Shown: piece by piece, positions 1 through 64,000 of the stretch
Layout of the letters: every line of letters begins with the position of its first letter
How positions within the stretch are numbered: position 1 is the stretch's first letter
Source of the DNA: a virus
DNA length: 64,000 nucleotides
Direction: 5' to 3' (one strand)
IMG/VR virus record: IMGVR_UViG_3300031669_000021
Coordinates: 1-64,000 of that record
The notes under the pieces: generated by a model
The model's database searches: none
Told to the model about the DNA's origin: nothing
What the model saw: only the letters and a program-made list of their open reading frames with translations
Position numbers and translations under genes: made by a program

Positions 1-64
1 TCTTAAGACTCGCGCAAGCAAGATCGCACACGAGTAATCTACGCTCGTTCTGAGCAAAATACTT

Positions 65-95
65 AAACCCTGGGTTCCCGGGGTTTTTGTTTGAG
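65..95 (+). terminator. possible rho-independent terminator
   Basis: AAACCC(65-70) / GGGTTT(81-86) stem followed by TTTTGTTTG; upstream gene lies outside window. Confidence 0.3.
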
Positions 96-108
96 TTGAA
101 GAAATCGC

Positions 109-136
109 TTGACATTTCGGTTAAAGACTGTATAAT
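109..136 (+). promoter_or_regulatory. sigma70-type early promoter, cassette copy
   Basis: TTGACA 109-114, 16-nt spacer, TG-TATAAT 129-136; conserved TTTCGG spacer and ATAGCTCTATGCAGTAAACAAACGAGAG leader. Confidence 0.6.
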
Positions 137-170
137 AGCTCTATGCAGTAAACAAACGAGAGAATTAAAA

Positions 171-782
171 GTGTCCACTCCTGATAACATCAGCAATGAA
201 GAATTAATTGATGTACTAAAGACTATTTGTGTCACAGATGGAGATGGCAACAGGCATTGGTATCTAAATAATCAATTACACAGAGTTGATGGACCAGCAA
301 TTGAATATGCAGATGGCAACAGGCATTGGAATCTGAATAGCAAACGACATCGCGTTGATGGACCAGCAATTGAACATGCAGATGGCGCAAAGGAGTGGTT
401 TCTAAATGGTCAACGACATCGCGTTGATGGACCAGCAATTGAGATGGCAGATGGCAACAAGAGTTGGTATCTAAATGGTCAACGACACAGAGTTGATGGA
501 CCAGCAATTGAGATGGCAGATGGCAGCAAATGTTGGTATCTAAATGGTCAACTACACAGGGTTGATGGACCAGCAATTGAGATGGCAGATGGCGCAAAGC
601 ATTGGTATCTAAATGGTCAACGACACAGAGTTGATGGACCAGCAATTGAAGATGCAGATGGCAGCAAATGTTGGTATCTAAATGGTCAACTACACAGGGT
701 TGATGGACCAGCAATTGAGATGGCAGATGGCACAAAAGAATGGTGGTTGAATGGCATATTACATCACAGAGGAAGAATTTAA
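171..782 (+). CDS. MORN-like repeat protein (approx 8 x 23-aa DGPAIEYADGxKxWYLNGQxHRV repeats)
   Basis: Track ORF 87-782 contains the promoter, so start moved to in-frame GTG 171 at the position where ATG sits in other cassette copies; near-perfect 69-nt periodic repeats. Confidence 0.55.
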   Translation: MSTPDNISNEELIDVLKTICVTDGDGNRHWYLNNQLHRVDGPAIEYADGNRHWNLNSKRHRVDGPAIEHADGAKEWFLNGQRHRVDGPAIEMADGNKSWYLNGQRHRVDGPAIEMADGSKCWYLNGQLHRVDGPAIEMADGAKHWYLNGQRHRVDGPAIEDADGSKCWYLNGQLHRVDGPAIEMADGTKEWWLNGILHHRGRI

Positions 783-818
783 CAATAAGTCATTGATTCC
801 ATAGAGAAGAGATTCTTC

Positions 819-846
819 TTGACATTTCGGATAAAGAATGTATAAT
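819..846 (+). promoter_or_regulatory. sigma70-type early promoter, cassette copy
   Basis: TTGACATTTCGG..TG-TATAATAGCG, 16-nt spacer. Confidence 0.6.
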
Positions 847-878
847 AGCGTCATAAAGTTAATAAAGAGACACAGTAA

Positions 879-1076
879 ATGTCAACACAAACAAACAAAA
901 TGCTCGAAGAATATTCCGAGCTGCATAACGGCAGCATGACAGTTGGCGAAAGGTTCACCAACGAGGGTCAGGCAAAACTTGACAGAGAAGTTGAGCTTCT
1001 CGAAAGTCTTGCTGCAAAATACGAAATGTCGGGATTTGATTTCGTTGCAAAATTTGAAAGAGGAGAAATAAAATGA
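879..1076 (+). CDS. hypothetical protein 65 aa
   Basis: ORF placed right after cassette leader; stop overlaps next start (ATGA). Confidence 0.5.
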   Translation: MSTQTNKMLEEYSELHNGSMTVGERFTNEGQAKLDREVELLESLAAKYEMSGFDFVAKFERGEIK

Positions 1077-1201
1077 TCAACTTTATTCTTGGTGCCATTC
1101 TCGGTTTTGTGATTGCAACCGTGGGTTTTGGCAACATCACACACTCACTTGACAGTCAAGTAGCAAGCGCACAGCATTATCTCAAAGCCAACATCAAGTA
1201 A
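1073..1201 (+). CDS. small hydrophobic protein 42 aa (MINFILGAILGFVIATVGF..)
   Basis: ATG 1073 overlapping previous TGA; one TM segment; below the 60-aa track cutoff. Confidence 0.35.
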   Translation: MINFILGAILGFVIATVGFGNITHSLDSQVASAQHYLKANIK

Positions 1202-1240
1202 GTCATTGATTTCACTGTGACGAAATAGTTGAGAAAGTTC

Positions 1241-1268
1241 TTGACTTTTCGGTTAAAAAGCGTATAAT
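1241..1268 (+). promoter_or_regulatory. sigma70-type early promoter, cassette copy
   Basis: TTGACT 1241-1246, 16 nt, TATAAT 1263-1268; same TTTCGGTTAAA..GCGTATAATAGCT context. Confidence 0.6.
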
Positions 1269-1303
1269 AGCTTCATACAGTTAATAAACGGAGAGCAAAA
1301 CAA

Positions 1304-1717
1304 ATGGCAACGATCACAAAATCCAATATCGCGCAACATCGTAAGGAAATTGAATCCACTCTGAAAGCACTTTCTGCCAAAACTGGCATCGACTTCAACA
1401 TCGGGCGCATCACATACAATGCTGACTCGTTGCGTTGCAAACTCGAAGGAACAGTTCGCGGCGCCGCAGGAACTTCCAAGACCACCGTCGCTGATCCGCA
1501 TCTCGTCTCACTGCTGAAAAATGCCAGCTGGGCATTGCCCGCTGGATTCGATCAGACCAAGTCTTACAGCTCGCAGCAACTGGGAACAGTCAAAATCGTT
1601 GGCTACAACAGCCGCGCCCGTTCTTACCCGTTCATCGTTCAAGCCAAAAATGGCAAAAAATACAAAGTTGCAAGTTTCGGCGCCCGCATGATGGTCGAAG
1701 CCGGCGCAGTCGCATAA
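1304..1717 (+). CDS. hypothetical protein 137 aa
   Basis: ORF after cassette leader (..ACGGAGAGCAAAACAA ATG). Confidence 0.55.
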   Translation: MATITKSNIAQHRKEIESTLKALSAKTGIDFNIGRITYNADSLRCKLEGTVRGAAGTSKTTVADPHLVSLLKNASWALPAGFDQTKSYSSQQLGTVKIVGYNSRARSYPFIVQAKNGKKYKVASFGARMMVEAGAVA

Positions 1718-1872
1718 TGGATATAAAAGTTTACTTGGCGCTCGTGCAAAAAGCAATCGCCGACAGAACATTTGACTGGCCTGACGGCACTGTCCAGCAA
1801 ATTGATGACGAAAAGATGGAATTTTTGCTTACACTTGAAGCAGAACTGCTAAAAAAATTATCGGAGAAATGA
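1717..1872 (+). CDS. hypothetical protein 51 aa
   Basis: TAATG overlap with previous gene; TGA 1870-1872 abuts next ATG 1874. Confidence 0.35.
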   Translation: MDIKVYLALVQKAIADRTFDWPDGTVQQIDDEKMEFLLTLEAELLKKLSEK

Positions 1873-1873
1873 A

Positions 1874-2191
1874 ATGTATTCAATGTTAGAGAAACTTGCA
1901 GACATGACGGACAAGATGGCCAACACCGACTTCTCCGCGGCGCCAAACATGAAATGTGCCCAAGCACTGATTGACACACTTGTTGACCAAGAAGGTTTTG
2001 GTCCAGCACTTGCGCGAAAAATCGTTCTCCGTATGAAAATTGACGTATCTGACTTCGACTTGTCAAATGCTCACTGGCAAAGAATCGTCAGCAATTATGC
2101 CACCATAATCAACAAGTTATACACAATTTCTGAAGACAATGACACGATGCTTGCGATTGCATCTACGCTGACACTGAGTTACGAGGAATAA
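1874..2191 (+). CDS. hypothetical protein 105 aa
   Basis: track ORF, tightly packed. Confidence 0.5.
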   Translation: MYSMLEKLADMTDKMANTDFSAAPNMKCAQALIDTLVDQEGFGPALARKIVLRMKIDVSDFDLSNAHWQRIVSNYATIINKLYTISEDNDTMLAIASTLTLSYEE

Positions 2192-2192
2192 G

Positions 2193-2324
2193 ATGAAAGA
2201 AGATAAAGAAGAATCAAAGATGAATTTTTGGGGATGGGCGCATCTACATCCGGTCGCACTTGTCGTAATCGTATATCTCGTTGGAATGACAGTCGCCAGC
2301 GTAATCAGGAGTCTCACTCACTAA
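2193..2324 (+). CDS. small membrane protein 43 aa
   Basis: ATG 2193; C-terminal TM HLHPVALVVIVYLVGMTVASVI. Confidence 0.35.
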   Translation: MKEDKEESKMNFWGWAHLHPVALVVIVYLVGMTVASVIRSLTH

Positions 2325-2325
2325 C

Positions 2326-2481
2326 ATGACATTTTTTCTTGGCTTCGGCATTTTCTTAATCGCATTCAATCTTGTTATGATTTATCTCGATTATCGTCGA
2401 GGTTCATCGACGACCTGGTGGGGATATATCAGTTTATGGTGCGGCATCTTCCTTGTTGTGTCAGAACTCTTCTTCAAATAA
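2326..2481 (+). CDS. small membrane protein 51 aa
   Basis: ATG 2326; two hydrophobic segments (FFLGFGIFLIAFNLVMIYL, YISLWCGIFLVV). Confidence 0.35.
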   Translation: MTFFLGFGIFLIAFNLVMIYLDYRRGSSTTWWGYISLWCGIFLVVSELFFK

Positions 2482-2662
2482 AGGAATAAATCATGCACAT
2501 GTTTTTGCCGGACTTGGCGGAGCGTTAGTTGGTAGCGGCATCACACTGCTAATTCTGGAGCGTATATTCGCACCTAAAACACAATTCACTCTATTTCCGA
2601 TGCCACAATTTGTCATGATATTTGCCGGCATATTCTTCATATTTTTAAGTTACAATGTCTAA
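2453..2662 (+). CDS. small membrane protein 69 aa
   Basis: track ORF; hydrophobic; overlaps previous small ORF by 29 nt. Confidence 0.35.
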   Translation: MLCQNSSSNKGINHAHVFAGLGGALVGSGITLLILERIFAPKTQFTLFPMPQFVMIFAGIFFIFLSYNV

Positions 2663-2834
2663 TGGCGAAATAACGCCAGAGGAACTTATTGAAGTCCTGA
2701 AAAATGGTCGCTGTAGGTGCGGCGCTGTTGGGAGAGAACTGCACGACTGCCCTTTCCAAGTAGATAACTTTGCCTTCCCAGAGCCCTGCAACTGCTGTGA
2801 AAAGTGCCAAAAACACTGTTGGAACGAGGCGTAA
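2655..2834 (+). CDS. Cys-rich small protein 59 aa (CRCG..HDCP..CNCCEKCQKHC)
   Basis: ATG 2655 to TAA 2832-2834; 9 Cys in 59 aa; missed by track. Confidence 0.4.
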   Translation: MSNGEITPEELIEVLKNGRCRCGAVGRELHDCPFQVDNFAFPEPCNCCEKCQKHCWNEA

Positions 2835-2847
2835 GAGCAGATTTCAC

Positions 2848-2875
2848 TTGACATTTCGGCAAAAGAGCGTATAAT
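2848..2875 (+). promoter_or_regulatory. sigma70-type early promoter, cassette copy
   Basis: TTGACA 2848-2853, 16 nt, TATAAT 2870-2875; leader ATAGCTCTATACAGTAAACAAACGGAAC. Confidence 0.6.
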
Positions 2876-2906
2876 AGCTCTATACAGTAAACAAACGGAA
2901 CAAAGA

Positions 2907-3308
2907 ATGTCAATTCAATTTTCCCATCCAAAAGTAGGCAGCAAAGTTAAAGTCACATACAAAGTGAATGATATCTACTTGTATGCCAAAAGCCCAATCG
3001 CACACGAGTGGGTAGAGGGAACTGTTCTCCCAAATCAAAAATTTACTAACCCAAATGCGTTTGTTCTTCGCGTAAATTGCCAATATGCGCCAATTCGAGA
3101 ATTCAACTTGGATGGACTCGTTGATCTTGAGTATCTGGACGGCAGCGTCGCAGCAAAAAACGAAGTCGACAATGAAGTAAAGGTTCTTGAAGTAACTGGC
3201 AGCAAAGGTGAAAAATATACAGTGGTCAAGCAAGGTGCAAAGGCAACATGCACTTGCGTCGGATTTCAGTTTCGCAGAACCTGCAAGCATCTGGAGATGG
3301 TAAAATGA
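2907..3308 (+). CDS. SWIM zinc-finger protein 133 aa
   Basis: C-terminal CTCVGFQFRRTCKH fits the CxCxnCxH SWIM pattern. Confidence 0.5.
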   Translation: MSIQFSHPKVGSKVKVTYKVNDIYLYAKSPIAHEWVEGTVLPNQKFTNPNAFVLRVNCQYAPIREFNLDGLVDLEYLDGSVAAKNEVDNEVKVLEVTGSKGEKYTVVKQGAKATCTCVGFQFRRTCKHLEMVK

Positions 3309-3546
3309 ACGAGAAAATCGCCGCACGATGTGCTCGGCAATCAATTAAAGAACTCTTTGGAGTAAAATAGTGCGCGGCAAAAGAGCAAGTTATAATTGTC
3401 TGTATTGCCACAAGTTATTCTCGGCGCGTATCGCAGATCGCGCGGGGATGGGCACAATTCTGTAACAAACGATGCAAGGCAAAAAAACAAGAACGAGATA
3501 GGAAGTTGATTACAATTTTAAAATCAAACTACACAGGAATAAGATT

Positions 3547-3711
3547 ATGAGCAAAGAATATGACATCACCGTAAAAATTCGAATCACTGTCGATGATGAG
3601 AACTCGTTCGAAGAGGCACAGGCAGTTGCCAATCATTACGCAAGTATGTCGCAGAGTTATAAAAGCGTCAGCGCCGACAAAATTATCCGGGTTGATGTGG
3701 AGGAAGTTTGA
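3547..3711 (+). CDS. hypothetical acidic protein 54 aa
   Basis: ATG 3547, TGA 3709-3711 overlapping next ATG 3711. Confidence 0.35.
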   Translation: MSKEYDITVKIRITVDDENSFEEAQAVANHYASMSQSYKSVSADKIIRVDVEEV

Positions 3712-4007
3712 TGAACAAAAGACTTGCAGATCTTGAGGCAGCGGCGTATGTTGAAGAAATTCAATATGAAGAAGTTTCCTCTCAGCCGCCGCGCGAATAC
3801 CAAGCAAAAGTTTTTAGTCGAGAAAAATTTGCAGAATTGATCGTGAGAGAAACTCTTGATTTGCTACAGAAAGAGTGGTATAGTCTGAACAATGCGCCAA
3901 AATTTGAAGACGGCGAGAGTCCTCGTGATGTTGGGATTCGTGTTGGTAGGAAAAGCGAGATCATTTCTCTTATAGCAGAAATAAACAAACACTTTGGAGT
4001 AGAGTAA
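3711..4007 (+). CDS. hypothetical protein, member of FAELIV(R/Q)E paralog trio
   Basis: EKFAELIVRETLDLLQKEWY resembles KFAELIVQECMNVYE of 4457-4765. Confidence 0.5.
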   Translation: MNKRLADLEAAAYVEEIQYEEVSSQPPREYQAKVFSREKFAELIVRETLDLLQKEWYSLNNAPKFEDGESPRDVGIRVGRKSEIISLIAEINKHFGVE

Positions 4008-4268
4008 GTGATCAGAACATTTAAGACCGGGACGAGTAGAGAAACCACAGGCGAGAAGAGAGTGACGGCCTACTTCGTTACCGACGCACACAATTCAGAC
4101 GAAATTAAGCATCGGCCCGAAGCAGTAACATTCCCCGTGAGTCAAGTGTATGACCAGGATATGCAATTTCGACGAGCAGACGATTACTGCAACTATCTCA
4201 ACAAATTGGCAGAGGCGGCACAAGAAGCATACGAACAAAACCAACTAATCAATGTATTGAAGGCATAA
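4008..4268 (+). CDS. hypothetical protein 86 aa (GTG start)
   Basis: track ORF; GTG directly after previous TAA. Confidence 0.4.
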   Translation: MIRTFKTGTSRETTGEKRVTAYFVTDAHNSDEIKHRPEAVTFPVSQVYDQDMQFRRADDYCNYLNKLAEAAQEAYEQNQLINVLKA

Positions 4269-4269
4269 A

Positions 4270-4455
4270 ATGAACAAGAAAATAAAAAAGATCGCAAAGA
4301 AATGTAATTTTACTGAGCAAGACATTGAAGACATGTCTCCTGGATTTGAGATGTTTGCAAAGATGATTGTTCTTGAATGCGCTAAAGTCGCCGATAAAAA
4401 GATGTATCCGGAACGGGTCGGGGATGAAATCAAAGAACATTTTGGATTAAAATAA
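4270..4455 (+). CDS. hypothetical protein, paralog trio member
   Basis: MNKKIKKIAKKCNF..MIVLECAKV; same N-terminus as next gene. Confidence 0.5.
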   Translation: MNKKIKKIAKKCNFTEQDIEDMSPGFEMFAKMIVLECAKVADKKMYPERVGDEIKEHFGLK

Positions 4456-4456
4456 A

Positions 4457-4765
4457 ATGAACAAGAAAATAAAAGAACTTCTTAAAGAAGCAAAAGCAGA
4501 ATCGTTTTATGCTTTTGCTGACGAACAACTGACACAGAGCATGGAACCAAAAGGTGCATTAGTAGTTGCCGAAAAGGATGGCCCAGGAAAAGGTCCTCAA
4601 CCTAACGGGCATTGCACTGAACTACAAAAAATTGATCTGAGGAAATTCGCAGAACTAATTGTGCAAGAATGTATGAACGTTTATGAAGCAATTGATAATG
4701 GTAATGCAGTAGAGGGAAGCAAGGATTTCCCCATTGCATTACATAGACGATTCATGGAGAAATAA
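4457..4765 (+). CDS. hypothetical protein, paralog trio member
   Basis: MNKKIKELLKEAK.. and FAELIVQECMNVYEAID shared with neighbours. Confidence 0.5.
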   Translation: MNKKIKELLKEAKAESFYAFADEQLTQSMEPKGALVVAEKDGPGKGPQPNGHCTELQKIDLRKFAELIVQECMNVYEAIDNGNAVEGSKDFPIALHRRFMEK

Positions 4766-4766
4766 T

Positions 4767-4991
4767 ATGAAACTGTATTACGACGCAGACAACGGCGGAC
4801 GAGAGGACTGGAGCGTATTCTATTGCACACCTGAAATTTTCTTAGATCCGAAGATCCGAGCAGAAAGAAAGAAGTTTGTGAAGTCAAAATGTCCAGAACT
4901 CAAGTTTCATGAAGTAGACATTAAAACTTCGGATACACACGATTTCGCAGTTGAATATTGCGAAATCGACGAGGAAAACGACGATGCTTAA
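4767..4991 (+). CDS. hypothetical protein 74 aa
   Basis: ATG 4767 two nt after previous TAA; track ORF started earlier at a non-ATG. Confidence 0.45.
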   Translation: MKLYYDADNGGREDWSVFYCTPEIFLDPKIRAERKKFVKSKCPELKFHEVDIKTSDTHDFAVEYCEIDEENDDA

Positions 4992-5352
4992 ATTTTTGCA
5001 GTTTATACAATGGTGTGGTAGGAAAATTTATGGAGGCTTAGTATCAGCGATTCTTAGCATCCCGAAAGGGATAGCCACTGTATTTCATGTGCTTAAACAC
5101 GAAGTAAGACACGCAACATTCCTGTTCAGTTTACTCTGGGCAATGTTTACCGCGTTTCTTTTGCTCGTGTCACTGGGAATTTCTGCCAGCATCGCACTTT
5201 GGTTCTCAATTAAGCATACGCCGTTCGTGACAATTACTGAGGTAGTGATTAGCATAAGCATCGTTTTATATGCAACACTGGTTGTCGGTATGATCTACGA
5301 TATGTTTGAAGAAGAGCAAGAACAGCTAATGGATATTTTGAAGAAAAAATAA
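4984..5352 (+). CDS. membrane protein approx 122 aa
   Basis: ATG 4984 overlapping previous stop; two to three TM segments. Confidence 0.45.
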   Translation: MLKFLQFIQWCGRKIYGGLVSAILSIPKGIATVFHVLKHEVRHATFLFSLLWAMFTAFLLLVSLGISASIALWFSIKHTPFVTITEVVISISIVLYATLVVGMIYDMFEEEQEQLMDILKKK

Positions 5353-5353
5353 T

Positions 5354-5650
5354 ATGTATTTCTATATCTTTAGTCGACCTGAAAAGATTGTGTTTCTGCC
5401 AAAGGCGCCAAGCATTGGCGCGCAGATAACGCAGGTTGCAACAGCAATTATCTCGTATCACCCAAAAGGCGAGCAGTTCAGGATAATAAAGAATCGTTAC
5501 GGAACGCCCATCAACGAAATAGCAGAAAAATACCTCGGAATACGCTTGTTTAATGACGGATTCTTCATTTCTGACCAAGAAAAGATGCTTTTTATCTTGA
5601 AATACAGTGGCTTACAACACGAGAAAGATCTTGACATCCCTATCATATGA
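5354..5650 (+). CDS. hypothetical protein 98 aa
   Basis: track ORF; its 3' end carries the next promoter. Confidence 0.45.
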   Translation: MYFYIFSRPEKIVFLPKAPSIGAQITQVATAIISYHPKGEQFRIIKNRYGTPINEIAEKYLGIRLFNDGFFISDQEKMLFILKYSGLQHEKDLDIPII

Positions 5651-5659
5651 GCGTATAAT
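5631..5659 (+). promoter_or_regulatory. sigma70-type early promoter
   Basis: TTGACA 5631-5636, 17 nt, TATAAT 5654-5659. Confidence 0.55.
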
Positions 5660-5688
5660 GCTTGTATTAACTTAAAGAAAGCAAACAA

Positions 5689-6939
5689 ATGTCCGTATTA
5701 TCTATCCTGAATGAAATCGCCGCAAACTCAAGCACAAAAGCAAAAGAAGCAATCATCTTGCGCGAAAAAGACAATGCTGATTTACGCGCCACATTCGCCG
5801 CGGCGTATGACCCCACAATTTCGTATTACATCCGCAAGATTCCAGAGCCAATAAATCCGGGAATCAAAACAACTCTGGACAAAGCAATTTTAATGTTATC
5901 GGGTCTGTCTTCAAGAAAGCATACAGGCGCCGACGGAATTACATTTTTGGCTACGACACTTGGTGCAGTAAGCAAAGATGATGCAACAGTTATCGAGAGA
6001 ATCATTGACCGCGATTTGCGATGTGGCTGTTCTGATTCAATTGCGAGCAGAGTGTGGCCAGGTTTGGTCCCAACATTTGATGTGATGCTCAGCCACAAAG
6101 ATATTTCCGGCATCAAATTCCCCGCTTACGCACAAATCAAATCAGATGGTGCTCGTTGTCATATGATGTTGCGTGATGGTGTTGCAATGGCTTTTTCTCG
6201 CAACGGAAAACCAATTGAATTGCACAGCACATTCGATGAATTACTGTCAAACATAATCAATGAAGGCGAAACACTGGACGGCGAATTGCTTGCAGTTGGC
6301 AAAGATGGCAAAATTCTCGATCGTCAAACAGGAAACGGCATAGTCAATAAAGCAGTAAAAGGCACAATCAGCAAAGAAGAAGCCGAAATGCTCGTGTTTG
6401 CAACTTGGGACATAGTTGATTTCTCTTCGACAATCCCCTACAGTAAGCGGATTGAGCGTTTGACAAAAGCGGTGCCTGCTGGCCATAAAATTCATGTGTT
6501 GCAAACTCATATAGTCAATAATAAAGATGAAGCACAAGTATTTTTTGAGCAGTGTCTGTCAGATGGGCAAGAAGGAGCGATGATCAAGAATATGAATGCA
6601 GTATGGGTTCCGAAACGCACCAAAGATCTCGGCAAAATGAAAGCAGAAGAAGTTGCAGATTTAGTTATTGTCGGAATCGAAGAAGGTGCTGGCAAATATA
6701 CTGGAATGGTTGGTGCGTATGTTTGTGAGACTTCTGATGGCAAGTTGCGTGTCAATGTTGGCTCTGGTTTTTCTGATGATGAACGAGCAAACGAATTGCC
6801 ACTTGGCACAGTTATCGAAGTGATGTATAATCAAAAAATCCAAGATAAGAATGGTGGCAAAGCATCATTGTTCTTGCCACGGTTCTTGAGTGTGCGCTTT
6901 GATAAAGATATTGCAAATACATTTGAGGAATTAAAATAA
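5689..6939 (+). CDS. ATP-dependent DNA ligase (T4 gp30-like)
   Basis: Motif I IKSDGARC (KxDGxR), EGAMIK motif, 416 aa; nucleotidyltransferase superfamily. Confidence 0.8.
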   Translation: MSVLSILNEIAANSSTKAKEAIILREKDNADLRATFAAAYDPTISYYIRKIPEPINPGIKTTLDKAILMLSGLSSRKHTGADGITFLATTLGAVSKDDATVIERIIDRDLRCGCSDSIASRVWPGLVPTFDVMLSHKDISGIKFPAYAQIKSDGARCHMMLRDGVAMAFSRNGKPIELHSTFDELLSNIINEGETLDGELLAVGKDGKILDRQTGNGIVNKAVKGTISKEEAEMLVFATWDIVDFSSTIPYSKRIERLTKAVPAGHKIHVLQTHIVNNKDEAQVFFEQCLSDGQEGAMIKNMNAVWVPKRTKDLGKMKAEEVADLVIVGIEEGAGKYTGMVGAYVCETSDGKLRVNVGSGFSDDERANELPLGTVIEVMYNQKIQDKNGGKASLFLPRFLSVRFDKDIANTFEELK

Positions 6940-7661
6940 TCAAAGAATTTAGACCAACTTATCTTTATATCAAACGGCATTCAATTACTGGGCTATTATA
7001 TTTTGGTAAGACTATAAGAAAAAATCCTGAGAGATATTGTGGTTCTGGGAACCATTGGAAGAAACATATAAAGAAACACGGAAAAGAATACGTAGAAACT
7101 CTTTGGTATTGTTTGTTTTATGACAAAGAAGAATGCACAGGATTTGCTCTTGCTTTTTCAGAACAACAAGATATCGTTGAATCAGAATTATGGGCAAATC
7201 AGATAACTGAGAATGGACTTGATGAACGAACAGGAACAAAACACTCATTGAAAAATCGACAACGATTTTCTGAACAGAGATTAGAATACTATAAACACAA
7301 TGATCATCCCAGAGGCATGTTAGATAAACAACATTCTACTAAAACCAAGAAACATTATTCGGAGACACGAAAAGGCTCAAATAATGGAATGTTCAATAAA
7401 AATCATTCCGATGAAACTAAACAACATTGGTCGGAGATTCGAAAAGGCAAAAATTGCGGCGAGAATAATCCAAATTACGGAAATCACGTTTCCGAAGAAC
7501 TAAAGTTAGCATCCTCTGCCAGAAATAAAAATATGGTCTCGGCTTTTGATAAGATCGAAAAGAAAAATGCTCAAATATCAAAAGAAGAATTTGAGGGAAA
7601 TAAGAAAATTAGATATGTCGGTATCGCATCAAAAGAAGCAAAGCAATTAAGAATAACATAA
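6939..7661 (+). CDS. GIY-YIG homing endonuclease (Seg-like) with NUMOD3 repeats; no canonical start codon
   Basis: Frame open from 6927: TYLYIKRHSITGLYYFGKT..R..H..HG..E..N GIY-YIG core, then 4 x HSxETKxxxS NUMOD3-like motifs; no ATG/GTG/TTG before the GIY motif. Confidence 0.6.
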   Translation: MKEFRPTYLYIKRHSITGLLYFGKTIRKNPERYCGSGNHWKKHIKKHGKEYVETLWYCLFYDKEECTGFALAFSEQQDIVESELWANQITENGLDERTGTKHSLKNRQRFSEQRLEYYKHNDHPRGMLDKQHSTKTKKHYSETRKGSNNGMFNKNHSDETKQHWSEIRKGKNCGENNPNYGNHVSEELKLASSARNKNMVSAFDKIEKKNAQISKEEFEGNKKIRYVGIASKEAKQLRIT

Positions 7662-7670
7662 GGATATAAT

Positions 7671-7940
7671 ATGACCACACCACAAGATACATTTGATGCA
7701 TTGGCAAGTCAGCTAACAGAAAAAGAAGTAATTGAGTTGCTCGTTGATAACGCAACAATGCTCTTAAATTACGATGACGCAAACCCCGACGTAGGAATGG
7801 GATTATTCATTTTCCAGGCAGTTGATAGGGCAGCCGACGACATTCGTGAAGAGGCTCTTCGATGGCGCAGAACTGTTTATATATCTGACTCAGCAAAAGC
7901 AGAGGCAGAAAAAATAATTGGGAAGAACCGCAGGAGATAA
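7671..7940 (+). CDS. hypothetical protein 89 aa
   Basis: track ORF. Confidence 0.45.
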   Translation: MTTPQDTFDALASQLTEKEVIELLVDNATMLLNYDDANPDVGMGLFIFQAVDRAADDIREEALRWRRTVYISDSAKAEAEKIIGKNRRR

Positions 7941-7941
7941 T

Positions 7942-8151
7942 ATGGAAGCAAAAGAAGCAGACATAGTAATCAACGGCGTAAAACTAACATTTGCTCAGTC
8001 AATGACACTGAGAGTGGCAATGTCCTCGTTTAGGTCAGAGATGTCTGAGGAAGATGCTCTGGGGAACGATGAGCATGGCAAATTTATGGCAGAAGCATAC
8101 GCAAAACGATCTGATGAAATAATTGAATTAATTTTTAGGAATCTAAAATGA
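7942..8151 (+). CDS. hypothetical protein 69 aa
   Basis: ATG 7942 after SD AGGAGA; stop overlaps next start. Confidence 0.45.
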   Translation: MEAKEADIVINGVKLTFAQSMTLRVAMSSFRSEMSEEDALGNDEHGKFMAEAYAKRSDEIIELIFRNLK

Positions 8152-8504
8152 GCACAATCAAGATTAATGGAAGAACAATTTCTGGCGACTTAGTTGCAGG
8201 AGATGTTTGCATATCATGTGGCACACTCGATATAAGAAATGGAAGAATGTTTGTTGATGGAAAAGAAGTTGATCTCGGCAATGAGCGCACGATTAACGTA
8301 GAAGTAATTGGCGATATTAAAAGTTTGCTCGTTGATTCATGTGACCAAGTTACAGTAGGAGGCAACGTTGAGAGGATTGGCACGGTATCAGGTGATGTGC
8401 GAGTTGCTGGAAATGTTGGAGGCTCCATATCAACAGTATCAGGAGATGTTCGTTGCGGCGATATTGCAGGCAGCATTTCAACAGTATCAGGCGATATTAA
8501 CTAA
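8148..8504 (+). CDS. beta-helix-like repeat protein (bactofilin-like GxVxGDV repeats)
   Basis: GTVSGDVRVAGNVGGSISTVSGDVRCGDIAGSISTVSGDIN periodic repeats. Confidence 0.4.
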   Translation: MSTIKINGRTISGDLVAGDVCISCGTLDIRNGRMFVDGKEVDLGNERTINVEVIGDIKSLLVDSCDQVTVGGNVERIGTVSGDVRVAGNVGGSISTVSGDVRCGDIAGSISTVSGDIN

Positions 8505-8515
8505 AAGGAACAGTA

Positions 8516-8698
8516 ATGAAATACATTTTTATGGCATTGGCAATAACAGCACTTTCTGGATGCGGATATGCAGATCGTGTTGCAGCTCACGTCACTGGTT
8601 ATTCAGAAATCTGTGTAAAGAATGTGGAATACATTCAGTTCGCCTCGGGTGCTTCTGTTGAGTATGATACAAACGGAAAAGTAGTAACCTGCAAGTAA
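8516..8698 (+). CDS. small lipoprotein 60 aa
   Basis: Signal peptide MKYIFMALAITALSGC with lipobox LSGC. Confidence 0.5.
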   Translation: MKYIFMALAITALSGCGYADRVAAHVTGYSEICVKNVEYIQFASGASVEYDTNGKVVTCK

Positions 8699-8709
8699 GG
8701 AATTCACAA

Positions 8710-9018
8710 ATGAAAAACTATGTTATACGAAATTCTGACGGTGATGTATATGTTGAGGCACTAACAGATGAAGAGCTCGACAGTCGACTCGCCGAAGAAT
8801 ATTGGGGAGATGTTGGTGTTCTTACACATGCTCCCACAGAAGACACAAACTATTGGGGAGATAGTATTCTCATTATTCGCGGTGAAGTTCTTGACTTGAG
8901 TGCTGAAATGGCACTAAAGGAAGTAGCAAGATTAAATGCCGCTCGACTCGAAAAAGAACAACGTGAATCAGCACTTGCTAAACTTACTCCAGAAGACAGA
9001 AAGGTCTTGGGCCTATAA
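8710..9018 (+). CDS. hypothetical protein 102 aa
   Basis: track ORF. Confidence 0.45.
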   Translation: MKNYVIRNSDGDVYVEALTDEELDSRLAEEYWGDVGVLTHAPTEDTNYWGDSILIIRGEVLDLSAEMALKEVARLNAARLEKEQRESALAKLTPEDRKVLGL

Positions 9019-9668
9019 TGCCAACAGGATACACGGCCAGAATATGTGAGGGTGAGCAGTCAATGAGCGAGTTCATTCTTGGTTGTGCTCGTGCGTTTGG
9101 TGCCTGTGCTGGTCAACGCGATAATCCAATGGACGATCTACCAAAGATTCCAGCGGAAATAGAATTTCAGGGCGGCGCAAGAATAGCAGAAGCAGAAAAA
9201 AAGTTGGCAGATCTTCTTGCTCTCACTCAAGAAGAAAAGATAGCAATGGGTGTTAAAGAACACAAAGAGCAAATCAAATACTACACAAAGGCACTCAAAG
9301 AAAGAAAGATTGTTCGCGCGAGATTAGACAAGATGTATGCCAGGATAGAAGACTGGGTTCCGCCTTCGAAGGACCACGATGAACTTAAAAAGTTTATGCT
9401 TGATCAATTACAAAGCACAATAGAAAACGACGGAGATGTTGGCTATTACGAGCGAACACTGCAAGCAGAAAAAGAAAAAGATATGCTTGACTTCTATGAT
9501 TCGGAGTTGGTTCGAGCAAAGTGGTGCGTTAAACACGCTAAAGAAGAAGCGCATAAAGAAAAAGACCGTTATGTTAATCGCGTACAGTGGATCAAACAAC
9601 TTTACAACTCGCTCGAAGATGACCCTGAACTGACACACCTGCTGTTGAAGAAAGGAATAAAGATATGA
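9018..9668 (+). CDS. hypothetical protein 216 aa, Lys/Glu-rich
   Basis: track ORF; ATG overlaps previous TAA. Confidence 0.5.
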   Translation: MPTGYTARICEGEQSMSEFILGCARAFGACAGQRDNPMDDLPKIPAEIEFQGGARIAEAEKKLADLLALTQEEKIAMGVKEHKEQIKYYTKALKERKIVRARLDKMYARIEDWVPPSKDHDELKKFMLDQLQSTIENDGDVGYYERTLQAEKEKDMLDFYDSELVRAKWCVKHAKEEAHKEKDRYVNRVQWIKQLYNSLEDDPELTHLLLKKGIKI

Positions 9669-9829
9669 TAATTTTTGAAAAAGAATACAGCGACGAAAGT
9701 CTCGTAGACGTCGAGCAAGATGTTTATGACGCGGTAAATGATAATCCTGAATTGCCGGAACAAGACGATGATGGATTTAGGCCAGGAACGTTCAAAGTCA
9801 CAATAGAATGGACCAACGTCGATGAATAA
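9665..9829 (+). CDS. acidic small protein 54 aa
   Basis: ATG 9665 overlapping previous stop; TAA 9827-9829. Confidence 0.35.
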   Translation: MIIFEKEYSDESLVDVEQDVYDAVNDNPELPEQDDDGFRPGTFKVTIEWTNVDE

Positions 9830-9998
9830 TGAATATAGCAAACTCAAAGAAGAGTTGAAGAACAAAAAATGCAAAACTTGCGGCGGTCTTGGGCAGTGCG
9901 ATGATGCAGAACCCGGCGATATCTGGTTCAGAACATGGGAGTGCCCTGTATGCAAAGGCACAGGTATAAACGAAAATCAAACAGAGGCGAAAAAGTAA
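9822..9998 (+). CDS. zinc-ribbon small protein 58 aa (CKTCGG..CPVCKG)
   Basis: Two CxxC pairs; ATG 9822 to TAA 9996-9998; below track cutoff. Confidence 0.4.
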   Translation: MNNEYSKLKEELKNKKCKTCGGLGQCDDAEPGDIWFRTWECPVCKGTGINENQTEAKK

Positions 9999-9999
9999 A

Positions 10000-10281
10000 A
10001 TGGGAATGTCTATTAGCGCAGTTCTTATTGTAGGACTTGAATACGACCAGTTCGACCCCGAGCATATTGATAATGCTCTTGATATGGGCGAACTTGATTC
10101 TGCTTCGCCATACTACGACGCTGCCAGAGAAGATTGTATTTTTGGCATCACCGTTGTAGGTGATTACAGCGGCGCAATTGATTTAGAAGTGCTCAACGAT
10201 GACATCAAAGATGCTCATCGTGAGTTCAAAGAATTGACCGGACTTGACGGCAAAATTTTTGTAGCACCAAACGTAACATGA
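10000..10281 (+). CDS. hypothetical protein 93 aa
   Basis: track ORF. Confidence 0.45.
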   Translation: MGMSISAVLIVGLEYDQFDPEHIDNALDMGELDSASPYYDAAREDCIFGITVVGDYSGAIDLEVLNDDIKDAHREFKELTGLDGKIFVAPNVT

Positions 10282-10616
10282 TCTGCGTTATTATGGAATC
10301 GCCGTATGCTGGCGACGAACGACCAGTCAATCCAAAAACGGTTGAGAAGAATATTGCCTATGCACGTGAATGTATGTTAGACTGTTTACAGCGAGGTGAA
10401 GCTCCGATGGTCTCACATTTGCTCTATACTCAGGTGTTAGCAGACGATGATCAAGAAGATCGTGATCTCGGAATTGCTGCTGGTCTCGCGTGGCGAAAGG
10501 TTGCAGAAAAATCTGTAGTTTATATTGACAACGGAATGTCAAATGGTATGTGGCACGGAATTGATTTAGCCAGAGAACAAGGCATTCCAGTCGAGTTTAG
10601 GACACTGAAGAAATGA
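10278..10616 (+). CDS. Rossmann-like protein, possibly nucleoside 2-deoxyribosyltransferase-like
   Basis: SPYAGD N-terminus and C-terminal IDNGMSNGMWHGIDLAREQGIPV resemble the YLAGP/..G..E.G.A...GKPV pattern; weak. Confidence 0.35.
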   Translation: MICVIMESPYAGDERPVNPKTVEKNIAYARECMLDCLQRGEAPMVSHLLYTQVLADDDQEDRDLGIAAGLAWRKVAEKSVVYIDNGMSNGMWHGIDLAREQGIPVEFRTLKK

Positions 10617-10867
10617 AAAAAATTGACCGTGATAATTGGACAGAAAAGACAAAAAGACTCAACGCTGACCGCGCACTAAAGATAGGTGACCAAGTTGTTG
10701 ATGTTGACGGACACAAAGGCGTCGTCGTTAAGATTGTCCCCGGAATATCTGACGAAGATCATGGTGTAATATTTGTTTGGCAAGCTGACCGTTATGAATA
10801 TGGTTCAGATAACTGCGAACACTATGTTGAATTTGGTTGGCAACCTTGGATAAGAGTTATTGAATGA
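10613..10867 (+). CDS. hypothetical protein 84 aa
   Basis: track ORF. Confidence 0.45.
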   Translation: MKKIDRDNWTEKTKRLNADRALKIGDQVVDVDGHKGVVVKIVPGISDEDHGVIFVWQADRYEYGSDNCEHYVEFGWQPWIRVIE

Positions 10868-10893
10868 ACAGCCGTAGTCTTCTTTTAAACTGC

Positions 10894-10922
10894 TTGACTT
10901 ATATAATATTATGTGCTATATT
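10894..10922 (+). promoter_or_regulatory. candidate sigma70 promoter
   Basis: TTGACT 10894-10899, 17 nt, TATATT 10917-10922; AT-rich. Confidence 0.35.
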
Positions 10923-10967
10923 ATAACATCATTAAGGAGTATTGCTATTAAACAGAAGTGGATTAAA

Positions 10968-11462
10968 ATGTATTTGGATATGGCGAAGAGAGCAGCAGAA
11001 GAGTCTCACGCCGAGCGTCTAAAAGTTGGTTCAATCTTCGTAACTGTTGATGGAGCAATGTCGATGGGAATAAACGGCCTTTCTGAGGGCGGCGATAATG
11101 TATGCGAAGAAAAAGAATGGTGCAGCGCAGGCGGATGGCTAAGTCCAGATGAAATCTTTGAAGCATGGCCATATACTGGATTTTATAAAGACAAAGATGG
11201 AAACGAGATACAAGGGCGGTATCGTCTTAAAACTCGTTCAGATGTTTCTCATGCTGAAGAAAACTGCTACAGCAAAATGCTACAGGCTGGGCTTTCTGCA
11301 AAAGGTGGCACACTATTCATAACTCACGCTCCTTGCATAAATTGCTCAAGGCAGATCAGGAATAGCGGAACAGCAGAAGTATTTTATGCACAAGATTATA
11401 GAGACTTGGACGGCGTGAATTATCTTATTCGACATGGTGTAAAGGTCACGCGAGTAGATTGA
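10968..11462 (+). CDS. cd: dCMP deaminase
   Basis: HAEENC...THAPCINC zinc-binding signature of the CMP/dCMP deaminase family; start set at ATG 10968. Confidence 0.75.
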   Translation: MYLDMAKRAAEESHAERLKVGSIFVTVDGAMSMGINGLSEGGDNVCEEKEWCSAGGWLSPDEIFEAWPYTGFYKDKDGNEIQGRYRLKTRSDVSHAEENCYSKMLQAGLSAKGGTLFITHAPCINCSRQIRNSGTAEVFYAQDYRDLDGVNYLIRHGVKVTRVD

Positions 11463-11767
11463 TGAATTGGATAAATTTATCAGAGGTAGTTGCAGTCGCA
11501 TTGAATCTATCCTCAATGCTGTGGAACATAACCTCTATGCGTAGATCAAGTAAAGCGTATGGAGAAACAATGATAAACTCAATAAACAAGCAGCACGAAA
11601 TGAGAGTTGAATTTATGGACCACATAACTGAACTTCAGGAATTATATGAGGAAGAAATTAAATTACTCAAAACAAATGAAGGTCTGTATGATTTGAGAAA
11701 TGACCCAGAGCAATATGCAATGTATTTGAAATTACTGTCAGATGGTAAAATTAATAGGGGGGAATAA
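11459..11767 (+). CDS. hypothetical protein 102 aa, N-terminal TM
   Basis: track ORF; ATGA overlap. Confidence 0.45.
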   Translation: MMNWINLSEVVAVALNLSSMLWNITSMRRSSKAYGETMINSINKQHEMRVEFMDHITELQELYEEEIKLLKTNEGLYDLRNDPEQYAMYLKLLSDGKINRGE

Positions 11768-11992
11768 ATGATCTATATAGATAAAAGATCAGGCAACTTA
11801 TACCACGGCAACGAAATTGAGGCATTTGAAGACCACAATACTATTGAGGAGGACAGCATATTCGATGATGGCTGGCAAGCGGCAAGTATTGGAGGTAACT
11901 ATGTTCCAGAAGATAACCCCTGGCCAGAAGGAAGTTATGCAGCATATATGTGGGAAGACGGATGGAATAAATATGACGATTGGAGTGATTAA
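11768..11992 (+). CDS. acidic Trp-rich protein 74 aa
   Basis: track ORF. Confidence 0.45.
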   Translation: MIYIDKRSGNLYHGNEIEAFEDHNTIEEDSIFDDGWQAASIGGNYVPEDNPWPEGSYAAYMWEDGWNKYDDWSD

Positions 11993-11994
11993 AA

Positions 11995-13311
11995 ATGGCA
12001 ACAATAATACCTAAGCAGCATTATGTAACAATTCAATATCGTGGAAAAGATGTATTGGCAGAGTCGGGACATCTTGGATTTGCGTCACCCTATACAAAGG
12101 ATGCAGCATTCAGGAAACGCAAAGCAACACAGGATCAATGGGCATATGGATATGGAACCGCGGTCAATATCGACGAAAACGATGACATTACTGTTGTTGG
12201 CGGAGGGAAACAAGGCGGTTATGGTCACATGGATGTTGATGCGAGCACCCTGTTCATGACCAACTGTTACCCAATCATTATCAACAATGATCCCGTAGAA
12301 GGTTTCCAGATCGCAAAGAGCGTGAAGCGCGGTGGAGGATGGGGTCCGGGAAATGTTGTTTGGCGTATATCTGATCCTCGAGGATTTGAACTTGAAATCA
12401 GTTCATCAAACTTTGCCGCAGTGCTGAGTTGCACTACAATGGTTAATGGGGTAATAGAAGGCAAGTGTGTCTGGGGTCGCAATGGTAAGGACAACATTCT
12501 TTTGCCTGAAGCATCAAGCGTATATCAAGAAGCACACAAACTCACAGAGAAAATAGAGAAGAATATCTCGCTCAAAGATGTGCAGATTGGAGATACGGTA
12601 GAATTACTCAACCCGCACATGAAAGGTAGATATCAATATTTCGGAAAGTATTATTTCTTGGTTCCTGACGAAGAGGCAGATAGCGGTGATCGGTATCGTT
12701 ACGGCGGTAATGGGGTATATTTCTTCAATAAAAAACAAGTTGAGCGATACTTGTTGAAAGATATTGACAACAAAAAATATATTACTTTGAGCACACCAAA
12801 AATAGCAGACATTGTCGAAACTGTTGGTGCCCCGTTGGACAAAATGGATATAGCAAAAGAAGTGACTGGGTGGTTAGGAAGACAAACACGATTGTCTGAT
12901 ATAAATACAGCAATCCTGGCATCTCCTACGAAGATTAAATTAGGTGAGGTGGTAACACAGCTGGTTCCGTTGACAGAAAAAATCGAAAGCAAGTGGCCGC
13001 TTGTTGGAGAGTATTACGCAGACACAATTGTTAGTGAGTTTGACGGAAAAATGTGGAAAGCTAATCAAACCAGAAATTTTGATCACTCAACAAGAACGTA
13101 TGATAATAATCCTATGCTTGAGCAAGTTGAAGTAGATACGGCGCAGAATAAGATTAAGGTGGTTTATACTTACACCAAAGAAGGAAGTTGGTATAGTAGT
13201 TACCATAGTAGACAGACGGTTAAGAGCAAAGACTTTACTTTTGATCAACTAAAAATGTATCGTATAGAAGTTACAGCAAACGGCATTACAGGAAAAGTTT
13301 TTAAACTCTAA
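11995..13311 (+). CDS. hypothetical protein 438 aa
   Basis: long uninterrupted ORF, no recognisable motif. Confidence 0.55.
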   Translation: MATIIPKQHYVTIQYRGKDVLAESGHLGFASPYTKDAAFRKRKATQDQWAYGYGTAVNIDENDDITVVGGGKQGGYGHMDVDASTLFMTNCYPIIINNDPVEGFQIAKSVKRGGGWGPGNVVWRISDPRGFELEISSSNFAAVLSCTTMVNGVIEGKCVWGRNGKDNILLPEASSVYQEAHKLTEKIEKNISLKDVQIGDTVELLNPHMKGRYQYFGKYYFLVPDEEADSGDRYRYGGNGVYFFNKKQVERYLLKDIDNKKYITLSTPKIADIVETVGAPLDKMDIAKEVTGWLGRQTRLSDINTAILASPTKIKLGEVVTQLVPLTEKIESKWPLVGEYYADTIVSEFDGKMWKANQTRNFDHSTRTYDNNPMLEQVEVDTAQNKIKVVYTYTKEGSWYSSYHSRQTVKSKDFTFDQLKMYRIEVTANGITGKVFKL

Positions 13312-13312
13312 T

Positions 13313-13738
13313 ATGGTTAATAAGTATAGATATCACGTAGATATGACAGCACCTGCAGAAGATGAGATTTTTGTCTTCGGCTCAAACCAGGCAGGAATAC
13401 ACGGTGCAGGTGCTGCAAGATACGCACTAAATGAGTTAGGAGCAAAATGGGGTTATGGTGTAGGAACAACAGGAAGATGTTATGCCATACCCACAAAGGA
13501 TTACAATATCAATTCTTTATCGTTAGAAGAGATTGTGTTTTATGTTGACATGTTTGTAGGGCACGCAGCATCGACACCAGATAAGAAGTATTTTGTAACA
13601 AGAGTTGGTTGTGGTCTTGCTGGATTCAAGGATTCAGAGATTGCTCCTATGTTTAAGAATGCTCCAGAAAATTGTAATCTGCCACAAGAGTGGCGAGAAT
13701 ATTTAACGAAAGAAGAAATTGATGACACTATGGATTGA
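13313..13738 (+). CDS. Rossmann/SLOG-like domain protein (FVFGSNQAGIHGAGAARYA motif)
   Basis: Gly-rich nucleotide-binding-like motif; family assignment uncertain. Confidence 0.45.
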   Translation: MVNKYRYHVDMTAPAEDEIFVFGSNQAGIHGAGAARYALNELGAKWGYGVGTTGRCYAIPTKDYNINSLSLEEIVFYVDMFVGHAASTPDKKYFVTRVGCGLAGFKDSEIAPMFKNAPENCNLPQEWREYLTKEEIDDTMD

Positions 13739-14189
13739 AAATGTTCCTGCAATAGCCATACCAACAGCAGATCACTTTGCTGCTGGCGAGAATTCTATGC
13801 TGATTCAGATCATGGATACTTGTTCTTCTTGGTGGCCTGAACCAAAACACAAGTTCAAAGAAGTCTACAAGTTTGAATTCTTAGATATTGGTGACGATGC
13901 GGGTGAGCTAGAAGAATTTGGTTGCACTGAAGAACAAGCAGTGGCATTGGTTGAACTTCTCAAACGCGCACAGGAAAATCGTATGCAGGTTGTCGTTCAT
14001 TGTCACGCAGGAATCTGCCGCAGCGGAGCCGTTGTGGAAGTTGCAGAGATGATGGGATTCACTCCTGTGGAGAGATATCGCCTGCCTAACTCTCGAGTAA
14101 AAAGATTGATGATGCGTGAATTAGGTCTTACATACGATTCAACTAACGATATCTATTCTCAAATTGAGAGGCGACTAAATTACTTCTAA
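13719..14189 (+). CDS. dual-specificity (Cys-based) protein phosphatase
   Basis: Catalytic P-loop VVHCHAGICRSG = HCxAGxxRSG. Confidence 0.7.
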   Translation: MMTLWIENVPAIAIPTADHFAAGENSMLIQIMDTCSSWWPEPKHKFKEVYKFEFLDIGDDAGELEEFGCTEEQAVALVELLKRAQENRMQVVVHCHAGICRSGAVVEVAEMMGFTPVERYRLPNSRVKRLMMRELGLTYDSTNDIYSQIERRLNYF

Positions 14190-14190
14190 A

Positions 14191-14394
14191 ATGAACCCAG
14201 ACCAAAAGAAAGTTTGGGACATTCTTGAGGGTGGTAAGATCTGGACCGCCAAAGTTGAAGTAGATCCAAACAATCCTGAAGAATGTATTCTCGTCTTCCC
14301 TCCAGATTTATTAGAACGTGCCGGGTGGGAAGAGGGAGACATAATCATGTGCTCAATACTCCCAGAAGGTCGAATTATATTAAGCAAACAATAA
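14191..14394 (+). CDS. hypothetical protein 67 aa
   Basis: track ORF, followed by terminator hairpin. Confidence 0.45.
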   Translation: MNPDQKKVWDILEGGKIWTAKVEVDPNNPEECILVFPPDLLERAGWEEGDIIMCSILPEGRIILSKQ

Positions 14395-14435
14395 AGAAAC
14401 CAACATCTTTTAAATGTTGGTTTCTTTATTTTGTA
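14391..14435. terminator. bidirectional rho-independent terminator
   Basis: 16-bp perfect hairpin ATAAAGAAACCAACAT / ATGTTGGTTTCTTTAT with 7-nt loop, T-run on both strands; sits between convergent genes. Confidence 0.6.
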
Positions 14436-14566
14436 ACAGCCGTTTACCTAATTCTGGATCCATTGATTTTGCAATGGCAATCCACCTTGCTAATGCTAAT
14501 CGGTCAATTATTTCTGGCGGTAGCGGTGGTTCATTGCTGCCATTCTCTGACCATCTCTTTACCTTC

Positions 14567-14767
14567 TTAAGCTTTAGTCTTTGCTGCGACTGGTGCAGCA
14601 GGTGCTTTCGGTGATGCTTTCGATGCTTTTTTGGCTTTTTTGGAGTGACTTTTAGAATGTTTTGCTGGGGCCTTTACTACTGTCTTTGTTGCAACAGCGG
14701 ATTCAGCTGCAAAAGCGGTTGAAGATAATGCAAAAACGGCAATAAGTGCGAGTGTTAATTTTTTCAT
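14567..14767 (-). CDS. secreted Lys/Ala-rich small protein 66 aa
   Basis: Signal peptide MKKLTLALIAVFALSSTAFAAE, then KHSKSHSKKAKKASKASPKAPAAP; SD AAGGAAA; one of few minus-strand genes. Confidence 0.45.
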   Translation of the reverse strand: MKKLTLALIAVFALSSTAFAAESAVATKTVVKAPAKHSKSHSKKAKKASKASPKAPAAPVAAKTKA

Positions 14768-14916
14768 TTTTGGTTTCCTTTAAGTTATGTAGAACATTTA
14801 ATCTACATACTAATAACGTTTGTGGAGCCCATAATGAGGACAAGATTTTTACTATTTTTTAACCGAATAAATAGTAGTTCAGAAACGCTGGCGCATAAAT
14901 AAGTGTAGGAGAGAAA

Positions 14917-15774
14917 ATGTTCTATTACTTATACGAAATAAAAAATAACATAACCGGTAAAATTTATGTAGGTGTTCATAAAACTAATAACATAGATGAT
15001 GGGTATATGGGATCAGGGACAATTATTAACCGAGCTACCAAGAAATACGGCATTGAAAATTTTACAAAAACTATTCTTGAATGGTTTGAGGATTCAACTA
15101 ACATGTATTTAAGAGAAGCAGAAGTAATAAATTCTGAATTCTTATTGCGTAAAGATGTGTATAATATTAAACTTGGCGGAAAAGGTGGATTTGATTATAT
15201 AAACAAAAATAACCTTGGATGGGGAGAGAACAATAAAAGAAGAGTAGAACAAAGCGAAAGAATGGCCTATCGTCATACTTCATCAGAAAATAAAGAAGTA
15301 TGGAATTTGATTAGACAAAAAAGATGGAATAAGCCCGAAGCTAAAGAAAAACACTCTAGGCAAATAAAAGAAAACTGGAAGAACATTGAATGGGCAGCAA
15401 AAGATATAGCAAAAAAGAAAGAAGTAGGTAACAGACCAGAAATTAGAGAGATGCGACGCAAGAACAGTTTAGAAATGTGGCAACGGCCAGAATATCAAAA
15501 AAAGCATAAAGCTGCAATGGCTAAAGTTACTTCTAATCCAACTTGGTTAGAAAATAATCGACAAAACGGAATCAAAAATTGGAAGGATCAGACCAAGCGC
15601 GAAAATATGATGAAAAATAGACCAGCAATGACTGTTGCACAGAGAGAAGAACAGGCAAAAAGAACAACCGAAATTAACAAAAAATCTTGGTCTGATCCTG
15701 CCTCAAGAGAGAAAAGAATAGAAGCAATCCGAGCAGGACAGTTAGCATATTGGGCTAAGAAGAGAAACGGTTAA
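14917..15774 (+). CDS. GIY-YIG homing endonuclease (Seg-like)
   Basis: YYLYEIKNNITGKIYVGVHKT...R..H GIY-YIG core; AT-rich; Lys-rich C-terminus with NUMOD-like repeats; SD AGGAGAG. Confidence 0.7.
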   Translation: MFYYLYEIKNNITGKIYVGVHKTNNIDDGYMGSGTIINRATKKYGIENFTKTILEWFEDSTNMYLREAEVINSEFLLRKDVYNIKLGGKGGFDYINKNNLGWGENNKRRVEQSERMAYRHTSSENKEVWNLIRQKRWNKPEAKEKHSRQIKENWKNIEWAAKDIAKKKEVGNRPEIREMRRKNSLEMWQRPEYQKKHKAAMAKVTSNPTWLENNRQNGIKNWKDQTKRENMMKNRPAMTVAQREEQAKRTTEINKKSWSDPASREKRIEAIRAGQLAYWAKKRNG

Positions 15775-15852
15775 AATAGATTTGATTTTTCACATAAGAT
15801 TCTGTTATTGTTTTACTATGTGTTTTATTACACAACTATAGGAGAAGTAAAT

Positions 15853-16086
15853 ATGAAAGTAACAAATCAGAATCAATTTTTAGTTGAGTATCTTCGTGGA
15901 ACAGGTCGCGAGTTAACAGTAGCTCAGGCAAGAGCAAGATTTGCAGTGGGAAATCTTCGTGCTCGCATTGCAGAACTTCGCAAGGCAGGATTAAATGTCA
16001 AGAGCCGCAAGAATTACAGAAACGCGGCAGCCTACCAGATCCCAGTTCGTCTTCAAGATGGATCGCGTCGTAAAGTAAGTCTATAA
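15853..16086 (+). CDS. HTH DNA-binding protein (HTH_39-like)
   Basis: ELTVAQARARFAVGNLRARIAELRKAGLNV fits the helix-turn-helix ..RLAARIxELR.. family; ATG 15853 after SD AGGAGA. Confidence 0.5.
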   Translation: MKVTNQNQFLVEYLRGTGRELTVAQARARFAVGNLRARIAELRKAGLNVKSRKNYRNAAAYQIPVRLQDGSRRKVSL

Positions 16087-16107
16087 TATCAGCGCAATAC
16101 TGTGATA

Positions 16108-16134
16108 AAATAGGGGCTGAAGCCCCTATTTTAT
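16108..16134 (+). terminator. rho-independent terminator
   Basis: AAATAGGGGC-TGAA-GCCCCTATTT hairpin plus TAT. Confidence 0.55.
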
Positions 16135-16146
16135 GCGAGAAACAGC

Positions 16147-16174
16147 TTGACTTTCTCGCCAAATAGTGTATAAT
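16147..16174 (+). promoter_or_regulatory. sigma70-type early promoter, cassette variant
   Basis: TTGACT 16147-16152, 16 nt, TG-TATAAT 16167-16174. Confidence 0.55.
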
Positions 16175-16205
16175 ATATGTTATTAAGTAATAGGAGAGAC
16201 AGAGA

Positions 16206-16688
16206 ATGGCAGTCATTGACTATACAGCAATCGCAGAAGACTTGAAGACAAAGATTACAAAAGCAGTCAAGTCGTCAACTGTTTCTTTTACAAGTAATCC
16301 AATATACACAGCACTCGGCAACGAGGAATATATGGTTCAAGTTGAGTGCATGGAACCAACGGCAATATGTGATATCATTGCAAGCGTTATTGAAAAACAT
16401 AACTACGGCTTTGTTATCCGCGAAGAAACACATGAAGGACAATTTGACTGGCAGGCTGATACTTACATCAAAGATTCTGCTACTATTACATTTGGAGTAA
16501 AAACTATGGCAATAACAAAAAATGATTTACCAGGTTATGTTTCAGATATGTTCTCTGACTTCCTTTACTACAATAGAAAAGGGGATGAAGATTTCACCGT
16601 AGACGATGCAAACGACTTGCCCAACATTGTCACGAAAGAAGAATTAATGGCAATGTTTGCAAAAGAGATTGATAACATTTATGATTAA
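16206..16688 (+). CDS. hypothetical protein 160 aa
   Basis: track ORF after promoter. Confidence 0.5.
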   Translation: MAVIDYTAIAEDLKTKITKAVKSSTVSFTSNPIYTALGNEEYMVQVECMEPTAICDIIASVIEKHNYGFVIREETHEGQFDWQADTYIKDSATITFGVKTMAITKNDLPGYVSDMFSDFLYYNRKGDEDFTVDDANDLPNIVTKEELMAMFAKEIDNIYD

Positions 16689-17559
16689 ACTTAGAGAATA
16701 TTCGGATTTACACTTAGATTGGTATTTTAGCGGCGGTGTGCCGTTTAATGCTGAGACGGGACAGATGAAGTGCTGGTTTCCGCCAGATTTACCCGATGAC
16801 AAAGAAACTACGTTGATTTTGGCCGGCGATCTTTGGGTAGGAACTAAATGGATTGAGTTTGCTACCTTCTCGTGGATTGGGAAAGTTGCTCCCAAATTCA
16901 AACAAGTTTTAGTGGTGCTGGGCAACCATTGTTATTGGCCGTGTAACCACGCACTGACTATTCAGGAAGGAGCGACCAAGTGCAACAATCTGCTCAAAGA
17001 TATGGGATTATATAATGTCAAAGTATTAGACATGGATACTTATGCAGACGGAGATTACTTGTTTGTTGGTTGCACACTGTGGACTGATATGAACAAGGGC
17101 GAGCCGCTTGCTATGCACAACATGTCAAATTTCATGGCATATGACGGCAAAATTGCCTACGAAACAGGTCTAAACGGGATGTATAGTCGCTTTACCAGCG
17201 ATAAATGGGTTCAGACTCATATGAAGCACCGTGACTACATTAAACACGTTGCAGCACAAAATCGCGACAAAAAGTTGATTGTTATCACTCATCACTTACC
17301 ACTTATGCATTTGGGTGATCCTGTTTATCAAGGAAATGCCAGCAATGCTTATTACATGAGCGATTTGTCGGATTTGATACTCGATAACGATAATATCAAG
17401 ATGTGGTTCTTTGGCCATACTCATCACCAAAGCGACACGACGTTCCCGCCGTACGCAAAAACAGGTGATGGATGCAGGATGATCAACAACTGTGTCGGGT
17501 ATCAGGGTGAACACATGGAACAATTGGGTTTGGTCAGACACGAGGTGATTGAGATCTAA
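16681..17559 (+). CDS. calcineurin-like metallophosphoesterase
   Basis: SDLHLD, GDLW, GNHC, ITHH, GHTHH metal-ligand motifs in canonical order; ATG 16681 overlaps previous stop. Confidence 0.7.
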   Translation: MIKLREYSDLHLDWYFSGGVPFNAETGQMKCWFPPDLPDDKETTLILAGDLWVGTKWIEFATFSWIGKVAPKFKQVLVVLGNHCYWPCNHALTIQEGATKCNNLLKDMGLYNVKVLDMDTYADGDYLFVGCTLWTDMNKGEPLAMHNMSNFMAYDGKIAYETGLNGMYSRFTSDKWVQTHMKHRDYIKHVAAQNRDKKLIVITHHLPLMHLGDPVYQGNASNAYYMSDLSDLILDNDNIKMWFFGHTHHQSDTTFPPYAKTGDGCRMINNCVGYQGEHMEQLGLVRHEVIEI

Positions 17560-17571
17560 GAATATCTCATT

Positions 17572-17603
17572 GAAGGGCTGGGTAAAACCAGCCCTTCTTC
17601 TTT
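17572..17603 (+). terminator. rho-independent terminator
   Basis: GAAGGGCTGG-GTAAAA-CCAGCCCTTC hairpin plus TTCTTTG. Confidence 0.6.
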
Positions 17604-17671
17604 GACTAAAATATCTTCTGTCTCTTTTCTGTAGGAGCACAAATACAATATTAGCATAATGAGGAACAACA

Positions 17672-17860
17672 ATGGCCACAAACTCTACAGAATTTCTCAG
17701 ATATTTGATTGATTTTATCGATTCTAAGAAAGCAGAAGAATCAGCAGAAGAGCAATCTTCTCCGACAATTATTATCAACATTGAGAAAAACGACGATAAT
17801 GAAGACATAGATCTCGAGGATGACAACTGCAAAAATAGAAAAACACAACGATATAAATAG
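17672..17860 (+). CDS. acidic small protein 62 aa
   Basis: track ORF. Confidence 0.4.
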   Translation: MATNSTEFLRYLIDFIDSKKAEESAEEQSSPTIIINIEKNDDNEDIDLEDDNCKNRKTQRYK

Positions 17861-18176
17861 TTTACGCTCAATTAAATTGACTAGCGGTTATACTGATTCT
17901 AACGGAATAGTTTGGTCCACTGATTCGCAAAGCGTAACGGATCTTAATATTACTGTTGGCCTAATTGCTACTGGTGCGATATCGGGAAATCTTACATGGA
18001 GAGACGACTTAAACATTAATCATACTATGACATCACAAAACATAGTTCAACTTGCCGGTGGAATGGCTCTAACTGGTCAACAGATTTACGCTGCAAGTTG
18101 GTCTCACAAAGCAAATGTTGATGTATTAACATCGGTTTCGTCAATATCGTCATACGACATAACTACCGGTTGGTAA
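17820..18176 (+). CDS. hypothetical protein 118 aa
   Basis: track ORF. Confidence 0.45.
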   Translation: MTTAKIEKHNDINSLRSIKLTSGYTDSNGIVWSTDSQSVTDLNITVGLIATGAISGNLTWRDDLNINHTMTSQNIVQLAGGMALTGQQIYAASWSHKANVDVLTSVSSISSYDITTGW

Positions 18177-18241
18177 ATTAACCAAAATAGTTGATTCTTG
18201 TTGACTATATCTGTTATTCTTAATAATCATAAGGATAAACA

Positions 18242-18631
18242 ATGTCAATAAATGACCCAAACGACTGTAAACCATACGGAACCAATACGATACCAAGTTA
18301 CACAACCGCTACCAATGCCACAATTGTTTCTGGAACCTCGTATACTATACCGACAAGTACATATGGTGTCGCAGGTGTGGGGATGGCAGGCACTGCTACT
18401 ACCGCGTGGTATAATGGGAATCTTGGCCATGTTGTGATGACTCAACCGGTAAAGGCACCTGATGTAATAATCGACGGTGTAAGCATGAAAGATTCTATTG
18501 CGAAGATACAAGAACGGTTAGCAATCCTCGTCCCAGACCCAGATCTACTTGAAAAATATGAATCACTAAAAGAACTCTATTCTCAATACAAAATGATGGA
18601 AGCACTTCTTAAAGAAGAAACAAAGAAATGA
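18242..18631 (+). CDS. hypothetical protein 129 aa
   Basis: track ORF; SD AAGGAT. Confidence 0.5.
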   Translation: MSINDPNDCKPYGTNTIPSYTTATNATIVSGTSYTIPTSTYGVAGVGMAGTATTAWYNGNLGHVVMTQPVKAPDVIIDGVSMKDSIAKIQERLAILVPDPDLLEKYESLKELYSQYKMMEALLKEETKK

Positions 18632-19026
18632 GTAGAGAAGAAAAAATTAAATCTTTTTGCGATAAGTATTTTGTTAGCATCATTGACAAGTCACGGCGTT
18701 TTCTAAGACATCGTCCATCAGAGTATTTCTCTTACGCTCACGACAAAGATTTATGTCAAAATCCATTAGAAGTCGAATCAGAACCATTACTCACTGTTAC
18801 CATCCCTCTTAGCAAATTAGAAGCAATCGCTGAGATAGAAGGATTGTTCTTCAATAATATCGAAGATGTTTATAGCCGCCGAATATTTGAAACCTGGATG
18901 GACTCACAGGCAGAAGAAAAACATCTTCGACAAAAATATCCCACCGTTCAAGCCGCATATGAACAATACAGCATGACCCTTCATCTCTGCCGAGAAAAAC
19001 CTAATAAATTCAAGACATTAGACTAA
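18628..19026 (+). CDS. hypothetical protein 132 aa
   Basis: track ORF; ATGA overlap. Confidence 0.5.
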   Translation: MSREEKIKSFCDKYFVSIIDKSRRFLRHRPSEYFSYAHDKDLCQNPLEVESEPLLTVTIPLSKLEAIAEIEGLFFNNIEDVYSRRIFETWMDSQAEEKHLRQKYPTVQAAYEQYSMTLHLCREKPNKFKTLD

Positions 19027-19036
19027 CATATTTCGC

Positions 19037-19064
19037 TTGACTTTCTCCTCATTTAGTGTATAAT
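19037..19064 (+). promoter_or_regulatory. sigma70-type early promoter, cassette variant
   Basis: TTGACT 19037-19042, 16 nt, TG-TATAAT 19057-19064. Confidence 0.55.
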
Positions 19065-19087
19065 AGTCCTATAATGTAAGGAAGTTT

Positions 19088-19366
19088 ATGGAAAATCACA
19101 AGAGATATTTTATCCACAGGACCAACAGTGATGGTTCTCTTGAATATCGATATCAGACCGGAGAGTGGCGCGATGATTTTAAGGACGCGCAGTTATGGGC
19201 CAGCAAAGAATTTGCAATTAAGAAAGCAAAAGAGTTGAAGAAAAGCGACCTTAACTGGCAGAAAGATTCAGAATTCTGCGGACCATACACTGGGCCTAAA
19301 TTGACCGGCATGTATGTCGGTGAAGTAACAGTAACATATAACGATCAAGATTGGGAAGAAGTATGA
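19088..19366 (+). CDS. hypothetical protein 92 aa
   Basis: track ORF; stop overlaps pnk start. Confidence 0.5.
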   Translation: MENHKRYFIHRTNSDGSLEYRYQTGEWRDDFKDAQLWASKEFAIKKAKELKKSDLNWQKDSEFCGPYTGPKLTGMYVGEVTVTYNDQDWEEV

Positions 19367-20265
19367 ACAAAGCAATAATCACAGTAGGAATTTCAGCATC
19401 AGGCAAGTCAACCTTTGCGGATGAGTGGCTTAACGCAGGGCCTAATCGCGTCCGCATCGAGCGAGATCTTGTGCGTAAGGCACTGGTCGAAGCCGACGGG
19501 AAAGAATGGTCTTGGGACAAATGGAACTGGAAAAGAGAAAGCGAAGTTACTGCCATCATCAATCGCAGAATCGAAGCATGTGCAGGATCACATGACATCA
19601 TCCTGTCAGATACCAATCTGCACACTGGTCGTCGTAATACTCTTGTCAAGTGGCTTGAGTCTCTTGGCTACGAAGTCGAAGTGAAAATGTTTCCCGTATC
19701 AATCGAGGAAGCATGGAAGCGTGATGCAAAACGCGCAAATGGCGTAGGACATTCTGTCATTGCAAAACAATACGAGCAAAATCTCGAAAACAGCACACGA
19801 CGTCGTTATGTAGCTGACCCAAATAAACCAGCCTGCATCTTGGTTGATATCGACGGAACACTTGCTCATATGAACGGTAAGCGCGGTGCATTTGAATGGG
19901 AGAAGGTTGGTCTTGATGTCGTCGACGAGGCAGTTCGAGCTATTGTCAATCGCTTTGCATTCCGTGATGATGGTAGCACAGAAACAGACACCGTAGTTAT
20001 TGCACTCTCTGGGCGTGACGGTATTTGCGAGCCAGAAACACGGCAGTGGTTAAAGGACAACGATGTTGGATTCCACAAACTTTTTATGCGAGCACCAAAC
20101 GATATGCGAAAAGATACAATCGTCAAGGAAGAAATCTTCTGGCGAGATATTGCAGACAACTACAGTGTTCTGTTCGCTATCGACGACCGCCCAAGTGTTG
20201 CAAGAATGTGGCGTGAATTGGGAGTAAAAGTATTTCAAGTTGGCAATCCTCACATTGAATTTTAA
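19363..20265 (+). CDS. pseT: polynucleotide 5'-kinase / 3'-phosphatase (T4 Pnkp)
   Basis: N-terminal P-loop GISASGKST and ISDTNL; C-terminal HAD phosphatase VDIDGTLAHMNGKRG, RKDTIVKEEIFW, AIDDRPSV..MWRELGV; co-linear with T4 PseT. Confidence 0.85.
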   Translation: MNKAIITVGISASGKSTFADEWLNAGPNRVRIERDLVRKALVEADGKEWSWDKWNWKRESEVTAIINRRIEACAGSHDIILSDTNLHTGRRNTLVKWLESLGYEVEVKMFPVSIEEAWKRDAKRANGVGHSVIAKQYEQNLENSTRRRYVADPNKPACILVDIDGTLAHMNGKRGAFEWEKVGLDVVDEAVRAIVNRFAFRDDGSTETDTVVIALSGRDGICEPETRQWLKDNDVGFHKLFMRAPNDMRKDTIVKEEIFWRDIADNYSVLFAIDDRPSVARMWRELGVKVFQVGNPHIEF

Positions 20266-20272
20266 GGATATC

Positions 20273-20728
20273 ATGAGCAAAATAGCAGAAATAAAAACAG
20301 CACAACTGACAGCAAGAAAGGCACGTGATTCGATCACTGCTACATTGCTAACAACTATTATCGGCGAAGCAGAAATGGTCGGCAAGTCCGCCGGTAATCG
20401 CGAATCAACTGACGAAGAAGTTCTGGTCGTGCTGAAAAAGTTCGAGAAGAACATGCTGGAAAATCTACGCATTTACAATGCTCGAAGCATTGAGTATCAC
20501 AATGCAGCAGCGGCAGTCGAAACAGAACTTGAGATTGTCCGCAGGTTCTTGCCAGAGAAATTGACCAACTTGCAGGTCGAGAAAGATATTGGCACAGTTA
20601 TGCAAAAGTTGAATCTGGCCAAAGAACAACAGTCTCTTGGGATTATTGTCAAAGAGCTGAGAGCAAAATATGGCGATCAGTTTGATGGACAGCAAGTCTC
20701 GGGAACGTTTAAGCAAATGTTAGTTTAA
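20273..20728 (+). CDS. YqeY/GatB-C-terminal-domain-like protein
   Basis: Pattern similarity to YqeY (..SDEE..VLKKFEK..LPEKLT..); weak. Confidence 0.4.
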   Translation: MSKIAEIKTAQLTARKARDSITATLLTTIIGEAEMVGKSAGNRESTDEEVLVVLKKFEKNMLENLRIYNARSIEYHNAAAAVETELEIVRRFLPEKLTNLQVEKDIGTVMQKLNLAKEQQSLGIIVKELRAKYGDQFDGQQVSGTFKQMLV

Positions 20729-20738
20729 GGAGAGAAGA

Positions 20739-20933
20739 ATGTTTGGTTTTCTAAATCCGTTACGCACTCGTTATCGCGTGAAAAAAGTGTTTGATGGTTA
20801 TAAGGTTGAATACAGCGGTCTAACTACTGGTTATTCTTGGGCAAGGCAAGCAACAACTGCAACCCTTGATGAGGCAAAGCAAGTCATTGCTCAAATGAAA
20901 AACCCAGTTTCTGATATTGTTCATAAGGAGTAA
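20739..20933 (+). CDS. hypothetical protein 64 aa
   Basis: track ORF; SD AAGGAGAG. Confidence 0.45.
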   Translation: MFGFLNPLRTRYRVKKVFDGYKVEYSGLTTGYSWARQATTATLDEAKQVIAQMKNPVSDIVHKE

Positions 20934-20938
20934 CAAGC

Positions 20939-21115
20939 ATGGCAAAAGGTTTTATTTTTATGTTGGGGTTTTGGGCGTTTGTGTCGTTCGGAATCTTTTT
21001 GTTTTCGCACTTGAGCAAAGATGAAAAAGTCTCACTCTTCAAGTGTGGTATGTATGGTCTCGTTACGGCAGTTATTACGGGATTGATTGTTCTTGGAATT
21101 GTTTTTGCATTTTAA
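20939..21115 (+). CDS. small membrane protein 58 aa
   Basis: Two TM segments (FIFMLGFWAFVSFGIFLF, LVTAVITGLIVLGIVFAF); below track cutoff. Confidence 0.4.
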   Translation: MAKGFIFMLGFWAFVSFGIFLFSHLSKDEKVSLFKCGMYGLVTAVITGLIVLGIVFAF

Positions 21116-21140
21116 TCGTAAGTAAACAGGAGAAATAAAG

Positions 21141-21938
21141 ATGAATAAGAAATTAGTTGTGTTGGTAGTATTGGCATTTACCGTGTTGGCATCAGGTTGC
21201 CAGCGTATTGAAACAGGCGAAGTAGGATTGCGGCGCGGCTTTGACAAGCAGATCGAAAAAGTCGAACTTGAGCCCGGCTCGTTCAATCAAGAAATCGTCG
21301 GCGACGTGCTGGTATTCCCAGTCAAGCAGATCGCACTGAACGAAGACAAATTGCAGCCAATGACAGCGGACCACTCGGTCTTGCGCGAACTGGACTTTAC
21401 GGCAATTTACAATATCAACCCAGCGGCTGTTGGCGAACTATACACGACTCGTTCACATGCGCTCAATGCAATTGATAGCAACGGCGATACATTGCTGATG
21501 TATAACTACATGCGAACAATTGCCAACTCGGCGGCATTCAAAGCAGTTAACAAAGTCAATGCGCTTGATGTACCAAACTCGCGTTCACAAATTGAACACG
21601 ACACACTCATGATTATGCGTCAGGCACTTGTTGACGACGGCTTGTCCAATAGCATTACTATTGATCAGGTACAAATCAAGAATGTTACACTGAATCAGTC
21701 GATCATTGACTCAGCACAAAGCGTTATTAATGCTCAAAACGCGCTGAAGGCAAAACAAATCGAAGTCGAGATCGCAAGCAAAGAAGCAGAACGTTTGGCA
21801 ATGTTGAGCAAGAATACTGCAAATATTAGTTACATGCACGCCAAAGCACTGTCGGATATCGCAGAAGGTGTTCGAGAAGGTAAAGTACGTTCCATCATTA
21901 TTCCGATGGACTTCAAAGGAATTATCAACGCAAACTAA
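21141..21938 (+). CDS. SPFH/band-7-like lipoprotein
   Basis: Lipobox LASGC signal; GEVGLRRGFDK..LEPG..VFPV SPFH-like N-terminus; C-terminal coiled coil. Confidence 0.45.
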   Translation: MNKKLVVLVVLAFTVLASGCQRIETGEVGLRRGFDKQIEKVELEPGSFNQEIVGDVLVFPVKQIALNEDKLQPMTADHSVLRELDFTAIYNINPAAVGELYTTRSHALNAIDSNGDTLLMYNYMRTIANSAAFKAVNKVNALDVPNSRSQIEHDTLMIMRQALVDDGLSNSITIDQVQIKNVTLNQSIIDSAQSVINAQNALKAKQIEVEIASKEAERLAMLSKNTANISYMHAKALSDIAEGVREGKVRSIIIPMDFKGIINAN

Positions 21939-21948
21939 GTAATTCCCT

Positions 21949-21990
21949 GTAGCATATTCGTAAGAGTATGCTACGATGGTTTTATTTATT
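21949..21990 (+). terminator. rho-independent terminator
   Basis: GTAGCATA-10nt-TATGCTAC hairpin plus GATGGTTTTATTTATT. Confidence 0.5.
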
Positions 21991-22188
21991 GGAGAGCAAA
22001 TGATTCGTTACCCGCAAGACATGGTTGAGCTTCGATATCTTAAAGTTAAGAAAAACAATCCCTGGCACAAACCAGAACCCAAACTTCAATACCGAATCAA
22101 GAACGTTAGCATTGTTGATTATACAGAAACTTGGTCAGAGTGGAGAGATGTGCCTACAGTGGATTTGGCAGACGAAGATGATGACTAA
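21976..22188 (+). CDS. hypothetical protein 70 aa
   Basis: track ORF. Confidence 0.45.
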   Translation: MVLFIGEQMIRYPQDMVELRYLKVKKNNPWHKPEPKLQYRIKNVSIVDYTETWSEWRDVPTVDLADEDDD

Positions 22189-22384
22189 AGAATTTACTGT
22201 TAGAATTCCAGCATCAAATTTGAGCAAAGTATATAATAGCTTGGGTTTTGTGGCCTATTCGTGGTGCAAGACAAACTGTACAGGGAAGTTTGATTTCGGC
22301 CAAAACATTCCTGAAATAGATATATTTGTGGCTAATTTTGAAAACGAAGAAGATGCCACGCTATTCGCGTTGGTGTGGGCATAA
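22181..22384 (+). CDS. paralog array member A1 (..WCKTNCTGKFDF..FENEEDATLFALVWA)
   Basis: ATG 22181 overlapping previous stop; shared C-terminal module. Confidence 0.5.
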   Translation: MTKEFTVRIPASNLSKVYNSLGFVAYSWCKTNCTGKFDFGQNIPEIDIFVANFENEEDATLFALVWA

Positions 22385-22596
22385 TGCAAACAATCGTACG
22401 GGTTAGTGATCCGTCAATGGACAAAATAAAAGAGATGGATGAGTTTATTGCATCATCCGAGTTAAAACTCATTAAAAAAGAATATACAGATGTAAGTGAT
22501 TTCAGTATATCTGTTGACGAAATATTTTCTTTTACCTTTGGCAACGAAGAAGATGCAACGTTATTTCAACTAAGATTTGTAGGAAGCAATGGCTGA
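22384..22596 (+). CDS. paralog array member A2 (..FGNEEDATLFQLRF)
   Basis: ATG 22384 (TAATG overlap); shared C-terminal module. Confidence 0.5.
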   Translation: MQTIVRVSDPSMDKIKEMDEFIASSELKLIKKEYTDVSDFSISVDEIFSFTFGNEEDATLFQLRFVGSNG

Positions 22597-22942
22597 CCTA
22601 AAATATGTTGCTGGATCTATTTGGCGTAGTCTATTTAATAGAAAATTTTCTCTTGCTGACAATAAGAACGTAAATACTAATGCCACCACAGTCAAAACAT
22701 TTTATAAGGGATTTACTCACATCATTGCCTGGGACGATACTCAATGGTATATGAATAAATTGCCTAAAGCAAGCGATTGGTGCGACAAAAATTGTAAAGG
22801 AACTTACTTCTCGCAGATTCACTGTGTCTACTTTGAAGATAGAATAAACGATTGGGTAATCGACGAGTTAAAAGGCAAGGATTTTTGTTTTTGGGTATTT
22901 GAAAATGAAGAAGATGCAATTATGTTTTCATTAAAGTGGTAA
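22589..22942 (+). CDS. paralog array member A3 (..WCDKNCKGTYF..FENEEDAIMFSLKW)
   Basis: track ORF; SD AGGAAG. Confidence 0.55.
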   Translation: MADLKYVAGSIWRSLFNRKFSLADNKNVNTNATTVKTFYKGFTHIIAWDDTQWYMNKLPKASDWCDKNCKGTYFSQIHCVYFEDRINDWVIDELKGKDFCFWVFENEEDAIMFSLKW

Positions 22943-22943
22943 T

Positions 22944-23120
22944 ATGAATTACACAATTAAAGTATTTAACGTAGACTACGAAGAAGTACAAAAATGGTGC
23001 TCTGATCAATTGGGAGAGCGTGACGTTATTTGGGATGTTCGTGGTCTTTCTTTTATGCCATGGTTTACATTTAAAAACGAGTCTGACGCAGTGATTTTTT
23101 CTTTGCGGTGGGTCAAATGA
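22944..23120 (+). CDS. paralog array member A4, 58 aa (..WCSDQLG..FKNESDAVIFSLRWVK)
   Basis: ATG 22944 to TGA 23118-23120; below track cutoff. Confidence 0.5.
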   Translation: MNYTIKVFNVDYEEVQKWCSDQLGERDVIWDVRGLSFMPWFTFKNESDAVIFSLRWVK

Positions 23121-23524
23121 CATTTATAGAAAAAATTAAAGATAAATGGCTTACCTGGAGAACAGGGTATAATAAAAGTGAACGAGAATATCGAGCCTGG
23201 CGGGATCAGAATATTGCGTCAAATGCAAGCGACGTGACAAATTACTTTCACGGTTATAAGTATGTGATTGCATTAGATTTCAATAAAGTATGCACTGATT
23301 TTGAACCAATGTATGGTAAAATAGAGTCGACAGAATTTTTAAGTTATATGTATCCGCATCGTCCTTTGGGTAAGAACTGTTCATATGGTTGGTTCCGCGG
23401 ATACTGGGATAAATGGGATGGCCGATTCCATTTGAATGATATTGACGACGGAGGGACAGACCACATGTTCATTGCAACTAATAGCGGCAAGGATGCTATA
23501 ATGATAGCATTGAAGTGGTCATGA
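23117..23524 (+). CDS. paralog array member A5 (..NSGKDAIMIALKWS)
   Basis: ATG 23117 overlapping A4 stop (ATGA). Confidence 0.5.
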   Translation: MTFIEKIKDKWLTWRTGYNKSEREYRAWRDQNIASNASDVTNYFHGYKYVIALDFNKVCTDFEPMYGKIESTEFLSYMYPHRPLGKNCSYGWFRGYWDKWDGRFHLNDIDDGGTDHMFIATNSGKDAIMIALKWS

Positions 23525-23820
23525 ATATAGTTAATATAGAGTCTGATAAGATCCTAAACTTAGTCAGTGCCTGTGCGCCGCTAAGAGTAATCGTTACAGT
23601 TCATAGTATCGACGATAGATATTATATTCACTTTGATGGCCGATCAACATATAAAGATGCAAAAAAGTGGCATGTTCTGTGGGAAGGATTTGAAAAATAC
23701 GTATCAGGCATGTTACGCCATTATAATATAAAAGTAAAAAACATCGATATCAAAGACGAATATACTGCAGACTGTTTTATAGGAACACTATTTGATATAC
23801 TGAGCACAAATAATGAATGA
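23521..23820 (+). CDS. array-embedded gene A6 lacking the C-terminal module
   Basis: ATG 23521 overlaps A5 stop; ends ..LFDILSTNNE. Confidence 0.45.
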   Translation: MNIVNIESDKILNLVSACAPLRVIVTVHSIDDRYYIHFDGRSTYKDAKKWHVLWEGFEKYVSGMLRHYNIKVKNIDIKDEYTADCFIGTLFDILSTNNE

Positions 23821-24121
23821 ATTTATAAATTATGACTTTGAGTCAATGTATCCAAACGTCATACACATGTCGACGAAAGGTAAAATTCACATTAGAGAGG
23901 GTTATCGCGGCGAGTGGGTTATAAATCTTCCAGCCAGCAAAAATGATGAGATACTTGCGTGGTGCTACGAGGTATTTGGGGAGCCGGGAAGAAGTAGGAA
24001 ATATAATTGGCGCGTGAGTTGGAGCGATCAAGCAAACGGATATAGCAGTGGCATAGGAGGTCCAAGAATTTTTCTTCGGAGCGAACGAGATGTCACCTTA
24101 TTTAGGTTGAAGTGGGAATAG
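23813..24121 (+). CDS. paralog array member A7 (..AWCYEVFGEPG..ERDVTLFRLKWE)
   Basis: track ORF; ATGAATGA overlap. Confidence 0.55.
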   Translation: MNEFINYDFESMYPNVIHMSTKGKIHIREGYRGEWVINLPASKNDEILAWCYEVFGEPGRSRKYNWRVSWSDQANGYSSGIGGPRIFLRSERDVTLFRLKWE

Positions 24122-24411
24122 TGGATTTTAAGATAATAAAAACAAGAGTAAATATTCCTATGAGACAAATTCAATGGCCTCGGGCAGCAACGGAAAACGG
24201 CATTGTTATGCAACAATATAAAATATTAGAACACGAAAAACAACCAAACGGAGAAGTTTGGTATTCTGTTCGAGTCAATGATGATATTTTACTGTGGCTA
24301 AACGAAACGTTTGAATATGAAACTGACTTTAGAGTAGTTCATCATCTTAAAGGAGTATGGGTTGGTATGAACGAAAAAACACTTGCTCTTCTCCAATTGA
24401 AGTGGTCATAA
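24112..24411 (+). CDS. paralog array member A8 (GEVWYSV..EKTLALLQLKWS)
   Basis: track ORF with GTG start; alternative in-frame ATG 24160. Confidence 0.5.
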   Translation: MGIVDFKIIKTRVNIPMRQIQWPRAATENGIVMQQYKILEHEKQPNGEVWYSVRVNDDILLWLNETFEYETDFRVVHHLKGVWVGMNEKTLALLQLKWS

Positions 24412-24412
24412 T

Positions 24413-24811
24413 ATGTCAGACGAAATTGATAAGAAAATGGAAATGACCAACGCAGTTCTTGAAAAACATCGAGAAGATCTAAAGAAGATGTTTGCTGATA
24501 ACAAAACTAACATACCAGAAGAAAATACGAAAATACTCCTCCCAATGATAAGAAACGTAATGCCATCAATTATCGCCTCCAGTATCGTTAATGTCCAGCC
24601 TATGACCTGGCCAGGAGAAAAATTTGCTATTGGGAAAGAAGAAGAAATCAACGGAGAAGTTTGGTATAACGTAACTTGCGACGACGAAATTTGGCAGTGG
24701 GTCATTGATACTATTGATGACAGTCAATACCAAGACGGAACAAACGAATTTCAGAACAGATTAACACTATCGCCAGAGGCGATGATGATGTTTAAGTTAA
24801 AGTGGTCATAG
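24413..24811 (+). CDS. paralog array member A9 (GEVWYNV..PEAMMMFKLKWS)
   Basis: track ORF; ATG 2 nt after previous stop. Confidence 0.55.
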   Translation: MSDEIDKKMEMTNAVLEKHREDLKKMFADNKTNIPEENTKILLPMIRNVMPSIIASSIVNVQPMTWPGEKFAIGKEEEINGEVWYNVTCDDEIWQWVIDTIDDSQYQDGTNEFQNRLTLSPEAMMMFKLKWS

Positions 24812-24833
24812 TAATCAATAACTTAGAAAGTCC

Positions 24834-24861
24834 TTGACTTTTCGGTAGAAGAGCGTATAAT
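24834..24861 (+). promoter_or_regulatory. sigma70-type early promoter, cassette copy
   Basis: TTGACT 24834-24839, 16 nt, TATAAT 24856-24861, TTTCGG spacer. Confidence 0.6.
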
Positions 24862-24888
24862 AGTTACATTACTTAAAGAGAGACTCAG

Positions 24889-25296
24889 ATGATCGAATAT
24901 GAAGATTTGTCACCTCTTATCCGCGAAAGTCTTGTGCAGTCAAGCGTTCAGCTTATGCGAGATGTCACAGAGGCTTGGGGAAAAGATAAGGGGTTTGAGC
25001 TGTGGGAGAAAATCTCCGAGACACTTGGAGACGGCGTCAAGGGTGATATTTTCTTTGGCATGATTAGCGGGAAACACCTCGAAGTCAGGGTTCGAATCAG
25101 ATCTGCAAGAAATGTTGACAGCCGCGTAAACATGATCAAGGCAGTGAGAACTGCTACGGGAATGGGTCTAAAAGATGCAAAAGATTTTTGTGATGCTGTT
25201 TGGGCCGGAAAACCAGATTCTGTTGTATGCGAAACTTCCGAGGCCGCGAGAACGCTTCTCGCAACGTTGCGAGAACTTGGGTGCGACGCAGTATGA
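24889..25296 (+). CDS. protein with ribosomal L7/L12 C-terminal-domain-like module
   Basis: VNMIKAVRTATGMGLKDAKDFCDAV..SEAARTLLATLRELGCDAV aligns to bL12 CTD [43 protein letters not shown]. Confidence 0.6.
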   Translation: MIEYEDLSPLIRESLVQSSVQLMRDVTEAWGKDKGFELWEKISETLGDGVKGDIFFGMISGKHLEVRVRIRSARNVDSRVNMIKAVRTATGMGLKDAKDFCDAVWAGKPDSVVCETSEAARTLLATLRELGCDAV

Positions 25297-25350
25297 TTAC
25301 GATAAAAGACATAATCGCGATGGAACGCCGCTATAAGATCGGAGATAAAA

Positions 25351-26538
25351 ATGTATAATTTTGAAGTACAAAAATTACATGCAGAATGCAATACTCAAGA
25401 GTCGTTTCTTGAAAATCTGAAACTAATTGGCGTAGATGCGCGAGACTATCCAGAACACAAAATGTGGTTGCTGGACTACAACATGATTGAGTGTGAGAAA
25501 AATCATCCAGTCGTGCTTGAGTGTCGTGGTCTGGTAATGGGATATGACGGTTCAATCATCCGTAAGGGCTTCGATCGTTTCTTCAATTTGGGAGAGAACG
25601 GCGTAGATACATTTGACTTCGAGAATTCTGTTGTCTTTGAAAAGGCAGACGGTTCTTTGATGTTTGTTTACTGGTGCCCTCCAACAAATCAGTGGGAAAT
25701 AGGAACTCGCGGAACAGCATTTGCTGAAGGACCAAACGAGTGGCATGGCACATTCCGTGGTTTCATGCTTAAAGCAATGGGACGCACTGAGAAAGAATTT
25801 CAGCTGTCTGCAGGTCGAAATCTGCATAAGGGAACAACATATCTGTTTGAGGCAGTTGGACCTGACAACCGAATTGTCACTGCATATGAAGAGAATCACC
25901 TGGTATTCTTATCCTCGTTCTTTAAGGGAGTCGAGGAAGATGCAGGCGCATTGCGGGTTATGACAGATTTCTTTGTGAATGACAGCGGATGGAACGTTCG
26001 TGAAATTCGCAAGTATTCCTTCAAGACGCAAGAAGATTGCATGATTGCATTGCACGAGCTTACTGGTCTGCAAGAGGGATATGTGGCGTACAATAAGTTG
26101 ACAGGTGATCGAGTAAAAATAAAGTCGCCTGTCTACTTAGCAGCACATCGTCTGCGTGGTAACGGTCTGACATTGAACTCTATTTGTGAACTCGTTGTAA
26201 TGAACGAGGTGGACGAGTATTTGGCTACTTTTCCAGAGGATGCACACAAGTTTGATTCTGCTAAGGAAATGTTGGCAATAATGATACGGGAGTTAATTAC
26301 AAACTATTGCTCACACCAGTTTATGGAAACACAAAAAGAGTTTGCACTTGCGGTGAAGGACTTACCATTGTCGGGAGTTATGTTTCAGGCTCGAAAGAAG
26401 AACACAGATGTCGTGCATGAATTCAATCAGGTTGCAACTAACAAGAAGGCTGATTGGCTGAAAGAACGTTTGCTCCAAACTGATCAGTATCGAGCAGTTT
26501 TGATATCTGAGGGTCGACTCGGAGCTCAGTGTCTTTAA
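25351..26538 (+). CDS. rnlA: RNA ligase 1 (T4 RnlA-like)
   Basis: Motif I FEKADGSLMF (KxDGSL) as in T4 Rnl1; approx 395 aa; tRNA-repair partner of Pnkp. Confidence 0.65.
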   Translation: MYNFEVQKLHAECNTQESFLENLKLIGVDARDYPEHKMWLLDYNMIECEKNHPVVLECRGLVMGYDGSIIRKGFDRFFNLGENGVDTFDFENSVVFEKADGSLMFVYWCPPTNQWEIGTRGTAFAEGPNEWHGTFRGFMLKAMGRTEKEFQLSAGRNLHKGTTYLFEAVGPDNRIVTAYEENHLVFLSSFFKGVEEDAGALRVMTDFFVNDSGWNVREIRKYSFKTQEDCMIALHELTGLQEGYVAYNKLTGDRVKIKSPVYLAAHRLRGNGLTLNSICELVVMNEVDEYLATFPEDAHKFDSAKEMLAIMIRELITNYCSHQFMETQKEFALAVKDLPLSGVMFQARKKNTDVVHEFNQVATNKKADWLKERLLQTDQYRAVLISEGRLGAQCL

Positions 26539-26640
26539 TGGCAGGAACTATTTTTATGGTCCTGCTTGGCTTGTTTGCCGCAATAAATGTCATTATTGGC
26601 CTATCGTGGCTAGTAGCTGTTTGTTTTGGGTGGGTATGAT

Positions 26641-26820
26641 ATGCAAGCATGTGAAATAGAGAAAGCAAAACCAGGTTCGCTGTTTGTTATTAACGGCGAA
26701 CTATGGATGAGGATGTCAGATAATGTTTCTCTGCATATCGAAGGCAACGTTATAAATATGAAAACCGGGAAGTGGTGCCACTGGCAACGACTGGTTGATT
26801 GGGATAAGGAAATAGCATGA
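26641..26820 (+). CDS. hypothetical protein 59 aa
   Basis: first ATG of track ORF 26626-26820. Confidence 0.4.
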   Translation: MQACEIEKAKPGSLFVINGELWMRMSDNVSLHIEGNVINMKTGKWCHWQRLVDWDKEIA

Positions 26821-27050
26821 GTGAATCATCTATCGAAGAACGACTAAAACGAATCGAGGATGAACTTGGTCTGACCGCATTGGATAACAAGAAACACACA
26901 CGAGATGCACTGATTAAAGTATATCGCGATTACGGATTCACAAGTGTGCTCGCTAAGAGTTATGCACACTCGAACCTGAATGACGGAATCACACCTGAAG
27001 AAGCAGAGAAGAAGCTTCTAAAGCGTGGCGCCGTCAAGTGGGAACATTAG
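26817..27050 (+). CDS. hypothetical protein 77 aa
   Basis: track ORF; ATGA overlap. Confidence 0.45.
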   Translation: MSESSIEERLKRIEDELGLTALDNKKHTRDALIKVYRDYGFTSVLAKSYAHSNLNDGITPEEAEKKLLKRGAVKWEH

Positions 27051-27053
27051 CCC

Positions 27054-27082
27054 TTGACATTAACCGAACAGTGTGTTATATT
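27054..27082 (+). promoter_or_regulatory. sigma70-type early promoter
   Basis: CCCTTGACA 27054-27059, 17 nt, TATATT 27077-27082 with TGTG upstream. Confidence 0.5.
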
Positions 27083-27254
27083 ATATGAGAACTATTGAAG
27101 ACATTAAAAAAAGATATCGAGATCGTGACTGAAAAAGCATCTTCGTTAGGGATGTTCGACTCTGTCTTCGATTATAGAATGGAAGAGCTTAATGAGCAAA
27201 TGCAAGACCTGCTCGACGAGTTAGATGATGCATGGGTTCATCGAAAGTAATAAG

Positions 27255-27593
27255 ATGATGATTTACACAAACCAGACACCTAAAAAGACACGCAAACAAA
27301 AGGCAAAAGAAGAAGCTGCCTGGCTTGCACAGTGTCAGCGTGATGGTGTGATGCCCAACGGACATAAGTTCGAGGCGATCAAGCCATTCGCTCCTTCATC
27401 TATTCGAGATGGTGCTGATGCATTTAAGAAGTGCGGATCACTTAAAACAAACGAGAGTTATTGCTCCAAGCCGCCCGATAAGGTTTATACGGGAACAGCA
27501 ATGATTGGTATTGCGACGATGCACAAGTCGAACATGGTGCCGGTGTTCAATACCGAGAGCGCAAAAGATATTTCAAAGATGCGGAGAGGATAA
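27255..27593 (+). CDS. basic protein approx 113 aa
   Basis: ATG 27255 just after upstream mini-ORF stop; track offered 27225. Confidence 0.4.
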   Translation: MMIYTNQTPKKTRKQKAKEEAAWLAQCQRDGVMPNGHKFEAIKPFAPSSIRDGADAFKKCGSLKTNESYCSKPPDKVYTGTAMIGIATMHKSNMVPVFNTESAKDISKMRRG

Positions 27594-27595
27594 AA

Positions 27596-27781
27596 ATGAT
27601 TAAGGAAGAACTGATTCAGGCATCGAAGACAATAAATCGTATTCAGATGGAACTATATTACTTGGAGAAGAAATTCAAGAAGGGTGAACTCGCACAGCTA
27701 AAGTTGTTCGTTGCTCGCTCTGATCTGGGTACGGTGGACGGTATCGTTAAGAGTCAACTAAAAGATTCTTACGGCGAATAA
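27596..27781 (+). CDS. hypothetical protein 61 aa
   Basis: track ORF. Confidence 0.45.
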   Translation: MIKEELIQASKTINRIQMELYYLEKKFKKGELAQLKLFVARSDLGTVDGIVKSQLKDSYGE

Positions 27782-27787
27782 AAAGCA

Positions 27788-28036
27788 ATGAGAATAATGC
27801 TGACACGACAAGATTGGGACTTATCAGCCAAGCTTGCATTGGAGTTACTAGATTATCTACAAAAAAATGTAGAGTCAGAATATAGCGCCTGGTCTAGTGC
27901 GGCAGGAAAAGCATTTGCAAGCAAGGATGAATCCTGGCAGCTTTGGCAAGGAATGGAATCTATTTCAATTGAAACAAAAGATGAGCAACACGAAACATAT
28001 TTAACTCTTATATACGGTGATACATATGGACATTGA
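27788..28036 (+). CDS. hypothetical protein 82 aa
   Basis: track ORF. Confidence 0.45.
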   Translation: MRIMLTRQDWDLSAKLALELLDYLQKNVESEYSAWSSAAGKAFASKDESWQLWQGMESISIETKDEQHETYLTLIYGDTYGH

Positions 28037-28373
28037 AGGTAAAATAATTGTAATGGCAAATACATATACCATTGACGAATATGATGACATAGCTCGTGAA
28101 TTTCTCGAGGAGATTTTTGGCATCGACTTCAACTCTTGCTTTATAAGCGACGAATCTTCTCTTTGGGATTTTTCTGGTTGTTGCATACCAGAAAACCACG
28201 AAAGAGATTTTAGCCTACCTAAGGAAGAATCACTTAAGGCATGTTATGATGCAGGTCGTGATAACATGGTGCGTCTCATCAAAGAAAAATACAATATTAA
28301 CATCGATGCAAATGATTATCTAATCACTGTATTCGAAAAGATTCGTCAAAGCAGAAACATCACACTAAACTAA
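28026..28373 (+). CDS. hypothetical protein approx 115 aa ending ..ITVFEKIRQSRNITLN
   Basis: ATG 28026; C-terminus duplicated in 28520-28684. Confidence 0.45.
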   Translation: MDIEGKIIVMANTYTIDEYDDIAREFLEEIFGIDFNSCFISDESSLWDFSGCCIPENHERDFSLPKEESLKACYDAGRDNMVRLIKEKYNINIDANDYLITVFEKIRQSRNITLN

Positions 28374-28382
28374 GGAAAGAAA

Positions 28383-28523
28383 ATGATAGTCAAGGTACCA
28401 GCTGAATCGCGAGACGAATTTAATGAAATGCTTGATATTTTAACGAGCTACGGAGTTAAACATGCTGACGATGAACTTCTCAGCATGTTAGAAAATATGG
28501 AAATAATCGAGGAAGAAGTATGA
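28383..28523 (+). CDS. acidic small protein 46 aa
   Basis: ATG 28383 to TGA 28521-28523 (ATGA overlap with next). Confidence 0.3.
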   Translation: MIVKVPAESRDEFNEMLDILTSYGVKHADDELLSMLENMEIIEEEV

Positions 28524-28684
28524 CAGATACCAGCGACGGCGCACCACGACAAACACCAGACGAAGTAGATTTTGAAAAAATGGTGGAACTCTTTGATATT
28601 GCATTATCGAGTGATAACCCGGATGATTCGTTAATAACGGTGTTTGAGAAGATTCAACAAACAAGAAACATTACGTTGAACTGA
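28520..28684 (+). CDS. small protein 54 aa ending ..FDIALSSDNPDDSLITVFEKIQQTRNITLN
   Basis: ATG 28520; shares segments with both neighbours. Confidence 0.35.
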   Translation: MTDTSDGAPRQTPDEVDFEKMVELFDIALSSDNPDDSLITVFEKIQQTRNITLN

Positions 28685-28694
28685 GGAGAAATAC

Positions 28695-28844
28695 ATGTTT
28701 CATATATTTAATAGTCATGGCTCATCGTTTAGCCCCACAGAAGTATGGACTATGATTGCAATGTTTTTGATTCTGATTGGTGCTATTGTTGTATTAGGCA
28801 TTTATGGATCAGACATTGATAACGACGATAACGAGGAAGAATAA
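28695..28844 (+). CDS. small membrane protein 49 aa
   Basis: SD GAGGAG then ATG 28695; TM WTMIAMFLILIGAIVVLGIY; acidic tail. Confidence 0.4.
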   Translation: MFHIFNSHGSSFSPTEVWTMIAMFLILIGAIVVLGIYGSDIDNDDNEEE

Positions 28845-29253
28845 CGTGTCGACCGCAGACTCACAGGACAAAGAAGAAAGACCATCAAACACCGACATTG
28901 ATCTCGAACATCTGATTACAGTATTAGACATCGCACTATCAAGCGATAATCCCGCAGTGAAGGATCAACTACAAAAATTGTTGATGATATCTGTATTGGT
29001 ATCGTCGAATAACCCAGCAGCAAGAGCAGCAGGGCCACTTAAACAATTACTGTCAGAGATTAACGGATTGCGTAATCGAGTAAGAGCAATTGAAAGCACT
29101 TTAGCACAAGTGCGCGCCGAAAGATATACAGAGTTCGATAGATATAAATCTACCATGGCAAAAAAATGGGAAAATCTTCCAGAAACAAAGCCGACAACAG
29201 AAGATAAGAATAATAGCGTTGAAAGAATTAAGAGGATACTTGGAGGAATATGA
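28804..29253 (+). CDS. coiled-coil protein approx 149 aa
   Basis: track ORF; alternative GTG 28846 right after previous stop; contains ITVLDIALSSDNPAVKDQ related to 28520 gene. Confidence 0.4.
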   Translation: MDQTLITTITRKNNVSTADSQDKEERPSNTDIDLEHLITVLDIALSSDNPAVKDQLQKLLMISVLVSSNNPAARAAGPLKQLLSEINGLRNRVRAIESTLAQVRAERYTEFDRYKSTMAKKWENLPETKPTTEDKNNSVERIKRILGGI

Positions 29254-30089
29254 GTAATCGTTACTACAGCAATTCTAAACCAGTCAGATGGATAAGAGAG
29301 AAAATCTTTAAGATTGAGAAACCTACTTCATTGGGATGGGGACAATGGGGAGTCTGGGAAGAGGAAGTAAAGAAAAGGATGCCAGTTAGATACTTCTTCA
29401 CTGAGGCATTGCCTGATCTATTAGAGAAGATACCCGAGTACACCATTGACCATATTAAAAATGTAGGATATTACATAACTAACCGTCGACACTTTTCTCA
29501 CGGAATGAGGTCCGATCTTAAAAAAGGTGAATATCACAGTTTCAACAACGTCTTACTTCACAGCATGTTTTGTTCATTTATTGACTTTATTGAAATAGAA
29601 GAAGCGTACTCGCATATTGCCTGGAGCAAAGAGGAAGATATTAAAAAATATAATCTGAAGTGGTATCACCGTTCTCGAATTGTGAATTGGGTCAAGCACT
29701 GGAGATGTCCGCAAGCAGGAATAGATCACCTACTATGGGAGATGAAATTGGATGTTCCTGATCCTACAGATCCATCGTGGTATGCTTCTCCTGCTCAGGC
29801 GGCGGCAGCAAGAGAAAAGATGGCACTGTACACCTGGTGGAAAGATATTAGATCAGCGCGTGGCGATTCGTGGGATGCTTCTGGATTCTCAGCATTTTGG
29901 AAACAAATGGATGAGAAATATGGAGATAGCTGGCTTGTGCTGGGCGGCAAAGGTAAGCTGACTGCCGCAGAAAAAAGAACCTATGCTGAATTAAGCGAAG
30001 TACAAGCTAAACTTGATGAGCAATGGGATGCTGAAGACGAGCAGATGATGATCAGACTAATCAAATTACGCAATAATTTGTGGACATAA
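29250..30089 (+). CDS. hypothetical Trp-rich protein 279 aa
   Basis: track ORF. Confidence 0.55.
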   Translation: MSNRYYSNSKPVRWIREKIFKIEKPTSLGWGQWGVWEEEVKKRMPVRYFFTEALPDLLEKIPEYTIDHIKNVGYYITNRRHFSHGMRSDLKKGEYHSFNNVLLHSMFCSFIDFIEIEEAYSHIAWSKEEDIKKYNLKWYHRSRIVNWVKHWRCPQAGIDHLLWEMKLDVPDPTDPSWYASPAQAAAAREKMALYTWWKDIRSARGDSWDASGFSAFWKQMDEKYGDSWLVLGGKGKLTAAEKRTYAELSEVQAKLDEQWDAEDEQMMIRLIKLRNNLWT

Positions 30090-30091
30090 CC

Positions 30092-30120
30092 CTTGACATT
30101 TCGGTAAAGGTGTGTTATAA
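30092..30120 (+). promoter_or_regulatory. sigma70-type early promoter, cassette copy
   Basis: CCCTTGACATTTCGG, 17 nt, TATAAT 30115-30120. Confidence 0.6.
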
Positions 30121-30153
30121 TAGGTTGTCTAAAATTAAATAAAGGTGGATTAA

Positions 30154-30525
30154 ATGATTTTGTGGCTTGGAGCAATTATTTTAGCGGGTTATAATTTCGG
30201 CATCGGCGGAGTTTTCATCGCAATGGGAATTTTAATCATTGCTGATGCGATGACAGTCATTAAGAGAGCAAAGGCGCAAGAAGAAAGACAATACATTAGA
30301 GACAACAACGTTATTGTTCGCATTGACATTGCAGAACATAACGGAGAAAACATTTTCCTTGCTTACGCGCCGGCCAACAACAAATTCATAGTTCAAAGCA
30401 TGACTTATGACGACCTTAAATCCGAACTTATTAAAAAGTTTGAGGGCAAGAGCATTTTCGTAAAAACCGAAAACGATATCACACCAATTTATCTTTCACC
30501 TGCATCGAACTACAAAGACGTATAA
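30154..30525 (+). CDS. membrane-anchored protein 123 aa
   Basis: Two N-terminal TM segments; SD AAAGGTGG. Confidence 0.5.
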   Translation: MILWLGAIILAGYNFGIGGVFIAMGILIIADAMTVIKRAKAQEERQYIRDNNVIVRIDIAEHNGENIFLAYAPANNKFIVQSMTYDDLKSELIKKFEGKSIFVKTENDITPIYLSPASNYKDV

Positions 30526-30764
30526 TGCAAAAATCAACACACAGAGTTTACTGGACCGAGGACAATGTTTCTTGTTCGAAAGACTTTACTTCTGACGAAT
30601 TAGATGCTAGTCTTAAACACTGCGAAAGCCTGAGGAAGTCTCGAATTGCGGGGAAAAATATCGGTTTTATTGCTATTTCTTCGGAAATACAAGATTGCGT
30701 AAGTTTGGACGGGGTTGATGCAGTTGACATCAACAACTATGAATGGAAAAAGAGAAGGAAATAA
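30525..30764 (+). CDS. hypothetical protein 79 aa
   Basis: track ORF; TAATG overlap. Confidence 0.45.
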   Translation: MQKSTHRVYWTEDNVSCSKDFTSDELDASLKHCESLRKSRIAGKNIGFIAISSEIQDCVSLDGVDAVDINNYEWKKRRK

Positions 30765-30765
30765 A

Positions 30766-30981
30766 ATGAAATTTTTTATACAGTTGGCTGTTCTTTGGTG
30801 TTTTGCGTATTTTCTCGGTGATCTTTGGGAAAGTATGTTCCCAACATTTATTCATACGGGGACAGGATTGGCAATTGAACTAACAGTTTCCCTTGCCATT
30901 GGATGGTACTGGGTCAGAATGTGGAATTACGTTGAGTCCCGTCTGACGAAGAAAGACACAGAAGAAACTAAAGAATTATGA
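30766..30981 (+). CDS. membrane protein 72 aa
   Basis: ATG 30766 after SD GAGAAGGAAA; two TM segments. Confidence 0.45.
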   Translation: MKFFIQLAVLWCFAYFLGDLWESMFPTFIHTGTGLAIELTVSLAIGWYWVRMWNYVESRLTKKDTEETKEL

Positions 30982-31127
30982 TAGAAACCTATACAGTAGT
31001 TATTTGCAAAAATCCTGATCCAGATTCGTTAGATTTTTCAACCATGCAGAAAACTATCACCATTGCAGAATCAAACGATCAGGCTAGAAGAGAATTACAA
31101 AAGCGTTTCCTGAACATATTATTCTGA
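30978..31127 (+). CDS. hypothetical protein 49 aa
   Basis: ATG 30978 (ATGA overlap) to TGA 31125-31127. Confidence 0.3.
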   Translation: MIETYTVVICKNPDPDSLDFSTMQKTITIAESNDQARRELQKRFLNILF

Positions 31128-31267
31128 GTTGCGATTTAGACTTATCTATACCAGAATTAGAGGAATTTTCTCTTCACGAGACAAAATCAATTGGGCAGCG
31201 AATGCCAGCAAAGACAAAAGAATTTACAGTAATTAAGCCAAAAATTAACTGGTAATACGAGGAAATT

Positions 31268-31708
31268 ATGGATTATAAAGCGCAAGAGCCAGCAGAGGGT
31301 GTCGTAAAGATGAAGGAATGGCCTGACATGAAATATTACAAAGTGCCTTGCGAATGTGGGTGCGATAATTCAGTAGATTTTTCTGTCGAAATAGACGAGT
31401 TTAATATCACTGCCAATATGAGTATGAACACAAAAACAAAGTATTGGCGCAACCGTTTGTATATTGATTACAATGAAAACTGGCTTGTTCTCAATCTCAA
31501 GCAAACATTCAATGATTGGTATAACCGCTTGGATATTTGCTGGAAGGCATTAACAAAGGGTTATATCGAAACATCAGCAGACGTTATACTTTCGCCGCAG
31601 CAAGCATATAACTTTTCTGAAACATTAAAGACCGCCATTTCAGAGTATGAAGTTACCGTAGAAGCAAGGATGGCAGCACGTCGTGAGTCAACAAAAGATG
31701 TCAAGTAA
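31268..31708 (+). CDS. hypothetical protein 146 aa (CECGCDNS)
   Basis: track ORF. Confidence 0.5.
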   Translation: MDYKAQEPAEGVVKMKEWPDMKYYKVPCECGCDNSVDFSVEIDEFNITANMSMNTKTKYWRNRLYIDYNENWLVLNLKQTFNDWYNRLDICWKALTKGYIETSADVILSPQQAYNFSETLKTAISEYEVTVEARMAARRESTKDVK

Positions 31709-31979
31709 ACGATTTTGTCCTCAAAACTTCTTGGTCGATAGACCAGTTGGGAATTCTTTATACGGACAGAAGCCATGCAGTTTAACTCTACGCGGCAATG
31801 GATATAACTGGCAAACCAGAACAAACAACAATTATGATTGCGTGACGCGCATACACGGCGAGATTCATTATCTGACGGAACATGCTCCGGCAAAAGTTCA
31901 ACGTCGATGGAAACAGGCTGAGGTTCGTTGGAAAAAACGCATGGCGTGGTGGCGCGGAGGAATCAATGAGCGACTATAG
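31698..31979 (+). CDS. hypothetical basic protein approx 93 aa
   Basis: ATG 31698 overlapping previous 3' end; track ORF 31683-31979. Confidence 0.35.
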   Translation: MSSKRFCPQNFLVDRPVGNSLYGQKPCSLTLRGNGYNWQTRTNNNYDCVTRIHGEIHYLTEHAPAKVQRRWKQAEVRWKKRMAWWRGGINERL

Positions 31980-32439
31980 TCACCCAAAAATACAGCCTTC
32001 CTCAATGACAATAAAAGAATTGGCACATTGGGGAGAGGATCACCCAGACCCATGGGTAAAAGCAATGGCCATATTGATTGGCGATGTTCATGCCTTACAA
32101 CCATTGGATGGATTTAGCGCAGAAGAGTTTCAGAACTGGGAAGACAGAGTAAGAGACGCAGAACGAGAAGCAGAGTGGGCAGAAGAAGAGGCATCGATTG
32201 CTCGAGCAAACCAAGCCCGCGCAGAAGTAGATCGCGATGCAGCAAAATACGATCTATTAAAAACTGAACAAGACTATCAGATTAAATCTCTTAAAGAGAG
32301 GCTGCTTTATAAAGAAAGTGTAATAAATTCTCTATCATCTGAATTAACAGTGACTCGCAGCAACTTCAATGAACTACAGAAGAGTCACAAAGAACTGCAA
32401 GAGAGATATAATACTTTCAGGATACTTGCGACACCATAA
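31966..32439 (+). CDS. coiled-coil protein approx 158 aa
   Basis: ATG 31966 after SD GGAGGA; track ORF started at TTG 31882. Confidence 0.45.
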
Positions 32440-32471
32440 ATAACAATACACATACGGAGAACAACACCACC

Positions 32472-32690
32472 TTGGCAAAAGAAGAAGTTTTAGAGTTTAC
32501 AGGCACAGTAATAGAATTACTGCCATCAGCAACATTTCGCATTGAACTTGATACAAACAAGCATATTATATTAGCATATTTGGGCGGCAGATTGCGTAAG
32601 AATACAATCAATATCCTACTCGGCGATAAAGTAAAGGTTGAGATGTCGCCATACGATCTGAATAGAGGTCGAGTCGTTTATAGGAACTAA
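32472..32690 (+). CDS. infA: translation initiation factor IF-1 homologue
   Basis: [71 protein letters not shown] aligns along full length with bacterial IF1. Confidence 0.8.
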
Positions 32691-32705
32691 TCACATCACA
32701 TTCCA

Positions 32706-32735
32706 AAAAACCAGTCTTCGGACTGGTTTTTCTTT
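32706..32735 (+). terminator. rho-independent terminator
   Basis: AAAAACCAGTC-TTCG-GACTGGTTTTT hairpin plus CTTTATC. Confidence 0.65.
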
Positions 32736-32748
32736 ATCTGCTCGATAA

Positions 32749-32763
32749 GCATAAATACTAAAT
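32749..32763 (+). promoter_or_regulatory. T4-type late promoter box
   Basis: GCATAAATACTAAAT vs consensus TATAAATACTATT; 22 nt upstream of ATG 32780. Confidence 0.45.
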
Positions 32764-32779
32764 AAAAGGAAACAACATA

Positions 32780-33016
32780 ATGACGCAACAAGTTATTAAC
32801 ATTGGCACACAGCCAGGTGATGGTTCAGGTGATCCACTCAGAGTATCATTCAATAAGATAAATCAGAACTTTGCTGAAATATATGCAACTCTTGGAACAT
32901 TTTTGGTTGATGTAAGTAGCGGCAACGATTATGGTTCAATAGTAGGAATTTATGGCGTAGACTACGGGTTTATTACTGACCTAGCAACAATATTTTTAGA
33001 TTATGGGAGCATTTAA
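32780..33016 (+). CDS. virion/tail-fibre associated protein 78 aa
   Basis: GDGSGDPLRVSFNKINQNF motif repeated at N-terminus of 33995 gene. Confidence 0.5.
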   Translation: MTQQVINIGTQPGDGSGDPLRVSFNKINQNFAEIYATLGTFLVDVSSGNDYGSIVGIYGVDYGFITDLATIFLDYGSI

Positions 33017-33018
33017 TT

Positions 33019-33993
33019 ATGTCTGAACAAGTACAGTTGAGAAGAGGCACTGCGGCACAAACCGCAACATTTACCGGAGCTCAAGGTGAAGTTACGGTTA
33101 TTACGGACAATTATACTCTCACCGTCCATGATGGAATAACTGCCGGCGGTCACGAGGTTGCTTCAAAAGCTTACGTTGATAGCGTAAGCATTGCTGATTT
33201 AACATCAGCAAACGTAACAACTGCTCTTGGATATACACCCCTCAATTCTGCAACCTTCACTGGCGCAAATGTTGTTGTTCAGTTAGGTTACACACCATAT
33301 GATGCTACCATTAATGCCAATGCATTTACTACGCTTTCGGCAGTAGCCAATGTTGGTTATCTAACCGCAATTACCTCAGGAAACATAACAACTGCACTGG
33401 GATATACTCCATATGATGCAAATGTAAATGCGAATGCTTATACAACATTGTCAGCAGTTTCTAGCGTTGGTTATCTAACCGCAATTACCTCAGGAAACGT
33501 AACAACTGCGCTGGGATATACTCCGCTAGATGCAGCTTCATTCACTGGAGCTAATATTGTTTCTAACATTGGTGCAACTCAGGTTCAATCAGCAAATAGC
33601 GCAGCCTACTTGGGCGGACTAATCGCAACAGATTATACTCTGAAGACAGACGTTATTGCAGAAGCAAATAACTCGGCTTACTTAGGTGGGATTCCTGCTG
33701 CTAGTTATGCTACAACAGCAAGTCAGGTTACTGTTTACAATGCAGGCGCAGATCAGATAATTTACACTGGTAATGTTCAATTAAATGGGACTACTCCTGT
33801 AATAGTATCTTTGCCGGCACCATATTCTAATGCTTATTATAGAGTTCAGGTTACACATAACGGACCATTCATCTCTACTCCAGGTCTTATTGCAGCAAAC
33901 GTAATTTCTTCATCGCAGTTTACGGTTGAGTCCGTGGCAGTGTCGGATACAAATTATGTTTTCTGGACAACTTTTGGAAGCGTAACAGCATAA
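33019..33993 (+). CDS. tail-fibre-like structural protein with TALGYTP repeats
   Basis: Ser/Thr/Asn/Ala-rich; 3-4 repeats of NxTTALGYTP(Y/L)DA..A..T. Confidence 0.6.
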   Translation: MSEQVQLRRGTAAQTATFTGAQGEVTVITDNYTLTVHDGITAGGHEVASKAYVDSVSIADLTSANVTTALGYTPLNSATFTGANVVVQLGYTPYDATINANAFTTLSAVANVGYLTAITSGNITTALGYTPYDANVNANAYTTLSAVSSVGYLTAITSGNVTTALGYTPLDAASFTGANIVSNIGATQVQSANSAAYLGGLIATDYTLKTDVIAEANNSAYLGGIPAASYATTASQVTVYNAGADQIIYTGNVQLNGTTPVIVSLPAPYSNAYYRVQVTHNGPFISTPGLIAANVISSSQFTVESVAVSDTNYVFWTTFGSVTA

Positions 33994-33994
33994 T

Positions 33995-35197
33995 ATGAAT
34001 TCAACATCCTTATCATCTGAACTATTCGTTCACTATGGCGCGGTACCAAATGACGGTACCGGCGATCCATTGCGTGATGCATTTATTAAGACTCAGACCA
34101 ATATTAATTATTTGTTTAATTTCTTAAATAATAATCCGTATTTCCCTAACGCAACAATCGGAAACGCATTTATAACTGCGGCAAACATTAGCACGTTAAC
34201 CACTAATACTTCTACAATTACTAATCTAGTAGTAGGAAGCGAAATAGTAGGGAACCTAACAGCAAGCAATCTGACAGGTACGTCTATATACGGCACAATA
34301 ATGACGCCGTCACAACCAAATATTACCACACTTAATGATATCTTTATTACTGGTAATTTAAGTGTGGGCGGTAACACAACGACATTAAATGCAAGTGAAA
34401 TAGTTGGTAACCTGACAGCAAGCAATCTGACAGGTACGTCTATATACGGCACAATAATGACGCCCTCACAACCAAATATTACCACACTTAATAATATCTT
34501 TATTACTGGTAATTTAAGTGTGGTCGGGAACACAACGACGTTAAATGCAAGCAATTTAGTTATTTCTGACAGCATAATTTACTTGGCAGATAGTAACCCA
34601 TCTGATTTATTAACCATTGGTATGGTGGCTGATTATAACACCAATGGCATTGGTGGTAACGTCCACACAGGTCTAGTCAGAAGCAGTGTTACTAAAGAGT
34701 GGTACTTATTTGACAATTACGGACCAAATGATCCTCAGTCACTTGTCAATTTTGACCTAATATCGTCAAATATTAATTTATCAACACTAAATGCAAACAC
34801 AGTGACACAGGCTCCAAACGATAATTCTAATAAATTAGCGTCAACTGCTTATGTTGACAAGCTATCATACTATGATATTGCTGGTGGTTCTACTGGTTCG
34901 CCAACTGCAAGTGCAAAGTTACTAACGTTTGTCGCAGTTAGGAATATGTCTCTTCCTACAAACCTGACAGGTAGTTACTGTGTTGCTGGTACTGCTGCAA
35001 CAGCGACCACAACAATCACTCTAAACAAAAACGGTTCTTCCTTTGGGAATATATCTTTTGCTGCCGCTGCTACTATCGCTACATTCACTGTGGCGGCAAC
35101 GTCGTTTATCGCAGGTGATATCATCACCGTAGTTGCATCTGCCACTCCTGATACAACGTTGGCAGATATTGGGTTTACATTAACAGGAACCTTGTAA
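33995..35197 (+). CDS. tail-fibre-like structural protein with 52-aa tandem duplication
   Basis: GTGDPLRDAFIKTQTNINYLF N-terminus; perfect 156-nt tandem repeat 34241-34552; Thr/Asn-rich. Confidence 0.6.
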   Translation: MNSTSLSSELFVHYGAVPNDGTGDPLRDAFIKTQTNINYLFNFLNNNPYFPNATIGNAFITAANISTLTTNTSTITNLVVGSEIVGNLTASNLTGTSIYGTIMTPSQPNITTLNDIFITGNLSVGGNTTTLNASEIVGNLTASNLTGTSIYGTIMTPSQPNITTLNNIFITGNLSVVGNTTTLNASNLVISDSIIYLADSNPSDLLTIGMVADYNTNGIGGNVHTGLVRSSVTKEWYLFDNYGPNDPQSLVNFDLISSNINLSTLNANTVTQAPNDNSNKLASTAYVDKLSYYDIAGGSTGSPTASAKLLTFVAVRNMSLPTNLTGSYCVAGTAATATTTITLNKNGSSFGNISFAAAATIATFTVAATSFIAGDIITVVASATPDTTLADIGFTLTGTL

Positions 35198-35198
35198 C

Positions 35199-35726
35199 GT
35201 GCCAACAATTAGCGGCCACTTTTGGGAAACCGGCACCATTGCTGGTCCAGTCACGCTAGGTGCTGCTGAGCCAGACCAGTTTGTTGTTTGCTCGACCTAT
35301 GTTTATCTAACAGCAAGAGTAAACGGTGCTGCAATTGATCTACCAAACCACACATACCAATGGGAACAAATAAGTCCAACAGGCGCTGGGAATTGGGTCC
35401 AGTGGGTTCCATCAGCTGGAAATACAACACCAAATATTGCCTCGTCGATTACGCAAACAGTCGAAACAATACCTGATCCTAGCAGCATTGCTCTTGGATC
35501 ACCAATGGCAGCAAGCAGCTCATTGAATGGCGGTACGACGATATATGCAAAAGTTGTAGCATTAGATGCAAGTGGTGGTCATACTCTTCCATCTGCTGAG
35601 GCATCATACACTGTTAATAGCGTATTATCTGGTGGTGCTCCTCTTTCAGCTGGCACAACTACTCTTTATGTAACGTATTCTGCTCCATCAAACTCAATAT
35701 GGGTTACTAATTATGGGACAAATTAA
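35199..35726 (+). CDS. structural protein 175 aa (GTG start)
   Basis: track ORF; GTG 1 nt after previous TAA. Confidence 0.5.
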   Translation: MPTISGHFWETGTIAGPVTLGAAEPDQFVVCSTYVYLTARVNGAAIDLPNHTYQWEQISPTGAGNWVQWVPSAGNTTPNIASSITQTVETIPDPSSIALGSPMAASSSLNGGTTIYAKVVALDASGGHTLPSAEASYTVNSVLSGGAPLSAGTTTLYVTYSAPSNSIWVTNYGTN

Positions 35727-38700
35727 TTGGCTTACATCGGCCGGTTCATTAGGCACAATAACTGAAAATGAATATTTCGAATTTCAGTTAGATGCCTATG
35801 ACACTGATGCTAATATATCAGAGCCGATAGTTTTTTCAATTATTGCTGGAACACTGGCGCCAGGATTAGAATTATCTAGTGGCGGACTATTATATGGTAT
35901 TCCAAGCATTGTTCTAAGTCCTCTTGTTCAACAGAGTTTTACTCAAGAATTTGCTATTAGAGCAAAGGTAGCACACTCAGGCGTATCGTATCTCACTGAC
36001 AGAACATTTAGCATTACGTTGAATCCGGTTGCATTACCGCAAATCTACCCGTCAGATGTGACATTAGGATACTATCAAGACGGTAGATTCTTAGATATTC
36101 CATTGTTACAGTACGACAAAGACCCATTAATTCCTATTACGTGGGAACTGGTGTCAGGAGAGATACCTCTTGGTACACAATTAACTGCCGACGGCAGATT
36201 ATATGGTTACATACTGCCAACAGTAGTCACTCCTGCAGGATCATTGATAGGTTGGGACGCAACATCTTGGGACAATAATCCATGGGAATTACTAACGTCG
36301 GTTGCCACTGTTAAAACATATACCTTTACTGTCCAAGTATATGACGGGTCAAGAATTGACAAAACTACTTATTCAATTAATGTCACATCTTCTGCATCTA
36401 TTACAGTAGATAGCACTATTATATCAATTGACAATACCTATATTCGCATTGACACAGAAGGATTACATACTCCATACATTATTACTCCTCCACAATACTT
36501 GCCGGATCAACGCCAATTTACGAATTTTGACTTTCAAGTTGTGGGTGTAGACATAGATCACGCTAAAATTAATTATCAATTAATACCACCGACAAATTTA
36601 CAACTGAGTAAATCACCACCAGTTCATGCTACATTTATAGGCAATATTTCGGGATCAACACTTAACGTGAGCTCATTGACTGGCGACATAGTATTAGGGA
36701 GTCACTTGAATGGGACAGGCATTGATCCAGACACTAAGATTGTTGGACAGAGCTTAGGGCTGGCAGGTAAAGCAGGAACATACCAGATATCGATACCACA
36801 AAACATATCAACTCAGTTGATGACTATTCCTCCGCAAAAAGGTGACCAGTGGTGGGATACGGTTAATAACCAGATACTAATCTATAGTAAGGTTGATATT
36901 CCAATTGACCCTGCACAGGTAACAGCCGGACTAACTTATACAATATCAAGTCTCGGGAATGCATACGAAACTTTATATTTTAATCGAGGAACACTAGTGA
37001 CTCCGGACACTATTGTCGGTTTAACCGGATCATATACCTTTTCATTGGGTGTAGACGGTTCATCGCCTGTTACATATACTATTAGTACTCTACACACCGA
37101 TACTCTAAGTAATATTGCAAGCAAAATGCAATCAGCTGTGGGGTCTGGGGTAGCAAGTATTCATCCTGTATATAATTCAATTATTATAAGCAGTCATACA
37201 TTGGGATTAAATTCTGCTGTAGATTTAATTATACCTGCACTAAGCGGCAATGACCTAATAGGCAACATTAATTCAACTTTATCCAGCACTACAACACTAA
37301 CATCTGTTATGCCAACTGATTTTACTCAGATTGGTGCAGCAAGCAATACTATCAATGAATCATTTGTGGCTACTAAAAGATTAGATACACTAGCAGGCCA
37401 CTTCATTGTTGGTCAAAGTTATACTATCACCTATGTAGGAAATACTAATTTTATTGCATTAGGTGCGACAACGAATTCAAACGGTGCTAGGTTTATCGCT
37501 TTAGGAACAGGTACATTAGGAGAAAGCGGCAGAGCCCTTCAAGATTCGGGATCAGGATCAGCTACGTTAACAAATACAGCATGGGAGGTAATGATTCCAT
37601 CTACTGTATTGCAGAGTGTTAATCTCGCTGAATCCCCAATATTCGGTGCGCCATTGGGGATCGATATTAATCCAGGAACAGGCTGGATTTCAGGAAACCT
37701 ACTAGTAGATTCAACAGGAAACACCTTCCCTATTTCAGTTCAAGAACAGACTTATATATTTCAAGCGCAAGTATGGAAGACCCTGTATCCAATATACGAA
37801 AGCACACCTATTACTTTTGTTTTAACTGTACTAGGAAGTGAAGCAGATACTATTACCTGGATTACCCCATCTGTAGTTGGAACATTAAATGAGGGTACCA
37901 TAAGCGACTTGGCTATTCAGGCTACTTCTTCAATGGGTTATCAATTAGTATATGAGATACAGAGCGGCGCATTGCCGTCAGGATTATCTATGCTATCGGA
38001 CGGATTAATCATTGGTCAGGTACCGTTTACTCCATCTCAGAGTTCTTTACCACTGTCTAATATACCAATGACATTTGATATCTCATCAACTACTCCTGGT
38101 CCCACAACGTTTGACAAACAGACGACTAATTTCGATAGTCGATATACATTTACAGTACAGGTTAGAGATATTAATAGCACCATATTTAACTATAAAACGT
38201 TTACTATTGACATAAGCACATTTAATATATTGCCTTATGAAAACCTATACCTAAAAGCATTGACCACAAGAGACTTGAGATTAGAATTCTTGTCAATAAT
38301 GAATAACACAGAAATCTTCCCAGATAATCTAATATATAGAAGAGATGATCCGTGGTTCGGTAAAGCAATTGATATCAAGTTTCTATTTGCTGCCGGTCTC
38401 AATGTAGAATCAGCGGCCACATATATATCGCACATGCAAAATAATACCTACAATAAGGTTATTAACTTAGGTAATGTTAAGACTGCCGTAGCCTTAGATG
38501 CTAACTTTAATGTCAAGTATGAGGTTGTTTATGTAGAGGTTACTGACAGTATAACAGCGAATGGTAAATCACCAGCAGCGGTCATTAACTTGCCAGCACC
38601 TCCAGCAGGTATGATTCCAGAAACACCAGACGTCTATTATCCAAACAGTTTTGCGAATATGAAGAGCGAAGTAACTGCTGTTGGGTATGTTAATCAGGGT

Positions 38701-38958
38701 GCAATACCTGAGTGGATGTTAGCAACTCAACCTAACGGAACAGTTCTTGGATTTACTTACGGGGTAGTTTTAGCATATACTGTTCCCGGGGCAAGCAACC
38801 TGATAGCATATAGATTATTACAGTCTGGTATCTCGTTCAACAATCTCGACTTTGTTGTTGATAGATATCAGTTAAACACAGCAATCGGATTAGGAAGTCA
38901 GCCAGAAATCGGCGATATCTACCTAAAATTCCCTAAAGTTAACTCTTTTGGGGCATAA
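35713..38958 (+). CDS. large tail-fibre/baseplate-type structural protein 1081 aa
   Basis: Long uninterrupted ORF, Ser/Thr/Gly/Asn-rich. Confidence 0.65.
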   Translation: MGQINWLTSAGSLGTITENEYFEFQLDAYDTDANISEPIVFSIIAGTLAPGLELSSGGLLYGIPSIVLSPLVQQSFTQEFAIRAKVAHSGVSYLTDRTFSITLNPVALPQIYPSDVTLGYYQDGRFLDIPLLQYDKDPLIPITWELVSGEIPLGTQLTADGRLYGYILPTVVTPAGSLIGWDATSWDNNPWELLTSVATVKTYTFTVQVYDGSRIDKTTYSINVTSSASITVDSTIISIDNTYIRIDTEGLHTPYIITPPQYLPDQRQFTNFDFQVVGVDIDHAKINYQLIPPTNLQLSKSPPVHATFIGNISGSTLNVSSLTGDIVLGSHLNGTGIDPDTKIVGQSLGLAGKAGTYQISIPQNISTQLMTIPPQKGDQWWDTVNNQILIYSKVDIPIDPAQVTAGLTYTISSLGNAYETLYFNRGTLVTPDTIVGLTGSYTFSLGVDGSSPVTYTISTLHTDTLSNIASKMQSAVGSGVASIHPVYNSIIISSHTLGLNSAVDLIIPALSGNDLIGNINSTLSSTTTLTSVMPTDFTQIGAASNTINESFVATKRLDTLAGHFIVGQSYTITYVGNTNFIALGATTNSNGARFIALGTGTLGESGRALQDSGSGSATLTNTAWEVMIPSTVLQSVNLAESPIFGAPLGIDINPGTGWISGNLLVDSTGNTFPISVQEQTYIFQAQVWKTLYPIYESTPITFVLTVLGSEADTITWITPSVVGTLNEGTISDLAIQATSSMGYQLVYEIQSGALPSGLSMLSDGLIIGQVPFTPSQSSLPLSNIPMTFDISSTTPGPTTFDKQTTNFDSRYTFTVQVRDINSTIFNYKTFTIDISTFNILPYENLYLKALTTRDLRLEFLSIMNNTEIFPDNLIYRRDDPWFGKAIDIKFLFAAGLNVESAATYISHMQNNTYNKVINLGNVKTAVALDANFNVKYEVVYVEVTDSITANGKSPAAVINLPAPPAGMIPETPDVYYPNSFANMKSEVTAVGYVNQGAIPEWMLATQPNGTVLGFTYGVVLAYTVPGASNLIAYRLLQSGISFNNLDFVVDRYQLNTAIGLGSQPEIGDIYLKFPKVNSFGA

Positions 38959-38979
38959 AATTAACAAGTCGATAAAGTA

Positions 38980-38992
38980 GCATAAATAATAA
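38980..38992 (+). promoter_or_regulatory. T4-type late promoter box
   Basis: GCATAAATAATAA, 22 nt upstream of ATG 39011. Confidence 0.4.
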
Positions 38993-39010
38993 AACAATAG
39001 GAAATAAAAA

Positions 39011-39775
39011 ATGTCATCAACAATTAATACTACACCTTCTGGTGCTTTCATTGACACTGCTTACCCAGTCCAGGGTCAAGATAATCCAAGTCAAGGTTTT
39101 CGAGATAACTTTACTAACATCGTTCAGAACTTCACCTATGCCGCAAACGATATCGGTAACTTACAGGTATCCATTGGCAGTATCTTAGGTAATACTGCAA
39201 ACCTGGCATTATATGGTCAGACTGTTATTAGTAACTCGGCTAACATCGCAATGCTACAAAGCAACGTCTCAACCATTGATAGTGAAATTACAGTTCTTCA
39301 AGGCAATGTTGCTGTAATACAGGGAAACATCAATACATTCCAGGCTAATGCAGTTTTAACGTCTAATGCATTAAACCAGATGGGTGGAAACGTAATTGCC
39401 GGTGCAACAGGATCAGTTGTTAGTAACATAACTACAGGATCAAATACACTAACTCTTGACTATGCGGCAGGCGATTTTCAAGTTGCCAATGTAACTGTTA
39501 GTCCAGCAACGGTTGTATTTTCTCAATGGCCAGCAGGCGTTTATGCCAAAATAAACGCATTGATTACAATGACTGCTGGTAATGTTGTTATATTCCCAGC
39601 GCAAGTCGCATTAGGAAGTGCAGATCACGGCATTGGAACAGTAGGGAACATCGCCAGCGTACAATCAAGAATTACTGACGAGCTAACTGCTATTGCAACC
39701 GGAAACTATTGGTTTGAATTTGCCACAATTGATGGCGGCGTAACCGTTTTAGTCACTGAAAAATCTCATCCGTAA
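39011..39775 (+). CDS. fibrous structural protein 254 aa
   Basis: Asn/Ala/Val-rich heptad-like NxxxLQxNV repeats. Confidence 0.55.
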   Translation: MSSTINTTPSGAFIDTAYPVQGQDNPSQGFRDNFTNIVQNFTYAANDIGNLQVSIGSILGNTANLALYGQTVISNSANIAMLQSNVSTIDSEITVLQGNVAVIQGNINTFQANAVLTSNALNQMGGNVIAGATGSVVSNITTGSNTLTLDYAAGDFQVANVTVSPATVVFSQWPAGVYAKINALITMTAGNVVIFPAQVALGSADHGIGTVGNIASVQSRITDELTAIATGNYWFEFATIDGGVTVLVTEKSHP

Positions 39776-39823
39776 TAGTTGATTTATTGGTTCTAATCTG
39801 TTATAGTAAAGGAGAATACAAAA

Positions 39824-40060
39824 ATGCATCCACTTGTAGGCGACTTAACCGGTTTAACAGACGACGAACTGTTTCTTAAGATAAATGAATTAACCACAAA
39901 GTTGCACCGTGCTTACCGTATGGGATATGGTGATGCGGTGCAGCAACTCCAAATGATCTTAGAAGATTATCGATATGAATACCAGCGTCGCCAACAAAAA
40001 ATTATGGAAGAAATAGCAGGAAAAAATGGCGACTTCAAAGATTACATCAACATCGGGTAG
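39824..40060 (+). CDS. hypothetical protein 78 aa
   Basis: track ORF; SD AAGGAGAA. Confidence 0.45.
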   Translation: MHPLVGDLTGLTDDELFLKINELTTKLHRAYRMGYGDAVQQLQMILEDYRYEYQRRQQKIMEEIAGKNGDFKDYINIG

Positions 40061-40241
40061 AGAAACAAACGAACCAGCATTCTGGGCTGTGTTGAAAACT
40101 CCTGTTCCTGCAAAACAATTACCAGAAATACAATACAGTCTCAATGCAGATGGCTCACTTATGCGATATGATTCTGCAACAGGTGAGACACTTAATTTTT
40201 TTAAAGACGAAGAATCTGGTGCATATAAATTAAAAAAATGA
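40026..40241 (+). CDS. small protein, EPxFWxxLKTP paralog 1
   Basis: NEPAFWAVLKTPVP. Confidence 0.4.
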   Translation: MATSKITSTSGRETNEPAFWAVLKTPVPAKQLPEIQYSLNADGSLMRYDSATGETLNFFKDEESGAYKLKK

Positions 40242-40399
40242 GTTCAGAAGAAGACAATAATGTCAATGATGATCCTCTTTTCTGGAAGATCTTAAAGAGT
40301 CCTCCTAAAAAAGAATACTGTTGGGCAATTGAAAAGATGATTACATTAGACAGAATGAGACAAATAGCAGAAGAGAAGAATAAGAATGAAAAACAATAA
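40238..40399 (+). CDS. small protein, paralog 2 (DDPLFWKILKSPP)
   Basis: ATG 40238 (ATGA overlap) to TAA 40397-40399. Confidence 0.4.
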   Translation: MSSEEDNNVNDDPLFWKILKSPPKKEYCWAIEKMITLDRMRQIAEEKNKNEKQ

Positions 40400-40544
40400 A
40401 GAACCAGAATTCTGGACAATACTAAAGACTCCACTAAAGACTCAGAAAGAGCTAGATTATGAGTTTTGGGTAAAGATTCTTGCTGATTGCGAAGATGTTC
40501 ATCGGGGACACGTATTTCAGGATTATTTAACAATATGCAAGTAG
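40386..40544 (+). CDS. small protein, paralog 3 (KEPEFWTILKTPL)
   Basis: ATG 40386 to TAG 40542-40544. Confidence 0.4.
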   Translation: MKNNKEPEFWTILKTPLKTQKELDYEFWVKILADCEDVHRGHVFQDYLTICK

Positions 40545-41047
40545 ACAAATTCGGCATTGCACATAGAACTACAGATGAGATATGCGATCTATTATACATT
40601 GATCCTGCATTAGATCTGAATCAGGTTCAAGTTGACGACCCAGAGATATTTAATAAAAGCATTAAGGATCTTTATTCCGATTTAATTCCTTTGCAGAAAT
40701 ACACATTATCTGACGAAGATGTTTCGGCTTTCGACGAACGTAACCAGAACAATTGGTATATGCCACAAAAATATAAAGAATTCGATATTGCAAAGTGGCT
40801 ACTAGAGCAATGCCGAACAGAAGAAGAAGTGCAGCGCGTCGGCACAGAACTATTGATGTTCAATGAGCGTAATCTATTAGATCTTCTTAGATATATGAGA
40901 TATTTTGTTGAGACGCTTAGAGAGAACAATGTGGTTTGGGGAGTAGGTAGGGGTAGTTCTGTTGCTTCTTTTTGTTTATTCCTTATCGGAGTACATAGGA
41001 TCAATTCTATTTATTATGATCTTTCGATAGAGGAATTTCTAAAGTGA
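40535..41047 (+). CDS. hypothetical protein approx 170 aa
   Basis: ATG 40535; C-terminal WGVGRGSSVASFCLFLIGV..IEEFLK resembles a short DnaE segment. Confidence 0.45.
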   Translation: MQVDKFGIAHRTTDEICDLLYIDPALDLNQVQVDDPEIFNKSIKDLYSDLIPLQKYTLSDEDVSAFDERNQNNWYMPQKYKEFDIAKWLLEQCRTEEEVQRVGTELLMFNERNLLDLLRYMRYFVETLRENNVVWGVGRGSSVASFCLFLIGVHRINSIYYDLSIEEFLK

Positions 41048-41056
41048 CCAAAACGC

Positions 41057-41069
41057 TGATAAATACTTA
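41057..41069 (+). promoter_or_regulatory. T4-type late promoter box
   Basis: TGATAAATACTTA vs TATAAATACTATT; 29 nt before ATG 41095. Confidence 0.4.
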
Positions 41070-41094
41070 TACACGCATATAAGGAAATAACAAT

Positions 41095-41322
41095 ATGGCA
41101 AAAGTAATCAGAACAGCAATGGGAAATAAAATAGACGTAGAGAACTTAATGGCTAAGAATGATAGAGTTATTGCCGTCGGAAACCGTAAGGTGAATGCAA
41201 GAGGTGACCTATTAGGTCCAGGTGGTCAAATTATTAAGACACGTGATCAGATAATGAAAGAATATTACGCTGTAAATACACCGGTTGCAGCAGAACCAAA
41301 GTCAGACGACAAACCAAAATAA
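41095..41322 (+). CDS. hypothetical protein 75 aa
   Basis: track ORF; stop lies inside a decamer tandem repeat. Confidence 0.45.
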   Translation: MAKVIRTAMGNKIDVENLMAKNDRVIAVGNRKVNARGDLLGPGGQIIKTRDQIMKEYYAVNTPVAAEPKSDDKPK

Positions 41323-41344
41323 ACCAAAATAAACCAAAATAAAA
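41311..41344 (+). repeat. 3 x AAACCAAAAT tandem decamer spanning a stop codon
   Basis: 41311-41340 plus AAAA; TAA 41320-41322 sits in repeat unit 1. Confidence 0.7.
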
Positions 41345-41353
41345 GGAATCAAA

Positions 41354-41644
41354 TTGAATTATAAACCACTACAGAACAGAGTTATTATTAAGCGTCTCGT
41401 CGAGAAAAATACCACAGACGGTGGAATTTATATTCCTGGCACAGTATTAGAAAAGCCTGATTCAGGAACAGTTATGGCAGTTGGACCAGGCAAGCGCACC
41501 GATAAAGGTGTATTAATTCCAATGGAAGTAGAAGTATTTAATATCGTGTTATTCGCAAAAGGAGCCGGGTCAGAAGTTAAACTCGACGGAGAAGATTATC
41601 TTGTTATGCGCGAAGACGACATTATAGGAATAGTTGAACTATGA
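41354..41644 (+). CDS. GroES/Cpn10-like co-chaperonin (TTG start)
   Basis: MNYKPLQNRVIIKR..GGIYIPG..AVGPG..DYLVMREDDIIGIV aligns with GroES along full length; SD AAGGAA 5 nt before TTG. Confidence 0.7.
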   Translation: MNYKPLQNRVIIKRLVEKNTTDGGIYIPGTVLEKPDSGTVMAVGPGKRTDKGVLIPMEVEVFNIVLFAKGAGSEVKLDGEDYLVMREDDIIGIVEL

Positions 41645-41886
41645 TTACCATATACAGTAAAGAACATTGTCCGTTTTGTGTTAAGGCTAAGACCTTACTT
41701 GACATTAAGGGAATCGCTTACACTGAAGTTAGGGTTGATCAGCTTGAAGAAGCAAAACAATTCCTGATGACAGAGGGGCATCGCACAGTGCCGCAGATAT
41801 ACAAAGACGGCAAACTATTAGTAGAAGGCGGCTATACAGGATTAGCCAAACAGTCAGAAGAATTCTTCAATAACTTAAAGGCATAA
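41641..41886 (+). CDS. glutaredoxin (NrdH/Grx-like)
   Basis: YSKEHCPFCVKAK CPxC active site, ..TVPQIY..GG; 81 aa. Confidence 0.75.
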   Translation: MITIYSKEHCPFCVKAKTLLDIKGIAYTEVRVDQLEEAKQFLMTEGHRTVPQIYKDGKLLVEGGYTGLAKQSEEFFNNLKA

Positions 41887-41890
41887 TAAT

Positions 41891-42280
41891 ATGGATAGCG
41901 CATTAAAATCAGTAGAAATAAAAGAATTAAAACCAATCCGTGATCGCGTTATCGTAACAGAGATGAAGTTCACCGACAGATTCACCAAGGGCGGAATTTA
42001 TATCCCAAGCGACGACAAACAAATACACGGTGTTCGTCCACGTTGGGGCAAAGTCTTTGCTGTTGGTCCAGAACAGAAGGATATTCGTGTAGGCCAGTGG
42101 ATTTTAGTGGCTCACGGGCGTTGGACACGCGGAGTGAAAATTGAGGACGAAACGGGCACTCATACTCTCCGAATGGTCGATAATAACGACATTTTGTTGT
42201 CATCTGAGACAGAAGTTGTAGACGAAGTCCTTGGTGTGCCATTAACACAAGCTCAGATGAATGGCGCTCCTCGATACTAA
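41891..42280 (+). CDS. second GroES/gp31-like co-chaperonin, divergent
   Basis: ELKPIRDRVIV..GGIYIP..GKVFAVGP..GQWILV; 129 aa like T4 gp31 extended GroES. Confidence 0.55.
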   Translation: MDSALKSVEIKELKPIRDRVIVTEMKFTDRFTKGGIYIPSDDKQIHGVRPRWGKVFAVGPEQKDIRVGQWILVAHGRWTRGVKIEDETGTHTLRMVDNNDILLSSETEVVDEVLGVPLTQAQMNGAPRY

Positions 42281-42615
42281 TGTGGAAATCAATGACAAAG
42301 TTACTGAATAAAGTTTGGTGGGAATCAGACAACGAAAAAGAAAAGAAGGAATTGTTCGAACGCCTTCAAGTAGAAGACACGCCCGAAGAGAAGGCGGAAA
42401 AGGATAAGATACGTGCGCAAATTGAATTCGAAATGGCAAATCCTGCACCGCTTGTCCCTCCCACCGAAGAAGAGATAGCCGCCGACAAAGCAATGGTTGA
42501 AAAAATCTGGGAAGAATTCAATGAAGCAACCGAAAAGTTATCTGTCCTTCTATCCGAATTTAACGCTGAATTCCCTGAGCATCAGATGCATATTGACGAT
42601 TACCGAAAACATTGA
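42280..42615 (+). CDS. hypothetical acidic protein 111 aa
   Basis: track ORF. Confidence 0.45.
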   Translation: MWKSMTKLLNKVWWESDNEKEKKELFERLQVEDTPEEKAEKDKIRAQIEFEMANPAPLVPPTEEEIAADKAMVEKIWEEFNEATEKLSVLLSEFNAEFPEHQMHIDDYRKH

Positions 42616-42705
42616 CTTATCTAGCCGACTCCTGTATTATAAGTTATCATTCAAAAAGGACAGGAATAATGTCTCCGTGCATGAATACCTAATAGGAGAA
42701 ACATT

Positions 42706-43558
42706 ATGTGGCCAAATACACCATGGAATAAGGGGAAAAAATTAGAAGGCGAAAAATATAAAGGTGGTAGGAAGAACAAAGGGAAGAAAAGATCAGCCCA
42801 GTTTAAGGAAAACGCTAAAAATATATCTTCACTAAGAAAGCACACAGAGGCCGAGAAACAAAAACTTAGAGACAGACCTAAAGAAATATATAAGAAACCC
42901 AAGGCTACTCCCATCGCAACAACTGAACTATGTCAGTATAATTGTGGCCAGATAGCAAAATATTCATTTGCTAATGGCAAATTGTGCTGCTCAACGAGTC
43001 ATAACTCTTGTCCCGGTAAGAAAAAACAGTTTTCAGATATGGATCACACTGAGAGAACCGCAAAATCATTGGCGACCCGTCTTGAAAAGGGAATTACTAA
43101 AAGTTGTCAGATAAAAGGCGCAGCGACTAGAAAAGCAGCTGGGTTTTACGAAAAACACGCCGATATTATGAGGCAACATTGGATAGATCATCCTTGGGAC
43201 AATAATACACAATGTCCTATATTACCGTATAAAAATATAGATCTCGTGTATCAAGGAACATATGAATTCGAATTCTTAGAAGGATTAGAAGAAAAGCACG
43301 GAATCGAGTGGATTAAACAAAATGTTCTCCGCGGCCCGTCGGTTTGGTATTTTGATTCAGAAGATAATACCAAAAGACTTTACATCAGTGACTTTATAAT
43401 ATACAATACTATATGAAATAAAATCTGGCTGGACGTGGAATAGACACGGCAAAGACCTAAAATTGGAAGCCAAGAATAAAGCAAAATTAAATCAATGCAT
43501 ATCTGAAGGATATAAAGTAATGTTGGTATTAGATAAGAAAGAAATAACATATGAGTAA
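42706..43558 (+). pseudogene. Vsr/DUF559-like PD-(D/E)xK homing-endonuclease-like gene interrupted by a +1 frameshift at 43411-43416
   Basis: Frame 1 ends ..RLYISDFIIYNTI-TGA; frame +1 continues YEIKSGWTWNRHGKDLKLEAKNKAKLNQCISEGYKVMLV, completing PDF-x-IEIKG-x-WH...D..K...L...G..V; N-terminal Cys cluster and PWNKGKK motifs match HNH gene 44516. Confidence 0.5.
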
Positions 43559-44480
43559 TATTAAGACTCTTTGGGTGGAAAAGTATAGACCAAATACATT
43601 AGATGGTTACGTTTTCAAAGACGTGTCACAAAAGCAGCAAATAGAATCCTGGATTAAAGACAAATCAATTCCTCACTTACTGTTCAGTGGTGCAGCAGGC
43701 ATTGGTAAAACTACACTTGCAAAGATATTAATTAATTCTCTTGACGTTGACGAGTATGATGTCAAGGAGATTAACGCGTCGCGCGAAAATAGCGTAGATC
43801 ACATGCGTGACGTTATTATCGGCTTTGTAAGCACAATGCCGTTCGGCAGCTTTAAAATTGTATTACTCGACGAAGCTGATTATCTATCTCCAAACGCGCA
43901 GGCTATCTTGCGTGGTGTTATGGAAACGTATGCAGAAACGGCTCGATTTATTCTAACGTGCAACTATCCAAACAAGATTATTCCAGCATTGCACAGTAGA
44001 TGTCAGGGATTCCACTTCGAAAAGATTGATCACACTGAATTTACTGCCCGAGCAGCGACTGTATTGCTAACAGAGAACATAGAGTTTGATATGGATGTAT
44101 TGGATGACTTTGTTCGTGTCACCTATCCAGACTTGCGTAAATGCCTTAATACATTGCAAATGCACAGCACAACAGGTAAATTAATTGCATCTGCAGCCAA
44201 TAGTTCTACATCTGATTACAAGTTAGAAATGGTTGATCTCTTTAAGAAGGGTAAGATACGCGAGGGTAGACAATTAGTTTGTGCTCAGGCTCGACCGGAA
44301 GAGATGGAAGACTTATTCAGGTTCTGTTACGATAACTTGGACTTATGGAGCAAGGACGTAGAGGGACAAGATCAGGCAATTATTATCATTCGCCAGGGGT
44401 TAGTTAATCATTCTTTATGCGCTGACAGTGAGGTGAATCTGAGTGCAACTCTATGTGAGTTGGCAATGATCGGCAAATAG
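43551..44480 (+). CDS. 44: clamp-loader ATPase subunit (T4 gp44 / RFC small-subunit-like)
   Basis: WVEKYRP RFC box, Walker A SGAAGIGKTT, Walker B LLDEAD, SRC motif. Confidence 0.85.
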   Translation: MSNIKTLWVEKYRPNTLDGYVFKDVSQKQQIESWIKDKSIPHLLFSGAAGIGKTTLAKILINSLDVDEYDVKEINASRENSVDHMRDVIIGFVSTMPFGSFKIVLLDEADYLSPNAQAILRGVMETYAETARFILTCNYPNKIIPALHSRCQGFHFEKIDHTEFTARAATVLLTENIEFDMDVLDDFVRVTYPDLRKCLNTLQMHSTTGKLIASAANSSTSDYKLEMVDLFKKGKIREGRQLVCAQARPEEMEDLFRFCYDNLDLWSKDVEGQDQAIIIIRQGLVNHSLCADSEVNLSATLCELAMIGK

Positions 44481-44515
44481 AGTAAGTTTAACTAAATAAC
44501 ATAAAGGAGAATATT

Positions 44516-45304
44516 ATGTTATGTAGATATGGATGTGGAAAAGAAGGAATTAGACAATTTAAAGATAAAACCTGGTGTTGCTCTCAAAATATAGGTCAAT
44601 GTTCTGAGATTGCACGACGAAGAGTTGCAACAAGAAAAGCAAAAGATGAACCTTGGCATTCTAAGAAAACCTGCGATAAAATAGGGAACGCAACGCGTGG
44701 TCGTGAATTATCTGAGGAATGGTGTCAAAATATTAGTAAAGCAACTAAAGGAAAAAGTAAAGGGCCGCAATCAGAAGAACACCGTCAAAATCTTGCTGCG
44801 GTAAGAAAAGGGAAAACCCCGTGGAATAAAGGATTGACTGTAGAAGATCCAAGAGTTGCATCTTATGTAGATAAGCAAACTGGACAGATACGGCAAGGAA
44901 ATTATATGTCGCCGACAAAATGGCAAGGTTCAGGAAATCCGTGGTATGGTAAAAACAGAAGTAAAGATAATAGTCCAAGATATAATGGAGAGCAGTATAA
45001 TAGAGAATTATCAGACTATCGACACAGGGTCATTTGGTTGTCAGAAATAACATATGAAAAATATAAAAATCAAATCAACCCAATGAATTATCCAAGAACA
45101 CTTGCTGGAGTTGATGGTGGGTTTCACTTAGATCATATCTATCCGATAGCAGAGGGATTTGATAACAATATACCACCCGAAATGTTGGCAGAATTAGAAA
45201 ATTTAAGATTGTTACCTTGGAGAGAGAATGTCGCTAAAAGTAAAAATCTGCTTGAAGAAATAATATCAGAATCAATTAAAACTTATTTAAAGGAAAATAA
45301 ATGA
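44516..45304 (+). CDS. HNH homing endonuclease with NUMOD3 motifs
   Basis: N-terminal CRYGCGKEG..CCSQNIGQC zinc cluster, PWNKG / HSEEHRQNL NUMOD3 motifs, C-terminal HLDHIYPIA..N HNH core. Confidence 0.65.
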   Translation: MLCRYGCGKEGIRQFKDKTWCCSQNIGQCSEIARRRVATRKAKDEPWHSKKTCDKIGNATRGRELSEEWCQNISKATKGKSKGPQSEEHRQNLAAVRKGKTPWNKGLTVEDPRVASYVDKQTGQIRQGNYMSPTKWQGSGNPWYGKNRSKDNSPRYNGEQYNRELSDYRHRVIWLSEITYEKYKNQINPMNYPRTLAGVDGGFHLDHIYPIAEGFDNNIPPEMLAELENLRLLPWRENVAKSKNLLEEIISESIKTYLKENK

Positions 45305-45831
45305 TACCAAAAAAAGTTTATATCGTAGCAAAATATTCAATGAAGCCTCGTCGCCCTGATCAGACTTTTAGGCCCGGTTACGTCAAAGGTGAAGGAAACA
45401 TGCAGTGGGATGAGCATGTTGACGTTACTGTTGGATTGAAGAACAGAGATTTAAGCATGGCGCAAATCATCATAAATATTAGTGAGCAGAAAGTAGTTAA
45501 AAACAGTTATGGCGGCGATAAGTCGTTCATGGAATTATTCCAATACTTTTACACTTCTTCTCCGCACGAGTTAAGTCAAGCTCTTAGAAACTGTGGAATT
45601 ACAGTGAGCGAACCAGAGGAACCAACAGATGAGCAATCAGTACAAGAAGATGTACCTAGCGAAGCCGAAGCGAGTGAGAGATCCGAATCTACCGCCGCCA
45701 CCGACGTTGCTGTCTCAAGTAAAACAACTACGGACAGTGGAGGAGAAGAGCCAGTTTGCGTTGTCGCAGACACAGCAACAGCAGGAACAGATCAACCAGC
45801 TGAAACGAGAACTACAGCAAGCCAACTATAG
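45301..45831 (+). CDS. hypothetical protein 176 aa with acidic Ser/Thr-rich tail
   Basis: track ORF; 3' third overlaps an alternative-frame coiled-coil ORF 45629-45871. Confidence 0.45.
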   Translation: MIPKKVYIVAKYSMKPRRPDQTFRPGYVKGEGNMQWDEHVDVTVGLKNRDLSMAQIIINISEQKVVKNSYGGDKSFMELFQYFYTSSPHELSQALRNCGITVSEPEEPTDEQSVQEDVPSEAEASERSESTAATDVAVSSKTTTDSGGEEPVCVVADTATAGTDQPAETRTTASQL

Positions 45832-45853
45832 AATTGATTTACTTACTAGTCAT

Positions 45854-46447
45854 TTAAGAAAGAGCAGGTAGTCTTTTGAGATGCTTGGAGTAATTAGCAG
45901 GATCGTAGGACTTTTGACAATGTAAGCAAGATATTTTGCCTGGTATTACGCCAGCACGATTCTTGCTTATTTTTTGACGACTTTCATCCGAGTGTGTTCT
46001 TAGTGCGCTCTTAGCGCCAATTTTGATTTTTGTTTCTTCTGATATTACAATGATCTGTTTTGCTCGCTTTTCTCGGATAATTTGCTTTGTTTCTTCCGTA
46101 TGAGAATGTCTTTTTCCCTTCATTGAAGCTGATCGCTTTGCATTTGATTCAGCTGATTGTGTTGCGCCAGACTGCCCGTCTCCGCCGTCTGTTTTATTTC
46201 GAAGTATTCCTGTGCCTACATCAATTCTACCATACCAACGGATCATTCTACGCTCTAATGCTAATGCACCGAGATTAGTCAGGCGTAATTCCAGGAATAC
46301 AATACCTGACTTATCCTTAGGCACAGGAACAGAGTGAACGTTGTATGCACGATTTCCCTTTCCTTTGCCGATATAATACGGTGTTCCTGCTTTTGCTGTT
46401 GCTGAGTCTTTACTTCTTAGATATGCATAGACGTAATAAATATTCAT
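45854..46447 (-). CDS. GIY-YIG homing endonuclease (minus strand) with NUMOD3 repeats
   Basis: [33 protein letters not shown] core; [38 protein letters not shown]3; SD GGAG. Confidence 0.7.
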
Positions 46448-46626
46448 GCTGACATTGCTCCATAATGTTAGGGCAGTTGGGACTTCCGATCCGCGAGCTG
46501 CACTATTATTTATCCAAATTCTATCGCATCGATTTGCTTACTAATTACCTTAGAAAGAATAAGTAGTCTCGTTACAGCCCACGTAAGTCATTGATTTATT
46601 GTGGGCTATTCTTTGACATAAAGTTC

Positions 46627-46654
46627 TTGACATTTCGGTTAAAGAGTGTATAAT
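46627..46654 (+). promoter_or_regulatory. sigma70-type early promoter, cassette copy
   Basis: TTGACATTTCGGTTAAAGAGTG-TATAATAGCATCATACAGTTAATAAAGAGAGC; second TTGACA at 46613. Confidence 0.6.
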
Positions 46655-46686
46655 AGCATCATACAGTTAATAAAGAGAGCGCACAA

Positions 46687-46926
46687 ATGAAAGCATACGG
46701 TAATCTAAAAAGGAATAAAGAAATGACTACTAACTGGTTCGGACTTGATCGTCACCAAACTGACGAATATATCGACTGGCGCGATTTTGATCGAGTAGCG
46801 AAAGCAGCTAAACTTCGTGCAGCATACGACAAAATCATTGCTTCTGGTCTTGAAGCCGAACTGAAGGTTATTTCAGAGGCAGCATATTATCAAGGCAAAT
46901 TCGACGCGTCGCGCAAACAATCCTGA
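46687..46926 (+). CDS. hypothetical protein 79 aa
   Basis: ORF right after cassette leader. Confidence 0.5.
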   Translation: MKAYGNLKRNKEMTTNWFGLDRHQTDEYIDWRDFDRVAKAAKLRAAYDKIIASGLEAELKVISEAAYYQGKFDASRKQS

Positions 46927-46965
46927 TATATAAATTAATTTCTAAGATCACTGTTTAGGATATAA

Positions 46966-47628
46966 GTGACACAAGATATGATAAAAATACCAGCCCCTGA
47001 TAACGTCAGCAATGAAGAATTAATTGAGGTACTAAAGACCATCTGTATCAGTAAGGCAGATGGCAACAAGAGTTGGTATCTAAATGATCAACGACACAGA
47101 GTTGATGGACCAGCAATTGAATATGCAGATGGCGCAAAGCATTGGTATCTAAATAATCAATTACACAGAATTGATGGACCAGCAATTGAATATGCAGATG
47201 GCACAAAGAGTTGGTATCTAAATAATCAACGACACAGAGTTGATGGACCAGCAATTGAAGATGCAGATGGCGCAAAGCATTGGTATCTAAATAATCAATT
47301 ACACAGAATTGATGGACCAGCAATTGAAGATGCAGATGGCAGCAAACATTGGTTTCTAAATGATCAACGACACAGAGTTGATGGGCCAGCAATTGAATAT
47401 TCAAATGGCACAAAGAGTTGGTATCTAAATGGTCAACGACACAGAGTTGATGGACCAGCAATTGAATATGCAGATGGCAGCAAATGTTGGTATCTAAATA
47501 ATCAATTACACAGAGTTGATGGACCAGCAATTGAATATGCAGATGGCAGCAAATGTTGGTATCTAAATGGTCATGAGATCACCGAAGAAGAATTCAATAG
47601 AAGAACAAAACCATATTCGCGACGATGA
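46966..47628 (+). CDS. MORN-like repeat protein, second paralog (approx 8 repeats)
   Basis: Same DGPAIEYADGxKxWYLNxQxHRV 23-aa repeats as 171-782; shared N-terminus PDNVSNEELIEVLKTIC. Confidence 0.6.
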   Translation: MTQDMIKIPAPDNVSNEELIEVLKTICISKADGNKSWYLNDQRHRVDGPAIEYADGAKHWYLNNQLHRIDGPAIEYADGTKSWYLNNQRHRVDGPAIEDADGAKHWYLNNQLHRIDGPAIEDADGSKHWFLNDQRHRVDGPAIEYSNGTKSWYLNGQRHRVDGPAIEYADGSKCWYLNNQLHRVDGPAIEYADGSKCWYLNGHEITEEEFNRRTKPYSRR

Positions 47629-47924
47629 ATAACATAAAAACATTTCTACTTATTCTGATACAACGAAAAAGAATCCTCGAAATTGAAGGAGTATTTGTTC
47701 CTCAATATTTAAGTTTTCCTTCTTGGCGGGGAATTGATAAACATGATTTGGATGAGAGCTGGGCAGCCTTCGAGTTTCAAGCAACACACTGTGGCTTGCC
47801 GACGATACAAGCAGCACAAGAACGAATGTATGAGTATCTCACACATAAGAAAAAACCTAAAAAAATAGTTCATGCCATTGATCCAGAAGCATGGGTCGCA
47901 CTTAAAAAGAAAAATCATGAATGA
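47625..47924 (+). CDS. hypothetical protein 99 aa
   Basis: track ORF; ATGA overlap. Confidence 0.45.
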   Translation: MNNIKTFLLILIQRKRILEIEGVFVPQYLSFPSWRGIDKHDLDESWAAFEFQATHCGLPTIQAAQERMYEYLTHKKKPKKIVHAIDPEAWVALKKKNHE

Positions 47925-48543
47925 ACCAAAAACAATAGACGAGATTGGCCCATACTTTATTGAGGCAATGAATAAAGTAGGCCCAAAAGTGACTGGGCTT
48001 GCTTGGGATGTTGTTTGGTCTAACAAAGTAAGCAATTCGCATTCTGCACCGCGCGGCTATAAAACTAACTTTATGCGAGATGAGAATAAGCCAACAAGTT
48101 ATCCGGGTTGGGTAGGCAGAGTATGGATTCGCTTTAAAGACCGCCCAGATTTTATGCGTCTAAGCACTAAGATGGGAATAAATGGCGTTCATCCAGGAAC
48201 TGGTGGTAGCGGAGGATATGATGGCCCATGGAACCAAATTTCTCACATCTCCTACTTAGCGGGAGTTCACTATTACGACGGCCCACATTGCTTCAGCTGG
48301 GACGTTAAAATATTTGACTTTGATTGGCCTACTGTAGATGAGGGGAAAATTGCTAAAGAAGAATACGACAAACAGCTCAAAGAATACGAAGAAGCAACAA
48401 CTTGGGCAATACTAAAACGTACATATCTTGAGCCGTTCTCGTTTAAATCGCCTGCTCATAAATTTTCTTGGACTGACCCAAACGTTCTTCTCGACGATAC
48501 TAAGTTTATTGACGATTATCTTGCGTCGGTAAAAACTACTTAG
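47917..48543 (+). CDS. hypothetical protein approx 208 aa
   Basis: ATG 47917 overlapping previous stop (ATGAATGA). Confidence 0.5.
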   Translation: MNEPKTIDEIGPYFIEAMNKVGPKVTGLAWDVVWSNKVSNSHSAPRGYKTNFMRDENKPTSYPGWVGRVWIRFKDRPDFMRLSTKMGINGVHPGTGGSGGYDGPWNQISHISYLAGVHYYDGPHCFSWDVKIFDFDWPTVDEGKIAKEEYDKQLKEYEEATTWAILKRTYLEPFSFKSPAHKFSWTDPNVLLDDTKFIDDYLASVKTT

Positions 48544-48545
48544 TT

Positions 48546-49010
48546 CTAATGTGAAGCAGAGTCTCTTGGTTTTTTTCTTTGTTCTACAATACTTTCTAGA
48601 TGGCTAACGTGCGATGATAACCGAGCATTCTCAACTGCAACCCTGTTCATCTCATTGCGGGATTGTTCTAAGCTTGTGCCTAATCTTTCAACCAATACTT
48701 TTAATTCGGTAACTTGAACAGATAAGAACTGAACTTCAGCTCCCAACTTTCCGACTAAGCTGACTGCTTCGTTTCTTTCTGCTTCAATTGCAATAATTCT
48801 TGCTACAGTCCTGTCTCGATCTTCTCTAATTTCATCTCGTTCTTTCTTATATGTTTCTAACATATTAGAATACTCTTTATCTTCTTTGGCCGACTTAATA
48901 TCTGTTGCCATACGACGACGAATAATCGAGATGCCATAGGCGATAACGACACCAACTGCTGGTGCGCCAACTGCCCAAGAAACTATGTTATTTGCTAGAT
49001 CTGATTGCAT
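48546..49010 (-). CDS. membrane-anchored coiled-coil protein (minus strand)
   Basis: N-terminal TM IVSWAVGAPAVGVVIAYGISII then long coiled coil; 154 aa. Confidence 0.45.
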   Translation of the reverse strand: MQSDLANNIVSWAVGAPAVGVVIAYGISIIRRRMATDIKSAKEDKEYSNMLETYKKERDEIREDRDRTVARIIAIEAERNEAVSLVGKLGAEVQFLSVQVTELKVLVERLGTSLEQSRNEMNRVAVENARLSSHVSHLESIVEQRKKPRDSASH

Positions 49011-49232
49011 ATAGATATTTATCCTGACTAATACTTAATACTTATCTTACACAATGTCTTAGAATACTCGCATTATTACTATAAAATTATCATTTACGGG
49101 CTAAAACCGTATCTGGTCAGTGAAAGTTGGGAAAACCCAAGCGTATGTATGTGGCCTCGTATTAGGAGCAAAGAGTACAGCTATTCTTTTCATTCTTTGC
49201 TCCCCTGATAATTAAATGTACTAATTTAAGTC

Positions 49233-49973
49233 CTAAATCTCTCCGTAAAGCTTGAGTACTTCTTCTACAACTGGATGACGTTGTATATCTTTCCCTGAGA
49301 ATGTTACCATGCAAATTGCATCGCTGCTACTACGCGATAACCGCTCAGTGAAATCCTTAAGTCCGTTATCCTTAGCAAATAACTTATCGTGCTGGTTAAT
49401 GTCACCAGTGATAATCATTTTGGATTCGTCCCCTAATCTTGTTAACACCATCTTCATTGAATTAACACTTGTATTTTGTGCTTCATCAACAATAATAACT
49501 GCTTTCTTAAATGTTCTACCACGCAACATCGAGAGCGCAGCTAATTCAAGTGTCTCATCTTCCAACATACGCTTTAAATCTATAGGAGAATAATGCTCCT
49601 TAAAGATATCCATAACCGGAATTGCCCAAGGTAATAGTTTCTCAAGTAATGTTCCCGGTAAGAAGCCATGCTTTTCGTCGTCTACTCCTACTGCCGGACG
49701 AGTAATAATGATCTTATTGATTTGTCCGTTTTTTAGAGCCTTTATTGCAGATAAGACAGCTAACATAGTCTTGCCTGTTCCTGCTGGGCCAGTTGCAAAG
49801 ACTACCTTCTTCTCTGGATCTGTCAGCATATCAATATATTCTCTTTGCTTCTCACTCTTAGGGTGCAACGATACCGTTTTTCTTTGTTCAACAAAAGTCT
49901 TAAAGCTAAACACGTTGTCTAGCTCTGGGTGTTTCCGTCCTCCTCTATTTGGCTTTTGACTCTGTACTAACAT
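49233..49973 (-). CDS. phoH: PhoH-family ATPase
   Basis: Walker A GPAGTGKTMLAV, RPAV, FLPG, Walker B IIVDEAQN; start set at ATG 49971-49973 behind GGAG; track extends to TTG 50024. Confidence 0.75.
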   Translation of the reverse strand: MLVQSQKPNRGGRKHPELDNVFSFKTFVEQRKTVSLHPKSEKQREYIDMLTDPEKKVVFATGPAGTGKTMLAVLSAIKALKNGQINKIIITRPAVGVDDEKHGFLPGTLLEKLLPWAIPVMDIFKEHYSPIDLKRMLEDETLELAALSMLRGRTFKKAVIIVDEAQNTSVNSMKMVLTRLGDESKMIITGDINQHDKLFAKDNGLKDFTERLSRSSSDAICMVTFSGKDIQRHPVVEEVLKLYGEI

Positions 49974-50179
49974 CTCATACTCCTGACCCTGCATTTTGTG
50001 TGTACTTCTACGGTTTCTGGACAATGAACTACTCCTTTAAGTTATGTGTGGTTTTGTATTCCACTAAAATATTTAAGGCATTAAGAGGTAAAGCAATAAC
50101 ACAGCATATAAGTTTGGATAAAACCACTAAATAGTAGACTACCCCAACCAATTATTTTACTTCTGAATCTCACTTTCAA

Positions 50180-50192
50180 CTAAATACATATA
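50180..50192 (+). promoter_or_regulatory. T4-type late promoter box
   Basis: CTAAATACATATA, 22 nt before ATG 50209. Confidence 0.4.
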
Positions 50193-50208
50193 TTACTTTG
50201 GAGCAACA

Positions 50209-50787
50209 ATGAGTCAATCCATAAAAGATGCATTAGAAAACGTTAAAGAAATCTTTATGAGTGATAGCGCACTTGCTACCTTACTCGATTATGAGCGCGT
50301 CATTGACGAGCTAGATGTTTATGCCTTTGCAAATTGGAAGAAGGGCGAGTTAGTCAAAGGGCCAGACTACGAGAAATACTTCGTAACCTGCACTTGGATG
50401 TTCCCATATAGCTTAATGCCTGACCCAAGAGGTGGAGAACAGTTACTCAATTATAACTGTCAAGTTACCTACAAGAAAGACATGCTAGAATATCCAGTCA
50501 AGCCAAAATCTCCTAAAGATTTTAAGCCTGGTACCAAAATAGCTAAGACAACAAAAGTGCCAATTTGGCTTGTAACAATCACAATGCCTAAGAGTTTGAT
50601 GGATGATATTGAGAAAGGATCTGTCGAGATTGAAGATGAAAACATTGATCTAGAAGACGTAAATCAAGCATACGAAACCGGGGCAGACGAAACAGAGAAT
50701 ACTAACCAAGAACCAGGAATGGGACAAGGCTTAGGTCAAGAACAAGGAATGGGCGGAGAAGAATATGCACAGCAACCACCACAGTAA
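50209..50787 (+). CDS. hypothetical protein 192 aa with Gly/Gln-rich acidic tail
   Basis: track ORF. Confidence 0.5.
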   Translation: MSQSIKDALENVKEIFMSDSALATLLDYERVIDELDVYAFANWKKGELVKGPDYEKYFVTCTWMFPYSLMPDPRGGEQLLNYNCQVTYKKDMLEYPVKPKSPKDFKPGTKIAKTTKVPIWLVTITMPKSLMDDIEKGSVEIEDENIDLEDVNQAYETGADETENTNQEPGMGQGLGQEQGMGGEEYAQQPPQ

Positions 50788-50806
50788 TTTAGCTGAAGGT
50801 ATAGAG

Positions 50807-51340
50807 ATGGGCGACTTAGCTCGTCTTGTTCAACCTTTAATGTCAATCGACGAATTCCGTAGCAAGATGGGCGAGGATAAGGACATCGTCGTCGTTGGCA
50901 TGACCGTACTAGGCAAAGAACCTGCAGATGATATCGTAAGCTTTGTTGAGAAGAGCTATGATTGGGTATTAGATGCTGACGTTTCTAGTGGTGAGACATC
51001 AGACGGTAACTATATGGTATTCATTGAATTGCAACGCAAACCAGAAGCACCAAAACACATTTACGAAATGCTTGAAGATTTAATGAATCTAACTGATCAA
51101 AAAACAGAAGACTGGACATTTAGCTATTATAACAAAGATGATAAGCTGCCTGTTACAATAAAGAACTTAGAAGACAAAGTTATTACCTCTCCTGAAGAAT
51201 ATGAAGCAAAAACAAGCAACGATTTAGAAGAAAGCATAGCCCTTAATAATCTTCGCGCAGCGGCCGGAGTTCGCATTCAACCGAAAAAAACCACTGATAT
51301 GGAAATCTTGAATATTCAAATCCAAGCTGGTATCAGATAA
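50807..51340 (+). CDS. hypothetical acidic protein approx 177 aa
   Basis: first ATG in frame after previous stop. Confidence 0.45.
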   Translation: MGDLARLVQPLMSIDEFRSKMGEDKDIVVVGMTVLGKEPADDIVSFVEKSYDWVLDADVSSGETSDGNYMVFIELQRKPEAPKHIYEMLEDLMNLTDQKTEDWTFSYYNKDDKLPVTIKNLEDKVITSPEEYEAKTSNDLEESIALNNLRAAAGVRIQPKKTTDMEILNIQIQAGIR

Positions 51341-51366
51341 TTTTTAATTCAGTCCTATCGTCGATA

Positions 51367-51379
51367 TATAAATACTTTA
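51367..51379 (+). promoter_or_regulatory. T4-type late promoter box
   Basis: TATAAATACTTTA, near-perfect TATAAATACTATT; 61 nt upstream of endolysin ATG. Confidence 0.45.
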
Positions 51380-51435
51380 ATAAGAGTACTCAAGTAACGC
51401 CTGTCGTTCCAGAGGAAAATACTAAGGATAAACAT

Positions 51436-52071
51436 ATGACACTTAATTTCACCTTCACGGTTGACCAACTACAGAAGATAATTCCTACAGACACTAACGT
51501 AGATGCTTGGTTTACAGCACTAAACAACAATCTCGCAGCTTATAACATTGATACAGAATTAAGAGTAGCTGGATTCTTATCTCAGTGTGCTCATGAATCA
51601 GGTGATTTTAACCATTTACATGAGAATCTTAACTACAGTGCTTCAGCATTACTTGCTGTTTGGCCAAGTCATTTTAGCTCTAACACAGTTGACCAATATG
51701 CTCGTAATCCAGAAAAGATTGCTAACTGTGCTTATGCAAATCGTATGGGGAACGGAGACGAAGCGAGCGGTGATGGATGGAAATTCCATGGTCGTGGCCC
51801 TATTCAAATTACAGGCAAGGCTAATTATGCGGCATTTAGCACGTTTGTCTACAATGACTTGCGTATATTAGATACGCCCGAGCTATTAGAAACCGATTTA
51901 GATATAGCTGTTCAAAGTGCATGTTGGTTTTGGGAATCACACTCCATAAATCAGTTTGCAGATGCAGGTGATGTTCTAAACATGACGAAGAGAATTAATG
52001 GCGGCACAATTGGATTGCCAGATAGAACAGCTCGTTATAATAACGCTATTGCAGTCCTACAAGGAGCATAA
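51436..52071 (+). CDS. endolysin, glycoside hydrolase family 19
   Basis: FLSQCAHESGDF and FHGRGPIQITGKANY GH19 catalytic signatures. Confidence 0.8.
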   Translation: MTLNFTFTVDQLQKIIPTDTNVDAWFTALNNNLAAYNIDTELRVAGFLSQCAHESGDFNHLHENLNYSASALLAVWPSHFSSNTVDQYARNPEKIANCAYANRMGNGDEASGDGWKFHGRGPIQITGKANYAAFSTFVYNDLRILDTPELLETDLDIAVQSACWFWESHSINQFADAGDVLNMTKRINGGTIGLPDRTARYNNAIAVLQGA

Positions 52072-52072
52072 T

Positions 52073-52447
52073 ATGTTCAATCTACAAAAACTCGAAGTTG
52101 ACGCTATCATTGCCGGCGTAATCATATTAATAATAATTGGCTTAGGTTTTGGTACCTATTACTATCATGGAAAATATGTCGACTCATTAGTAACAAACGG
52201 CCAGCTAAAAGCTCAGAATACTAGTTACTTGGCAACTATTAATGCCGATTCGGCTGCTAATGCCAAGCTTGCTGCTGATTCATTAGCAAGAGAGAAAGCC
52301 GCTGCAATTGCCCTCAAAGCTGCAAAAGAACAGGCAAGAGCATTCCAGAAGAAAGCGTCTGATATTCTAGCTTCTCAGGCAGCTTATCCAACAGATATGT
52401 GCAAGTCTGCAGATGCATTGTACGATGATTATCTCGGAGGTAAATGA
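52073..52447 (+). CDS. i-spanin (Rz-like)
   Basis: ATG 52073 right after endolysin stop; N-terminal TM, Ala/Lys-rich periplasmic coiled coil. Confidence 0.55.
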   Translation: MFNLQKLEVDAIIAGVIILIIIGLGFGTYYYHGKYVDSLVTNGQLKAQNTSYLATINADSAANAKLAADSLAREKAAAIALKAAKEQARAFQKKASDILASQAAYPTDMCKSADALYDDYLGGK

Positions 52448-52448
52448 T

Positions 52449-52715
52449 ATGAATAAGCTATATCTTTTAATTGCTGTTCTACCACTTTGCGGATGTTTAG
52501 CCACAGTTGGCCCTACAGTCGTTGATCATAACGTTATTGTTCAGGTGCCATGCATTGTGACGTTGCCAGAAAAGCCGATTTTTCCGTTAACAGATACTGG
52601 TTCAGTTAAAGATAATATATTTGTTAAGAGTAAAAAAGCATTATCTGAGATTGAGGCACGAAAAGCGTACGAGAAAGAACTAGAAGCTGCCGCAGAAAGT
52701 TGCACACAGAAATAA
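52449..52715 (+). CDS. o-spanin lipoprotein (Rz1-like)
   Basis: ATG 52449 2 nt after i-spanin stop; signal MNKLYLLIAVLPLCGC with lipobox. Confidence 0.55.
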   Translation: MNKLYLLIAVLPLCGCLATVGPTVVDHNVIVQVPCIVTLPEKPIFPLTDTGSVKDNIFVKSKKALSEIEARKAYEKELEAAAESCTQK

Positions 52716-52768
52716 TCTAAGCATATTTTTCTCTTCTTCCGATAAATATTGTTATTACGGAGAAGAAA

Positions 52769-53104
52769 ATGGCAAACCCAAAAACAACTGCTGGCGATCC
52801 TAGAGAATCGTGGGTCTATAATCAATGGCGTCCTTTTATGGCATGGAGTTACGGCATAGTTTGCCTATGGGATTTCATGATTGCTCCGATATTCTTTGCA
52901 TGGTTTTCTCACTTTGAGCATCTGACTACTCCGATAGTTTGGGTTCCACTAACAACAAGTGGTGGAGGTTTATATCACGTAGCAATGGGGACCATCATTG
53001 GCGTAACCTCTTATGGTAGAACTAAGGAAAAGGTTTTAAATAATGGACTCAGTGCTTTACCACAAATGCCGCCTGCAGATCCGCCGTCAGACGCAACACA
53101 ATAA
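52769..53104 (+). CDS. candidate holin / membrane protein
   Basis: 2-3 TM segments, Pro-rich C-terminal tail, follows spanins. Confidence 0.4.
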   Translation: MANPKTTAGDPRESWVYNQWRPFMAWSYGIVCLWDFMIAPIFFAWFSHFEHLTTPIVWVPLTTSGGGLYHVAMGTIIGVTSYGRTKEKVLNNGLSALPQMPPADPPSDATQ

Positions 53105-53121
53105 TTTCGGTTTAACAAAAT

Positions 53122-53150
53122 TTGACTTTCTGATGCAAATAGTGCATAAT
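53122..53150 (+). promoter_or_regulatory. sigma70-type early promoter
   Basis: TTGACT 53122-53127, 17 nt, TG-CATAAT 53143-53150. Confidence 0.55.
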
Positions 53151-53155
53151 AGCCT

Positions 53156-54013
53156 ATGAACTATTATGAACTCCTTGGTGTTACAAAAGACACCCCACAA
53201 GACGAAATTAAAAAGAAATATCGAGCCCTTGCGTCAAAACATCATCCTGACAAAGAAGGCGGCAATACTCAAAAGTTTCAGGAAATTCAGATAGCATATG
53301 ATACCCTAAGCGATGCACAGAAAAGACATCAGTATGATATGGAATTAGCTGGTGGCGGTAGACAGCAGTTTAGCTTTAATAGCAGTCATGCTAATGACAT
53401 GCATGAAGATATGCTTGATCTTCTTCGCAGGCAGTTTGGATTCAATGTAGGCGGCTTTCAATCACATTTCCAGCAATCTCATCGACCAGCAAGAAATCAA
53501 GATGTGAGAATTGCAGTTCAATTAGACTTATATGATACATTAGCGGAGCAAGATAAGACGTTAAATCTTAAGATTCCGGGTGCAGAAAGTAATGCAATTA
53601 GTATAAAAATTCCGCGAGGAGTACAGCACGGAACAATGATTCGTTATCCTGGATTAGGAAGTCACGAAATAACAACAGCGCCAAGAAGTGACTTATATGT
53701 CCAATTCCATATTAAACCACATCCGGTTTTTGAACAAGACGGAATTGATTTAACAATGCCCTTGACTATTAATTGCTTTGATGCTATACTGGGATGTGAG
53801 AAATCAATTACTGGTCTTGATGGGAGAATATTCAGGCTCAACATTCCGCCAGGCTCACAACATGGTAAGAAGTTAGGTATTCCTGATGCTGGTTTATACA
53901 CAACCGAGCATAACAATCGAGGAAAATTAATCATTGATCTTAATATCGTAATACCAGAAACTTTAACAGAATCACAAAAAGAAACAATCCGTTCTATTCG
54001 AGCGGCACTGTAA
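53156..54013 (+). CDS. DnaJ-family co-chaperone (J domain plus DnaJ C-terminal domains, no Zn finger; CbpA-like)
   Basis: YYELLGV..KKKYRALASKHHPDK J domain with HPD; C-terminal ..DLYV..H..F.R.G.DL beta-sandwich repeats. Confidence 0.75.
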   Translation: MNYYELLGVTKDTPQDEIKKKYRALASKHHPDKEGGNTQKFQEIQIAYDTLSDAQKRHQYDMELAGGGRQQFSFNSSHANDMHEDMLDLLRRQFGFNVGGFQSHFQQSHRPARNQDVRIAVQLDLYDTLAEQDKTLNLKIPGAESNAISIKIPRGVQHGTMIRYPGLGSHEITTAPRSDLYVQFHIKPHPVFEQDGIDLTMPLTINCFDAILGCEKSITGLDGRIFRLNIPPGSQHGKKLGIPDAGLYTTEHNNRGKLIIDLNIVIPETLTESQKETIRSIRAAL

Positions 54014-54047
54014 GCCGAAACAATAAATATTTTATATAGGGAACAAC

Positions 54048-56348
54048 ATGATACAGTCCAATCCAGAAATTGATATTATCGTTAACAATGCAACCGTAAA
54101 TGCAAAACAGCTTCATCATGAATATGTGACTCTGGATCATTTGGCATTGTCTCTCGTAACATATCAGCCATTTTATCAACTGCTAAGTGATTATGGCATT
54201 GCAGTCAATGAACTTGTAGCAGAACTAGTTGCTTATATCAATAGTCAAACTTCACTAGTAAGTAAAAAAGCAGAATACGATGCTCCTCGCCGAACACATG
54301 CTCTTGAACGAGTATTTAATCGTGCCTTCACACAAGTGTTGTTTAGTGGCAGAACAAACATGCAGGTCATTGATGTGTTTCTTAGCATCATCGCCGAAGA
54401 TAAAAGCACCGCTGTTTATTTCTACAACAAATACGGCCTTGATCGTCAAAGCCTGCTAACATATTACCAAAAAAACTATAACGAGAAGAAAGGGACTAAG
54501 TCGGCCATGTCACAAAAAGCAGATTCAATTCTTGAAGAGTATTGCACTGATCTAAATGCAAAAGCAACAGCTGGCAAAATCGATCCCGTCATTGGTCGAG
54601 AAATAGAACTGGAAGAAATATCTGAGGTTCTGGCCAAGAGAAACAAAAGCAATGTGCTCTTGGTTGGCGACCCAGGTGTTGGTAAAACAGCAATTGCGGA
54701 AGGACTTGCATTGCACATCGTCAATGGTCTGGTGCCGGAATATTTGAAGGACTACACCGTTTATAACCTTGATATTGGCTCCTTGTTGGCTGGTAGCAAA
54801 TATCGCGGCGAGTTTGAAGAAAAGCTTAAAGATGTTTTGAAGGCTCTTGACCTTAAAGGAAAAACAATCCTGTTCATCGACGAAGCGCACCAAATGCGTG
54901 GTGCTGGTCAAGGAAGCGGATCGAGCGTTGACTTCGCAAACATGATCAAGCCAGCATTGAGCAAAGGTAACATCAAAGTTATCGCAAGTACAACCTGGGA
55001 AGAATATACTCAATCATTTGAAAAGGATCGTGCGCTGATGCGTCGTTTCTATCGCATGACAGTCACTGAGCCTACTCCAGAAGTGGCAAAGGACATCTTA
55101 CGTGGTTTGAAAACGCATTTTGAAACGTTCCACAAAGGAACAATCGACGAAACAGCAATTGAAGCCGCGGTTGATTTAAGCGTTCGTTATCAAACAGACA
55201 AAAAACTTCCAGACAAAGCAATCGACCTAATTGACTCAGCGTGTGCGAGATTGCGTATTAAGAATGAGCCATTCGTTCTTAGTCGTCGTAACATCATTGA
55301 CGCAATCAGTAAGTTTACCAAAATCCCAGCAGATCAGATTGGATCAGAGCATGTTACTTCCTCATTAGAAGGACTTGAGGATAATATCCGCGTACATTTG
55401 TACGGTCAGGACAAAGCAATCGACGAAGTAATTGAGAAGATTTATGTTGCTCGCGCTGGTCTTAAGGCGATCAACAAACCAATCGGCAGCTTCTTGTTTA
55501 TGGGTCCAACAGGATCCGGCAAAACAGAACTTGCAAAATTATTGTCAACTAACTTGAATATGAAGTTATTGCGTTATGACATGGGCGAATATCAAGAAAA
55601 GCACAGCGTGGCTAAGTTTATTGGGGCGCCGCCTGGATATGTTGGCTATGACGACAGCAACATGGGTGGCGGATTGTTGATTAGTGAGATTGAAAAGAAT
55701 CCTAATGCAATTATCTTGTTGGATGAAATTGAAAAAGCTCACCCAGATGTTACAAATATTCTGCTTTCATTGATGGATGAAGGTGTGGTTACTTCGAGCA
55801 ACGGCAAAAAGGTTGATGCAAGAAATACAATCATAATCATGACATCGAACCTCGGCGCAGCAGAAAACGATAAGAACTCAATTGGTTTTGGTCGTGACCA
55901 CAAGCGCAGCGGCGAAGACGACAAAGCAGTTAAAGAATTCTTTAAACCAGAATTCCGAAATCGTCTTGATGGCATTTGCAAATTTAACAGCCTTGAGCAT
56001 GATAGTATTGTGAAGGTCGTACACAAGTTTGTCGGCGAGCTGAATGAATTATTAAGCGACAAGCATCTTAAGGTTCAACTAACTGATGCAGCACTTGAGT
56101 ACCTGGTATCAACGGGTTTTGATAGCAAGATGGGTGCTCGTCCAATGGCTCGCAAGATTAATAGCTTCATCAAGGTTCCGTTGAGTAAGAAGATATTGTT
56201 CACGTCGATCCCTCTTGGTTCTACTATTACAGTGGATGAAGTTAACGGAGAAGCAGAGTTCACTGTTGTGCCCCCAGAATTACCCCTAATAGGAAATACA
56301 GCACCGCTGGTGGATGAGAATGGCTATATCAATGTCCCAACAGAATAA
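54048..56348 (+). CDS. ClpA/ClpB-family AAA+ unfoldase, two nucleotide-binding domains
   Basis: NBD1 GDPGVGKTAIAEGLA / ILFIDEAH; NBD2 GPTGSGKTELAKLL / ILLDEIEKAHPDV; sensor GARP; 766 aa. Confidence 0.85.
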   Translation: MIQSNPEIDIIVNNATVNAKQLHHEYVTLDHLALSLVTYQPFYQLLSDYGIAVNELVAELVAYINSQTSLVSKKAEYDAPRRTHALERVFNRAFTQVLFSGRTNMQVIDVFLSIIAEDKSTAVYFYNKYGLDRQSLLTYYQKNYNEKKGTKSAMSQKADSILEEYCTDLNAKATAGKIDPVIGREIELEEISEVLAKRNKSNVLLVGDPGVGKTAIAEGLALHIVNGLVPEYLKDYTVYNLDIGSLLAGSKYRGEFEEKLKDVLKALDLKGKTILFIDEAHQMRGAGQGSGSSVDFANMIKPALSKGNIKVIASTTWEEYTQSFEKDRALMRRFYRMTVTEPTPEVAKDILRGLKTHFETFHKGTIDETAIEAAVDLSVRYQTDKKLPDKAIDLIDSACARLRIKNEPFVLSRRNIIDAISKFTKIPADQIGSEHVTSSLEGLEDNIRVHLYGQDKAIDEVIEKIYVARAGLKAINKPIGSFLFMGPTGSGKTELAKLLSTNLNMKLLRYDMGEYQEKHSVAKFIGAPPGYVGYDDSNMGGGLLISEIEKNPNAIILLDEIEKAHPDVTNILLSLMDEGVVTSSNGKKVDARNTIIIMTSNLGAAENDKNSIGFGRDHKRSGEDDKAVKEFFKPEFRNRLDGICKFNSLEHDSIVKVVHKFVGELNELLSDKHLKVQLTDAALEYLVSTGFDSKMGARPMARKINSFIKVPLSKKILFTSIPLGSTITVDEVNGEAEFTVVPPELPLIGNTAPLVDENGYINVPTE

Positions 56349-57078
56349 TCCCTGGGCCAAGTTTGACATTACCGAGAAACAAATAAAGAACACAAGTAAG
56401 ATGTTCTATGGTAAATATTTCTATCAGGCGGTATTGAAAATACCTGGAATCTATACCTATAGAGAAGTAAACAGGTATCAATCACTGAATCTCTTTACTG
56501 AGTATTTAGATAATAAAAAGAGCTATATTTCTAAGCACAATAGTTGGGGCTATGGAAGTCTCATTGAAGCTGACCCAAAACAAATCTACACTGTCCACCA
56601 GACACTACAAAAATTTAAGGGTGATGTTCGTGTTAGAACAGAAAAAAATAAGATATCTATTTGCACAGTTACAGAGGAAAAACTACTAGAGGTGCTAACC
56701 ACCCTTAAAGCTAAAGGTCTAGTAATTAATATATTTCAACCGGCAAGCGAAGAAGCAGCAGAGAAAATTAAGGACGGTATTCTTTTTGTTGGTAGCGACC
56801 CCAAACTAAAATTTAGGGCAATGATTAGAAGTAAAAGATATAACTCTACTGTCAGAACACAAATTGCTAACTATGTAGATAATTACGAGGGAACAATTTT
56901 GATGTCAGAGTACCTGAAACAAAAATTGCGTAAACCGGCGACGGTCATAGATGGCGACGAGCAGTATATATCTGGCTATTTCTATGTTGACAATATGGAA
57001 TCTCTTATGTTCTTACAACTTATTTCCCCCACTTTTGTCGGAAAAATATTTCCGCTCGAGACTCACGTAGATAAATAA
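56332..57078 (+). CDS. hypothetical protein approx 248 aa
   Basis: ATG 56332 overlapping clpA-like 3' end. Confidence 0.5.
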   Translation: MSQQNNPWAKFDITEKQIKNTSKMFYGKYFYQAVLKIPGIYTYREVNRYQSLNLFTEYLDNKKSYISKHNSWGYGSLIEADPKQIYTVHQTLQKFKGDVRVRTEKNKISICTVTEEKLLEVLTTLKAKGLVINIFQPASEEAAEKIKDGILFVGSDPKLKFRAMIRSKRYNSTVRTQIANYVDNYEGTILMSEYLKQKLRKPATVIDGDEQYISGYFYVDNMESLMFLQLISPTFVGKIFPLETHVDK

Positions 57079-57095
57079 TTAAAAGGGGATTTAAT

Positions 57096-57266
57096 ATGGC
57101 CGCAATTAATGTTGAGACAATCACAATAAGTATTAGTCGAATTCAGCGAATAAACGAAGAACTTAGTCCTATCGCAACAGAGGAATTAACGAGCACAGTT
57201 GAATCTATCGTTCAGGAATTAGTCGGAGAAAACGCTATCGTTGAAGTAGAAGTAAATAATGGCTAA
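57096..57266 (+). CDS. acidic small protein 56 aa
   Basis: late box GATAAATAAT 18 nt upstream; ATG 57096 to TAA 57264-57266. Confidence 0.35.
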   Translation: MAAINVETITISISRIQRINEELSPIATEELTSTVESIVQELVGENAIVEVEVNNG

Positions 57267-57678
57267 TCAATCGGTTGTTTTATTTCAGTCTTTGTCAACA
57301 AGTTCGACAGCACCGTATGCTCAATGGGATGCTGGTCCGAATTCTACAGACGCAAATAACAAACTATTGGCCTTTCCGTTCTATAGCGACAAAACAACAG
57401 GATGCGGGTATTATGGTCAGACAGATCCGTTTCATACTGTGTCTTATGCGACAACATCAAGCTTTATTGGCATTATTAGGTTGCAGGGAAGTCTGGCATC
57501 AGATCCGGCATCAACAGATTGGTATGATATTCCCGAGACCACTTACGGCGATGGCATTACATCAATGCCGAATGTCCCAAAATTAATAAATTTTAATGGA
57601 AATCATATATGGATTAGAGCAGTAATTGTAAAATTTATTGCAGGACAAATTAATAATGTTCTGTTCTCACATAACTAA
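57259..57678 (+). CDS. hypothetical protein 139 aa
   Basis: track ORF. Confidence 0.5.
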   Translation: MANQSVVLFQSLSTSSTAPYAQWDAGPNSTDANNKLLAFPFYSDKTTGCGYYGQTDPFHTVSYATTSSFIGIIRLQGSLASDPASTDWYDIPETTYGDGITSMPNVPKLINFNGNHIWIRAVIVKFIAGQINNVLFSHN

Positions 57679-57689
57679 AAGAGGAAAGC

Positions 57690-58580
57690 ATGGCTAAGAA
57701 GAAAGCAGCAACACAAAAGAAAGAAACAAAAGCAGCAATTGCACCGCCAAACTTTAATATCGACGGAAATGCAAAGACTCACACTGATGTGGTCCAGCAA
57801 ATTCGAGAAATTCAAAAGAAGTATGCAGAAGATAATCCTAATCAAGCACCAGGAACACCATACGACTTTAGTAAATCACATCTTCATATTGGATTGCCTT
57901 GCTACGGCGGTCAACTTCTTGAATCAACAATGACGAGCATTATTAAGTTCATCTTGCTTGCTAGTCGAGCAGGGTTAAACTGGTCACTTGATACGATGGT
58001 TAATGAGTCATTGATTACTCGTGGTCGAAATAACTTGATGGCAAAGATGCTGTCAAACAAAGCAGCAACACATTTTATGTTCATTGATGCAGATATTCGC
58101 TTTGAGGCAGAATCAATTCTACAAATGATGGCAGCAAACAAAGATATTATTGCCGGCATGTATCCAAAGAAAGCATACCCAATCGCATATAACATCAACT
58201 TAAAGCCGCAAACTAAAATCCAAGGGCCGCTGTTTACTGTTGACACAGCAGCAACTGGCTTCTTAATGTATAAGCGAGAAGTATATGAGAAACTGATCGC
58301 GGCTCACCCTAACACAAAATACGTGGACGATGTGGGATTGGGCAAACAATACGAACCAAATATGTATGCCATCTTTGATTGTGTGATTGATGAGAAGGGC
58401 CACTACTTGTCAGAGGACTGGACATTCTGCCGTCGTGCTTCTGCACTTGGATACGATATATGGGCGGACTCACGTGTATTGCTTAACCACAGCGGAACGC
58501 ACGAATTCCAAGGAGATTTGAGCAAGCTTGGCGGACCTGTAGCGGCGGCCGTGGCAGCACCTCAAAATAATGCAAAATAA
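57690..58580 (+). CDS. putative GT-A fold glycosyltransferase
   Basis: FMFIDADIRFE DxD-type motif; family unclear. Confidence 0.4.
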   Translation: MAKKKAATQKKETKAAIAPPNFNIDGNAKTHTDVVQQIREIQKKYAEDNPNQAPGTPYDFSKSHLHIGLPCYGGQLLESTMTSIIKFILLASRAGLNWSLDTMVNESLITRGRNNLMAKMLSNKAATHFMFIDADIRFEAESILQMMAANKDIIAGMYPKKAYPIAYNINLKPQTKIQGPLFTVDTAATGFLMYKREVYEKLIAAHPNTKYVDDVGLGKQYEPNMYAIFDCVIDEKGHYLSEDWTFCRRASALGYDIWADSRVLLNHSGTHEFQGDLSKLGGPVAAAVAAPQNNAK

Positions 58581-58583
58581 CCC

Positions 58584-58612
58584 TTGACAAGAGGGTCATT
58601 TGAGTGTATAGT
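58584..58612 (+). promoter_or_regulatory. sigma70 promoter driving the tRNA
   Basis: CCCTTGACA 58584-58589, 17 nt, TG-TATAGT 58605-58612; tRNA 5' end 12 nt downstream. Confidence 0.6.
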
Positions 58613-58623
58613 ATATACATAAT

Positions 58624-58701
58624 GCGATTGTAGCTTAGTTTGGCCAAAAGCAGCGGCTTCTAACCCCGTGATCGTCGGTTCGAATCCGACCAAGCGCACC
58701 A
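58624..58701 (+). tRNA. tRNA, anticodon loop TTCTAAC giving anticodon CUA (amber-suppressor type); amino-acid identity undetermined
   Basis: Acceptor GCGATTG/CAAGCGC (one A-G mismatch), D-arm GCTT..AAGC, T-arm GTCGG-TTCGAAT-CCGAC, 4-nt variable loop, discriminator A, encoded CCA; U33 and A37 flank CTA; anticodon stem has one C-C mismatch. Confidence 0.55.
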
Positions 58702-58939
58702 AATGAAGAAAATATGAAAGCATACATGAGTAAAGAATTGAAAAAGATCCTGGTGCAACCAAATGCCAGAGCAATTCTTAAAAAGTGTATGAAAAAAGTT
58801 AGCGTACCAATTAATAAAACTAATAAAACTAATAAATAATATTATGTTGTAGATTAACCAAAATTTTTGTATCACTAACCACCCAAGCATGGATTCTCTA
58901 TGTTTGGGTTTTCTTTTGACCTTAGAAAGGAGCATCACC

Positions 58940-59317
58940 ATGTTGTAGATTAATGAAGATAAGAATTACGTTTATAGTTTTATTAGAACCGATCTGCCAA
59001 TCGAGCAGCAAATGGTTCAACTCGCACATTCTGCCTTAGAAGCAGGGCGAGAGTTCAACTCACCCACAACACCATCCCACCTAATTTTGCTTGAAGCGAA
59101 ATCTGAAGACGCACTCTTGCGTATTGCAGACGACCTCAAGAAGCAAGATATCCGTTTTCGGTTATTTTTCGAACCAGACGACGAGCGCGGTTACACAAGC
59201 TTGACAACTGAGTTTCTGACCGATAATGAAAAACGGAGATATTTCTCAAAGCATTCTTTATATAGATTCAATGCTAAGAGATCTTACAGCACCAAAGATG
59301 AAGTTCAATTTAACTAA
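58940..59317 (+). CDS. PTH2-like peptidyl-tRNA hydrolase candidate with in-frame TAG at codon 3 (ATG-TTG-TAG-ATT..)
   Basis: Frame open from 58949: INEDKNYVYSFIRTDLPIEQQMVQLAHSALEAG.. matches PTH2 N-terminal vvRtDL..GK.aAQ..HAa; first clean ATG is 59012 (track ORF) and would truncate the fold; SD AAGGAG 8 nt before ATG 58940. Confidence 0.4.
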
Positions 59318-59330
59318 AAGGAGAATCAAA

Positions 59331-59615
59331 ATGACACACACATCAAACGTATTAACATTTAACAGCCGCGCAACTTACCTCGAATTCCGTGCAGAGTGGA
59401 AGGCAGAATATAAGCAAGTATCGGCTAATATTCGAGAATGCAAGAACGCAATCAAAAACTCGCAACGTGAATCTGGTAACACACCGTTTCAGGTTTACCA
59501 TAAATTGCGTAGCTCACAGCGCCGTGCAAACGAAATGCTTGAGCTGTTGATTGAGGCTAAAAAGAAGGCGCAGAAGCAGTATTTGGAAGAACATATGGAG
59601 GTAGCACATGCTTAA
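59331..59615 (+). CDS. hypothetical protein 94 aa
   Basis: ATG 59331 after SD AAAGGAGAA. Confidence 0.5.
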   Translation: MTHTSNVLTFNSRATYLEFRAEWKAEYKQVSANIRECKNAIKNSQRESGNTPFQVYHKLRSSQRRANEMLELLIEAKKKAQKQYLEEHMEVAHA

Positions 59616-60183
59616 TTATAGTTGTTCAGACGTGGTGTTTCACTTCAACAAGAAACACCTGGAAGATCCCACTGTTCCTATGTGGGTTCTTAAAAGCCAC
59701 GGAGTCACGTTCTACGTTAATCACGTTGACGCGGAGGTTCCGTGGTCTACGAAAGAAACTCCAGATAACAGCCATACTAAAGGGAGTCTCAAATTTAAGA
59801 AGTGTAAATTGACAATTGACGAGGATAATTGTGCAGTAATATCAAAATTGTCAATAATGGACCGCCTTTTGCCGCACCCTAAGGTGGTTCATGCCCGTGT
59901 CATTGCCGACTTTGAGGGGGAGTTTCATCGCTCCCTCAAAGTAAGCGAATTTCAGCACAGCAAGATAAAGGAGATAGGTGGTGATTGCGGCTCATCGTTT
60001 ATTATCTGCGATTTATTAGATAAGAACGAGTCTTTGCTTGCAGCGATCAAATACGCCGGAAAATTTCGCATTTTAACACCAAATGAGAAATATTATCAGC
60101 AATATGAGCTAAAATGTGACTATATCAATGAGTATTTTGAGGAAGAGGAGGAAGATGATATAGTAGAACACGAAAACATATAA
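59608..60183 (+). CDS. hypothetical protein 191 aa, acidic C-terminus
   Basis: track ORF. Confidence 0.5.
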   Translation: MLNYSCSDVVFHFNKKHLEDPTVPMWVLKSHGVTFYVNHVDAEVPWSTKETPDNSHTKGSLKFKKCKLTIDEDNCAVISKLSIMDRLLPHPKVVHARVIADFEGEFHRSLKVSEFQHSKIKEIGGDCGSSFIICDLLDKNESLLAAIKYAGKFRILTPNEKYYQQYELKCDYINEYFEEEEEDDIVEHENI

Positions 60184-60191
60184 ATATAACA
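60179..60191 (+). promoter_or_regulatory. T4-type late promoter box
   Basis: Perfect TATAAATA 60179-60186, 20 nt before ATG 60207. Confidence 0.5.
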
Positions 60192-60206
60192 TATCAAGGA
60201 ATTTAT

Positions 60207-61529
60207 ATGTTCGTGTCAGAATTATTCGAGGGTGATAATCGTCAAGTCTTAGTAGTTTATCCGGGGAGATTTCAGCCCTTTCACAAGGGGCATGCCGCTG
60301 TTTATAATCACCTATGCAAGAAATATGGCGCCGATAATGTCTATATTGTGACCAGCAATAAGGTAGAACCGCCAAGATCGCCTTTCTCGTTTGACGATAA
60401 GAAGAAAATGATGGAGCTTACTGGCGTAAATTCAGCACATATTGTATATGATGCACAACCGTATCGTGCTATGTCATTGGTAGATAAATTTGATGCTGCC
60501 AATACAACATTACTCTTTGCCATCAGTGAAAAAGACATGGCAGAAGATCCTCGATTCCAATTCAAGCCAAAGAAAGATGGCTCACCAAGCTATTTCCAGG
60601 CTCTAACCAATCTAAGCAACACAGAACCATTGACACAACATGCCTATATCACGACAGTCCCGACATTTAACTTTGAGGTTTTGGGTCAACCAGCGAATAG
60701 CGCAACACAAATTAGAGCACAGTTTGCTTCATCAGACGAAGCCACACAGAAGAGAATCGTGACAGACCTGTTTGGCAAGTTTGACCCCACTGTATATAAG
60801 ATAATGAAGACTAAGCTAACTGGTGTCAATGAAGGAGTGGACGATCTTCTTGGAGGATACACTACAAGAGATGAAAACGGCGAGGAAATACTAACATCTA
60901 AGGGCGAAGAGCGTCAGAGAAAACACAGAGAACAACAGAAGAAGAACGCTGTTGCAGCAGAACGCTCCAAACATACACATTGGGAGAAAAGAAGCCAACT
61001 TGTTCCACGCGGAGAAACATCTCAGTCGATACTTGTCCCTGATGAAGATTTTCCTTGGAATCTTAGAGAAGCCAAATTAAGAGAAGACCCAGAAGTAGAT
61101 AACCAAATCTTCAAAATACAACAAAAATACGATGTGCCAAGACAAGAAGCCCTTGAGATGTATCACGTTGATGGTGTCAGAGTAGAAGAGCCAAAGAAAC
61201 CATTGGAAATAAAAGAAGAAATTATACATACAACACGATACAAAAACTTTACAATAAAAGTAGACGATCACTACTTAATAAGAGCAAAACAGCGTAAAAT
61301 CGGACACTCAGAAGTGGGTCGAGTTATTGAGAAATTCCCAAGGATAGAAGAAGAGTTAAGCGAGGTGAATCCAAATCAGCAATTTTGGGCATTTGATGTA
61401 AAGCAAAATGTTGCCTTAGGAATGCGTAAATTGTCGGATATTAATGGATCAATGCAACTTATCTTAAAGACCGTTATTCGCGGTTCCCCGCCAGAACAGG
61501 GAAGAACTCCCATAATCACGATACAATAA
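60207..61529 (+). CDS. HxGH nucleotidyltransferase (NMN adenylyltransferase-like) with long C-terminal extension
   Basis: VVYPGRFQPFHKGH matches the NadM/NadR GRFQPFHxGH signature; 440 aa. Confidence 0.55.
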   Translation: MFVSELFEGDNRQVLVVYPGRFQPFHKGHAAVYNHLCKKYGADNVYIVTSNKVEPPRSPFSFDDKKKMMELTGVNSAHIVYDAQPYRAMSLVDKFDAANTTLLFAISEKDMAEDPRFQFKPKKDGSPSYFQALTNLSNTEPLTQHAYITTVPTFNFEVLGQPANSATQIRAQFASSDEATQKRIVTDLFGKFDPTVYKIMKTKLTGVNEGVDDLLGGYTTRDENGEEILTSKGEERQRKHREQQKKNAVAAERSKHTHWEKRSQLVPRGETSQSILVPDEDFPWNLREAKLREDPEVDNQIFKIQQKYDVPRQEALEMYHVDGVRVEEPKKPLEIKEEIIHTTRYKNFTIKVDDHYLIRAKQRKIGHSEVGRVIEKFPRIEEELSEVNPNQQFWAFDVKQNVALGMRKLSDINGSMQLILKTVIRGSPPEQGRTPIITIQ

Positions 61530-61535
61530 AATGCG

Positions 61536-61548
61536 CTAAATACACATA
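61536..61548 (+). promoter_or_regulatory. T4-type late promoter box
   Basis: CTAAATACACATA, 22 nt before ATG 61565. Confidence 0.4.
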
Positions 61549-61564
61549 TATTAGGACACAAAAA

Positions 61565-63589
61565 ATGACTAAGAAAACACTTAACGAAGCAAAAACTGTA
61601 GGCGATATAACTATTGATGATGGAACTATCTTAGACAAAGGTCAAAAAATTGGATCAGTGATGCACGAACTAAAAAACGGATATCATCCTGTAGTTCGAC
61701 TAAGAATCGGCAAGTTTGTCAAAGAGTATGAAGTAGATACTAAGAATCTAATAGATACTATATTTTCTGATATCCAATCACATCTTGGCGGAGTCACTGA
61801 AGGACAAATCAATGAGATGTCTCCAGCAGAGCAAGCAAGGATGGCCGAAATTAGAGAAATTGGCCAAAAAATGAGAGATGTTAATAATATATTTACAACT
61901 GGTCAGAAGATGAATGACAAGGTTCTGGTTGCTGGTGCTCGTCAAAAACTGGCTCAGTTAGCAAAACAAAAACACGATCTTGAAACTCAACCTGTTGCAG
62001 AAGGCAAAAAAGATAAAAAAAACAAAGAAGAAGGAACCTATACATTAGTATTCTCTTCGGATCAGAAGCCTTACTCTTGGGGTAAATTTTGGGCCAAAAG
62101 TAAGGAAGAGGCTAAACAAAGAGCAAAAGATATATTTAAGAAGCACGGATTTACTAATGTCAATATTAGAGAACTCGCAATAAAAGAATCAATTGAAGAA
62201 GATAATATTGGCGGAATTCAGACTAAAAGAGTGTCAGGACCTGGTGCTACTGTTGGTCAAGTCGATGAAATGTTTGCCGATCAGGGTGCAGGGCATTCTC
62301 CAGAAAACTCAAGTGCTGCATACCATCGAGTAGGTGTAACTGTTGTTGACCCAACCGCATCAGATATAACCAAACGAAAAGAAAAAATACAAAAAACTAT
62401 TCGTATGAAGGGCGATGCCGATACTGCTGTCAAAAGAGCCACAAAATACTATGAGAATAAGGGATATAGAGTGCTCGATGCATGGTATATTGAAGGATAT
62501 AATAAAGTATCTGTTACAGAGGGGAATGAAGGCGTAGATACTATCGAGATGGACGTTGAGTTGTTTATTCGTTGTTTAGAGTGGGCTAAAGAGAATGCAC
62601 CAGATGACATTGCATTGCACAAATTTACTGAAAATGTCGTAGCTAAAAATGGTATCTTAACCATGTCTGATTATGAAAGTTTGGTTCCTCAAGGTGCGCC
62701 CGTTGAAGAAGACAAGTATGAAGACGAAGAGGCAAAATATGCCAATATAGAAAAAATCGCTACAAAAAGATCAAATGAAATTGAAAAGACAGGTGATCGG
62801 GTTTATATGATAAACAGTTACACAGATCCTGAAACAAAAAGGATGGCTGCTGAATTGCTTATCAAAAGAAAAGATGGAACGAAAGATAAAGAAATTGTTA
62901 GAGAAGATGCCTCAGCGGGCGGAACAAGTTCAGCATCAGTTGCGACAGTGGTTTCTGGAACACCGGGAATTATTAGACGAGTAGGTAAGGGCAAAAAGAA
63001 GGGATTATACGGCAACTCCGTAAATCCTCAAACATTTACGAGTGCATTAGGTAAAGGAATTTACGAAGCAGAAGAAAAGAAGAAGGGCGAAGAAAAGTTT
63101 GACTATGATGCATGGAAGAAGTCAGGCGATAAGTCCAAAAAGCCGCGCGGTAAGCACAGCGAAAAGACATTGCTCGGTAAAGGTAAGAACGGCTGGAACA
63201 AGGTAAGCGAAGCAGCAATGCAGCCTGGTTCTAAGTTTGTTACTATCCCACACGAAGTATGGTCTGCTAAATCGCCAGAAGATCAAGCAAGATTAAAAGC
63301 AAAACACCCTAACTTAAAAGTAACGGGTGTGCCTAAGGCACCAAGAGTGCCCAAGCCTAAGAAAAATTACGAGGGTGTACAACAGGCAATTGATGCTGCA
63401 ATCGGTGATGCATTTCCTGACGGTGATCCAATTGACTTACTATTTGACAGATATAGCATGGAAGAATTAGATAAAGCAGTTCGTTCCACTAAGAGCGGTA
63501 AAAACTATAATGATTATATTAAGCAAGCATGGCAACAAAATATAGACGATAGCCCAGAACGATGGGGTGATATGGAGAACCCTTGGTAA
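61565..63589 (+). CDS. hypothetical Lys-rich protein 674 aa
   Basis: long uninterrupted ORF. Confidence 0.6.
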   Translation: MTKKTLNEAKTVGDITIDDGTILDKGQKIGSVMHELKNGYHPVVRLRIGKFVKEYEVDTKNLIDTIFSDIQSHLGGVTEGQINEMSPAEQARMAEIREIGQKMRDVNNIFTTGQKMNDKVLVAGARQKLAQLAKQKHDLETQPVAEGKKDKKNKEEGTYTLVFSSDQKPYSWGKFWAKSKEEAKQRAKDIFKKHGFTNVNIRELAIKESIEEDNIGGIQTKRVSGPGATVGQVDEMFADQGAGHSPENSSAAYHRVGVTVVDPTASDITKRKEKIQKTIRMKGDADTAVKRATKYYENKGYRVLDAWYIEGYNKVSVTEGNEGVDTIEMDVELFIRCLEWAKENAPDDIALHKFTENVVAKNGILTMSDYESLVPQGAPVEEDKYEDEEAKYANIEKIATKRSNEIEKTGDRVYMINSYTDPETKRMAAELLIKRKDGTKDKEIVREDASAGGTSSASVATVVSGTPGIIRRVGKGKKKGLYGNSVNPQTFTSALGKGIYEAEEKKKGEEKFDYDAWKKSGDKSKKPRGKHSEKTLLGKGKNGWNKVSEAAMQPGSKFVTIPHEVWSAKSPEDQARLKAKHPNLKVTGVPKAPRVPKPKKNYEGVQQAIDAAIGDAFPDGDPIDLLFDRYSMEELDKAVRSTKSGKNYNDYIKQAWQQNIDDSPERWGDMENPW

Positions 63590-64000
63590 TGAAACCACAA
63601 GACTTTTTAAACGAAGATGCAGACGATGATATGTATAAAAGTAATTCTCGTATCAAGCGTCAAGTTATTCCTACATCACACAAAGCATCTAAACTGCAAG
63701 ATATCTGCACAAGCAAAAATATCAAGCGCGGTGATAAGGTGTTCGTAAAAGAAGGTAATGATTACCAACATTGCGTATTTCTTCGTGCAGGCGAAAAGAT
63801 GATTCATGTTCACAATTATGTAAATAACTATAACGAAGCAGTAGATCCAAAAGAAGTATATACTCAAGAAAACTTTAAGTATGTTCCACTTATTGAACCC
63901 AAGAAAAAAGGTGCAAAAGTTAAAGAGGCGTTAGAGGATGCAGACGATGACCGTTACCCTGAATTTATGGGTGGATATGTCACTCCATTTACTGCTAACG
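63589..64000 (+). CDS. hypothetical protein, 3'-truncated by window end
   Basis: ATG 63589 overlapping previous TAA; frame open to position 64000. Confidence 0.45.
   Translation, partial: MKPQDFLNEDADDDMYKSNSRIKRQVIPTSHKASKLQDICTSKNIKRGDKVFVKEGNDYQHCVFLRAGEKMIHVHNYVNNYNEAVDPKEVYTQENFKYVPLIEPKKKGAKVKEALEDADDDRYPEFMGGYVTPFTAN

Follow-up and report, generated by a model that had tools for sequence, protein, structure and literature searches.

Recurrent promoter-and-leader cassettes before unrelated genes in a jumbo phage distantly related to PA5oct

Units of nearly the same sequence, each with a promoter and a 5′ leader, recur before unrelated genes in this phage DNA. Are they mobile modules, promoters that look alike by chance, or standard expression signals kept similar by selection? 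We addressed this question in the window, i.e., the whole 64,000-nt (64 kb) stretch analyzed. A preliminary description had proposed seven near-identical and six divergent copies of a mobile cassette similar to the PeSL (promoter-early stem-loop) elements. By its gene content, the window is part of a jumbo phage whose nearest cultured relative, though a distant one, is Pseudomonas phage PA5oct (family Arenbergviridae): the clamp loader is 58% identical to that of PA5oct, and synteny extends over the ligase, Cpn10, clamp loader, PhoH, DnaJ, and ClpA genes. Megablast comparison of window positions 1–8000 with 50,697 phage records gave no match. When genome contigs were scanned for the cassette pattern, most matches were in gut Clostridia MAGs; these are unrelated to this phage and provide no host clue.

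A core family of six cassettes

Six cassettes, all on the plus strand (109, 819, 1241, 2848, 24834, and 46627), constitute the core family. Their −35 and −10 hexamers are near-consensus, with 11 or 12 of 12 positions matched in every copy, and form a perfect TTGAC(A/T)-N16-TATAAT. To the 17 bits of information in the hexamers, the remaining positions add ~49 bits, located in the spacer (TTTCGG), the discriminator (AGC), and the 5′ leader. The core copies, a partial seventh copy, and an adjacent hairpin are as follows.

65–86, plus strand: intrinsic-terminator-like hairpin directly 5′ of cassette 1 (9-bp stem, T run; fold of the upstream 60 nt, z = −2.4)
109–170, plus strand: cassette 1; TTGACA-N16-TATAAT at 109–136, AGC, and a leader with SD GAGAG, up to GTG 171 of a MORN-like repeat gene
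786–878, plus strand: cassette 2; IHF-consensus site TAAGTCATTGATT at 786–798, promoter at 819–846, leader to ATG 879
1199–1303, plus strand: cassette 3; IHF-consensus site at 1199–1211, promoter at 1241–1268, leader to ATG 1304
2848–2906, plus strand: cassette 4; promoter at 2848–2875, leader to ATG 2907, no IHF-like site
24800–24888, plus strand: cassette 5; IHF-consensus site in the opposite orientation at 24813–24825, promoter at 24834–24861, leader to ATG 24889
30093–30153, plus strand: partial seventh copy; CCCTTGACATTTCGG, 17-nt spacer, TGn-TATAAT, different leader, ATG 30154
46576–46686, plus strand: cassette 6; hairpin at 46576–46607 with an IHF-consensus site at 46584–46596 in its loop, promoter at 46627–46654, leader to ATG 46687

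From its 5′ side, a cassette consists of an upstream IHF-consensus site (in some copies), GA(G/A)AAA...C just before the −35 box, CTTGAC(A/T), a 16-nt spacer that opens with TTTCGG and closes with G, TATAAT followed by AGC, and a 23- to 35-nt unstructured A-rich leader (..TCATACAGTTAATAAAGAGAG..) that holds the SD and ends at a start codon. The SD and start codon (ATG/GTG) are located at the 3′ edge of the unit in all seven copies with TTTCGG. The cassettes are intergenic and strand-biased to the coding strand; the −35 box of cassette 4 begins 13 nt past the upstream stop codon. Four copies lie within the first 2.9 kb, among small ORFs mostly without Pfam hits, while other copies in the 64 kb covered front unknown ORFs or, at 24834, an L7/L12-CTD-like ORF and RNA ligase. 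Nearly the same ~70- to 110-base unit, composed of a probable IHF site, a near-perfect host-type promoter, and a standard leader, fronts at least six unrelated gene groups.

The CTTGACATTTCGGWTAAAGAGCG 23-mer, with up to three mismatches allowed, was found six times in the window, and a −10-plus-leader pattern was found five times, compared to 0.00 expected matches for each. Outside the hexamers, pairwise identity among cassettes was 53 to 91%, compared to 26 ± 7% for random window pairs, and leave-one-out non-hexamer PWM scores of the core copies ranged from +19 to +60 bits, compared to −76 ± 15 for the background. The core copies are thus far more alike than the −35/−10 consensus alone predicts. 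This bears out the preliminary description on two points, the extension of conservation past the hexamers into the spacer, discriminator, and leader and the likeness of the copies beyond a shared consensus. Its set of seven near-identical units holds for six: the seventh starts at 30093 (position 30092 is a C) and keeps TTTCGG, but has a 17-nt spacer and does not share the leader.

In a scan of the window for perfect TTGAC(A/T)-N16-18-TATAAT, 10 sites were found on the plus strand (109, 819, 1241, 2848, 5631, 16147, 19037, 24834, 30093, and 46627) and none on the minus strand. The six sites previously regarded as divergent but clearly related copies (5631, 16147, 19037, 27054, 53122, and 58584) are near-consensus sigma-70-type promoters whose non-hexamer likeness to the core is weak (z = 1.9 to 3.7):

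5631–5659, plus strand: consensus sigma-70-type promoter overlapping the 3′ end of ORF 5354–5650, upstream of DNA ligase (ATG 5689); not a cassette copy
16105–16174, plus strand: terminator hairpin at 16105–16134 (z = −4.6) and class-B promoter at 16147–16174 (TTGACTTTCTC...TAGTGTATAAT)
19037–19064, plus strand: class-B promoter upstream of a 92-aa ORF and polynucleotide kinase-phosphatase
27054–27082, plus strand: CCCTTGACA-N17-TATATT with TGn; no leader or SD at cassette distance
53122–53150, plus strand: TTGACT-N17-CATAAT whose −10 box ends 5 nt before the DnaJ ATG 53156, allowing a leaderless transcript at best; no SD at cassette distance
58584–58612, plus strand: CCCTTGACA-N17-TATAGT promoter, 11 nt upstream of tRNA(CUA) 58624–58701

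CCCTTGACA was found only at 27054, 30093, and 58584. Separate promoter classes (A, B, and CCC-type) front different gene sets. The earlier statement that each copy precedes either the tRNA or a small ORF of no recognizable function does not apply to 5631 (DNA ligase), 53122 (DnaJ homolog), 24834 (see above), or 19037, where the small ORF is accompanied by polynucleotide kinase-phosphatase.

An extended −10 (TGn) is present only at 27054 and 30093 of the 13 sites checked and absent at 109, 819, 1241, 2848, 5631, 16147, 19037, 24834, 46627, 53122, and 58584; class-A copies have no proper TGn. TTTCGG combined with a −10 box without a −35 box, as expected of MotA-box-like use, is absent from the window. 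Since folding gave no structure in the cassette leaders (z ≥ −0.5), a riboswitch or attenuator reading was dropped. At gathering thresholds, Rfam returned no RNA family for the leader, the tRNA being the sole match. Some copies contain a partial palindrome around the −10 box (AGAGC-G-TATAATA-GCTCT at 2848; ATGCT...AGCAT in the sister-phage locus L002), which is inconsistent across copies.

IHF-like sites, conservation, and recombination

The IHF consensus WATCAANNNNTTR, as used in PMC8942017 and PMC9452768, is matched 10 times in the window; four of these matches (786, 1199, 24813, and 46584) lie no more than 120 nt upstream of one of the 13 promoters (p = 7e-5). The sister loci contain 19 matches, of which 9 lie no more than 110 nt upstream of one of 18 promoters (p = 5e-9). 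Measured from the edge nearest the promoter, the sites are 8 to 30 nt upstream of the −35 box, except for a single sister-phage site 58 nt away. Such a site, in either orientation, is present in about a third to half of cassette copies, and three of the seven core copies (counting 30093) lack it. The occurrence of both orientations argues for a DNA-level role. These matches are probable, predicted IHF sites and suggest that IHF may be recruited at many early promoters of these phages.

The cassette is carried by several related phages, and the sharers co-occur in the same metagenomes. Cassette 5 and its ortholog L277 have 86 consecutive invariant nucleotides (24800–24885), while the flanks are 79.5% identical (p about 3e-9). 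Identity between cassettes and their sister-phage copies is 80 to 92% (80 to 87% over 80 to 117 nt for cassette 3 against L002 and L027; 92% over 64 nt for cassette 6 against L037). The retrieved portions of the sister contigs yielded few homologous proteins, and these are 27 to 62% identical. Cassettes are as similar between genomes (0.544) as within them (0.551), and the similarity of two spacers does not predict that of their leaders (Mantel r = 0.11, p = 0.21). Together, the invariant ortholog, the equal similarities, and the lack of a spacer-leader correlation show that the cassette, whatever its origin, is under purifying selection over its whole length. They also make the proposed alternative of duplication rather than convergent evolution a false choice. 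Two other accounts were rejected: a genealogy of whole-unit duplications, since spacer and leader similarities are uncorrelated, and concerted evolution, i.e., genome-specific homogenization, since similarity is the same within and between genomes.

In 50 kb of the syntenic PA5oct region, sigma-70-type sites have no common spacer or leader sequence, which argues that the extended motif is clade-specific. Of the loci retrieved by DNA-ligase homology, the closest two (66 and 63% identity) have no cassette within 10 kb on either side and are unusable for synteny.

Mobility was assessed from folds, strain-level indels, and sister phages. An upstream stem-loop is significant at 3 of the 13 sites (109, z = −2.4; 16147, z = −4.6; 46627, z = −3.1); at the other 10, z lies between −0.6 and +1.4. 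The eight strain-level indels of the window lineage comprise repeat-number changes, homing-endonuclease genes, paralog-array recombination, and a single plain deletion, and none has a cassette at both ends. The 819, 1241, and 2848 cassettes are collinear in all strain contigs, and the longest exact tract common to two window copies is 9 to 20 nt. Five events in sister phages include one two-sided chimera and one one-sided case. In the former, the L035 promoter takes its upstream half from L237 cassette 1 and its downstream half from L237 cassette 2, the crossover lying in GTATAATAGTT; the two tandem L237 cassettes flank a 52-aa ORF where L035 has the single chimeric promoter. In the one-sided case, the end of the L227/L002 replacement falls within a cassette: upstream of the −10 box the two copies differ at 7 of 16 spacer positions, and downstream of it they are 98% identical. 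By our estimate, about 3 of 26 breakpoints fall in cassettes, compared to roughly 0.6 expected. The L035 chimera thus suggests that cassettes sometimes serve as recombination junctions.

Parallels in other phages

The cassette is a genuine variation on a theme already known from phages rather than an element of a new type. Lambda pL and Mu Pe are IHF-assisted sigma-70 phage promoters, with a WATCAANNNNTTR site a few helical turns upstream at which IHF bending stimulates transcription. The cassettes similarly place a WATCAANNNNTTR site upstream of a strong, here putative, early promoter; unlike in lambda and Mu, the sites are predicted from sequence and positional enrichment, have both orientations, and occur at many promoters of a lytic jumbo phage. 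The T4 early −35 box is GTTTAC-like, whereas that of the cassettes is the canonical TTGACA. The cassettes further differ from T4 early promoters in the lack of TGn in class-A copies, in having an IHF-like site, and in the position of the extra conservation, which covers TTTCGG at the beginning of the spacer and the transcribed leader, not an A-tract UP element. T4 early promoters are “über” UP/−35/TGn/−10 promoters with additional consensus regions (Hinton 2010, PMC2988021); they depend on host sigma-70 and are thought to out-compete host promoters (PMC2988021). Both sets combine excellent −35 and −10 boxes with extra consensus beyond known RNA polymerase elements, in many copies of one long consensus.

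PeSL cassettes are known from T4-like phages (Arbiol et al. 2010, PMC2839356; Comeau et al. 2014, PMC4122927). Like them, the units described here are conserved intergenic elements with a near-consensus sigma-70 promoter, SD, and ATG before unrelated small ORFs, with homology that stops at gene boundaries. The sister-phage crossover at the −10 box between tandem cassettes also falls in the zone of mapped PeSL mini-circle junctions. Unlike PeSL elements, most copies (10 of 13 sites) have no terminator stem-loop, the defining PeSL feature, and an IHF-consensus site takes the corresponding upstream position; the virus is a PA5oct relative rather than T4-like; and most strain-level indels are not cassette-bounded. 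The PeSL-like label fits in part: the promoter and the SD/start-codon edge agree with it, and the stem-loop at most sites does not. For PA5oct, rifampicin-sensitive transcription and 32 TTGAC/TATAATA promoters at transcription start sites have been reported (Lood et al. 2020, PMC7318152). Its RNA-seq-defined starts with TTGAC and TATAATA boxes, dependence on host RNA polymerase, and syntenic replication/chaperone region parallel the window, whereas the extended cassette is not among its features.

Function and competing readings

We consider it likely that the cassettes are strong, probably early, promoters of the jumbo phage for host sigma-70 RNA polymerase, built as a standard expression cassette. 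Host polymerase would initiate about 7 nt past TATAAT, IHF may bend the upstream DNA and boost initiation, and the common leader would provide uniform, efficient translation. TTTCGG and the leader may hold extra information for polymerase or for a clade-specific factor: sigma-70 function alone fails to explain the extended conservation, since PA5oct promoters work without these elements. We know of no RNA polymerase contact with TTTCGG (about −29 to −24) or the 20-nt leader core. Strong conservation at such spacer and leader positions is a testable pointer to a hitherto unrecognized layer of early-gene control. Being dispersed repeats placed exactly at gene boundaries, cassettes could also act as occasional homologous-recombination junctions through which small ORFs are added, removed, or swapped, as a side effect rather than their main role. 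The notion of regulatory cassettes as recombination junctions would thereby reach beyond T4-like phages, with a minority of strain-level indels explained in this way.

Independent convergence on the −35/−10 consensus, or chance, fits the six formerly “divergent” sites with their weak non-hexamer likeness; for the core family it is refuted by the match counts, the 49 non-hexamer bits, and the pairwise identities, and as a general account it is extremely improbable. PeSL-type mobility, in which the main significance of the cassettes would be excision, insertion, and swapping of cassette-plus-ORF units, possibly via mini-circles, with similarity kept by duplication or exchange, is also unlikely. 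The same cassette does front unrelated ORFs within and between genomes, with homology ending at the ATG, and the cluster of four copies among small ORFs, the L035 chimera, the L227/L002 replacement, and the breakpoint excess point the same way. Against it stand the rarity of the stem-loop, the indels without cassette borders, the collinear cassettes, the short exact tracts, the lack of a spacer-leader correlation or of higher within-genome similarity, and the invariant ortholog, which indicates selection rather than turnover.

The conservation not attributable to polymerase (TTTCGG, −10 flanks, and leader) may tentatively be read as the target of a hypothetical clade-specific phage-encoded factor, such as a repressor shutting off early transcription, a sigma-appropriation-type activator around −30, or a regulator that, like T4 RegA/RegB, binds or cleaves early mRNAs. 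This reading can hold together with the expression-cassette explanation, to which it would add a mechanism. Strong purifying selection at positions without known sigma-70 contact, the absence of the motif from PA5oct promoters and hence its clade specificity, its presence in phages from the same metagenomes, and the use of distinct promoter classes before different gene sets favor such a factor; variable spacer positions, several leader subtypes, and a palindrome in only some copies argue against one rigid operator. Still more doubtful is the combined reading of an ~100-nt portable cassette (architectural-protein site, promoter, TTTCGG box, and standard 5′ UTR) that is specific to an environmental jumbo-phage clade, read by a dedicated phage factor at TTTCGG or the leader, and exchanged between co-infecting phages. 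If true, it would account for the high cassette identity despite the low protein identity and for the lack of the cassette in the closest DNA-ligase relatives.

With the expression-cassette model, promoters and 5′ UTRs of an uncultured jumbo-phage clade can be annotated directly, and at least two gene starts can be fixed. The hairpin at 65–86 and the promoter at 109–136 fall within the long-ORF reading of gene 87–782, and homology of the paralog 46966–47628 to this gene starts only at residue 27 of the long ORF; GTG 171, as proposed earlier, is therefore the most likely start on sequence evidence. The second is ATG 46723, the ancestral start of ORF 46687–46926.

The extended promoter family and its anatomy

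Pattern scanning of the window revealed 10 perfect TTGAC(A/T)-N16-18-TATAAT sites, all of them on the plus strand and none on the minus strand. Six form a tight family, at positions 109, 819, 1241, 2848, 24834, and 46627. With 0.00 matches expected in either case, the window contains six matches to the 23-mer CTTGACATTTCGGWTAAAGAGCG (up to three mismatches allowed) and five to the −10-plus-leader pattern TATAATAGCTYNATACAGTWAAYAAA. The information held by the six core copies amounts to 17 bits in the hexamers and 49 bits at the other aligned positions. Pairwise identity outside the hexamers is 53 to 91%, compared to 26 ± 7% in random window pairs, and leave-one-out scoring outside the hexamers gives the copies +19 to +60 bits and the background −76 ± 15. 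Thus, as the preliminary description proposed, the core copies are more alike than the −35/−10 consensus alone predicts, and the contrary view is clearly refuted.

The wider family of 13 copies held up only in part. The seventh copy, at 30093, shares CTTGACATTTCGG with the core, but its spacer is 17 nt long and its leader is different. The remaining six (5631, 16147, 19037, 27054, 53122, and 58584) are good sigma-70–type sites whose extra similarity to the core family is nevertheless weak (z = 1.9 to 3.7); no leader or Shine-Dalgarno sequence (SD) was found at cassette distance for 27054 and 53122. Four sites (5631, 53122, 24834, and 19037) contradict the claim that every copy precedes the tRNA or an ORF of unknown function.

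Order of cassette elements, 5′ to 3′ on the plus strand, read from the aligned copies
GA(G/A)AAA..C, upstream element
TTGAC(A/T), −35 hexamer
Spacer: TTTCGG, six variable bases (consensus TTAAAG), A, two variable bases, and G
TATAAT, −10 hexamer
AGC
Leader: (T/A)TCATACAG, then TTAATAAA, GAGAG, and 6 to 10 nt
ATG, start codon

Transcription would start at the conserved A ~7 nt past the −10, in which case the leader is 23 to 35 nt long; it is A-rich and, as judged by folding, without structure. Some copies have complementary bases on either side of the −10, as in AGAGC-G-TATAATA-GCTCT (window 2864–2885) and ATGCT-G-TATAAT-AGCAT (the minus-strand cassette at 4441 of the sister phage locus L002), and this complementarity is inconsistent from copy to copy.

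The exact sequence TAAGTCATTGATT is present upstream of 819, 1241, and 46627. Its reverse complement, AATCAATGACTTA, fits the IHF consensus WATCAANNNNTTR, taken from published use (PMC8942017, PMC9452768). A fourth consensus match, in reversed orientation, lies directly upstream of 24834. Of the 10 matches in the window, four lie upstream of one of the 13 promoters at a distance of no more than 120 nt (0.24 expected, p = 7e-5); the sister loci contain 19 matches, of which 9 lie no more than 110 nt upstream of one of 18 perfect promoters (p = 5e-9). Since the site occurs in both orientations, its four central N positions differ among copies, and its promoter-proximal edge lies 8 to 30 nt from the −35 (58 nt at one sister phage site), it fits a putative architectural site acting at the DNA level.

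Conservation among relatives and the proposed role

When IMG/VR and JGI metagenomes were scanned for the cassette pattern, many contigs bearing it were recovered. Most belong to the study that yielded the strain variants of the window (Ga0307375, Ga0307376, and Ga0307377), and some were sampled elsewhere. On two large sister contigs, of 92.6 and 178 kb, there are many copies whose −35, TTTCGG, −10, AGC, leader, and IHF-like site are those of the window cassettes. DNA similarity between the window and the sister loci is almost wholly in the cassettes (80 to 92% over 64 to 117 nt); beyond these, blastn matched just two coding segments of ~200 nt, 69 to 70% identical, and detectable protein homologues are few (27 to 62% identical). 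Cassette similarity is 0.551 within genomes and 0.544 between them. Leader similarity is not predicted by spacer similarity (Mantel r = 0.11, p = 0.21). At the locus orthologous to 24834 in L277, a relative ~80% identical, 86 consecutive positions (24800–24885), from the IHF-like site through the SD, are invariant, against 79.5% identity in the coding DNA on either side (p about 3e-9). Taken together, the confinement of similarity to cassettes, its near equality within and between genomes, the Mantel result, and the 86-nt invariance show that stabilizing selection acts over the entire cassette; a recent duplication genealogy does not emerge from them. Outside of these phages, at least 120 bacterial genome contigs (L095–L214) match TTGACWTTTCGG-N9-GTATAAT; most among the matches listed are gut Clostridia/Oscillospiraceae MAGs, which suggests an unrelated conserved element or coding motif.

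The window codes for DNA ligase, RNA ligase, polynucleotide kinase-phosphatase, a clamp loader, two Cpn10 homologues, and DnaJ-, ClpA-, and PhoH-like proteins. The clamp loader and its counterpart in Pseudomonas jumbo phage PA5oct share 58% identity, and gene order is syntenic. In PA5oct, which relies on the polymerase of its host, 32 TTGAC/TATAATA promoters lie at transcript starts (PMC7318152). In 50 kb of the syntenic region, however, PA5oct sigma-70–type sites have no common spacer or leader. Therefore, the extended cassette is not required for sigma-70 promoter function and is specific to a narrower clade.

On the best-supported reading, the cassettes would form a family of strong promoters for the host polymerase, probably early in action, to which a probable IHF site and a standard leader for translation initiation are joined. 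Such packaging would provide uniform high expression of small, rapidly turning-over genes. We know of no RNA polymerase contact that explains the conservation of TTTCGG or of the leader core, and this conservation may mark a clade-specific, phage-encoded factor. The cassette itself is real and is kin to extended-consensus phage early promoters or to cassettes resembling promoter-early stem-loop (PeSL) elements, both already known. In this uncultured PA5oct relative, it is unusually strongly conserved, and evidence for cassette-mediated shuffling is limited.

Cassettes and recombination

PeSLs of T4-like phages consist of a terminator stem-loop immediately upstream of a strong sigma-70–like early promoter, with the SD and ATG at the 3′ edge; they are enriched in hyperplastic regions and found at indel boundaries between close relatives (PMC2839356, PMC4122927). 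The window cassettes have an IHF-like module where PeSLs have the stem-loop, and an upstream hairpin is present at only 3 of the 13 sites. Comparison with strain-variant contigs revealed eight structural differences, none of which is bounded by two cassettes.

Structural differences between the window and strain variants 92 to 99% identical to it
MORN-like gene: number of 69-nt repeats varies
3312/3344: ORF present or absent, bounded by conserved ends of a small paralog family
44516–45304: NUMOD3 homing-endonuclease–like ORF
14183–15868: region with a weak GIY-YIG ORF
22173–23127: two events inside a paralog array
Second MORN paralog: lost
Immediately past cassette 46627: deletion of 366 nt in the window, by which five codons of one ORF became joined to another ORF's tail

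Among the sister phages (Ga0307375_10000155 and Ga0307375_10000041), cassettes are involved in two of five events. In L237, two tandem cassettes surround a 52-aa ORF; L035 has at that place a single promoter, whose upstream half corresponds to cassette 1 of L237 and whose downstream half corresponds to cassette 2; the crossover lies in GTATAATAGTT, which the two cassettes have in common. In the L227/L002 replacement, an endpoint lies inside a cassette. Hence, cassettes act occasionally as recombination junctions, as PeSLs do, and this is a minority process in this sample.

Gene starts, variable loci, and the tRNA

The proposed move of the first gene's start to GTG 171 is likely correct, since TTG 87 lies between a terminator (65–86) and the −35, transcription is predicted to begin near 143, and the paralog 46966–47628 aligns with the long first ORF from residue 27 only. 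The proteins encoded by 171–782 and 46966–47628 are 76% identical and contain 23-aa (69-nt) MORN-like repeats, whose number varies among strain contigs L082, L083, L088, L091, L215, and L248; strain variant L275 is devoid of the second paralog. ORF 46687–46926 is a deletion fusion: in L275 and L215, two additional ORFs (63 and 66 aa) separate codon 5 (MKAYG) from the sequence immediately ahead of ATG 46723. This ATG was probably the original start of the gene that remains.

Members of a small-ORF family at 3305–4765 have conserved ends (start MNKKIK..., end ...IKEHFG(V/L)K-stop, junction GGAGTAAAATA(A/G)TG). One of them, 3305–3369, is a 21-codon remnant, and L084 and L272 are ~400 nt longer at this point; recombination points here are gene ends, not promoters. 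The homing-endonuclease–like ORFs 14917–15774 (weak GIY-YIG) and 44516–45304 (NUMOD3) are missing or replaced in variants L278 and L275, which would fit mobile endonuclease genes. At 22025–23127, small paralogous ORFs form an array and have a 47-nt repeat in common (22319, 22519, and 22880); L278 lacks two segments of the array, and ORF 22944–23120 has several homologues in a sister phage (L002, L010, and L037).

ORF 24889–25296, with a ribosomal L7/L12 C-terminal domain (Pfam E = 1.7e-8), adjoins a T4 Rnl1-type RNA ligase (25351–26538), and the polynucleotide kinase-phosphatase (19351–20265) is located 5 kb upstream of this pair. Ligase and kinase-phosphatase together resemble a tRNA-repair set, beside which lies an unusual homologue of a ribosomal protein. 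The tRNA at 58624–58701 has a CUA anticodon (amber suppressor type; labeled Pyl by ARAGORN) and an encoded CCA end, and forms its own small transcription unit (promoter 58584–58612, terminator 58881–58909). Since TAG terminates 11 of 110 long plus-strand reading frames, the window gives no hint that TAG has been recoded wholesale. Tandem repeats of 114 nt (80% identical, 33286–33513) and 156 nt (94% identical, 34237–34548) are found in the tail-fibre–like genes 33019–33993 and 33995–35197, respectively.

Follow-up and report, generated by a model that had tools for sequence, protein, structure and literature searches.

A virus-restricted miniprotein domain in a tandem array of small genes between the tRNA-repair genes of a phage

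Between two genes for tRNA-repair enzymes, a viral genome carries nine small genes packed so tightly that their stops and starts overlap, and eight of them end in a similar stretch of protein. What this shared part is, how far it extends beyond this genome, and what a phage might do with so many versions of it are the questions taken up here. The window analyzed is a stretch of 64,000 nucleotides (positions 1 to 64,000 of IMG/VR record IMGVR_UViG_3300031669_000021). The nine genes are co-oriented and occupy positions 22178-24811, with the gene for a polynucleotide kinase-phosphatase (Pnk) upstream, and an L12-like gene and then a gene for an RNA ligase (Rnl1) downstream. A first-pass annotation had described nine packed ORFs with ATGA and TAATG junctions, lying between pnk and rnl and ending at a promoter and an L12-like gene; ORFs, junctions and flanking genes all agree with that description. 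Pnk and Rnl1 are a known counter-measure to anticodon nucleases. The features of the region are as follows.

19037..19064, + strand: predicted sigma-70-type promoter, TTGACT-16-TATAAT, 11/12 positions
19363..20265, + strand: Pnk (Pfam HAD_PNKP 1.2e-40, AAA_33 1.3e-16)
21948..21975, + strand: 12-bp hairpin with T-rich tail, directly 5´ of the start of the 70-aa ORF
21976..22188, + strand: 70-aa ORF ending W.EW.DVPTV, module absent
22178/22181..22384, + strand: A1, module protein, 67-68 aa (E 2e-7 in the distant-member profile described below)
22384..22596, + strand: A2, divergent module protein, 70 aa, ending LRFVGSNG with no Trp; TAATG junction (E 3e-6)
22589..22942, + strand: A3, long-form module protein, 117 aa, ATGGCTGA (E 5e-10)
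22944..23120, + strand: A4, minimal stand-alone module, 58 aa
23117..23524, + strand: A5, long-form module protein, 135 aa; ATGA junction
23521..23820, + strand: A6, embedded gene without the module, 99 aa; ATGA junction
23813..24121, + strand: A7, module protein, 102 aa (E 7e-13)
24112..24411, + strand: A8, module protein, 99 aa from GTG 24112, with alternative starts at 24121 and 24160 (E 2e-5)
24413..24811, + strand: A9, chimera of 132 aa, residues ~6-67 capsid-like and ~86-132 module
24834..24861, + strand: predicted sigma-70-type promoter closing the array, TTGACT-16-TATAAT, 11/12 positions
24889..25296, + strand: L7/L12 C-terminal-domain-like protein, 135 aa (PF00542 35.1 bits, cut-off 25.9, E 1.7e-8, residues 77-132)
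25351..26538, + strand: T4 Rnl1-type RNA ligase (Pfam RNA_lig_T4_1 8.8e-11; also found by tblastn)

The promoter at 19037 likely starts a transcription unit of pnk, a YqeY gene, a Band_7 gene and the array, and the hairpin at 21948 may serve in attenuation or RNA processing. The start of A1 overlaps the stop of the 70-aa upstream ORF, an orthologue of which sits within the array of a relative (contig L001, 7842-8039). The promoter at 24834 is predicted to drive the L12-like gene, in whose product the N-terminal dimerisation/L10-binding domain of true L12 was not detected with Pfam.

The shared C-terminal module in eight of the nine genes is beyond chance by three approaches. Pairwise BLASTP connects all eight genes (A1~A2 9e-7, A3~A4 6e-7, A3~A5 7e-7, A8~A9 1e-7, A3~A8 2e-3, A4~A7 1e-3). 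Leave-one-out HMMs searched against 848 window ORFs recover A1-A5 and A7 with E values of 3.5e-6 to 6e-3 (A4 1.5e-5), and A8 (E 0.1) and A9 (E 1.9) score weakly. A profile built from 75 distant members, with A4 as the sole window sequence included, matches A1, A2, A3, A7, A8 and A9 at 2e-5 to 7e-13 among 11,803 ORFs (A9 1e-6); the match of A4 itself (1e-18) is not independent, because A4 is among the 75. A5 misses E 0.01 in this search, and its membership rests on its L001 orthologue (5e-4), its similarity to A3 (7e-7) and the alignment of the long forms. A6 lacks the module, as first described, and an hhalign probability of 0.3% rules it out as a cryptic member. The N-terminal parts had been called unrelated, which is not true of all of them: A3 and A5 are homologous over ~125 aa, A3 having an N-terminal extension and extra sequence between strands 2 and 3, and recent paralogy links A8 with A9, the N-terminal motif of A8 having degenerated. 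The GEVWY..DD motif common to A8 and A9 is present; rather than an addition to the module, it makes up the first strand and the first helix of the domain. Paralogues have short DNA segments in common, and a junction motif, TTRAAGTGGTCATRA, is conserved at three gene ends. Since DNA identity among the paralogues is low, the duplications are old; this low identity, together with recurrence of arrays on independent contigs, rules out an assembly artefact or a recent duplication.

An AF2 model of A4 from a 75-sequence alignment has the fold beta-alpha-beta-beta-alpha (pLDDT 94.5, pTM 0.77), with predicted elements b1 at residues 3-6, a1 at 12-22, b2 at 30-35, b3 at 38-43 and a2 at 46-56, and the model of the long-form A5 is of low confidence (pLDDT 44). 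As modelled, the module is a complete autonomous domain, a two-layer sandwich, of which the 58-aa A4 is the bare form. It extends over ~55-60 aa, more than the ~40 residues proposed earlier. The family consensus, ..I.V...ei..WC.E.FG....W......F.F.NE.DA.LF.LRW, is conserved mostly at hydrophobic or helix-end positions (I5, L7, I15, W18, C19, F23, G24, W30, F41, F43, A49, L51, F52, L54 and W56) and also in N-E-x-D at the start of helix 2, and sequence and length are free to vary in the loops and in the strand 2-3 hairpin. The conserved polar residues C19, E21, N45, E46, D48 and R/K55 probably cluster at one pole, which could point to a single ligand or metal site common to the paralogues instead of binding that is specific to each. 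Profile and fold searches gave no catalytic or known-domain signal in the module. In 90% of 431 family ORFs the domain ends at most 3 residues from the C-terminus, and all eight window members have it at the extreme C-terminus, A2 with a 4-residue tail. The proteins are acidic and Trp-rich (median pI 5.1, 5.8% Trp). The image of a constant handle with hypervariable heads does not survive these observations: the conserved part is the whole fold, most members consist of nothing else and have a median length of 67 aa, and N-terminal extensions, where present, are recurrent conserved subtypes.

The module matches no described domain, as the first-pass annotation had suspected. Pfam-A, PHROGs v4, NCBIfam and PADLOC gave no module match for the window proteins or the 75 family members, and PADLOC-DB gave none for the nine array proteins or the 70-aa upstream ORF. 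The family profile found only noise among PDB sequences (E 0.45 or worse), Foldseek returned no significant structural match (best E 0.33), and literature searches by keyword and motif string turned up nothing on the family. An exhaustive HMMER search yielded 188 cluster representatives, nearly all of 55-150 aa; the large, high-ranked hits P0016 and P0020 were rejected as module fusions, being repeat-driven false positives. Viral and cellular DNA were scanned with a degenerate DNA pattern for the exact motif, which occurs in 94 viral stretches and matched twice in 185,579 cellular genomes (596 Gb), once at a real locus and once by chance inside a dehydrogenase. The domain is thus found almost only in viruses of bacteria. 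Among cultured phages, tblastn of one family member found no match, and the family consensus, alone among the queries, detected the Sinorhizobium phage Phosso. The label "T4-like" is only loosely right, as none of 50,697 phage records matches the region at the DNA level in megablast, and the identity of Rnl1 to anything encoded there does not exceed 41%.

Arrays are the usual setting of the domain. At least three copies are present in 60 of 93 viral loci and at least 10 in 12 of them, on a single strand in all loci but one; one 360-kb contig has 31 tandem copies in 9.8 kb, and Phosso, a cultured jumbo phage, has at least 10 + 5. Relatives of the window virus also have the array, and it varies among them. 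A near-identical relative (L003) lacks A1 through a gene-precise, start-codon-to-start-codon indel, and the L001 array has three additional members. The A2 subtype is kept in L001 and L070, more than 12 distant viral contigs have A5-type members in their arrays, and A6 orthologues lie within the arrays of L001, L063 and L070. The window and L070, a distant 155-kb contig, have the gene order A2, A6, A7, A9, L12-like, rnl in common. The array genes are maintained, their orthologues being 32-68% identical against 68% for pnk; dS is saturated between the available orthologues (window versus L001).

Two N-termini drew particular attention. Residues ~6-67 of A9 are homologous to the N-terminal, propeptide-plus-N-arm region of gp23-type major capsid proteins. 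The match to Pfam Gp23 (PF07068) is 24.8 bits (curated cut-off 24.4; E 1.7e-5) and covers only profile positions 5-33 of 376; phrog_138 (1.9e-7) and tblastn to capsid genes (7e-6) agree. HK97-type capsid proteins have ~400-520 aa, and A9, with 132 aa of which only ~6-67 align, was rejected as a full-length one; it is a chimera, and its subtype consists of the most conserved N-terminal segment of the major capsid protein fused to the module. The segment aligns to T4 gp23 ~95-120, and R100, P104, I107, A108, V114 and P116 do not vary in the alignment. We take Gol to be T4 gp23 residues 93-122, and the segment copied in A9 to be the Gol region. Gol is described as the most conserved part of gp23, and the T4 Gol peptide binds EF-Tu (PMC3014915). 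A7, of a widespread subtype, has YD.ESMYP as a conserved motif in its N-terminal part and a loop reading GR.RKY.WR. The motif resembles family-B DNA polymerase motif A (DxxSLYPS), and the pattern is specific to A7-type N-termini (19/19 matches in 837,073 residues). A7 has no Pfam match at E up to 1, and the L070 orthologue reads nearer the capsid strand K.R.L.A.WT.E; with no profile match, we treat the resemblance as coincidental.

What might such a set of proteins do? We tentatively favor the view that they are a diversified set of acidic proteins, made early, that bind other proteins in host takeover or counter-defence and are built from one virus-restricted domain of ~55-60 aa. The region would be the distal part of an early-type operon under a sigma-70-like promoter, early expression being suggested by the consensus of the strong promoters on both sides of the unit. 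Eight of the nine translationally coupled genes are old, diverged tandem duplicates of one miniprotein domain, which would serve as a stable acidic scaffold; shortly after infection every paralogue would bind a protein partner of its own. Recombination of gene units would enlarge, reduce and rearrange the set, extra N-terminal peptides could add a second binding function to some members, and A9 would display the phage's own most conserved N-terminal gp23-type capsid segment. Protein binding and paralogue-specific targets belong to this conjecture, and a role in host takeover or anti-defence would fit the early-type promoters, acidic composition, virus-only distribution and gene turnover. The array proteins may also have a link with the genes for translation and tRNA repair found repeatedly beside arrays.

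Those neighbors could instead mean that the module proteins are a translation or RNA-repair accessory set, acting on EF-Tu, other translational GTPases, tRNA or the ribosome, and, with the L12 mimic and Pnk/Rnl1, protecting or reprogramming translation in infection with the acidic pole as a common docking site. We consider this doubtful. The window array is flanked by Pnk, the YqeY protein, the L12-like gene and Rnl1; at least five other lineages have homologues of the L12-like gene no more than a few kb from a module array and mostly right beside it (arrays are adjoined in L032/L073/L095, L070, L046, L036, L001 and Phosso, the sole cultured phage with the gene), Pnk adjoins arrays in L067, L073, L063 and Phosso, and genes for ribosomal protein S21 or release-factor-like proteins lie within ~6 kb of other arrays. 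The Gol segment of A9 would point the same way, the target in T4 being EF-Tu domains II and III, as would the resemblance of the fold to KH, RRM and Pcc1-type domains. However, most members are acidic, which is unusual among RNA binders, and within the available flanking DNA such neighbors accompany only a minority of the sampled arrays. Adjacency may also reflect genome organisation, because large phages pool translation genes and small ORFs in plastic regions. A related and quite unlikely reading is a scaffolded library of early decoys or binders protecting the phage's translation and capsid supply line. It would combine variable surfaces on the fold with capsid peptides (Gol-like N-arm, strand-plus-spine-helix and C-terminal strand), which, made early, would be non-activating decoys for abortive-infection sensors (Lit-type proteases, CapRel-like and other capsid sensors) or, alternatively, would pre-occupy EF-Tu; arrays, L12 C-terminal-domain mimic and Pnk/Rnl1 would then form one "translation-protection island".

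The capsid peptides also suggest that the module proteins, or at least the capsid chimeras, go into proheads, as cargo injected with the DNA like the T4 internal proteins or as capsid-assembly modulators, with the peptides as targeting or co-assembly signals. Besides the propeptide-plus-N-arm match of A9, modules in L044 and L075 are fused to two further conserved capsid segments, T4 gp23 251-308 and Atu_ph07 capsid 315-361, and Pfam Gp23 is the only family matched repeatedly among 70 N-terminally extended members. This destination is unlikely, given that the array lies in an early-type promoter unit far from the window's structural genes (32.8-39.8 kb), that most members have no capsid-like peptide, and that by eye we recognised no prohead-protease site or T4-type capsid-targeting sequence in module proteins. 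The least probable reading is that the array is largely dispensable, duplication-prone filler, whose copies are regenerated by recombination at conserved junction or module sequences and have no function per paralogue. The gene-precise loss of A1, the junction motif and short common DNA segments, and the highly variable copy number are what it would produce; the reading frames, however, are intact, the structural residues are kept in very distant phages, subtypes A5, A6, A7 and A9 and even gene order are retained between the window and L070, and the divergence of the paralogues makes the duplications old.

Set against known systems, the family of binders that we favor is most readily compared with the lineage-specific expansion of tiny domains in jumbo phages, such as the ~35 zinc-ribbon copies of Bacillus phage G (Iyer et al. 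2021, PMC7824862). In both cases a very small domain has multiplied to tens of copies within one large phage genome, and its role is guessed from context. The module differs in its beta-alpha-beta-beta-alpha fold, the lack of a metal-ligand pattern and its spread over many unrelated phage lineages, and it is repeated strictly in tandem, with translational coupling between the copies and with conserved subtypes that include capsid-peptide chimeras. The array also resembles the T4 internal proteins and plastic early regions, where small, fast-evolving accessory proteins with a constant and a variable part are clustered. What stays constant in IPI, IPII and IPIII is a short capsid-targeting peptide at the N-terminus, which the prohead protease removes, and IPI* is a counter-defence factor. 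In the array, by contrast, it is an entire fold at the C-terminus, and no sequence similarity to the internal proteins was noticed by eye. The polyimmunity loci of polymorphic toxin systems (SUKH, Imm) are likewise tandem arrays of small paralogous proteins; these are binders, each proposed to neutralise a different toxin variant, and some DNA viruses have recruited them as well (PMC3113570, PMC3482391). Those loci are mostly bacterial and have other folds, and we detected no homology to them and no toxin genes linked to the array. Compared with Gol in T4 gp23, A9 is a stand-alone 132-aa protein in an early-type unit and not a capsid protein, and it is a candidate EF-Tu binder. Secretin N, KH-like, ACT, RRM and Pcc1 domains and de novo ferredoxin-like minibinders are 2-18% identical to the module (Foldseek best E 0.33); the likeness to these small two-layer alpha/beta sandwich domains is one of common fold, not evidence of family kinship.

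The family is large, restricted to viruses and absent from Pfam, PHROGs and NCBIfam, and it can fill ~10 kb of a phage genome, as the 31 genes of one contig do, so that naming it would clear a sizeable block of "hypothetical proteins" in large-phage annotations. A natural library of binders for the arms race between phage and host would be expected to have just this anatomy, a rigid mini-scaffold whose loops are free and which is amplified and reshuffled in early regions, and the arrays are therefore promising ground in the search for new proteins of counter-defence or host control. The capsid-peptide chimeras beside an L12 mimic and tRNA-repair enzymes offer a concrete link to why a capsid segment binds EF-Tu, and Phosso, a cultured Sinorhizobium phage with its host that has both the arrays and the L12-like gene, provides an experimental entry point.

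Nine plus-strand ORFs of 58-135 aa (A1-A9) are packed between 22178 and 24811 of the window, with stops and starts that overlap or almost touch at the junctions (TAATG, ATGA, ATGGCTGA, ATGAATGA). Eight of the nine have a C-terminal sequence in common, as the first-pass annotation had claimed, and three kinds of comparison show that this similarity is not due to chance. All-against-all BLASTP connected every module member (A1 with A2 at 9e-7, A3 with A4 at 6e-7, A8 with A9 at 1e-7, A3 with A8 at 2e-3, A4 with A7 at 1e-3), and aligned A3 with A5 over 125 residues at 7e-7. With leave-one-out profiles, A1-A5 and A7 outranked all unrelated ORFs of the window (E 3.5e-6 to 6e-3), while A8 and A9 gave weak scores. 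Finally, a profile of 75 distant relatives, in which A4 was the sole sequence from the window, matched A1, A2, A3, A7, A8 and A9 at E 2e-5 to 7e-13 among 11,803 ORFs. The embedded gene A6 (23521-23820), which had been described as lacking the module, is indeed unrelated to it (hhalign probability 0.3%).

DNA similarity among the paralogues is limited to short degenerate segments and a gene-end motif, TTRAAGTGGTCATRA, that encodes Leu-Lys-Trp-Ser-stop. The motif is found at three junctions in the window (23510-23526, 24397-24413 and 24797-24813), where it overlaps or abuts the following start codon, and may serve translational coupling or be a recombination joint. Elsewhere in the window, a 98-aa ORF (5354-5650) includes DQEKMLFILKYS, which looks like the module and is followed by 14 more residues; the array profile gives it no significant score (E 8.8), so this ORF is a very divergent module member at best.

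The flanking genes and promoter that had been assigned to the array are all in place:

19363-20265, + strand: polynucleotide kinase-phosphatase (Pnk), upstream flank
24834-24861, + strand: near-consensus promoter, sigma-70-type
24889-25296, + strand: 135-aa L7/L12 C-terminal-domain protein (L12-like; C-terminal half matched at E 1.7e-8), with its own consensus promoter
25351-26538, + strand: T4 Rnl1-type RNA ligase (Rnl), downstream flank

Near-perfect sigma-70-type promoters lie on the plus strand at 19037, 24834 and 27054, and the array is therefore inside a unit that starts before pnk. This unit also encodes a YqeY protein and a Band_7 lipoprotein.

The structure prediction that had been proposed was run on the 58-aa A4 with AlphaFold2 and the family alignment, and gave a confident fold (pLDDT 94.5) with a strand at 3-6, a helix at 12-22, strands at 30-35 and 38-43, and a second helix at 46-56. 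The module is thus a complete autonomous domain, and A4 consists of it alone. Column statistics for the family show conserved apolar and helix-cap positions (I5, L7, I15, W18, C19, F23, G24, W30, F41, F43, A49, L51, F52, L54 and W56) and a conserved start of helix 2 (N45-E46-x-D48), together with hypervariability in the loops between strand 1 and helix 1 and between helix 1 and strand 2, and in the hairpin between strands 2 and 3. Conservation extends to several polar positions (E21, E46, D48 and R/K55), which, judged from the topology, should lie near one pole of the domain. The family is acidic (median pI 5.1) and rich in Trp (5.8%). The earlier picture of a constant handle with diversified heads thus gives way to one of a single scaffold with variable loops and optional N-terminal peptides. 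The GEVWY..DD.I..W motif shared by A8 and A9 is present as described, but is strand 1 and helix 1 of the module rather than an additional feature.

When the eight domains of the window were used for an exhaustive HMMER search, 188 cluster representatives scored E 1e-3 or better; almost all are 55-150 aa long and are matched right up to their final residues. Their consensus is M..I.V......ei..WC.E.FG.....W.......F.F.NE.DA.LF.LRW. Two large proteins high in the list were false positives driven by repeats. The first-pass annotation did not recognize the module as a described domain, and neither the window proteins nor 75 family members have a module match in Pfam-A, PHROGs v4 or NCBIfam; PADLOC and PDB sequences likewise gave no match. 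BFVD matches are only to "Uncharacterized protein [uncultured Caudovirales phage]", members are annotated at source solely as hypothetical protein, and a literature search by motif and by phenomenon found no description. The module is a new protein family.

The family is found almost exclusively in viruses. Searched for as a degenerate DNA pattern, NE.DA.LF.L[RK]W matched 94 IMG/VR stretches; in bacterial and archaeal genomes (596 Gb) it matched twice, which is about the chance expectation. One cellular match, inside a dehydrogenase, is due to chance; the other, on a Microvirga aerophila contig, corresponds to two real members. Tandem arrays are the rule in the viral loci. A family-profile scan found at least three copies at 60 of 93 loci, at least five at 37 and at least ten at 12, with copies on one strand at all loci except one and the domain ending no more than three residues from the protein end in 90% of members. 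The contig L109 (JGI 3300051214, 360 kb) has 31 members in 9.8 kb (7314-17132); these belong to about 65 small genes in uninterrupted succession, and a release-factor-like gene (PCRF/RF-1) lies upstream. Many host contigs are 100-560 kb long. Sinorhizobium phage Phosso (469 kb), which infects Sinorhizobium meliloti, is the one cultured phage with the family. A stretch at 2.9-12.1 kb that also contains tRNA genes encodes at least ten members, a second group of five lies at 369.5-371.0 kb, and every one carries a hypothetical-protein annotation.

The recurrence of the window's gene set on independent contigs and the conserved order in relatives rule out an assembly artefact. Comparison of relatives, which had also been proposed, showed that the array is present with a variable number of members. 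The viral stretch L001 has the same order (pnk, array, L12-like, rnl), and three of its eleven small array genes are extra module members. A conserved 70-aa ORF ending in W.EW.DVPTV, with no Pfam or PHROG match, is upstream of the array in the window (21976-22188) and inside it in L001. In L003, A3 and A4 are identical to those of the window and A1 is missing, the deleted stretch beginning precisely at its start codon and ending at that of A2. The much more distant L070 (a 155-kb contig) retains the order A2-type, A6-type, one further member, A7-type, A8/9-type, L12-like and rnl. Identity between the window and L001 is 32-68% for the array genes, 68% for pnk and 80% for rnl. Given these gene contents, orders and identities, and the low DNA similarity of the paralogues, the array is old, maintained and remodelled by gain and loss of whole genes.

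Several subtypes recur. The long form (A3, A5) has roughly 55 extra residues at the N-terminus and W..NDIGG.D inserted after strand 2 and before strand 3, and is found in more than 12 distant arrays. The A7 type, with an N-terminal YD.ESMYP and a GR.RKY.WR loop, is widespread and also exists as a single-copy 110-aa protein. The A7 N-terminus looks like polymerase motif A, probably by coincidence; in L070 the orthologue resembles the capsid strand K.R.L.A.WT.E.

In the A9 type, a segment of capsid protein is joined to the module; this chimera is found in at least nine lineages (L001, L018, L036, L044, L052, L070, L075, L107 and the cluster representative P0019). Residues 39-67 of A9 score above the Pfam Gp23 threshold (24.8 versus 24.4 bits), A9 matches phrog_138 at 1.9e-7, and residues 6-67 share about 40% identity with the N-terminal part of jumbo-phage gp23-type capsid proteins (residues about 32-102 in Atu_ph07). 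The segment aligns with T4 gp23 at about 95-120, with R100, P104, I107, A108, V114 and P116 invariant; from this alignment and the residue range of Gol, we take the segment to be the Gol region. Gol, a 29-residue region that is the most conserved part of gp23, binds domains II and III of EF-Tu and thereby triggers the Lit protease (PMC3014915). Single-pass phmmer found modules fused to two other conserved capsid segments: T4 gp23 251-308 in L044 (E 1e-3; 3e-4 against the Atu_ph07 capsid protein) and Atu_ph07 capsid 315-361 in L075 (E 2e-4). Thus, at least three different capsid peptides are displayed on the scaffold. Gp23 is the only Pfam family matched repeatedly in 70 N-terminally extended members (6 matches, best 9e-12). 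Module proteins with N-terminal copies of these two further segments are encoded at L044 4217-4576, L075 4448-4795 and L009 10186-10497; the T4 gp23 251-308 segment comprises EAKTRKL.A.YTIE.AQD and the spine helix, and the second extra segment is the C-terminal YID...Y.PYVPL.

Other features of the window include a second set of small paralogues (28026-28373, 28520-28684 and 28804-29253), two of which share the C-terminus ..LITVFEKI(R/Q)Q(S/T)RNITLN and two DIALSSDNP. Two proteins encoded 46 kb apart (444-782 and 46978-47628) are built of a repeat, DG.K.WYLNG..HR.DGPAIE, with weak likeness to MORN repeats. Weak GIY-YIG and NUMOD3 matches mark two genes, at 14917-15774 (+) and 45854-46447 (-), as likely free-standing homing-endonuclease genes; the latter is among the few minus-strand genes. 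Chaperone genes are unusually numerous: a full DnaJ protein (J domain and C-terminal domain; 53156-54013) neighbours a ClpB/ClpA-type double-AAA ATPase (54048-56348), and two separate Cpn10 (GroES)-like ORFs, which may be a split or duplicated co-chaperonin, encode 56 aa matching only the C-terminal half of the profile (41474-41644) and 129 aa matching profile positions 2-77 (41891-42280). The CPFC motif of an ORF between them suggests a glutaredoxin.

What our data document is a genuine paralogue array, old and maintained, of a miniprotein fold that has not been described before and is almost confined to viruses. Its structural positions are conserved and mostly apolar, its loops vary, specialised members recur, and gene units turn over rapidly; the promoter context is of the early type. 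It is plausible, if somewhat short of probable, that the module proteins act early as soluble, acidic binders, each paralogue having its own partner, in the service of counter-defence or host takeover. The neighbourhood of the arrays is suggestive of a connection with translation and RNA repair. The L12-like gene adjoins arrays in L001, L070, L032/L073/L095, L046 and L036, and its homologues in distant viral contigs are a few kb from arrays, mostly directly adjacent. Among cultured phages (50,697 records) the homologue is found only in Phosso, 2.5 kb from the five-gene module array, which is directly followed by a polynucleotide kinase gene. Pnk is also close to arrays in L067, L073 and L063, and S21 or release-factor-like genes are within about 6 kb of others. 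These neighbours would fit an accessory role in translation or RNA repair, but large phages cluster such genes with small ORFs in general, so we give them limited weight and consider this role unlikely. We think it less likely again that the module proteins, some of them carrying capsid segments, are virion-directed cargo or assembly modulators, and distinctly improbable that the array is near-neutral, duplication-prone filler.

Among described phenomena, the nearest parallel is found in jumbo phages, where tiny domains have undergone lineage-specific expansion, as with the roughly 35 zinc ribbons of phage G (PMC7824862). In contrast to such expansions, the module is common to many lineages, its copies are strictly tandem, and the family includes capsid-peptide chimeras. 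The family stands out chiefly for its scale, for being missing from every curated library, and for the occurrence of these chimeras beside an L12 mimic and tRNA-repair genes.

Follow-up and report, generated by a model that had tools for sequence, protein, structure and literature searches.

The open reading frame at positions 32472-32690 of the window, by which the whole analysed stretch of 64,000 nucleotides is meant, encodes a full-length translation initiation factor IF-1 of bacterial type. The gene belongs to a jumbo phage lineage and is maintained there under purifying selection. It is likely to represent a functional, phage-owned IF-1, one that was captured and vertically kept and that would bind the 30S subunit and supply or supplement IF-1 activity.

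Phage-borne IF-1 is already known from huge phages, Lak phages, IMG/VR contigs, the protein family PHROG 30201 and the annotation of phage Phosso. In the literature searched, three features of the present gene appear to be undescribed; (i) a fixed position ahead of the tail-fibre genes; (ii) a late-type promoter-like motif of its own; (iii) a clade-wide replacement of Arg by Asn at the contact with A1493. Phage initiation factors are among the clearest signs of the partial control that huge phages take over host translation, and to our knowledge none of them has been characterised biochemically. The locus is a well-defined case, with an IF-1 long kept at one site, a late-type motif, a terminator and a substitution at the A1493 contact, and Phosso is a cultivable relative. 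If the substitution is functional, the gene would show a virus retuning a universal translation factor; if it is not, the gene is a routine further example of an already reported class.

Identity and fold of the encoded protein

The gene and its product are defined as follows:

32472-32690, plus strand: infA-like gene (IF-1, 72 aa), TTG start and TAA stop, identified through TIGR00008, PF01176, PDB and AlphaFold2/Foldseek

The first-pass annotation had described this frame as a phage-encoded IF-1, collinear with the bacterial factor over its full length. The coordinates, the plus strand and the 72-aa translation were found to be identical, and the assignment was borne out by profile, PDB and structure searches alike. 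The MAKEE N-terminus is the canonical one of IF-1, and for this reason the TTG start is secure. The protein matches the NCBIfam infA equivalog TIGR00008 with 97.2 bits (cut-off 61.15) over profile positions 1-68 of 69, Pfam PF01176 with an E-value of 5.6e-21 (74.4 bits, cut-off 30.2) and PHROG 30201 with an E-value of 2.1e-24. The PDB search returned 12 distinct IF-1 sequences, and E. coli IF1 (9fco_I) aligned over residues 1-71 with a single one-residue insertion (E 2.2e-22). The alignment to IF-1 is thus highly significant in both the profile and the PDB searches.

The AlphaFold2 model, built on 13 clade sequences, has a mean pLDDT of 83.6 and is composed of strands beta1-3, a short helix and strands beta4-5, that is, the five-stranded OB fold with the beta3-beta4 helix of bacterial IF-1. 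Foldseek placed IF-1 structures at all of ranks 1-14, and the model superimposes on 30S-bound E. coli IF1 (9fco_I) with a TM-score of 0.94 and an rmsd of 0.7 Å. The eIF1A/aIF1A proteins come next; they share the OB core (E 1e-5 to 1e-3, TM about 0.8) but differ in their extra helical domains and tails, and their identity is only 17-27%.

The protein resembles cellular IF-1 (E. coli 9fco chain I and 1AH9, Thermus thermophilus 1HR0) in its length, the single OB fold and the MAKEE terminus; it is 54% identical to E. coli IF1 and at most about 70% identical to the IF-1s of alphaproteobacteria. At the interfaces with h44, the 530 loop and uS12 its residues are also like those of the cellular factor, with one exception. 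In contrast to cellular IF-1, the gene is phage-borne, starts with TTG and is preceded by a T4-late-type motif; in the protein, the beta2-beta3 loop is longer by one residue, and Asn stands in place of the A1493-contacting Arg, with Thr two residues before it. Unlike many cellular IF-1s, it ends in ...VYRN without a basic C-terminal extension.

Phage context and retention of the gene

The window has a GC content of 0.40 and carries nearly all of its genes on the plus strand. The gene set comprises a T4-type ATP-dependent DNA ligase, dCMP deaminase, PNKP, a YqeY-domain protein and an Rnl1-type RNA ligase; a DnaE fragment, two Cpn10/GroES proteins, a clamp-loader AAA+ protein, PhoH, a GH19 endolysin and holin-like proteins; and DnaJ, a ClpA/B-like ATPase, an NMN-adenylyltransferase-like protein and several NUMOD3 and GIY-YIG homing endonucleases. 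No cellular housekeeping gene adjoins IF-1. The structural block announced in the first-pass annotation was found directly downstream, in the form of tail-fibre-like genes:

32780-33016: T4_gp9_10_N, fibre-like, just under the Pfam cut-off, first gene after IF-1
33019-33993: Mtd_N, tail-fibre-like
33995-35197: tail-fibre gene by PHROG match

The hallmark genes spread across the 64-kb window, the PHROG 30201 match and the synteny described below place IF-1 inside a bona fide phage genome.

Megablast of the 30-36 kb region against 50,697 phage records gave no match, and relatives of the window are recognisable at the protein level only. By protein, the best isolated relative is Sinorhizobium phage Phosso (469 kb; PV764938), with 62% identity in IF-1 (XYS97333.1, annotated as IF-1) and 44% in the ClpA/B-like ATPase. 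The next isolated-phage relatives of this ATPase include Agrobacterium phage Atu_ph07 (490 kb), in which IF-1 was not detected. Phosso shares with the window the TTG start, the xINILLGD motif with Asn, the ATAAATA motif 5' of the gene, and the presence near IF-1 of a DnaE fragment, GroES, clamp-loader AAA, PhoH, DnaJ and a ClpA/B-like gene. On the basis of the protein matches and the shared gene set, the window is therefore regarded as part of a jumbo phage of the Phosso group; this group is related to the Rak2-like phages. There are also differences between the two phages. In Phosso, IF-1 is preceded by a Clp-family ATPase and MutT and followed by genes on the reverse strand, the cellular-type G-H-I-S-G-K-M is kept where the window clade has A-Y-L-G-G-R-L, and no nucleotide similarity to the window is detectable by megablast.

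The presence of IF1, IF3, S1, S21 and L7/L12 has been reported in huge phages, and redirecting host translation has been proposed as the role of their translation genes (Al-Shayeb 2020, PMC7162821). Genes for IF-1 occur in 36 phage records and on 40 contigs of IMG/VR; many of these are 250-550 kb long. Like these IF-1s, the window gene is accompanied by translation genes (L7/L12, tRNAs) and chaperones. The L12-like gene mentioned in the first-pass annotation was identified at 24889-25296 (Ribosomal_L12 C-terminal domain only, 35 bits, cut-off 25.9) and is also kept in the relative L206; the suppressor-type tRNA was likewise recovered, with a CUA (amber) anticodon, at 58624-58698. The Pth-like gene had to be dropped, as no Pth1, Pth2 or RF-1-domain match was obtained among the 89 ORFs (Pfam, E up to 0.01). 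The "deliberate rewiring of host translation" read from these genes remains interpretive, and the same inference has already been drawn for huge phages (PMC7162821). A sigma-70-like promoter lies directly 5' of the CUA-anticodon tRNA. Recoding of TAG tied to this tRNA was considered and rejected for the window: none of its ORFs depends on reading through TAG, and behind each of the five TAG stops a TAA or TGA comes after 0-4 codons.

The search of 5.8 billion proteins revealed an identical sequence, then one of 93% identity, one of 81% and a series of 71-76%, all on metagenomic contigs. The best named cellular relatives are alphaproteobacterial, with 68-70% identity, and no cellular homologue above about 70% was found in the searches of the 5.8 billion proteins, the metagenomes and GTDB. 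Ten related contigs with about 62-93% identity in IF-1 were examined (L042, L205, L206, L207/L208, L209, L210, L211, L212 and L213), and all of them are phage-like. The same arrangement recurs in nine of the ten loci: a run of small genes, IF-1, and then a fibre-like protein or one of 900-1200 aa. The exception is L210, with IF-1 between PhoH and DnaJ and without a fibre gene after it. The relatives that are long enough carry, further downstream, MazG/HIT, a DnaE fragment, Cpn10, clamp-loader AAA, PhoH (on the opposite strand), DnaJ and ClpA/B; upstream of IF-1, L206 has HAD_PNKP-domain, L12-like and Rnl1 genes, like the window.

When metagenomes and GTDB were scanned with the clade alignment, most hits were ordinary IF-1s of alphaproteobacteria, which share one of the two patterns used, V-x-E-x-LP-[SN]-ATF. 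One new clade locus, L045, was obtained, and the remaining hits served as a cellular control set. No IF-1 of the INILL type was present among the best 80 loci from 185,579 GTDB species genomes; judging from this ranking, the type is presumably absent from cellular genomes.

Between the window and L205, the 93% relative, the dN/dS of IF-1 is 0.04 (dS 1.07, dN 0.04). The other estimable pairs gave 0.08-0.13, and in the rest synonymous sites are saturated while the protein is kept. The gene has a GC content of 0.374 and a GC3 of 0.342, as against mostly 0.5-0.73 for alphaproteobacterial infA loci. Selection, composition, position and the upstream motif together show that the gene is maintained in the phage lineage.

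These data bear on the explanation that the gene is a mere passenger, either a recent copy or fragment of host infA without a role in the phage, or a piece of a cellular or chimeric contig. IF-1 is universal in bacteria, and some records labelled as phage that contain IF-1 are small unannotated contigs with possible contamination (the Listeria and Staphylococcus records). Against this, the window gene is full length, its closest cellular homologues are at most about 70% identical, it has no housekeeping neighbours, and it occupies the same position in 9/10 phage loci. The recent host-derived fragment lacking 30S-binding residues, named as an alternative in the first-pass annotation, is excluded by purifying selection and phage-like GC together with the full length, and only one contact residue has been replaced. 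The passenger explanation is effectively refuted.

Expression signals

The signals around the gene are the following:

30093-30121, plus strand: perfect consensus promoter of the sigma-70 type (TTGACA-17-TATAAT with TG), at the head of the small-gene run that IF-1 closes
32435-32442, plus strand: CATAAATA, T4-late-type promoter-like motif 29 nt 5' of the IF-1 start, conserved in relatives
32456-32459, plus strand: GGAG, Shine-Dalgarno-like, 12 nt before the TTG, read from the sequence
32706-32731, plus strand: intrinsic terminator with an 11-bp stem, UUCG loop and T-rich tail, assessed by fold energy and shuffles
32751-32757, plus strand: ATAAATA late-type motif of the tail-fibre block, seen also in relatives

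The T4 late promoter consensus is TATAAATA. The related motif CATAAATA ahead of IF-1, which the first-pass annotation does not mention, shares bases with the stop codon of the preceding ORF, 31882-32439. Within 60 nt 5' of IF-1, ATAAATA occurs in 6/11 independent related loci, including Phosso, and TAAATA in 8/11; random sampling of these loci, repeated 2000 times, never gave more than 3. Within the window, ATAAATA is located 15-22 nt before seven to eight other starts (11995, 14917, 32780, 39011, 52769, 54048, 57096, 60207); the distance is 29 nt for the starts of IF-1 (32472) and of the gene at 41095. Its total number in the window is not enriched (22 sites vs 21 expected), and information comes only from its placement with respect to starts and its recurrence in relatives. 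A gp55-like late sigma factor is encoded by Atu_ph07 and Rak2-like phages (PMC6102473). The motif before IF-1 is a putative promoter.

The strong terminator that the first-pass annotation had placed after IF-1, at 32706-32735, corresponds to the hairpin at 32706-32731, which has a fold energy of -14.4 kcal/mol (z -5.5; none of 200 shuffles was equally stable) and is the best terminator-like site within 26-36 kb. Hairpins of unrelated sequence, judged by eye, are found at the equivalent place in L205, L209, L211 and L213. Beyond the hairpin, GCATAAATAC lies 22 nt 5' of the fibre-like gene at 32780, and in L205, L042, L206, L209, L211, L212 and L213 the interval from IF-1 to the fibre gene likewise contains a motif of the ATAAATA/TAAATA type. 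The proposal of a late promoter before the structural block is thereby supported.

Having its own late-type motif and terminator, IF-1 therefore seems to be separately transcribed, as a unit of roughly 290 nt. The window contains six sigma-70 sites with at most one mismatch, all on the plus strand, versus 0.96 expected, and none of 100 shuffles reached six. Early transcription of IF-1 by read-through from the sigma-70-type promoter at 30093-30121 is also possible, and the time of IF-1 expression is ambiguous because sigma-70-type and late-type signals are both located upstream. As for translation, GGAG is also present 5' of IF-1 in L205, L042, L207, L211 and L213, and a TTG or GTG start is used by 8/9 IF-1 genes of the lineage. 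The true start of L207 is a TTG five codons 5' of the called ATG.

The A1493 contact and the predicted action on the ribosome

The conserved 30S contacts of IF-1 have been listed in Thermus numbering (bioRxiv 10.1101/2023.10.27.564398, citing Carter 2001). The window protein keeps Pro18, Ala20, Arg23, Tyr35, Gly38, Lys39 (as Arg) and Arg41, and in the C-terminal part Tyr60, Asp61, Arg64, Arg66 and Arg70. Apart from Lys39, present as Arg, the contacts to h44, the 530 loop and uS12 are thus conserved, including the equivalent of E. coli Arg69; the C-terminal arginine is essential to the 30S interaction of E. coli IF1 (PMC4611024). The exception is encoded at:

32610-32612, plus strand: AAT codon of Asn47, at the site of the A1493-contacting Arg (Thermus Arg46, E. 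coli mature Arg45)

Thermus Arg46 lies five residues past Arg41, within the motif I-R-I/V-L. Asn47 is taken by us to occupy this position, from the conserved G-K-M-R...I-R spacing and the 1HR0 sequence; in the alignment to E. coli IF1 it stands opposite the second Arg of RKNYIRILTGD. Two residues before Asn47 there is Thr, where others have Tyr or Arg. The basic residue missing here is near-invariant, although not by itself family-defining. Work by Croitoru in 2004 reportedly dealt with Arg45 mutants of E. coli IF1.

The residue at the Arg46 position is distributed as follows:

13 aligned TINILL sequences: Asn, invariant
GTDB alphaproteobacterial loci (best 80): Arg in 80/80
JGI metagenome (alphaproteobacterial) loci: Arg in 79/79
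150 diverse IF-1 representatives (50% identity clusters out of 15 billion proteins): 143 Arg, 6 Lys and 1 Asn, the last itself of the INILL type
40 IMG/VR viral loci: 14 Arg, 16 Lys, 5 Gln, 3 Thr and 2 Asn

The AY-GG...INILL clade has Asn in each of its 14 representatives, and the Phosso-like, P0088 and P0103 types have it as well. The x-I-N-I-L-L proteins whose context was checked (P0024, P0068, P0088 and Phosso) are all located in the same kind of jumbo phage. In a neighbour-joining (NJ) tree, the window protein is grouped with 13 other A-Y-x-G-G...I-N-I-L-L representatives, and the grouping survives removal of the motif columns. This 14-member clade sits within a 42-member group that also contains the Phosso type and an Arg-retaining type, A-T-x-G-G...N-I-R-I-L-L...V-Y-R-N-K. 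Arg is retained in 16 of the 42 representatives, and every member checked for context is phage-borne; Asn was thus probably, if not provably, derived within phages. Bootstrap support is weak, as can be expected from 72 columns, with 18% (9/50) for the Asn clade and 8% (4/50) for the 42-member group. Because the protein tree is poorly resolved, a single capture rests mainly on synteny and the shared signatures. Strict monophyly of all xINILL proteins was rejected, as Arg-retaining proteins are interleaved with them in the NJ tree; two of these were checked and both are phage-borne.

The likely course of events, under the favoured reading of a functional phage-owned IF-1, would begin with the capture of infA by the ancestor of a broad jumbo-phage lineage, of which Phosso is an isolated member carrying IF-1. 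The gene would then have been inherited vertically at a fixed site, as the last gene ahead of the tail-fibre module, and would be transcribed as a short unit from the T4-late-type ATAAATA motif to the intrinsic terminator, with translation initiated at TTG. The single OB domain is predicted to occupy the 30S A site, flanked by h44, the 530 loop and uS12, a placement compatible with the model and the contact residues. Bound to the host 30S subunit, the protein would supply or supplement IF-1 activity during heavy phage protein production, presumably to the benefit of the phage and in line with what has been suggested for the translation genes of huge phages (PMC7162821). Asn47 and the neighbouring Thr may alter the affinity for h44 or the dwell time there, probably without abolishing binding. 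Canonical function is possibly weakened or changed, because the A1493-contacting basic residue has been lost.

The same two substitutions could instead have turned the protein into a modifier rather than a substitute of IF-1, with A-site docking kept. Such a neofunctionalised factor would compete with host IF-1 and, through an altered conformation of h44 and the decoding centre or an altered off-rate, would favour phage messages by start-site or mRNA selectivity or by the speed of subunit joining. IF1 keeps A1492/A1493 in the flipped-out state, and the decoding centre becomes free once the factor leaves (PMC13345285); this behaviour also fits the favoured reading. The invariance of Asn across the clade and its presence in the Phosso-like, P0088 and P0103 types argue that the residue was selected and did not arise by drift, and its probable origin within phages is a further point for neofunctionalisation. 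Gln or Thr is found in phage IF-1s of other lineages (8/40 IMG/VR loci, besides the 2 with Asn); the cellular samples have Arg or Lys. However, as the contacts number about a dozen, the exchange of one of them may have hardly any effect on binding, the net charge counted from the sequences equals that of E. coli IF1, and the direction of any effect is pure conjecture. Neofunctionalisation is therefore considered possible but unlikely.

A more specific proposal, in our judgement quite improbable, is that the INILL IF-1s are a phage-specific variant, made late from a gp55-type promoter during the bulk synthesis of structural proteins, in which the loss of Arg was selected because it alters the duration or the conformation of the hold on the decoding centre. 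If true, initiation on host ribosomes would be biased to phage mRNAs, or the variant would be insensitive to an agent targeting host IF-1, and the Gln and Thr of other phage lineages would indicate a convergent viral strategy.

IF-1 shares the S1/CspA-like OB fold, and RNA-chaperone activity has been reported for E. coli IF1. A ribosome-independent, cold-shock-like chaperone that melts the structure of phage mRNA or aids antitermination would accordingly be conceivable on grounds of fold, and the lost ribosome-contact arginine is compatible with relaxed ribosome binding. Yet the uS12 and 530-loop residues Tyr60, Asp61, Gly38, Lys/Arg39, Arg66 and Arg70 are invariant or nearly so in the phage clade, which is unexpected for a generic chaperone, and the Pfam search gave no CSD-family match to the protein. 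Such a role is very unlikely, and the 30S-binding IF-1 remains the preferred reading.

In contrast to the window gene, the other huge-phage IF-1s come from different lineages and hosts; the window clade is set apart by a signature and a syntenic position of its own. The IF-1 of the Lak phages (MK250015-29), for example, is 55% identical to the window protein, has KLI at the motif and retains the basic residue.

Start codons and the A1493-contact residue of phage IF-1

The start codons of the IF-1 genes have been noted for the window, for the phage-like contigs L205, L042, L206, L207, L209 and L211, for L001, and for the IMG/VR loci L003, L004, L007, L021-L023 and L030-L033. TTG or GTG starts are very frequent in these phage genes, being found in eight of nine members of the window's lineage and in at least 10 IMG/VR loci; most infA genes of the alphaproteobacterial control set start with ATG. 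A separate viral group (L003, L004, L007, L021 and L030-L033) is characterized by a GTG start and the motif ...G-H-I-S-G-K-M-R-Q/K-N-R-I-Q/T-I-L..., with Gln or Thr at the position contacting A1493 (Arg46 in Thermus IF-1). Loss of the basic residue at this position is therefore not confined to a single group of phage IF-1 sequences.

Other genes related to translation and RNA repair

The following features of the window belong to this category:
24889-25296, L7/L12-like protein of 135 aa
19351-20728 and 25351-26538, T4-like tRNA/RNA repair set: polynucleotide kinase-phosphatase, YqeY-domain protein and Rnl1-type RNA ligase
58584-58698, tRNA with a CUA anticodon (amber suppressor type) and its upstream promoter

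In the L7/L12-like protein, the similarity to ribosomal protein L7/L12 covers residues 77-132 and concerns the C-terminal domain (35 bits at a cut-off of 25.9); for the N-terminal dimerisation/L10-binding domain, no match was reported. The related contig L206 carries a counterpart in the equivalent place, together with equivalents of the repair set: an Rnl1-type ligase, a HAD_PNKP-domain protein and a second RNA ligase. The polynucleotide kinase-phosphatase of the window combines a HAD_PNKP and a P-loop kinase domain, and its gene adjoins that of the YqeY-domain protein.

The tRNA, labelled "Pyl" by ARAGORN and scoring 53 bits with the Rfam tRNA model, has its CCA end encoded in the DNA and is preceded by a near-consensus sigma-70 promoter (TTGACA-17-TATAGT) ending 12 nt upstream. 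TAG is a scarce stop codon (5/89 ORFs in the window), and behind each of the five TAG stops a TAA or TGA comes 0-4 codons later. Such usage looks like tolerance of suppression, not recoding of TAG.

Chaperone and replication cluster, homing endonucleases and DUF6745-like proteins

The features concerned are located as follows:
40487-44480 and 53156-56348, chaperone and replication cluster
41354-41644 (strong) and 41891-42280 (weak), two Cpn10/GroES genes
7113-7661, 14917-15774, 44516-45304 and 45854-46447 (the last on the minus strand), four putative homing endonuclease genes (NUMOD3 or GIY-YIG)
87-782 and 46966-47628, two proteins with whole-sequence Pfam DUF6745 matches (E 1.8e-9 and 4e-11)

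The cluster is at least partly common to the related contigs of sufficient extent. A glutaredoxin-like ORF lies between the Cpn10/GroES genes, and the other members are a clamp-loader AAA+ protein, followed by DnaJ and a ClpA/B-like double-AAA ATPase; DnaE (Pol III alpha) is represented by an isolated fragment of 186 aa. The otherwise conserved gene order is broken by the four putative homing endonuclease genes. Since no single stretch of either DUF6745-like protein exceeds the Pfam threshold, the pattern of matches suggests repetition of short motifs and not a genuine domain.

Promoter-like signals

Two types of signal were located, both on the plus strand:
5631-5659, 6803-6831, 27054-27082, 30093-30121, 58584-58612 and 60280-60308, sigma-70 consensus promoters with at most one mismatch
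11967, 14895, 32436, 32751, 38982, 41059, 52742, 54023, 57071 and 60180, T4-late-like motif ATAAATA

The six sigma-70 sites, two of them perfect, compare with 0.96 expected by chance, which suggests that unmodified host RNA polymerase could read much of the region. The total of ATAAATA across the window is not above chance and only its placement is striking, with ten start codons preceded by the motif at 15-29 nt; among the genes behind it are those for the fibre protein, a holin-like protein, the ClpA/B-like ATPase and the NMNAT-like protein.
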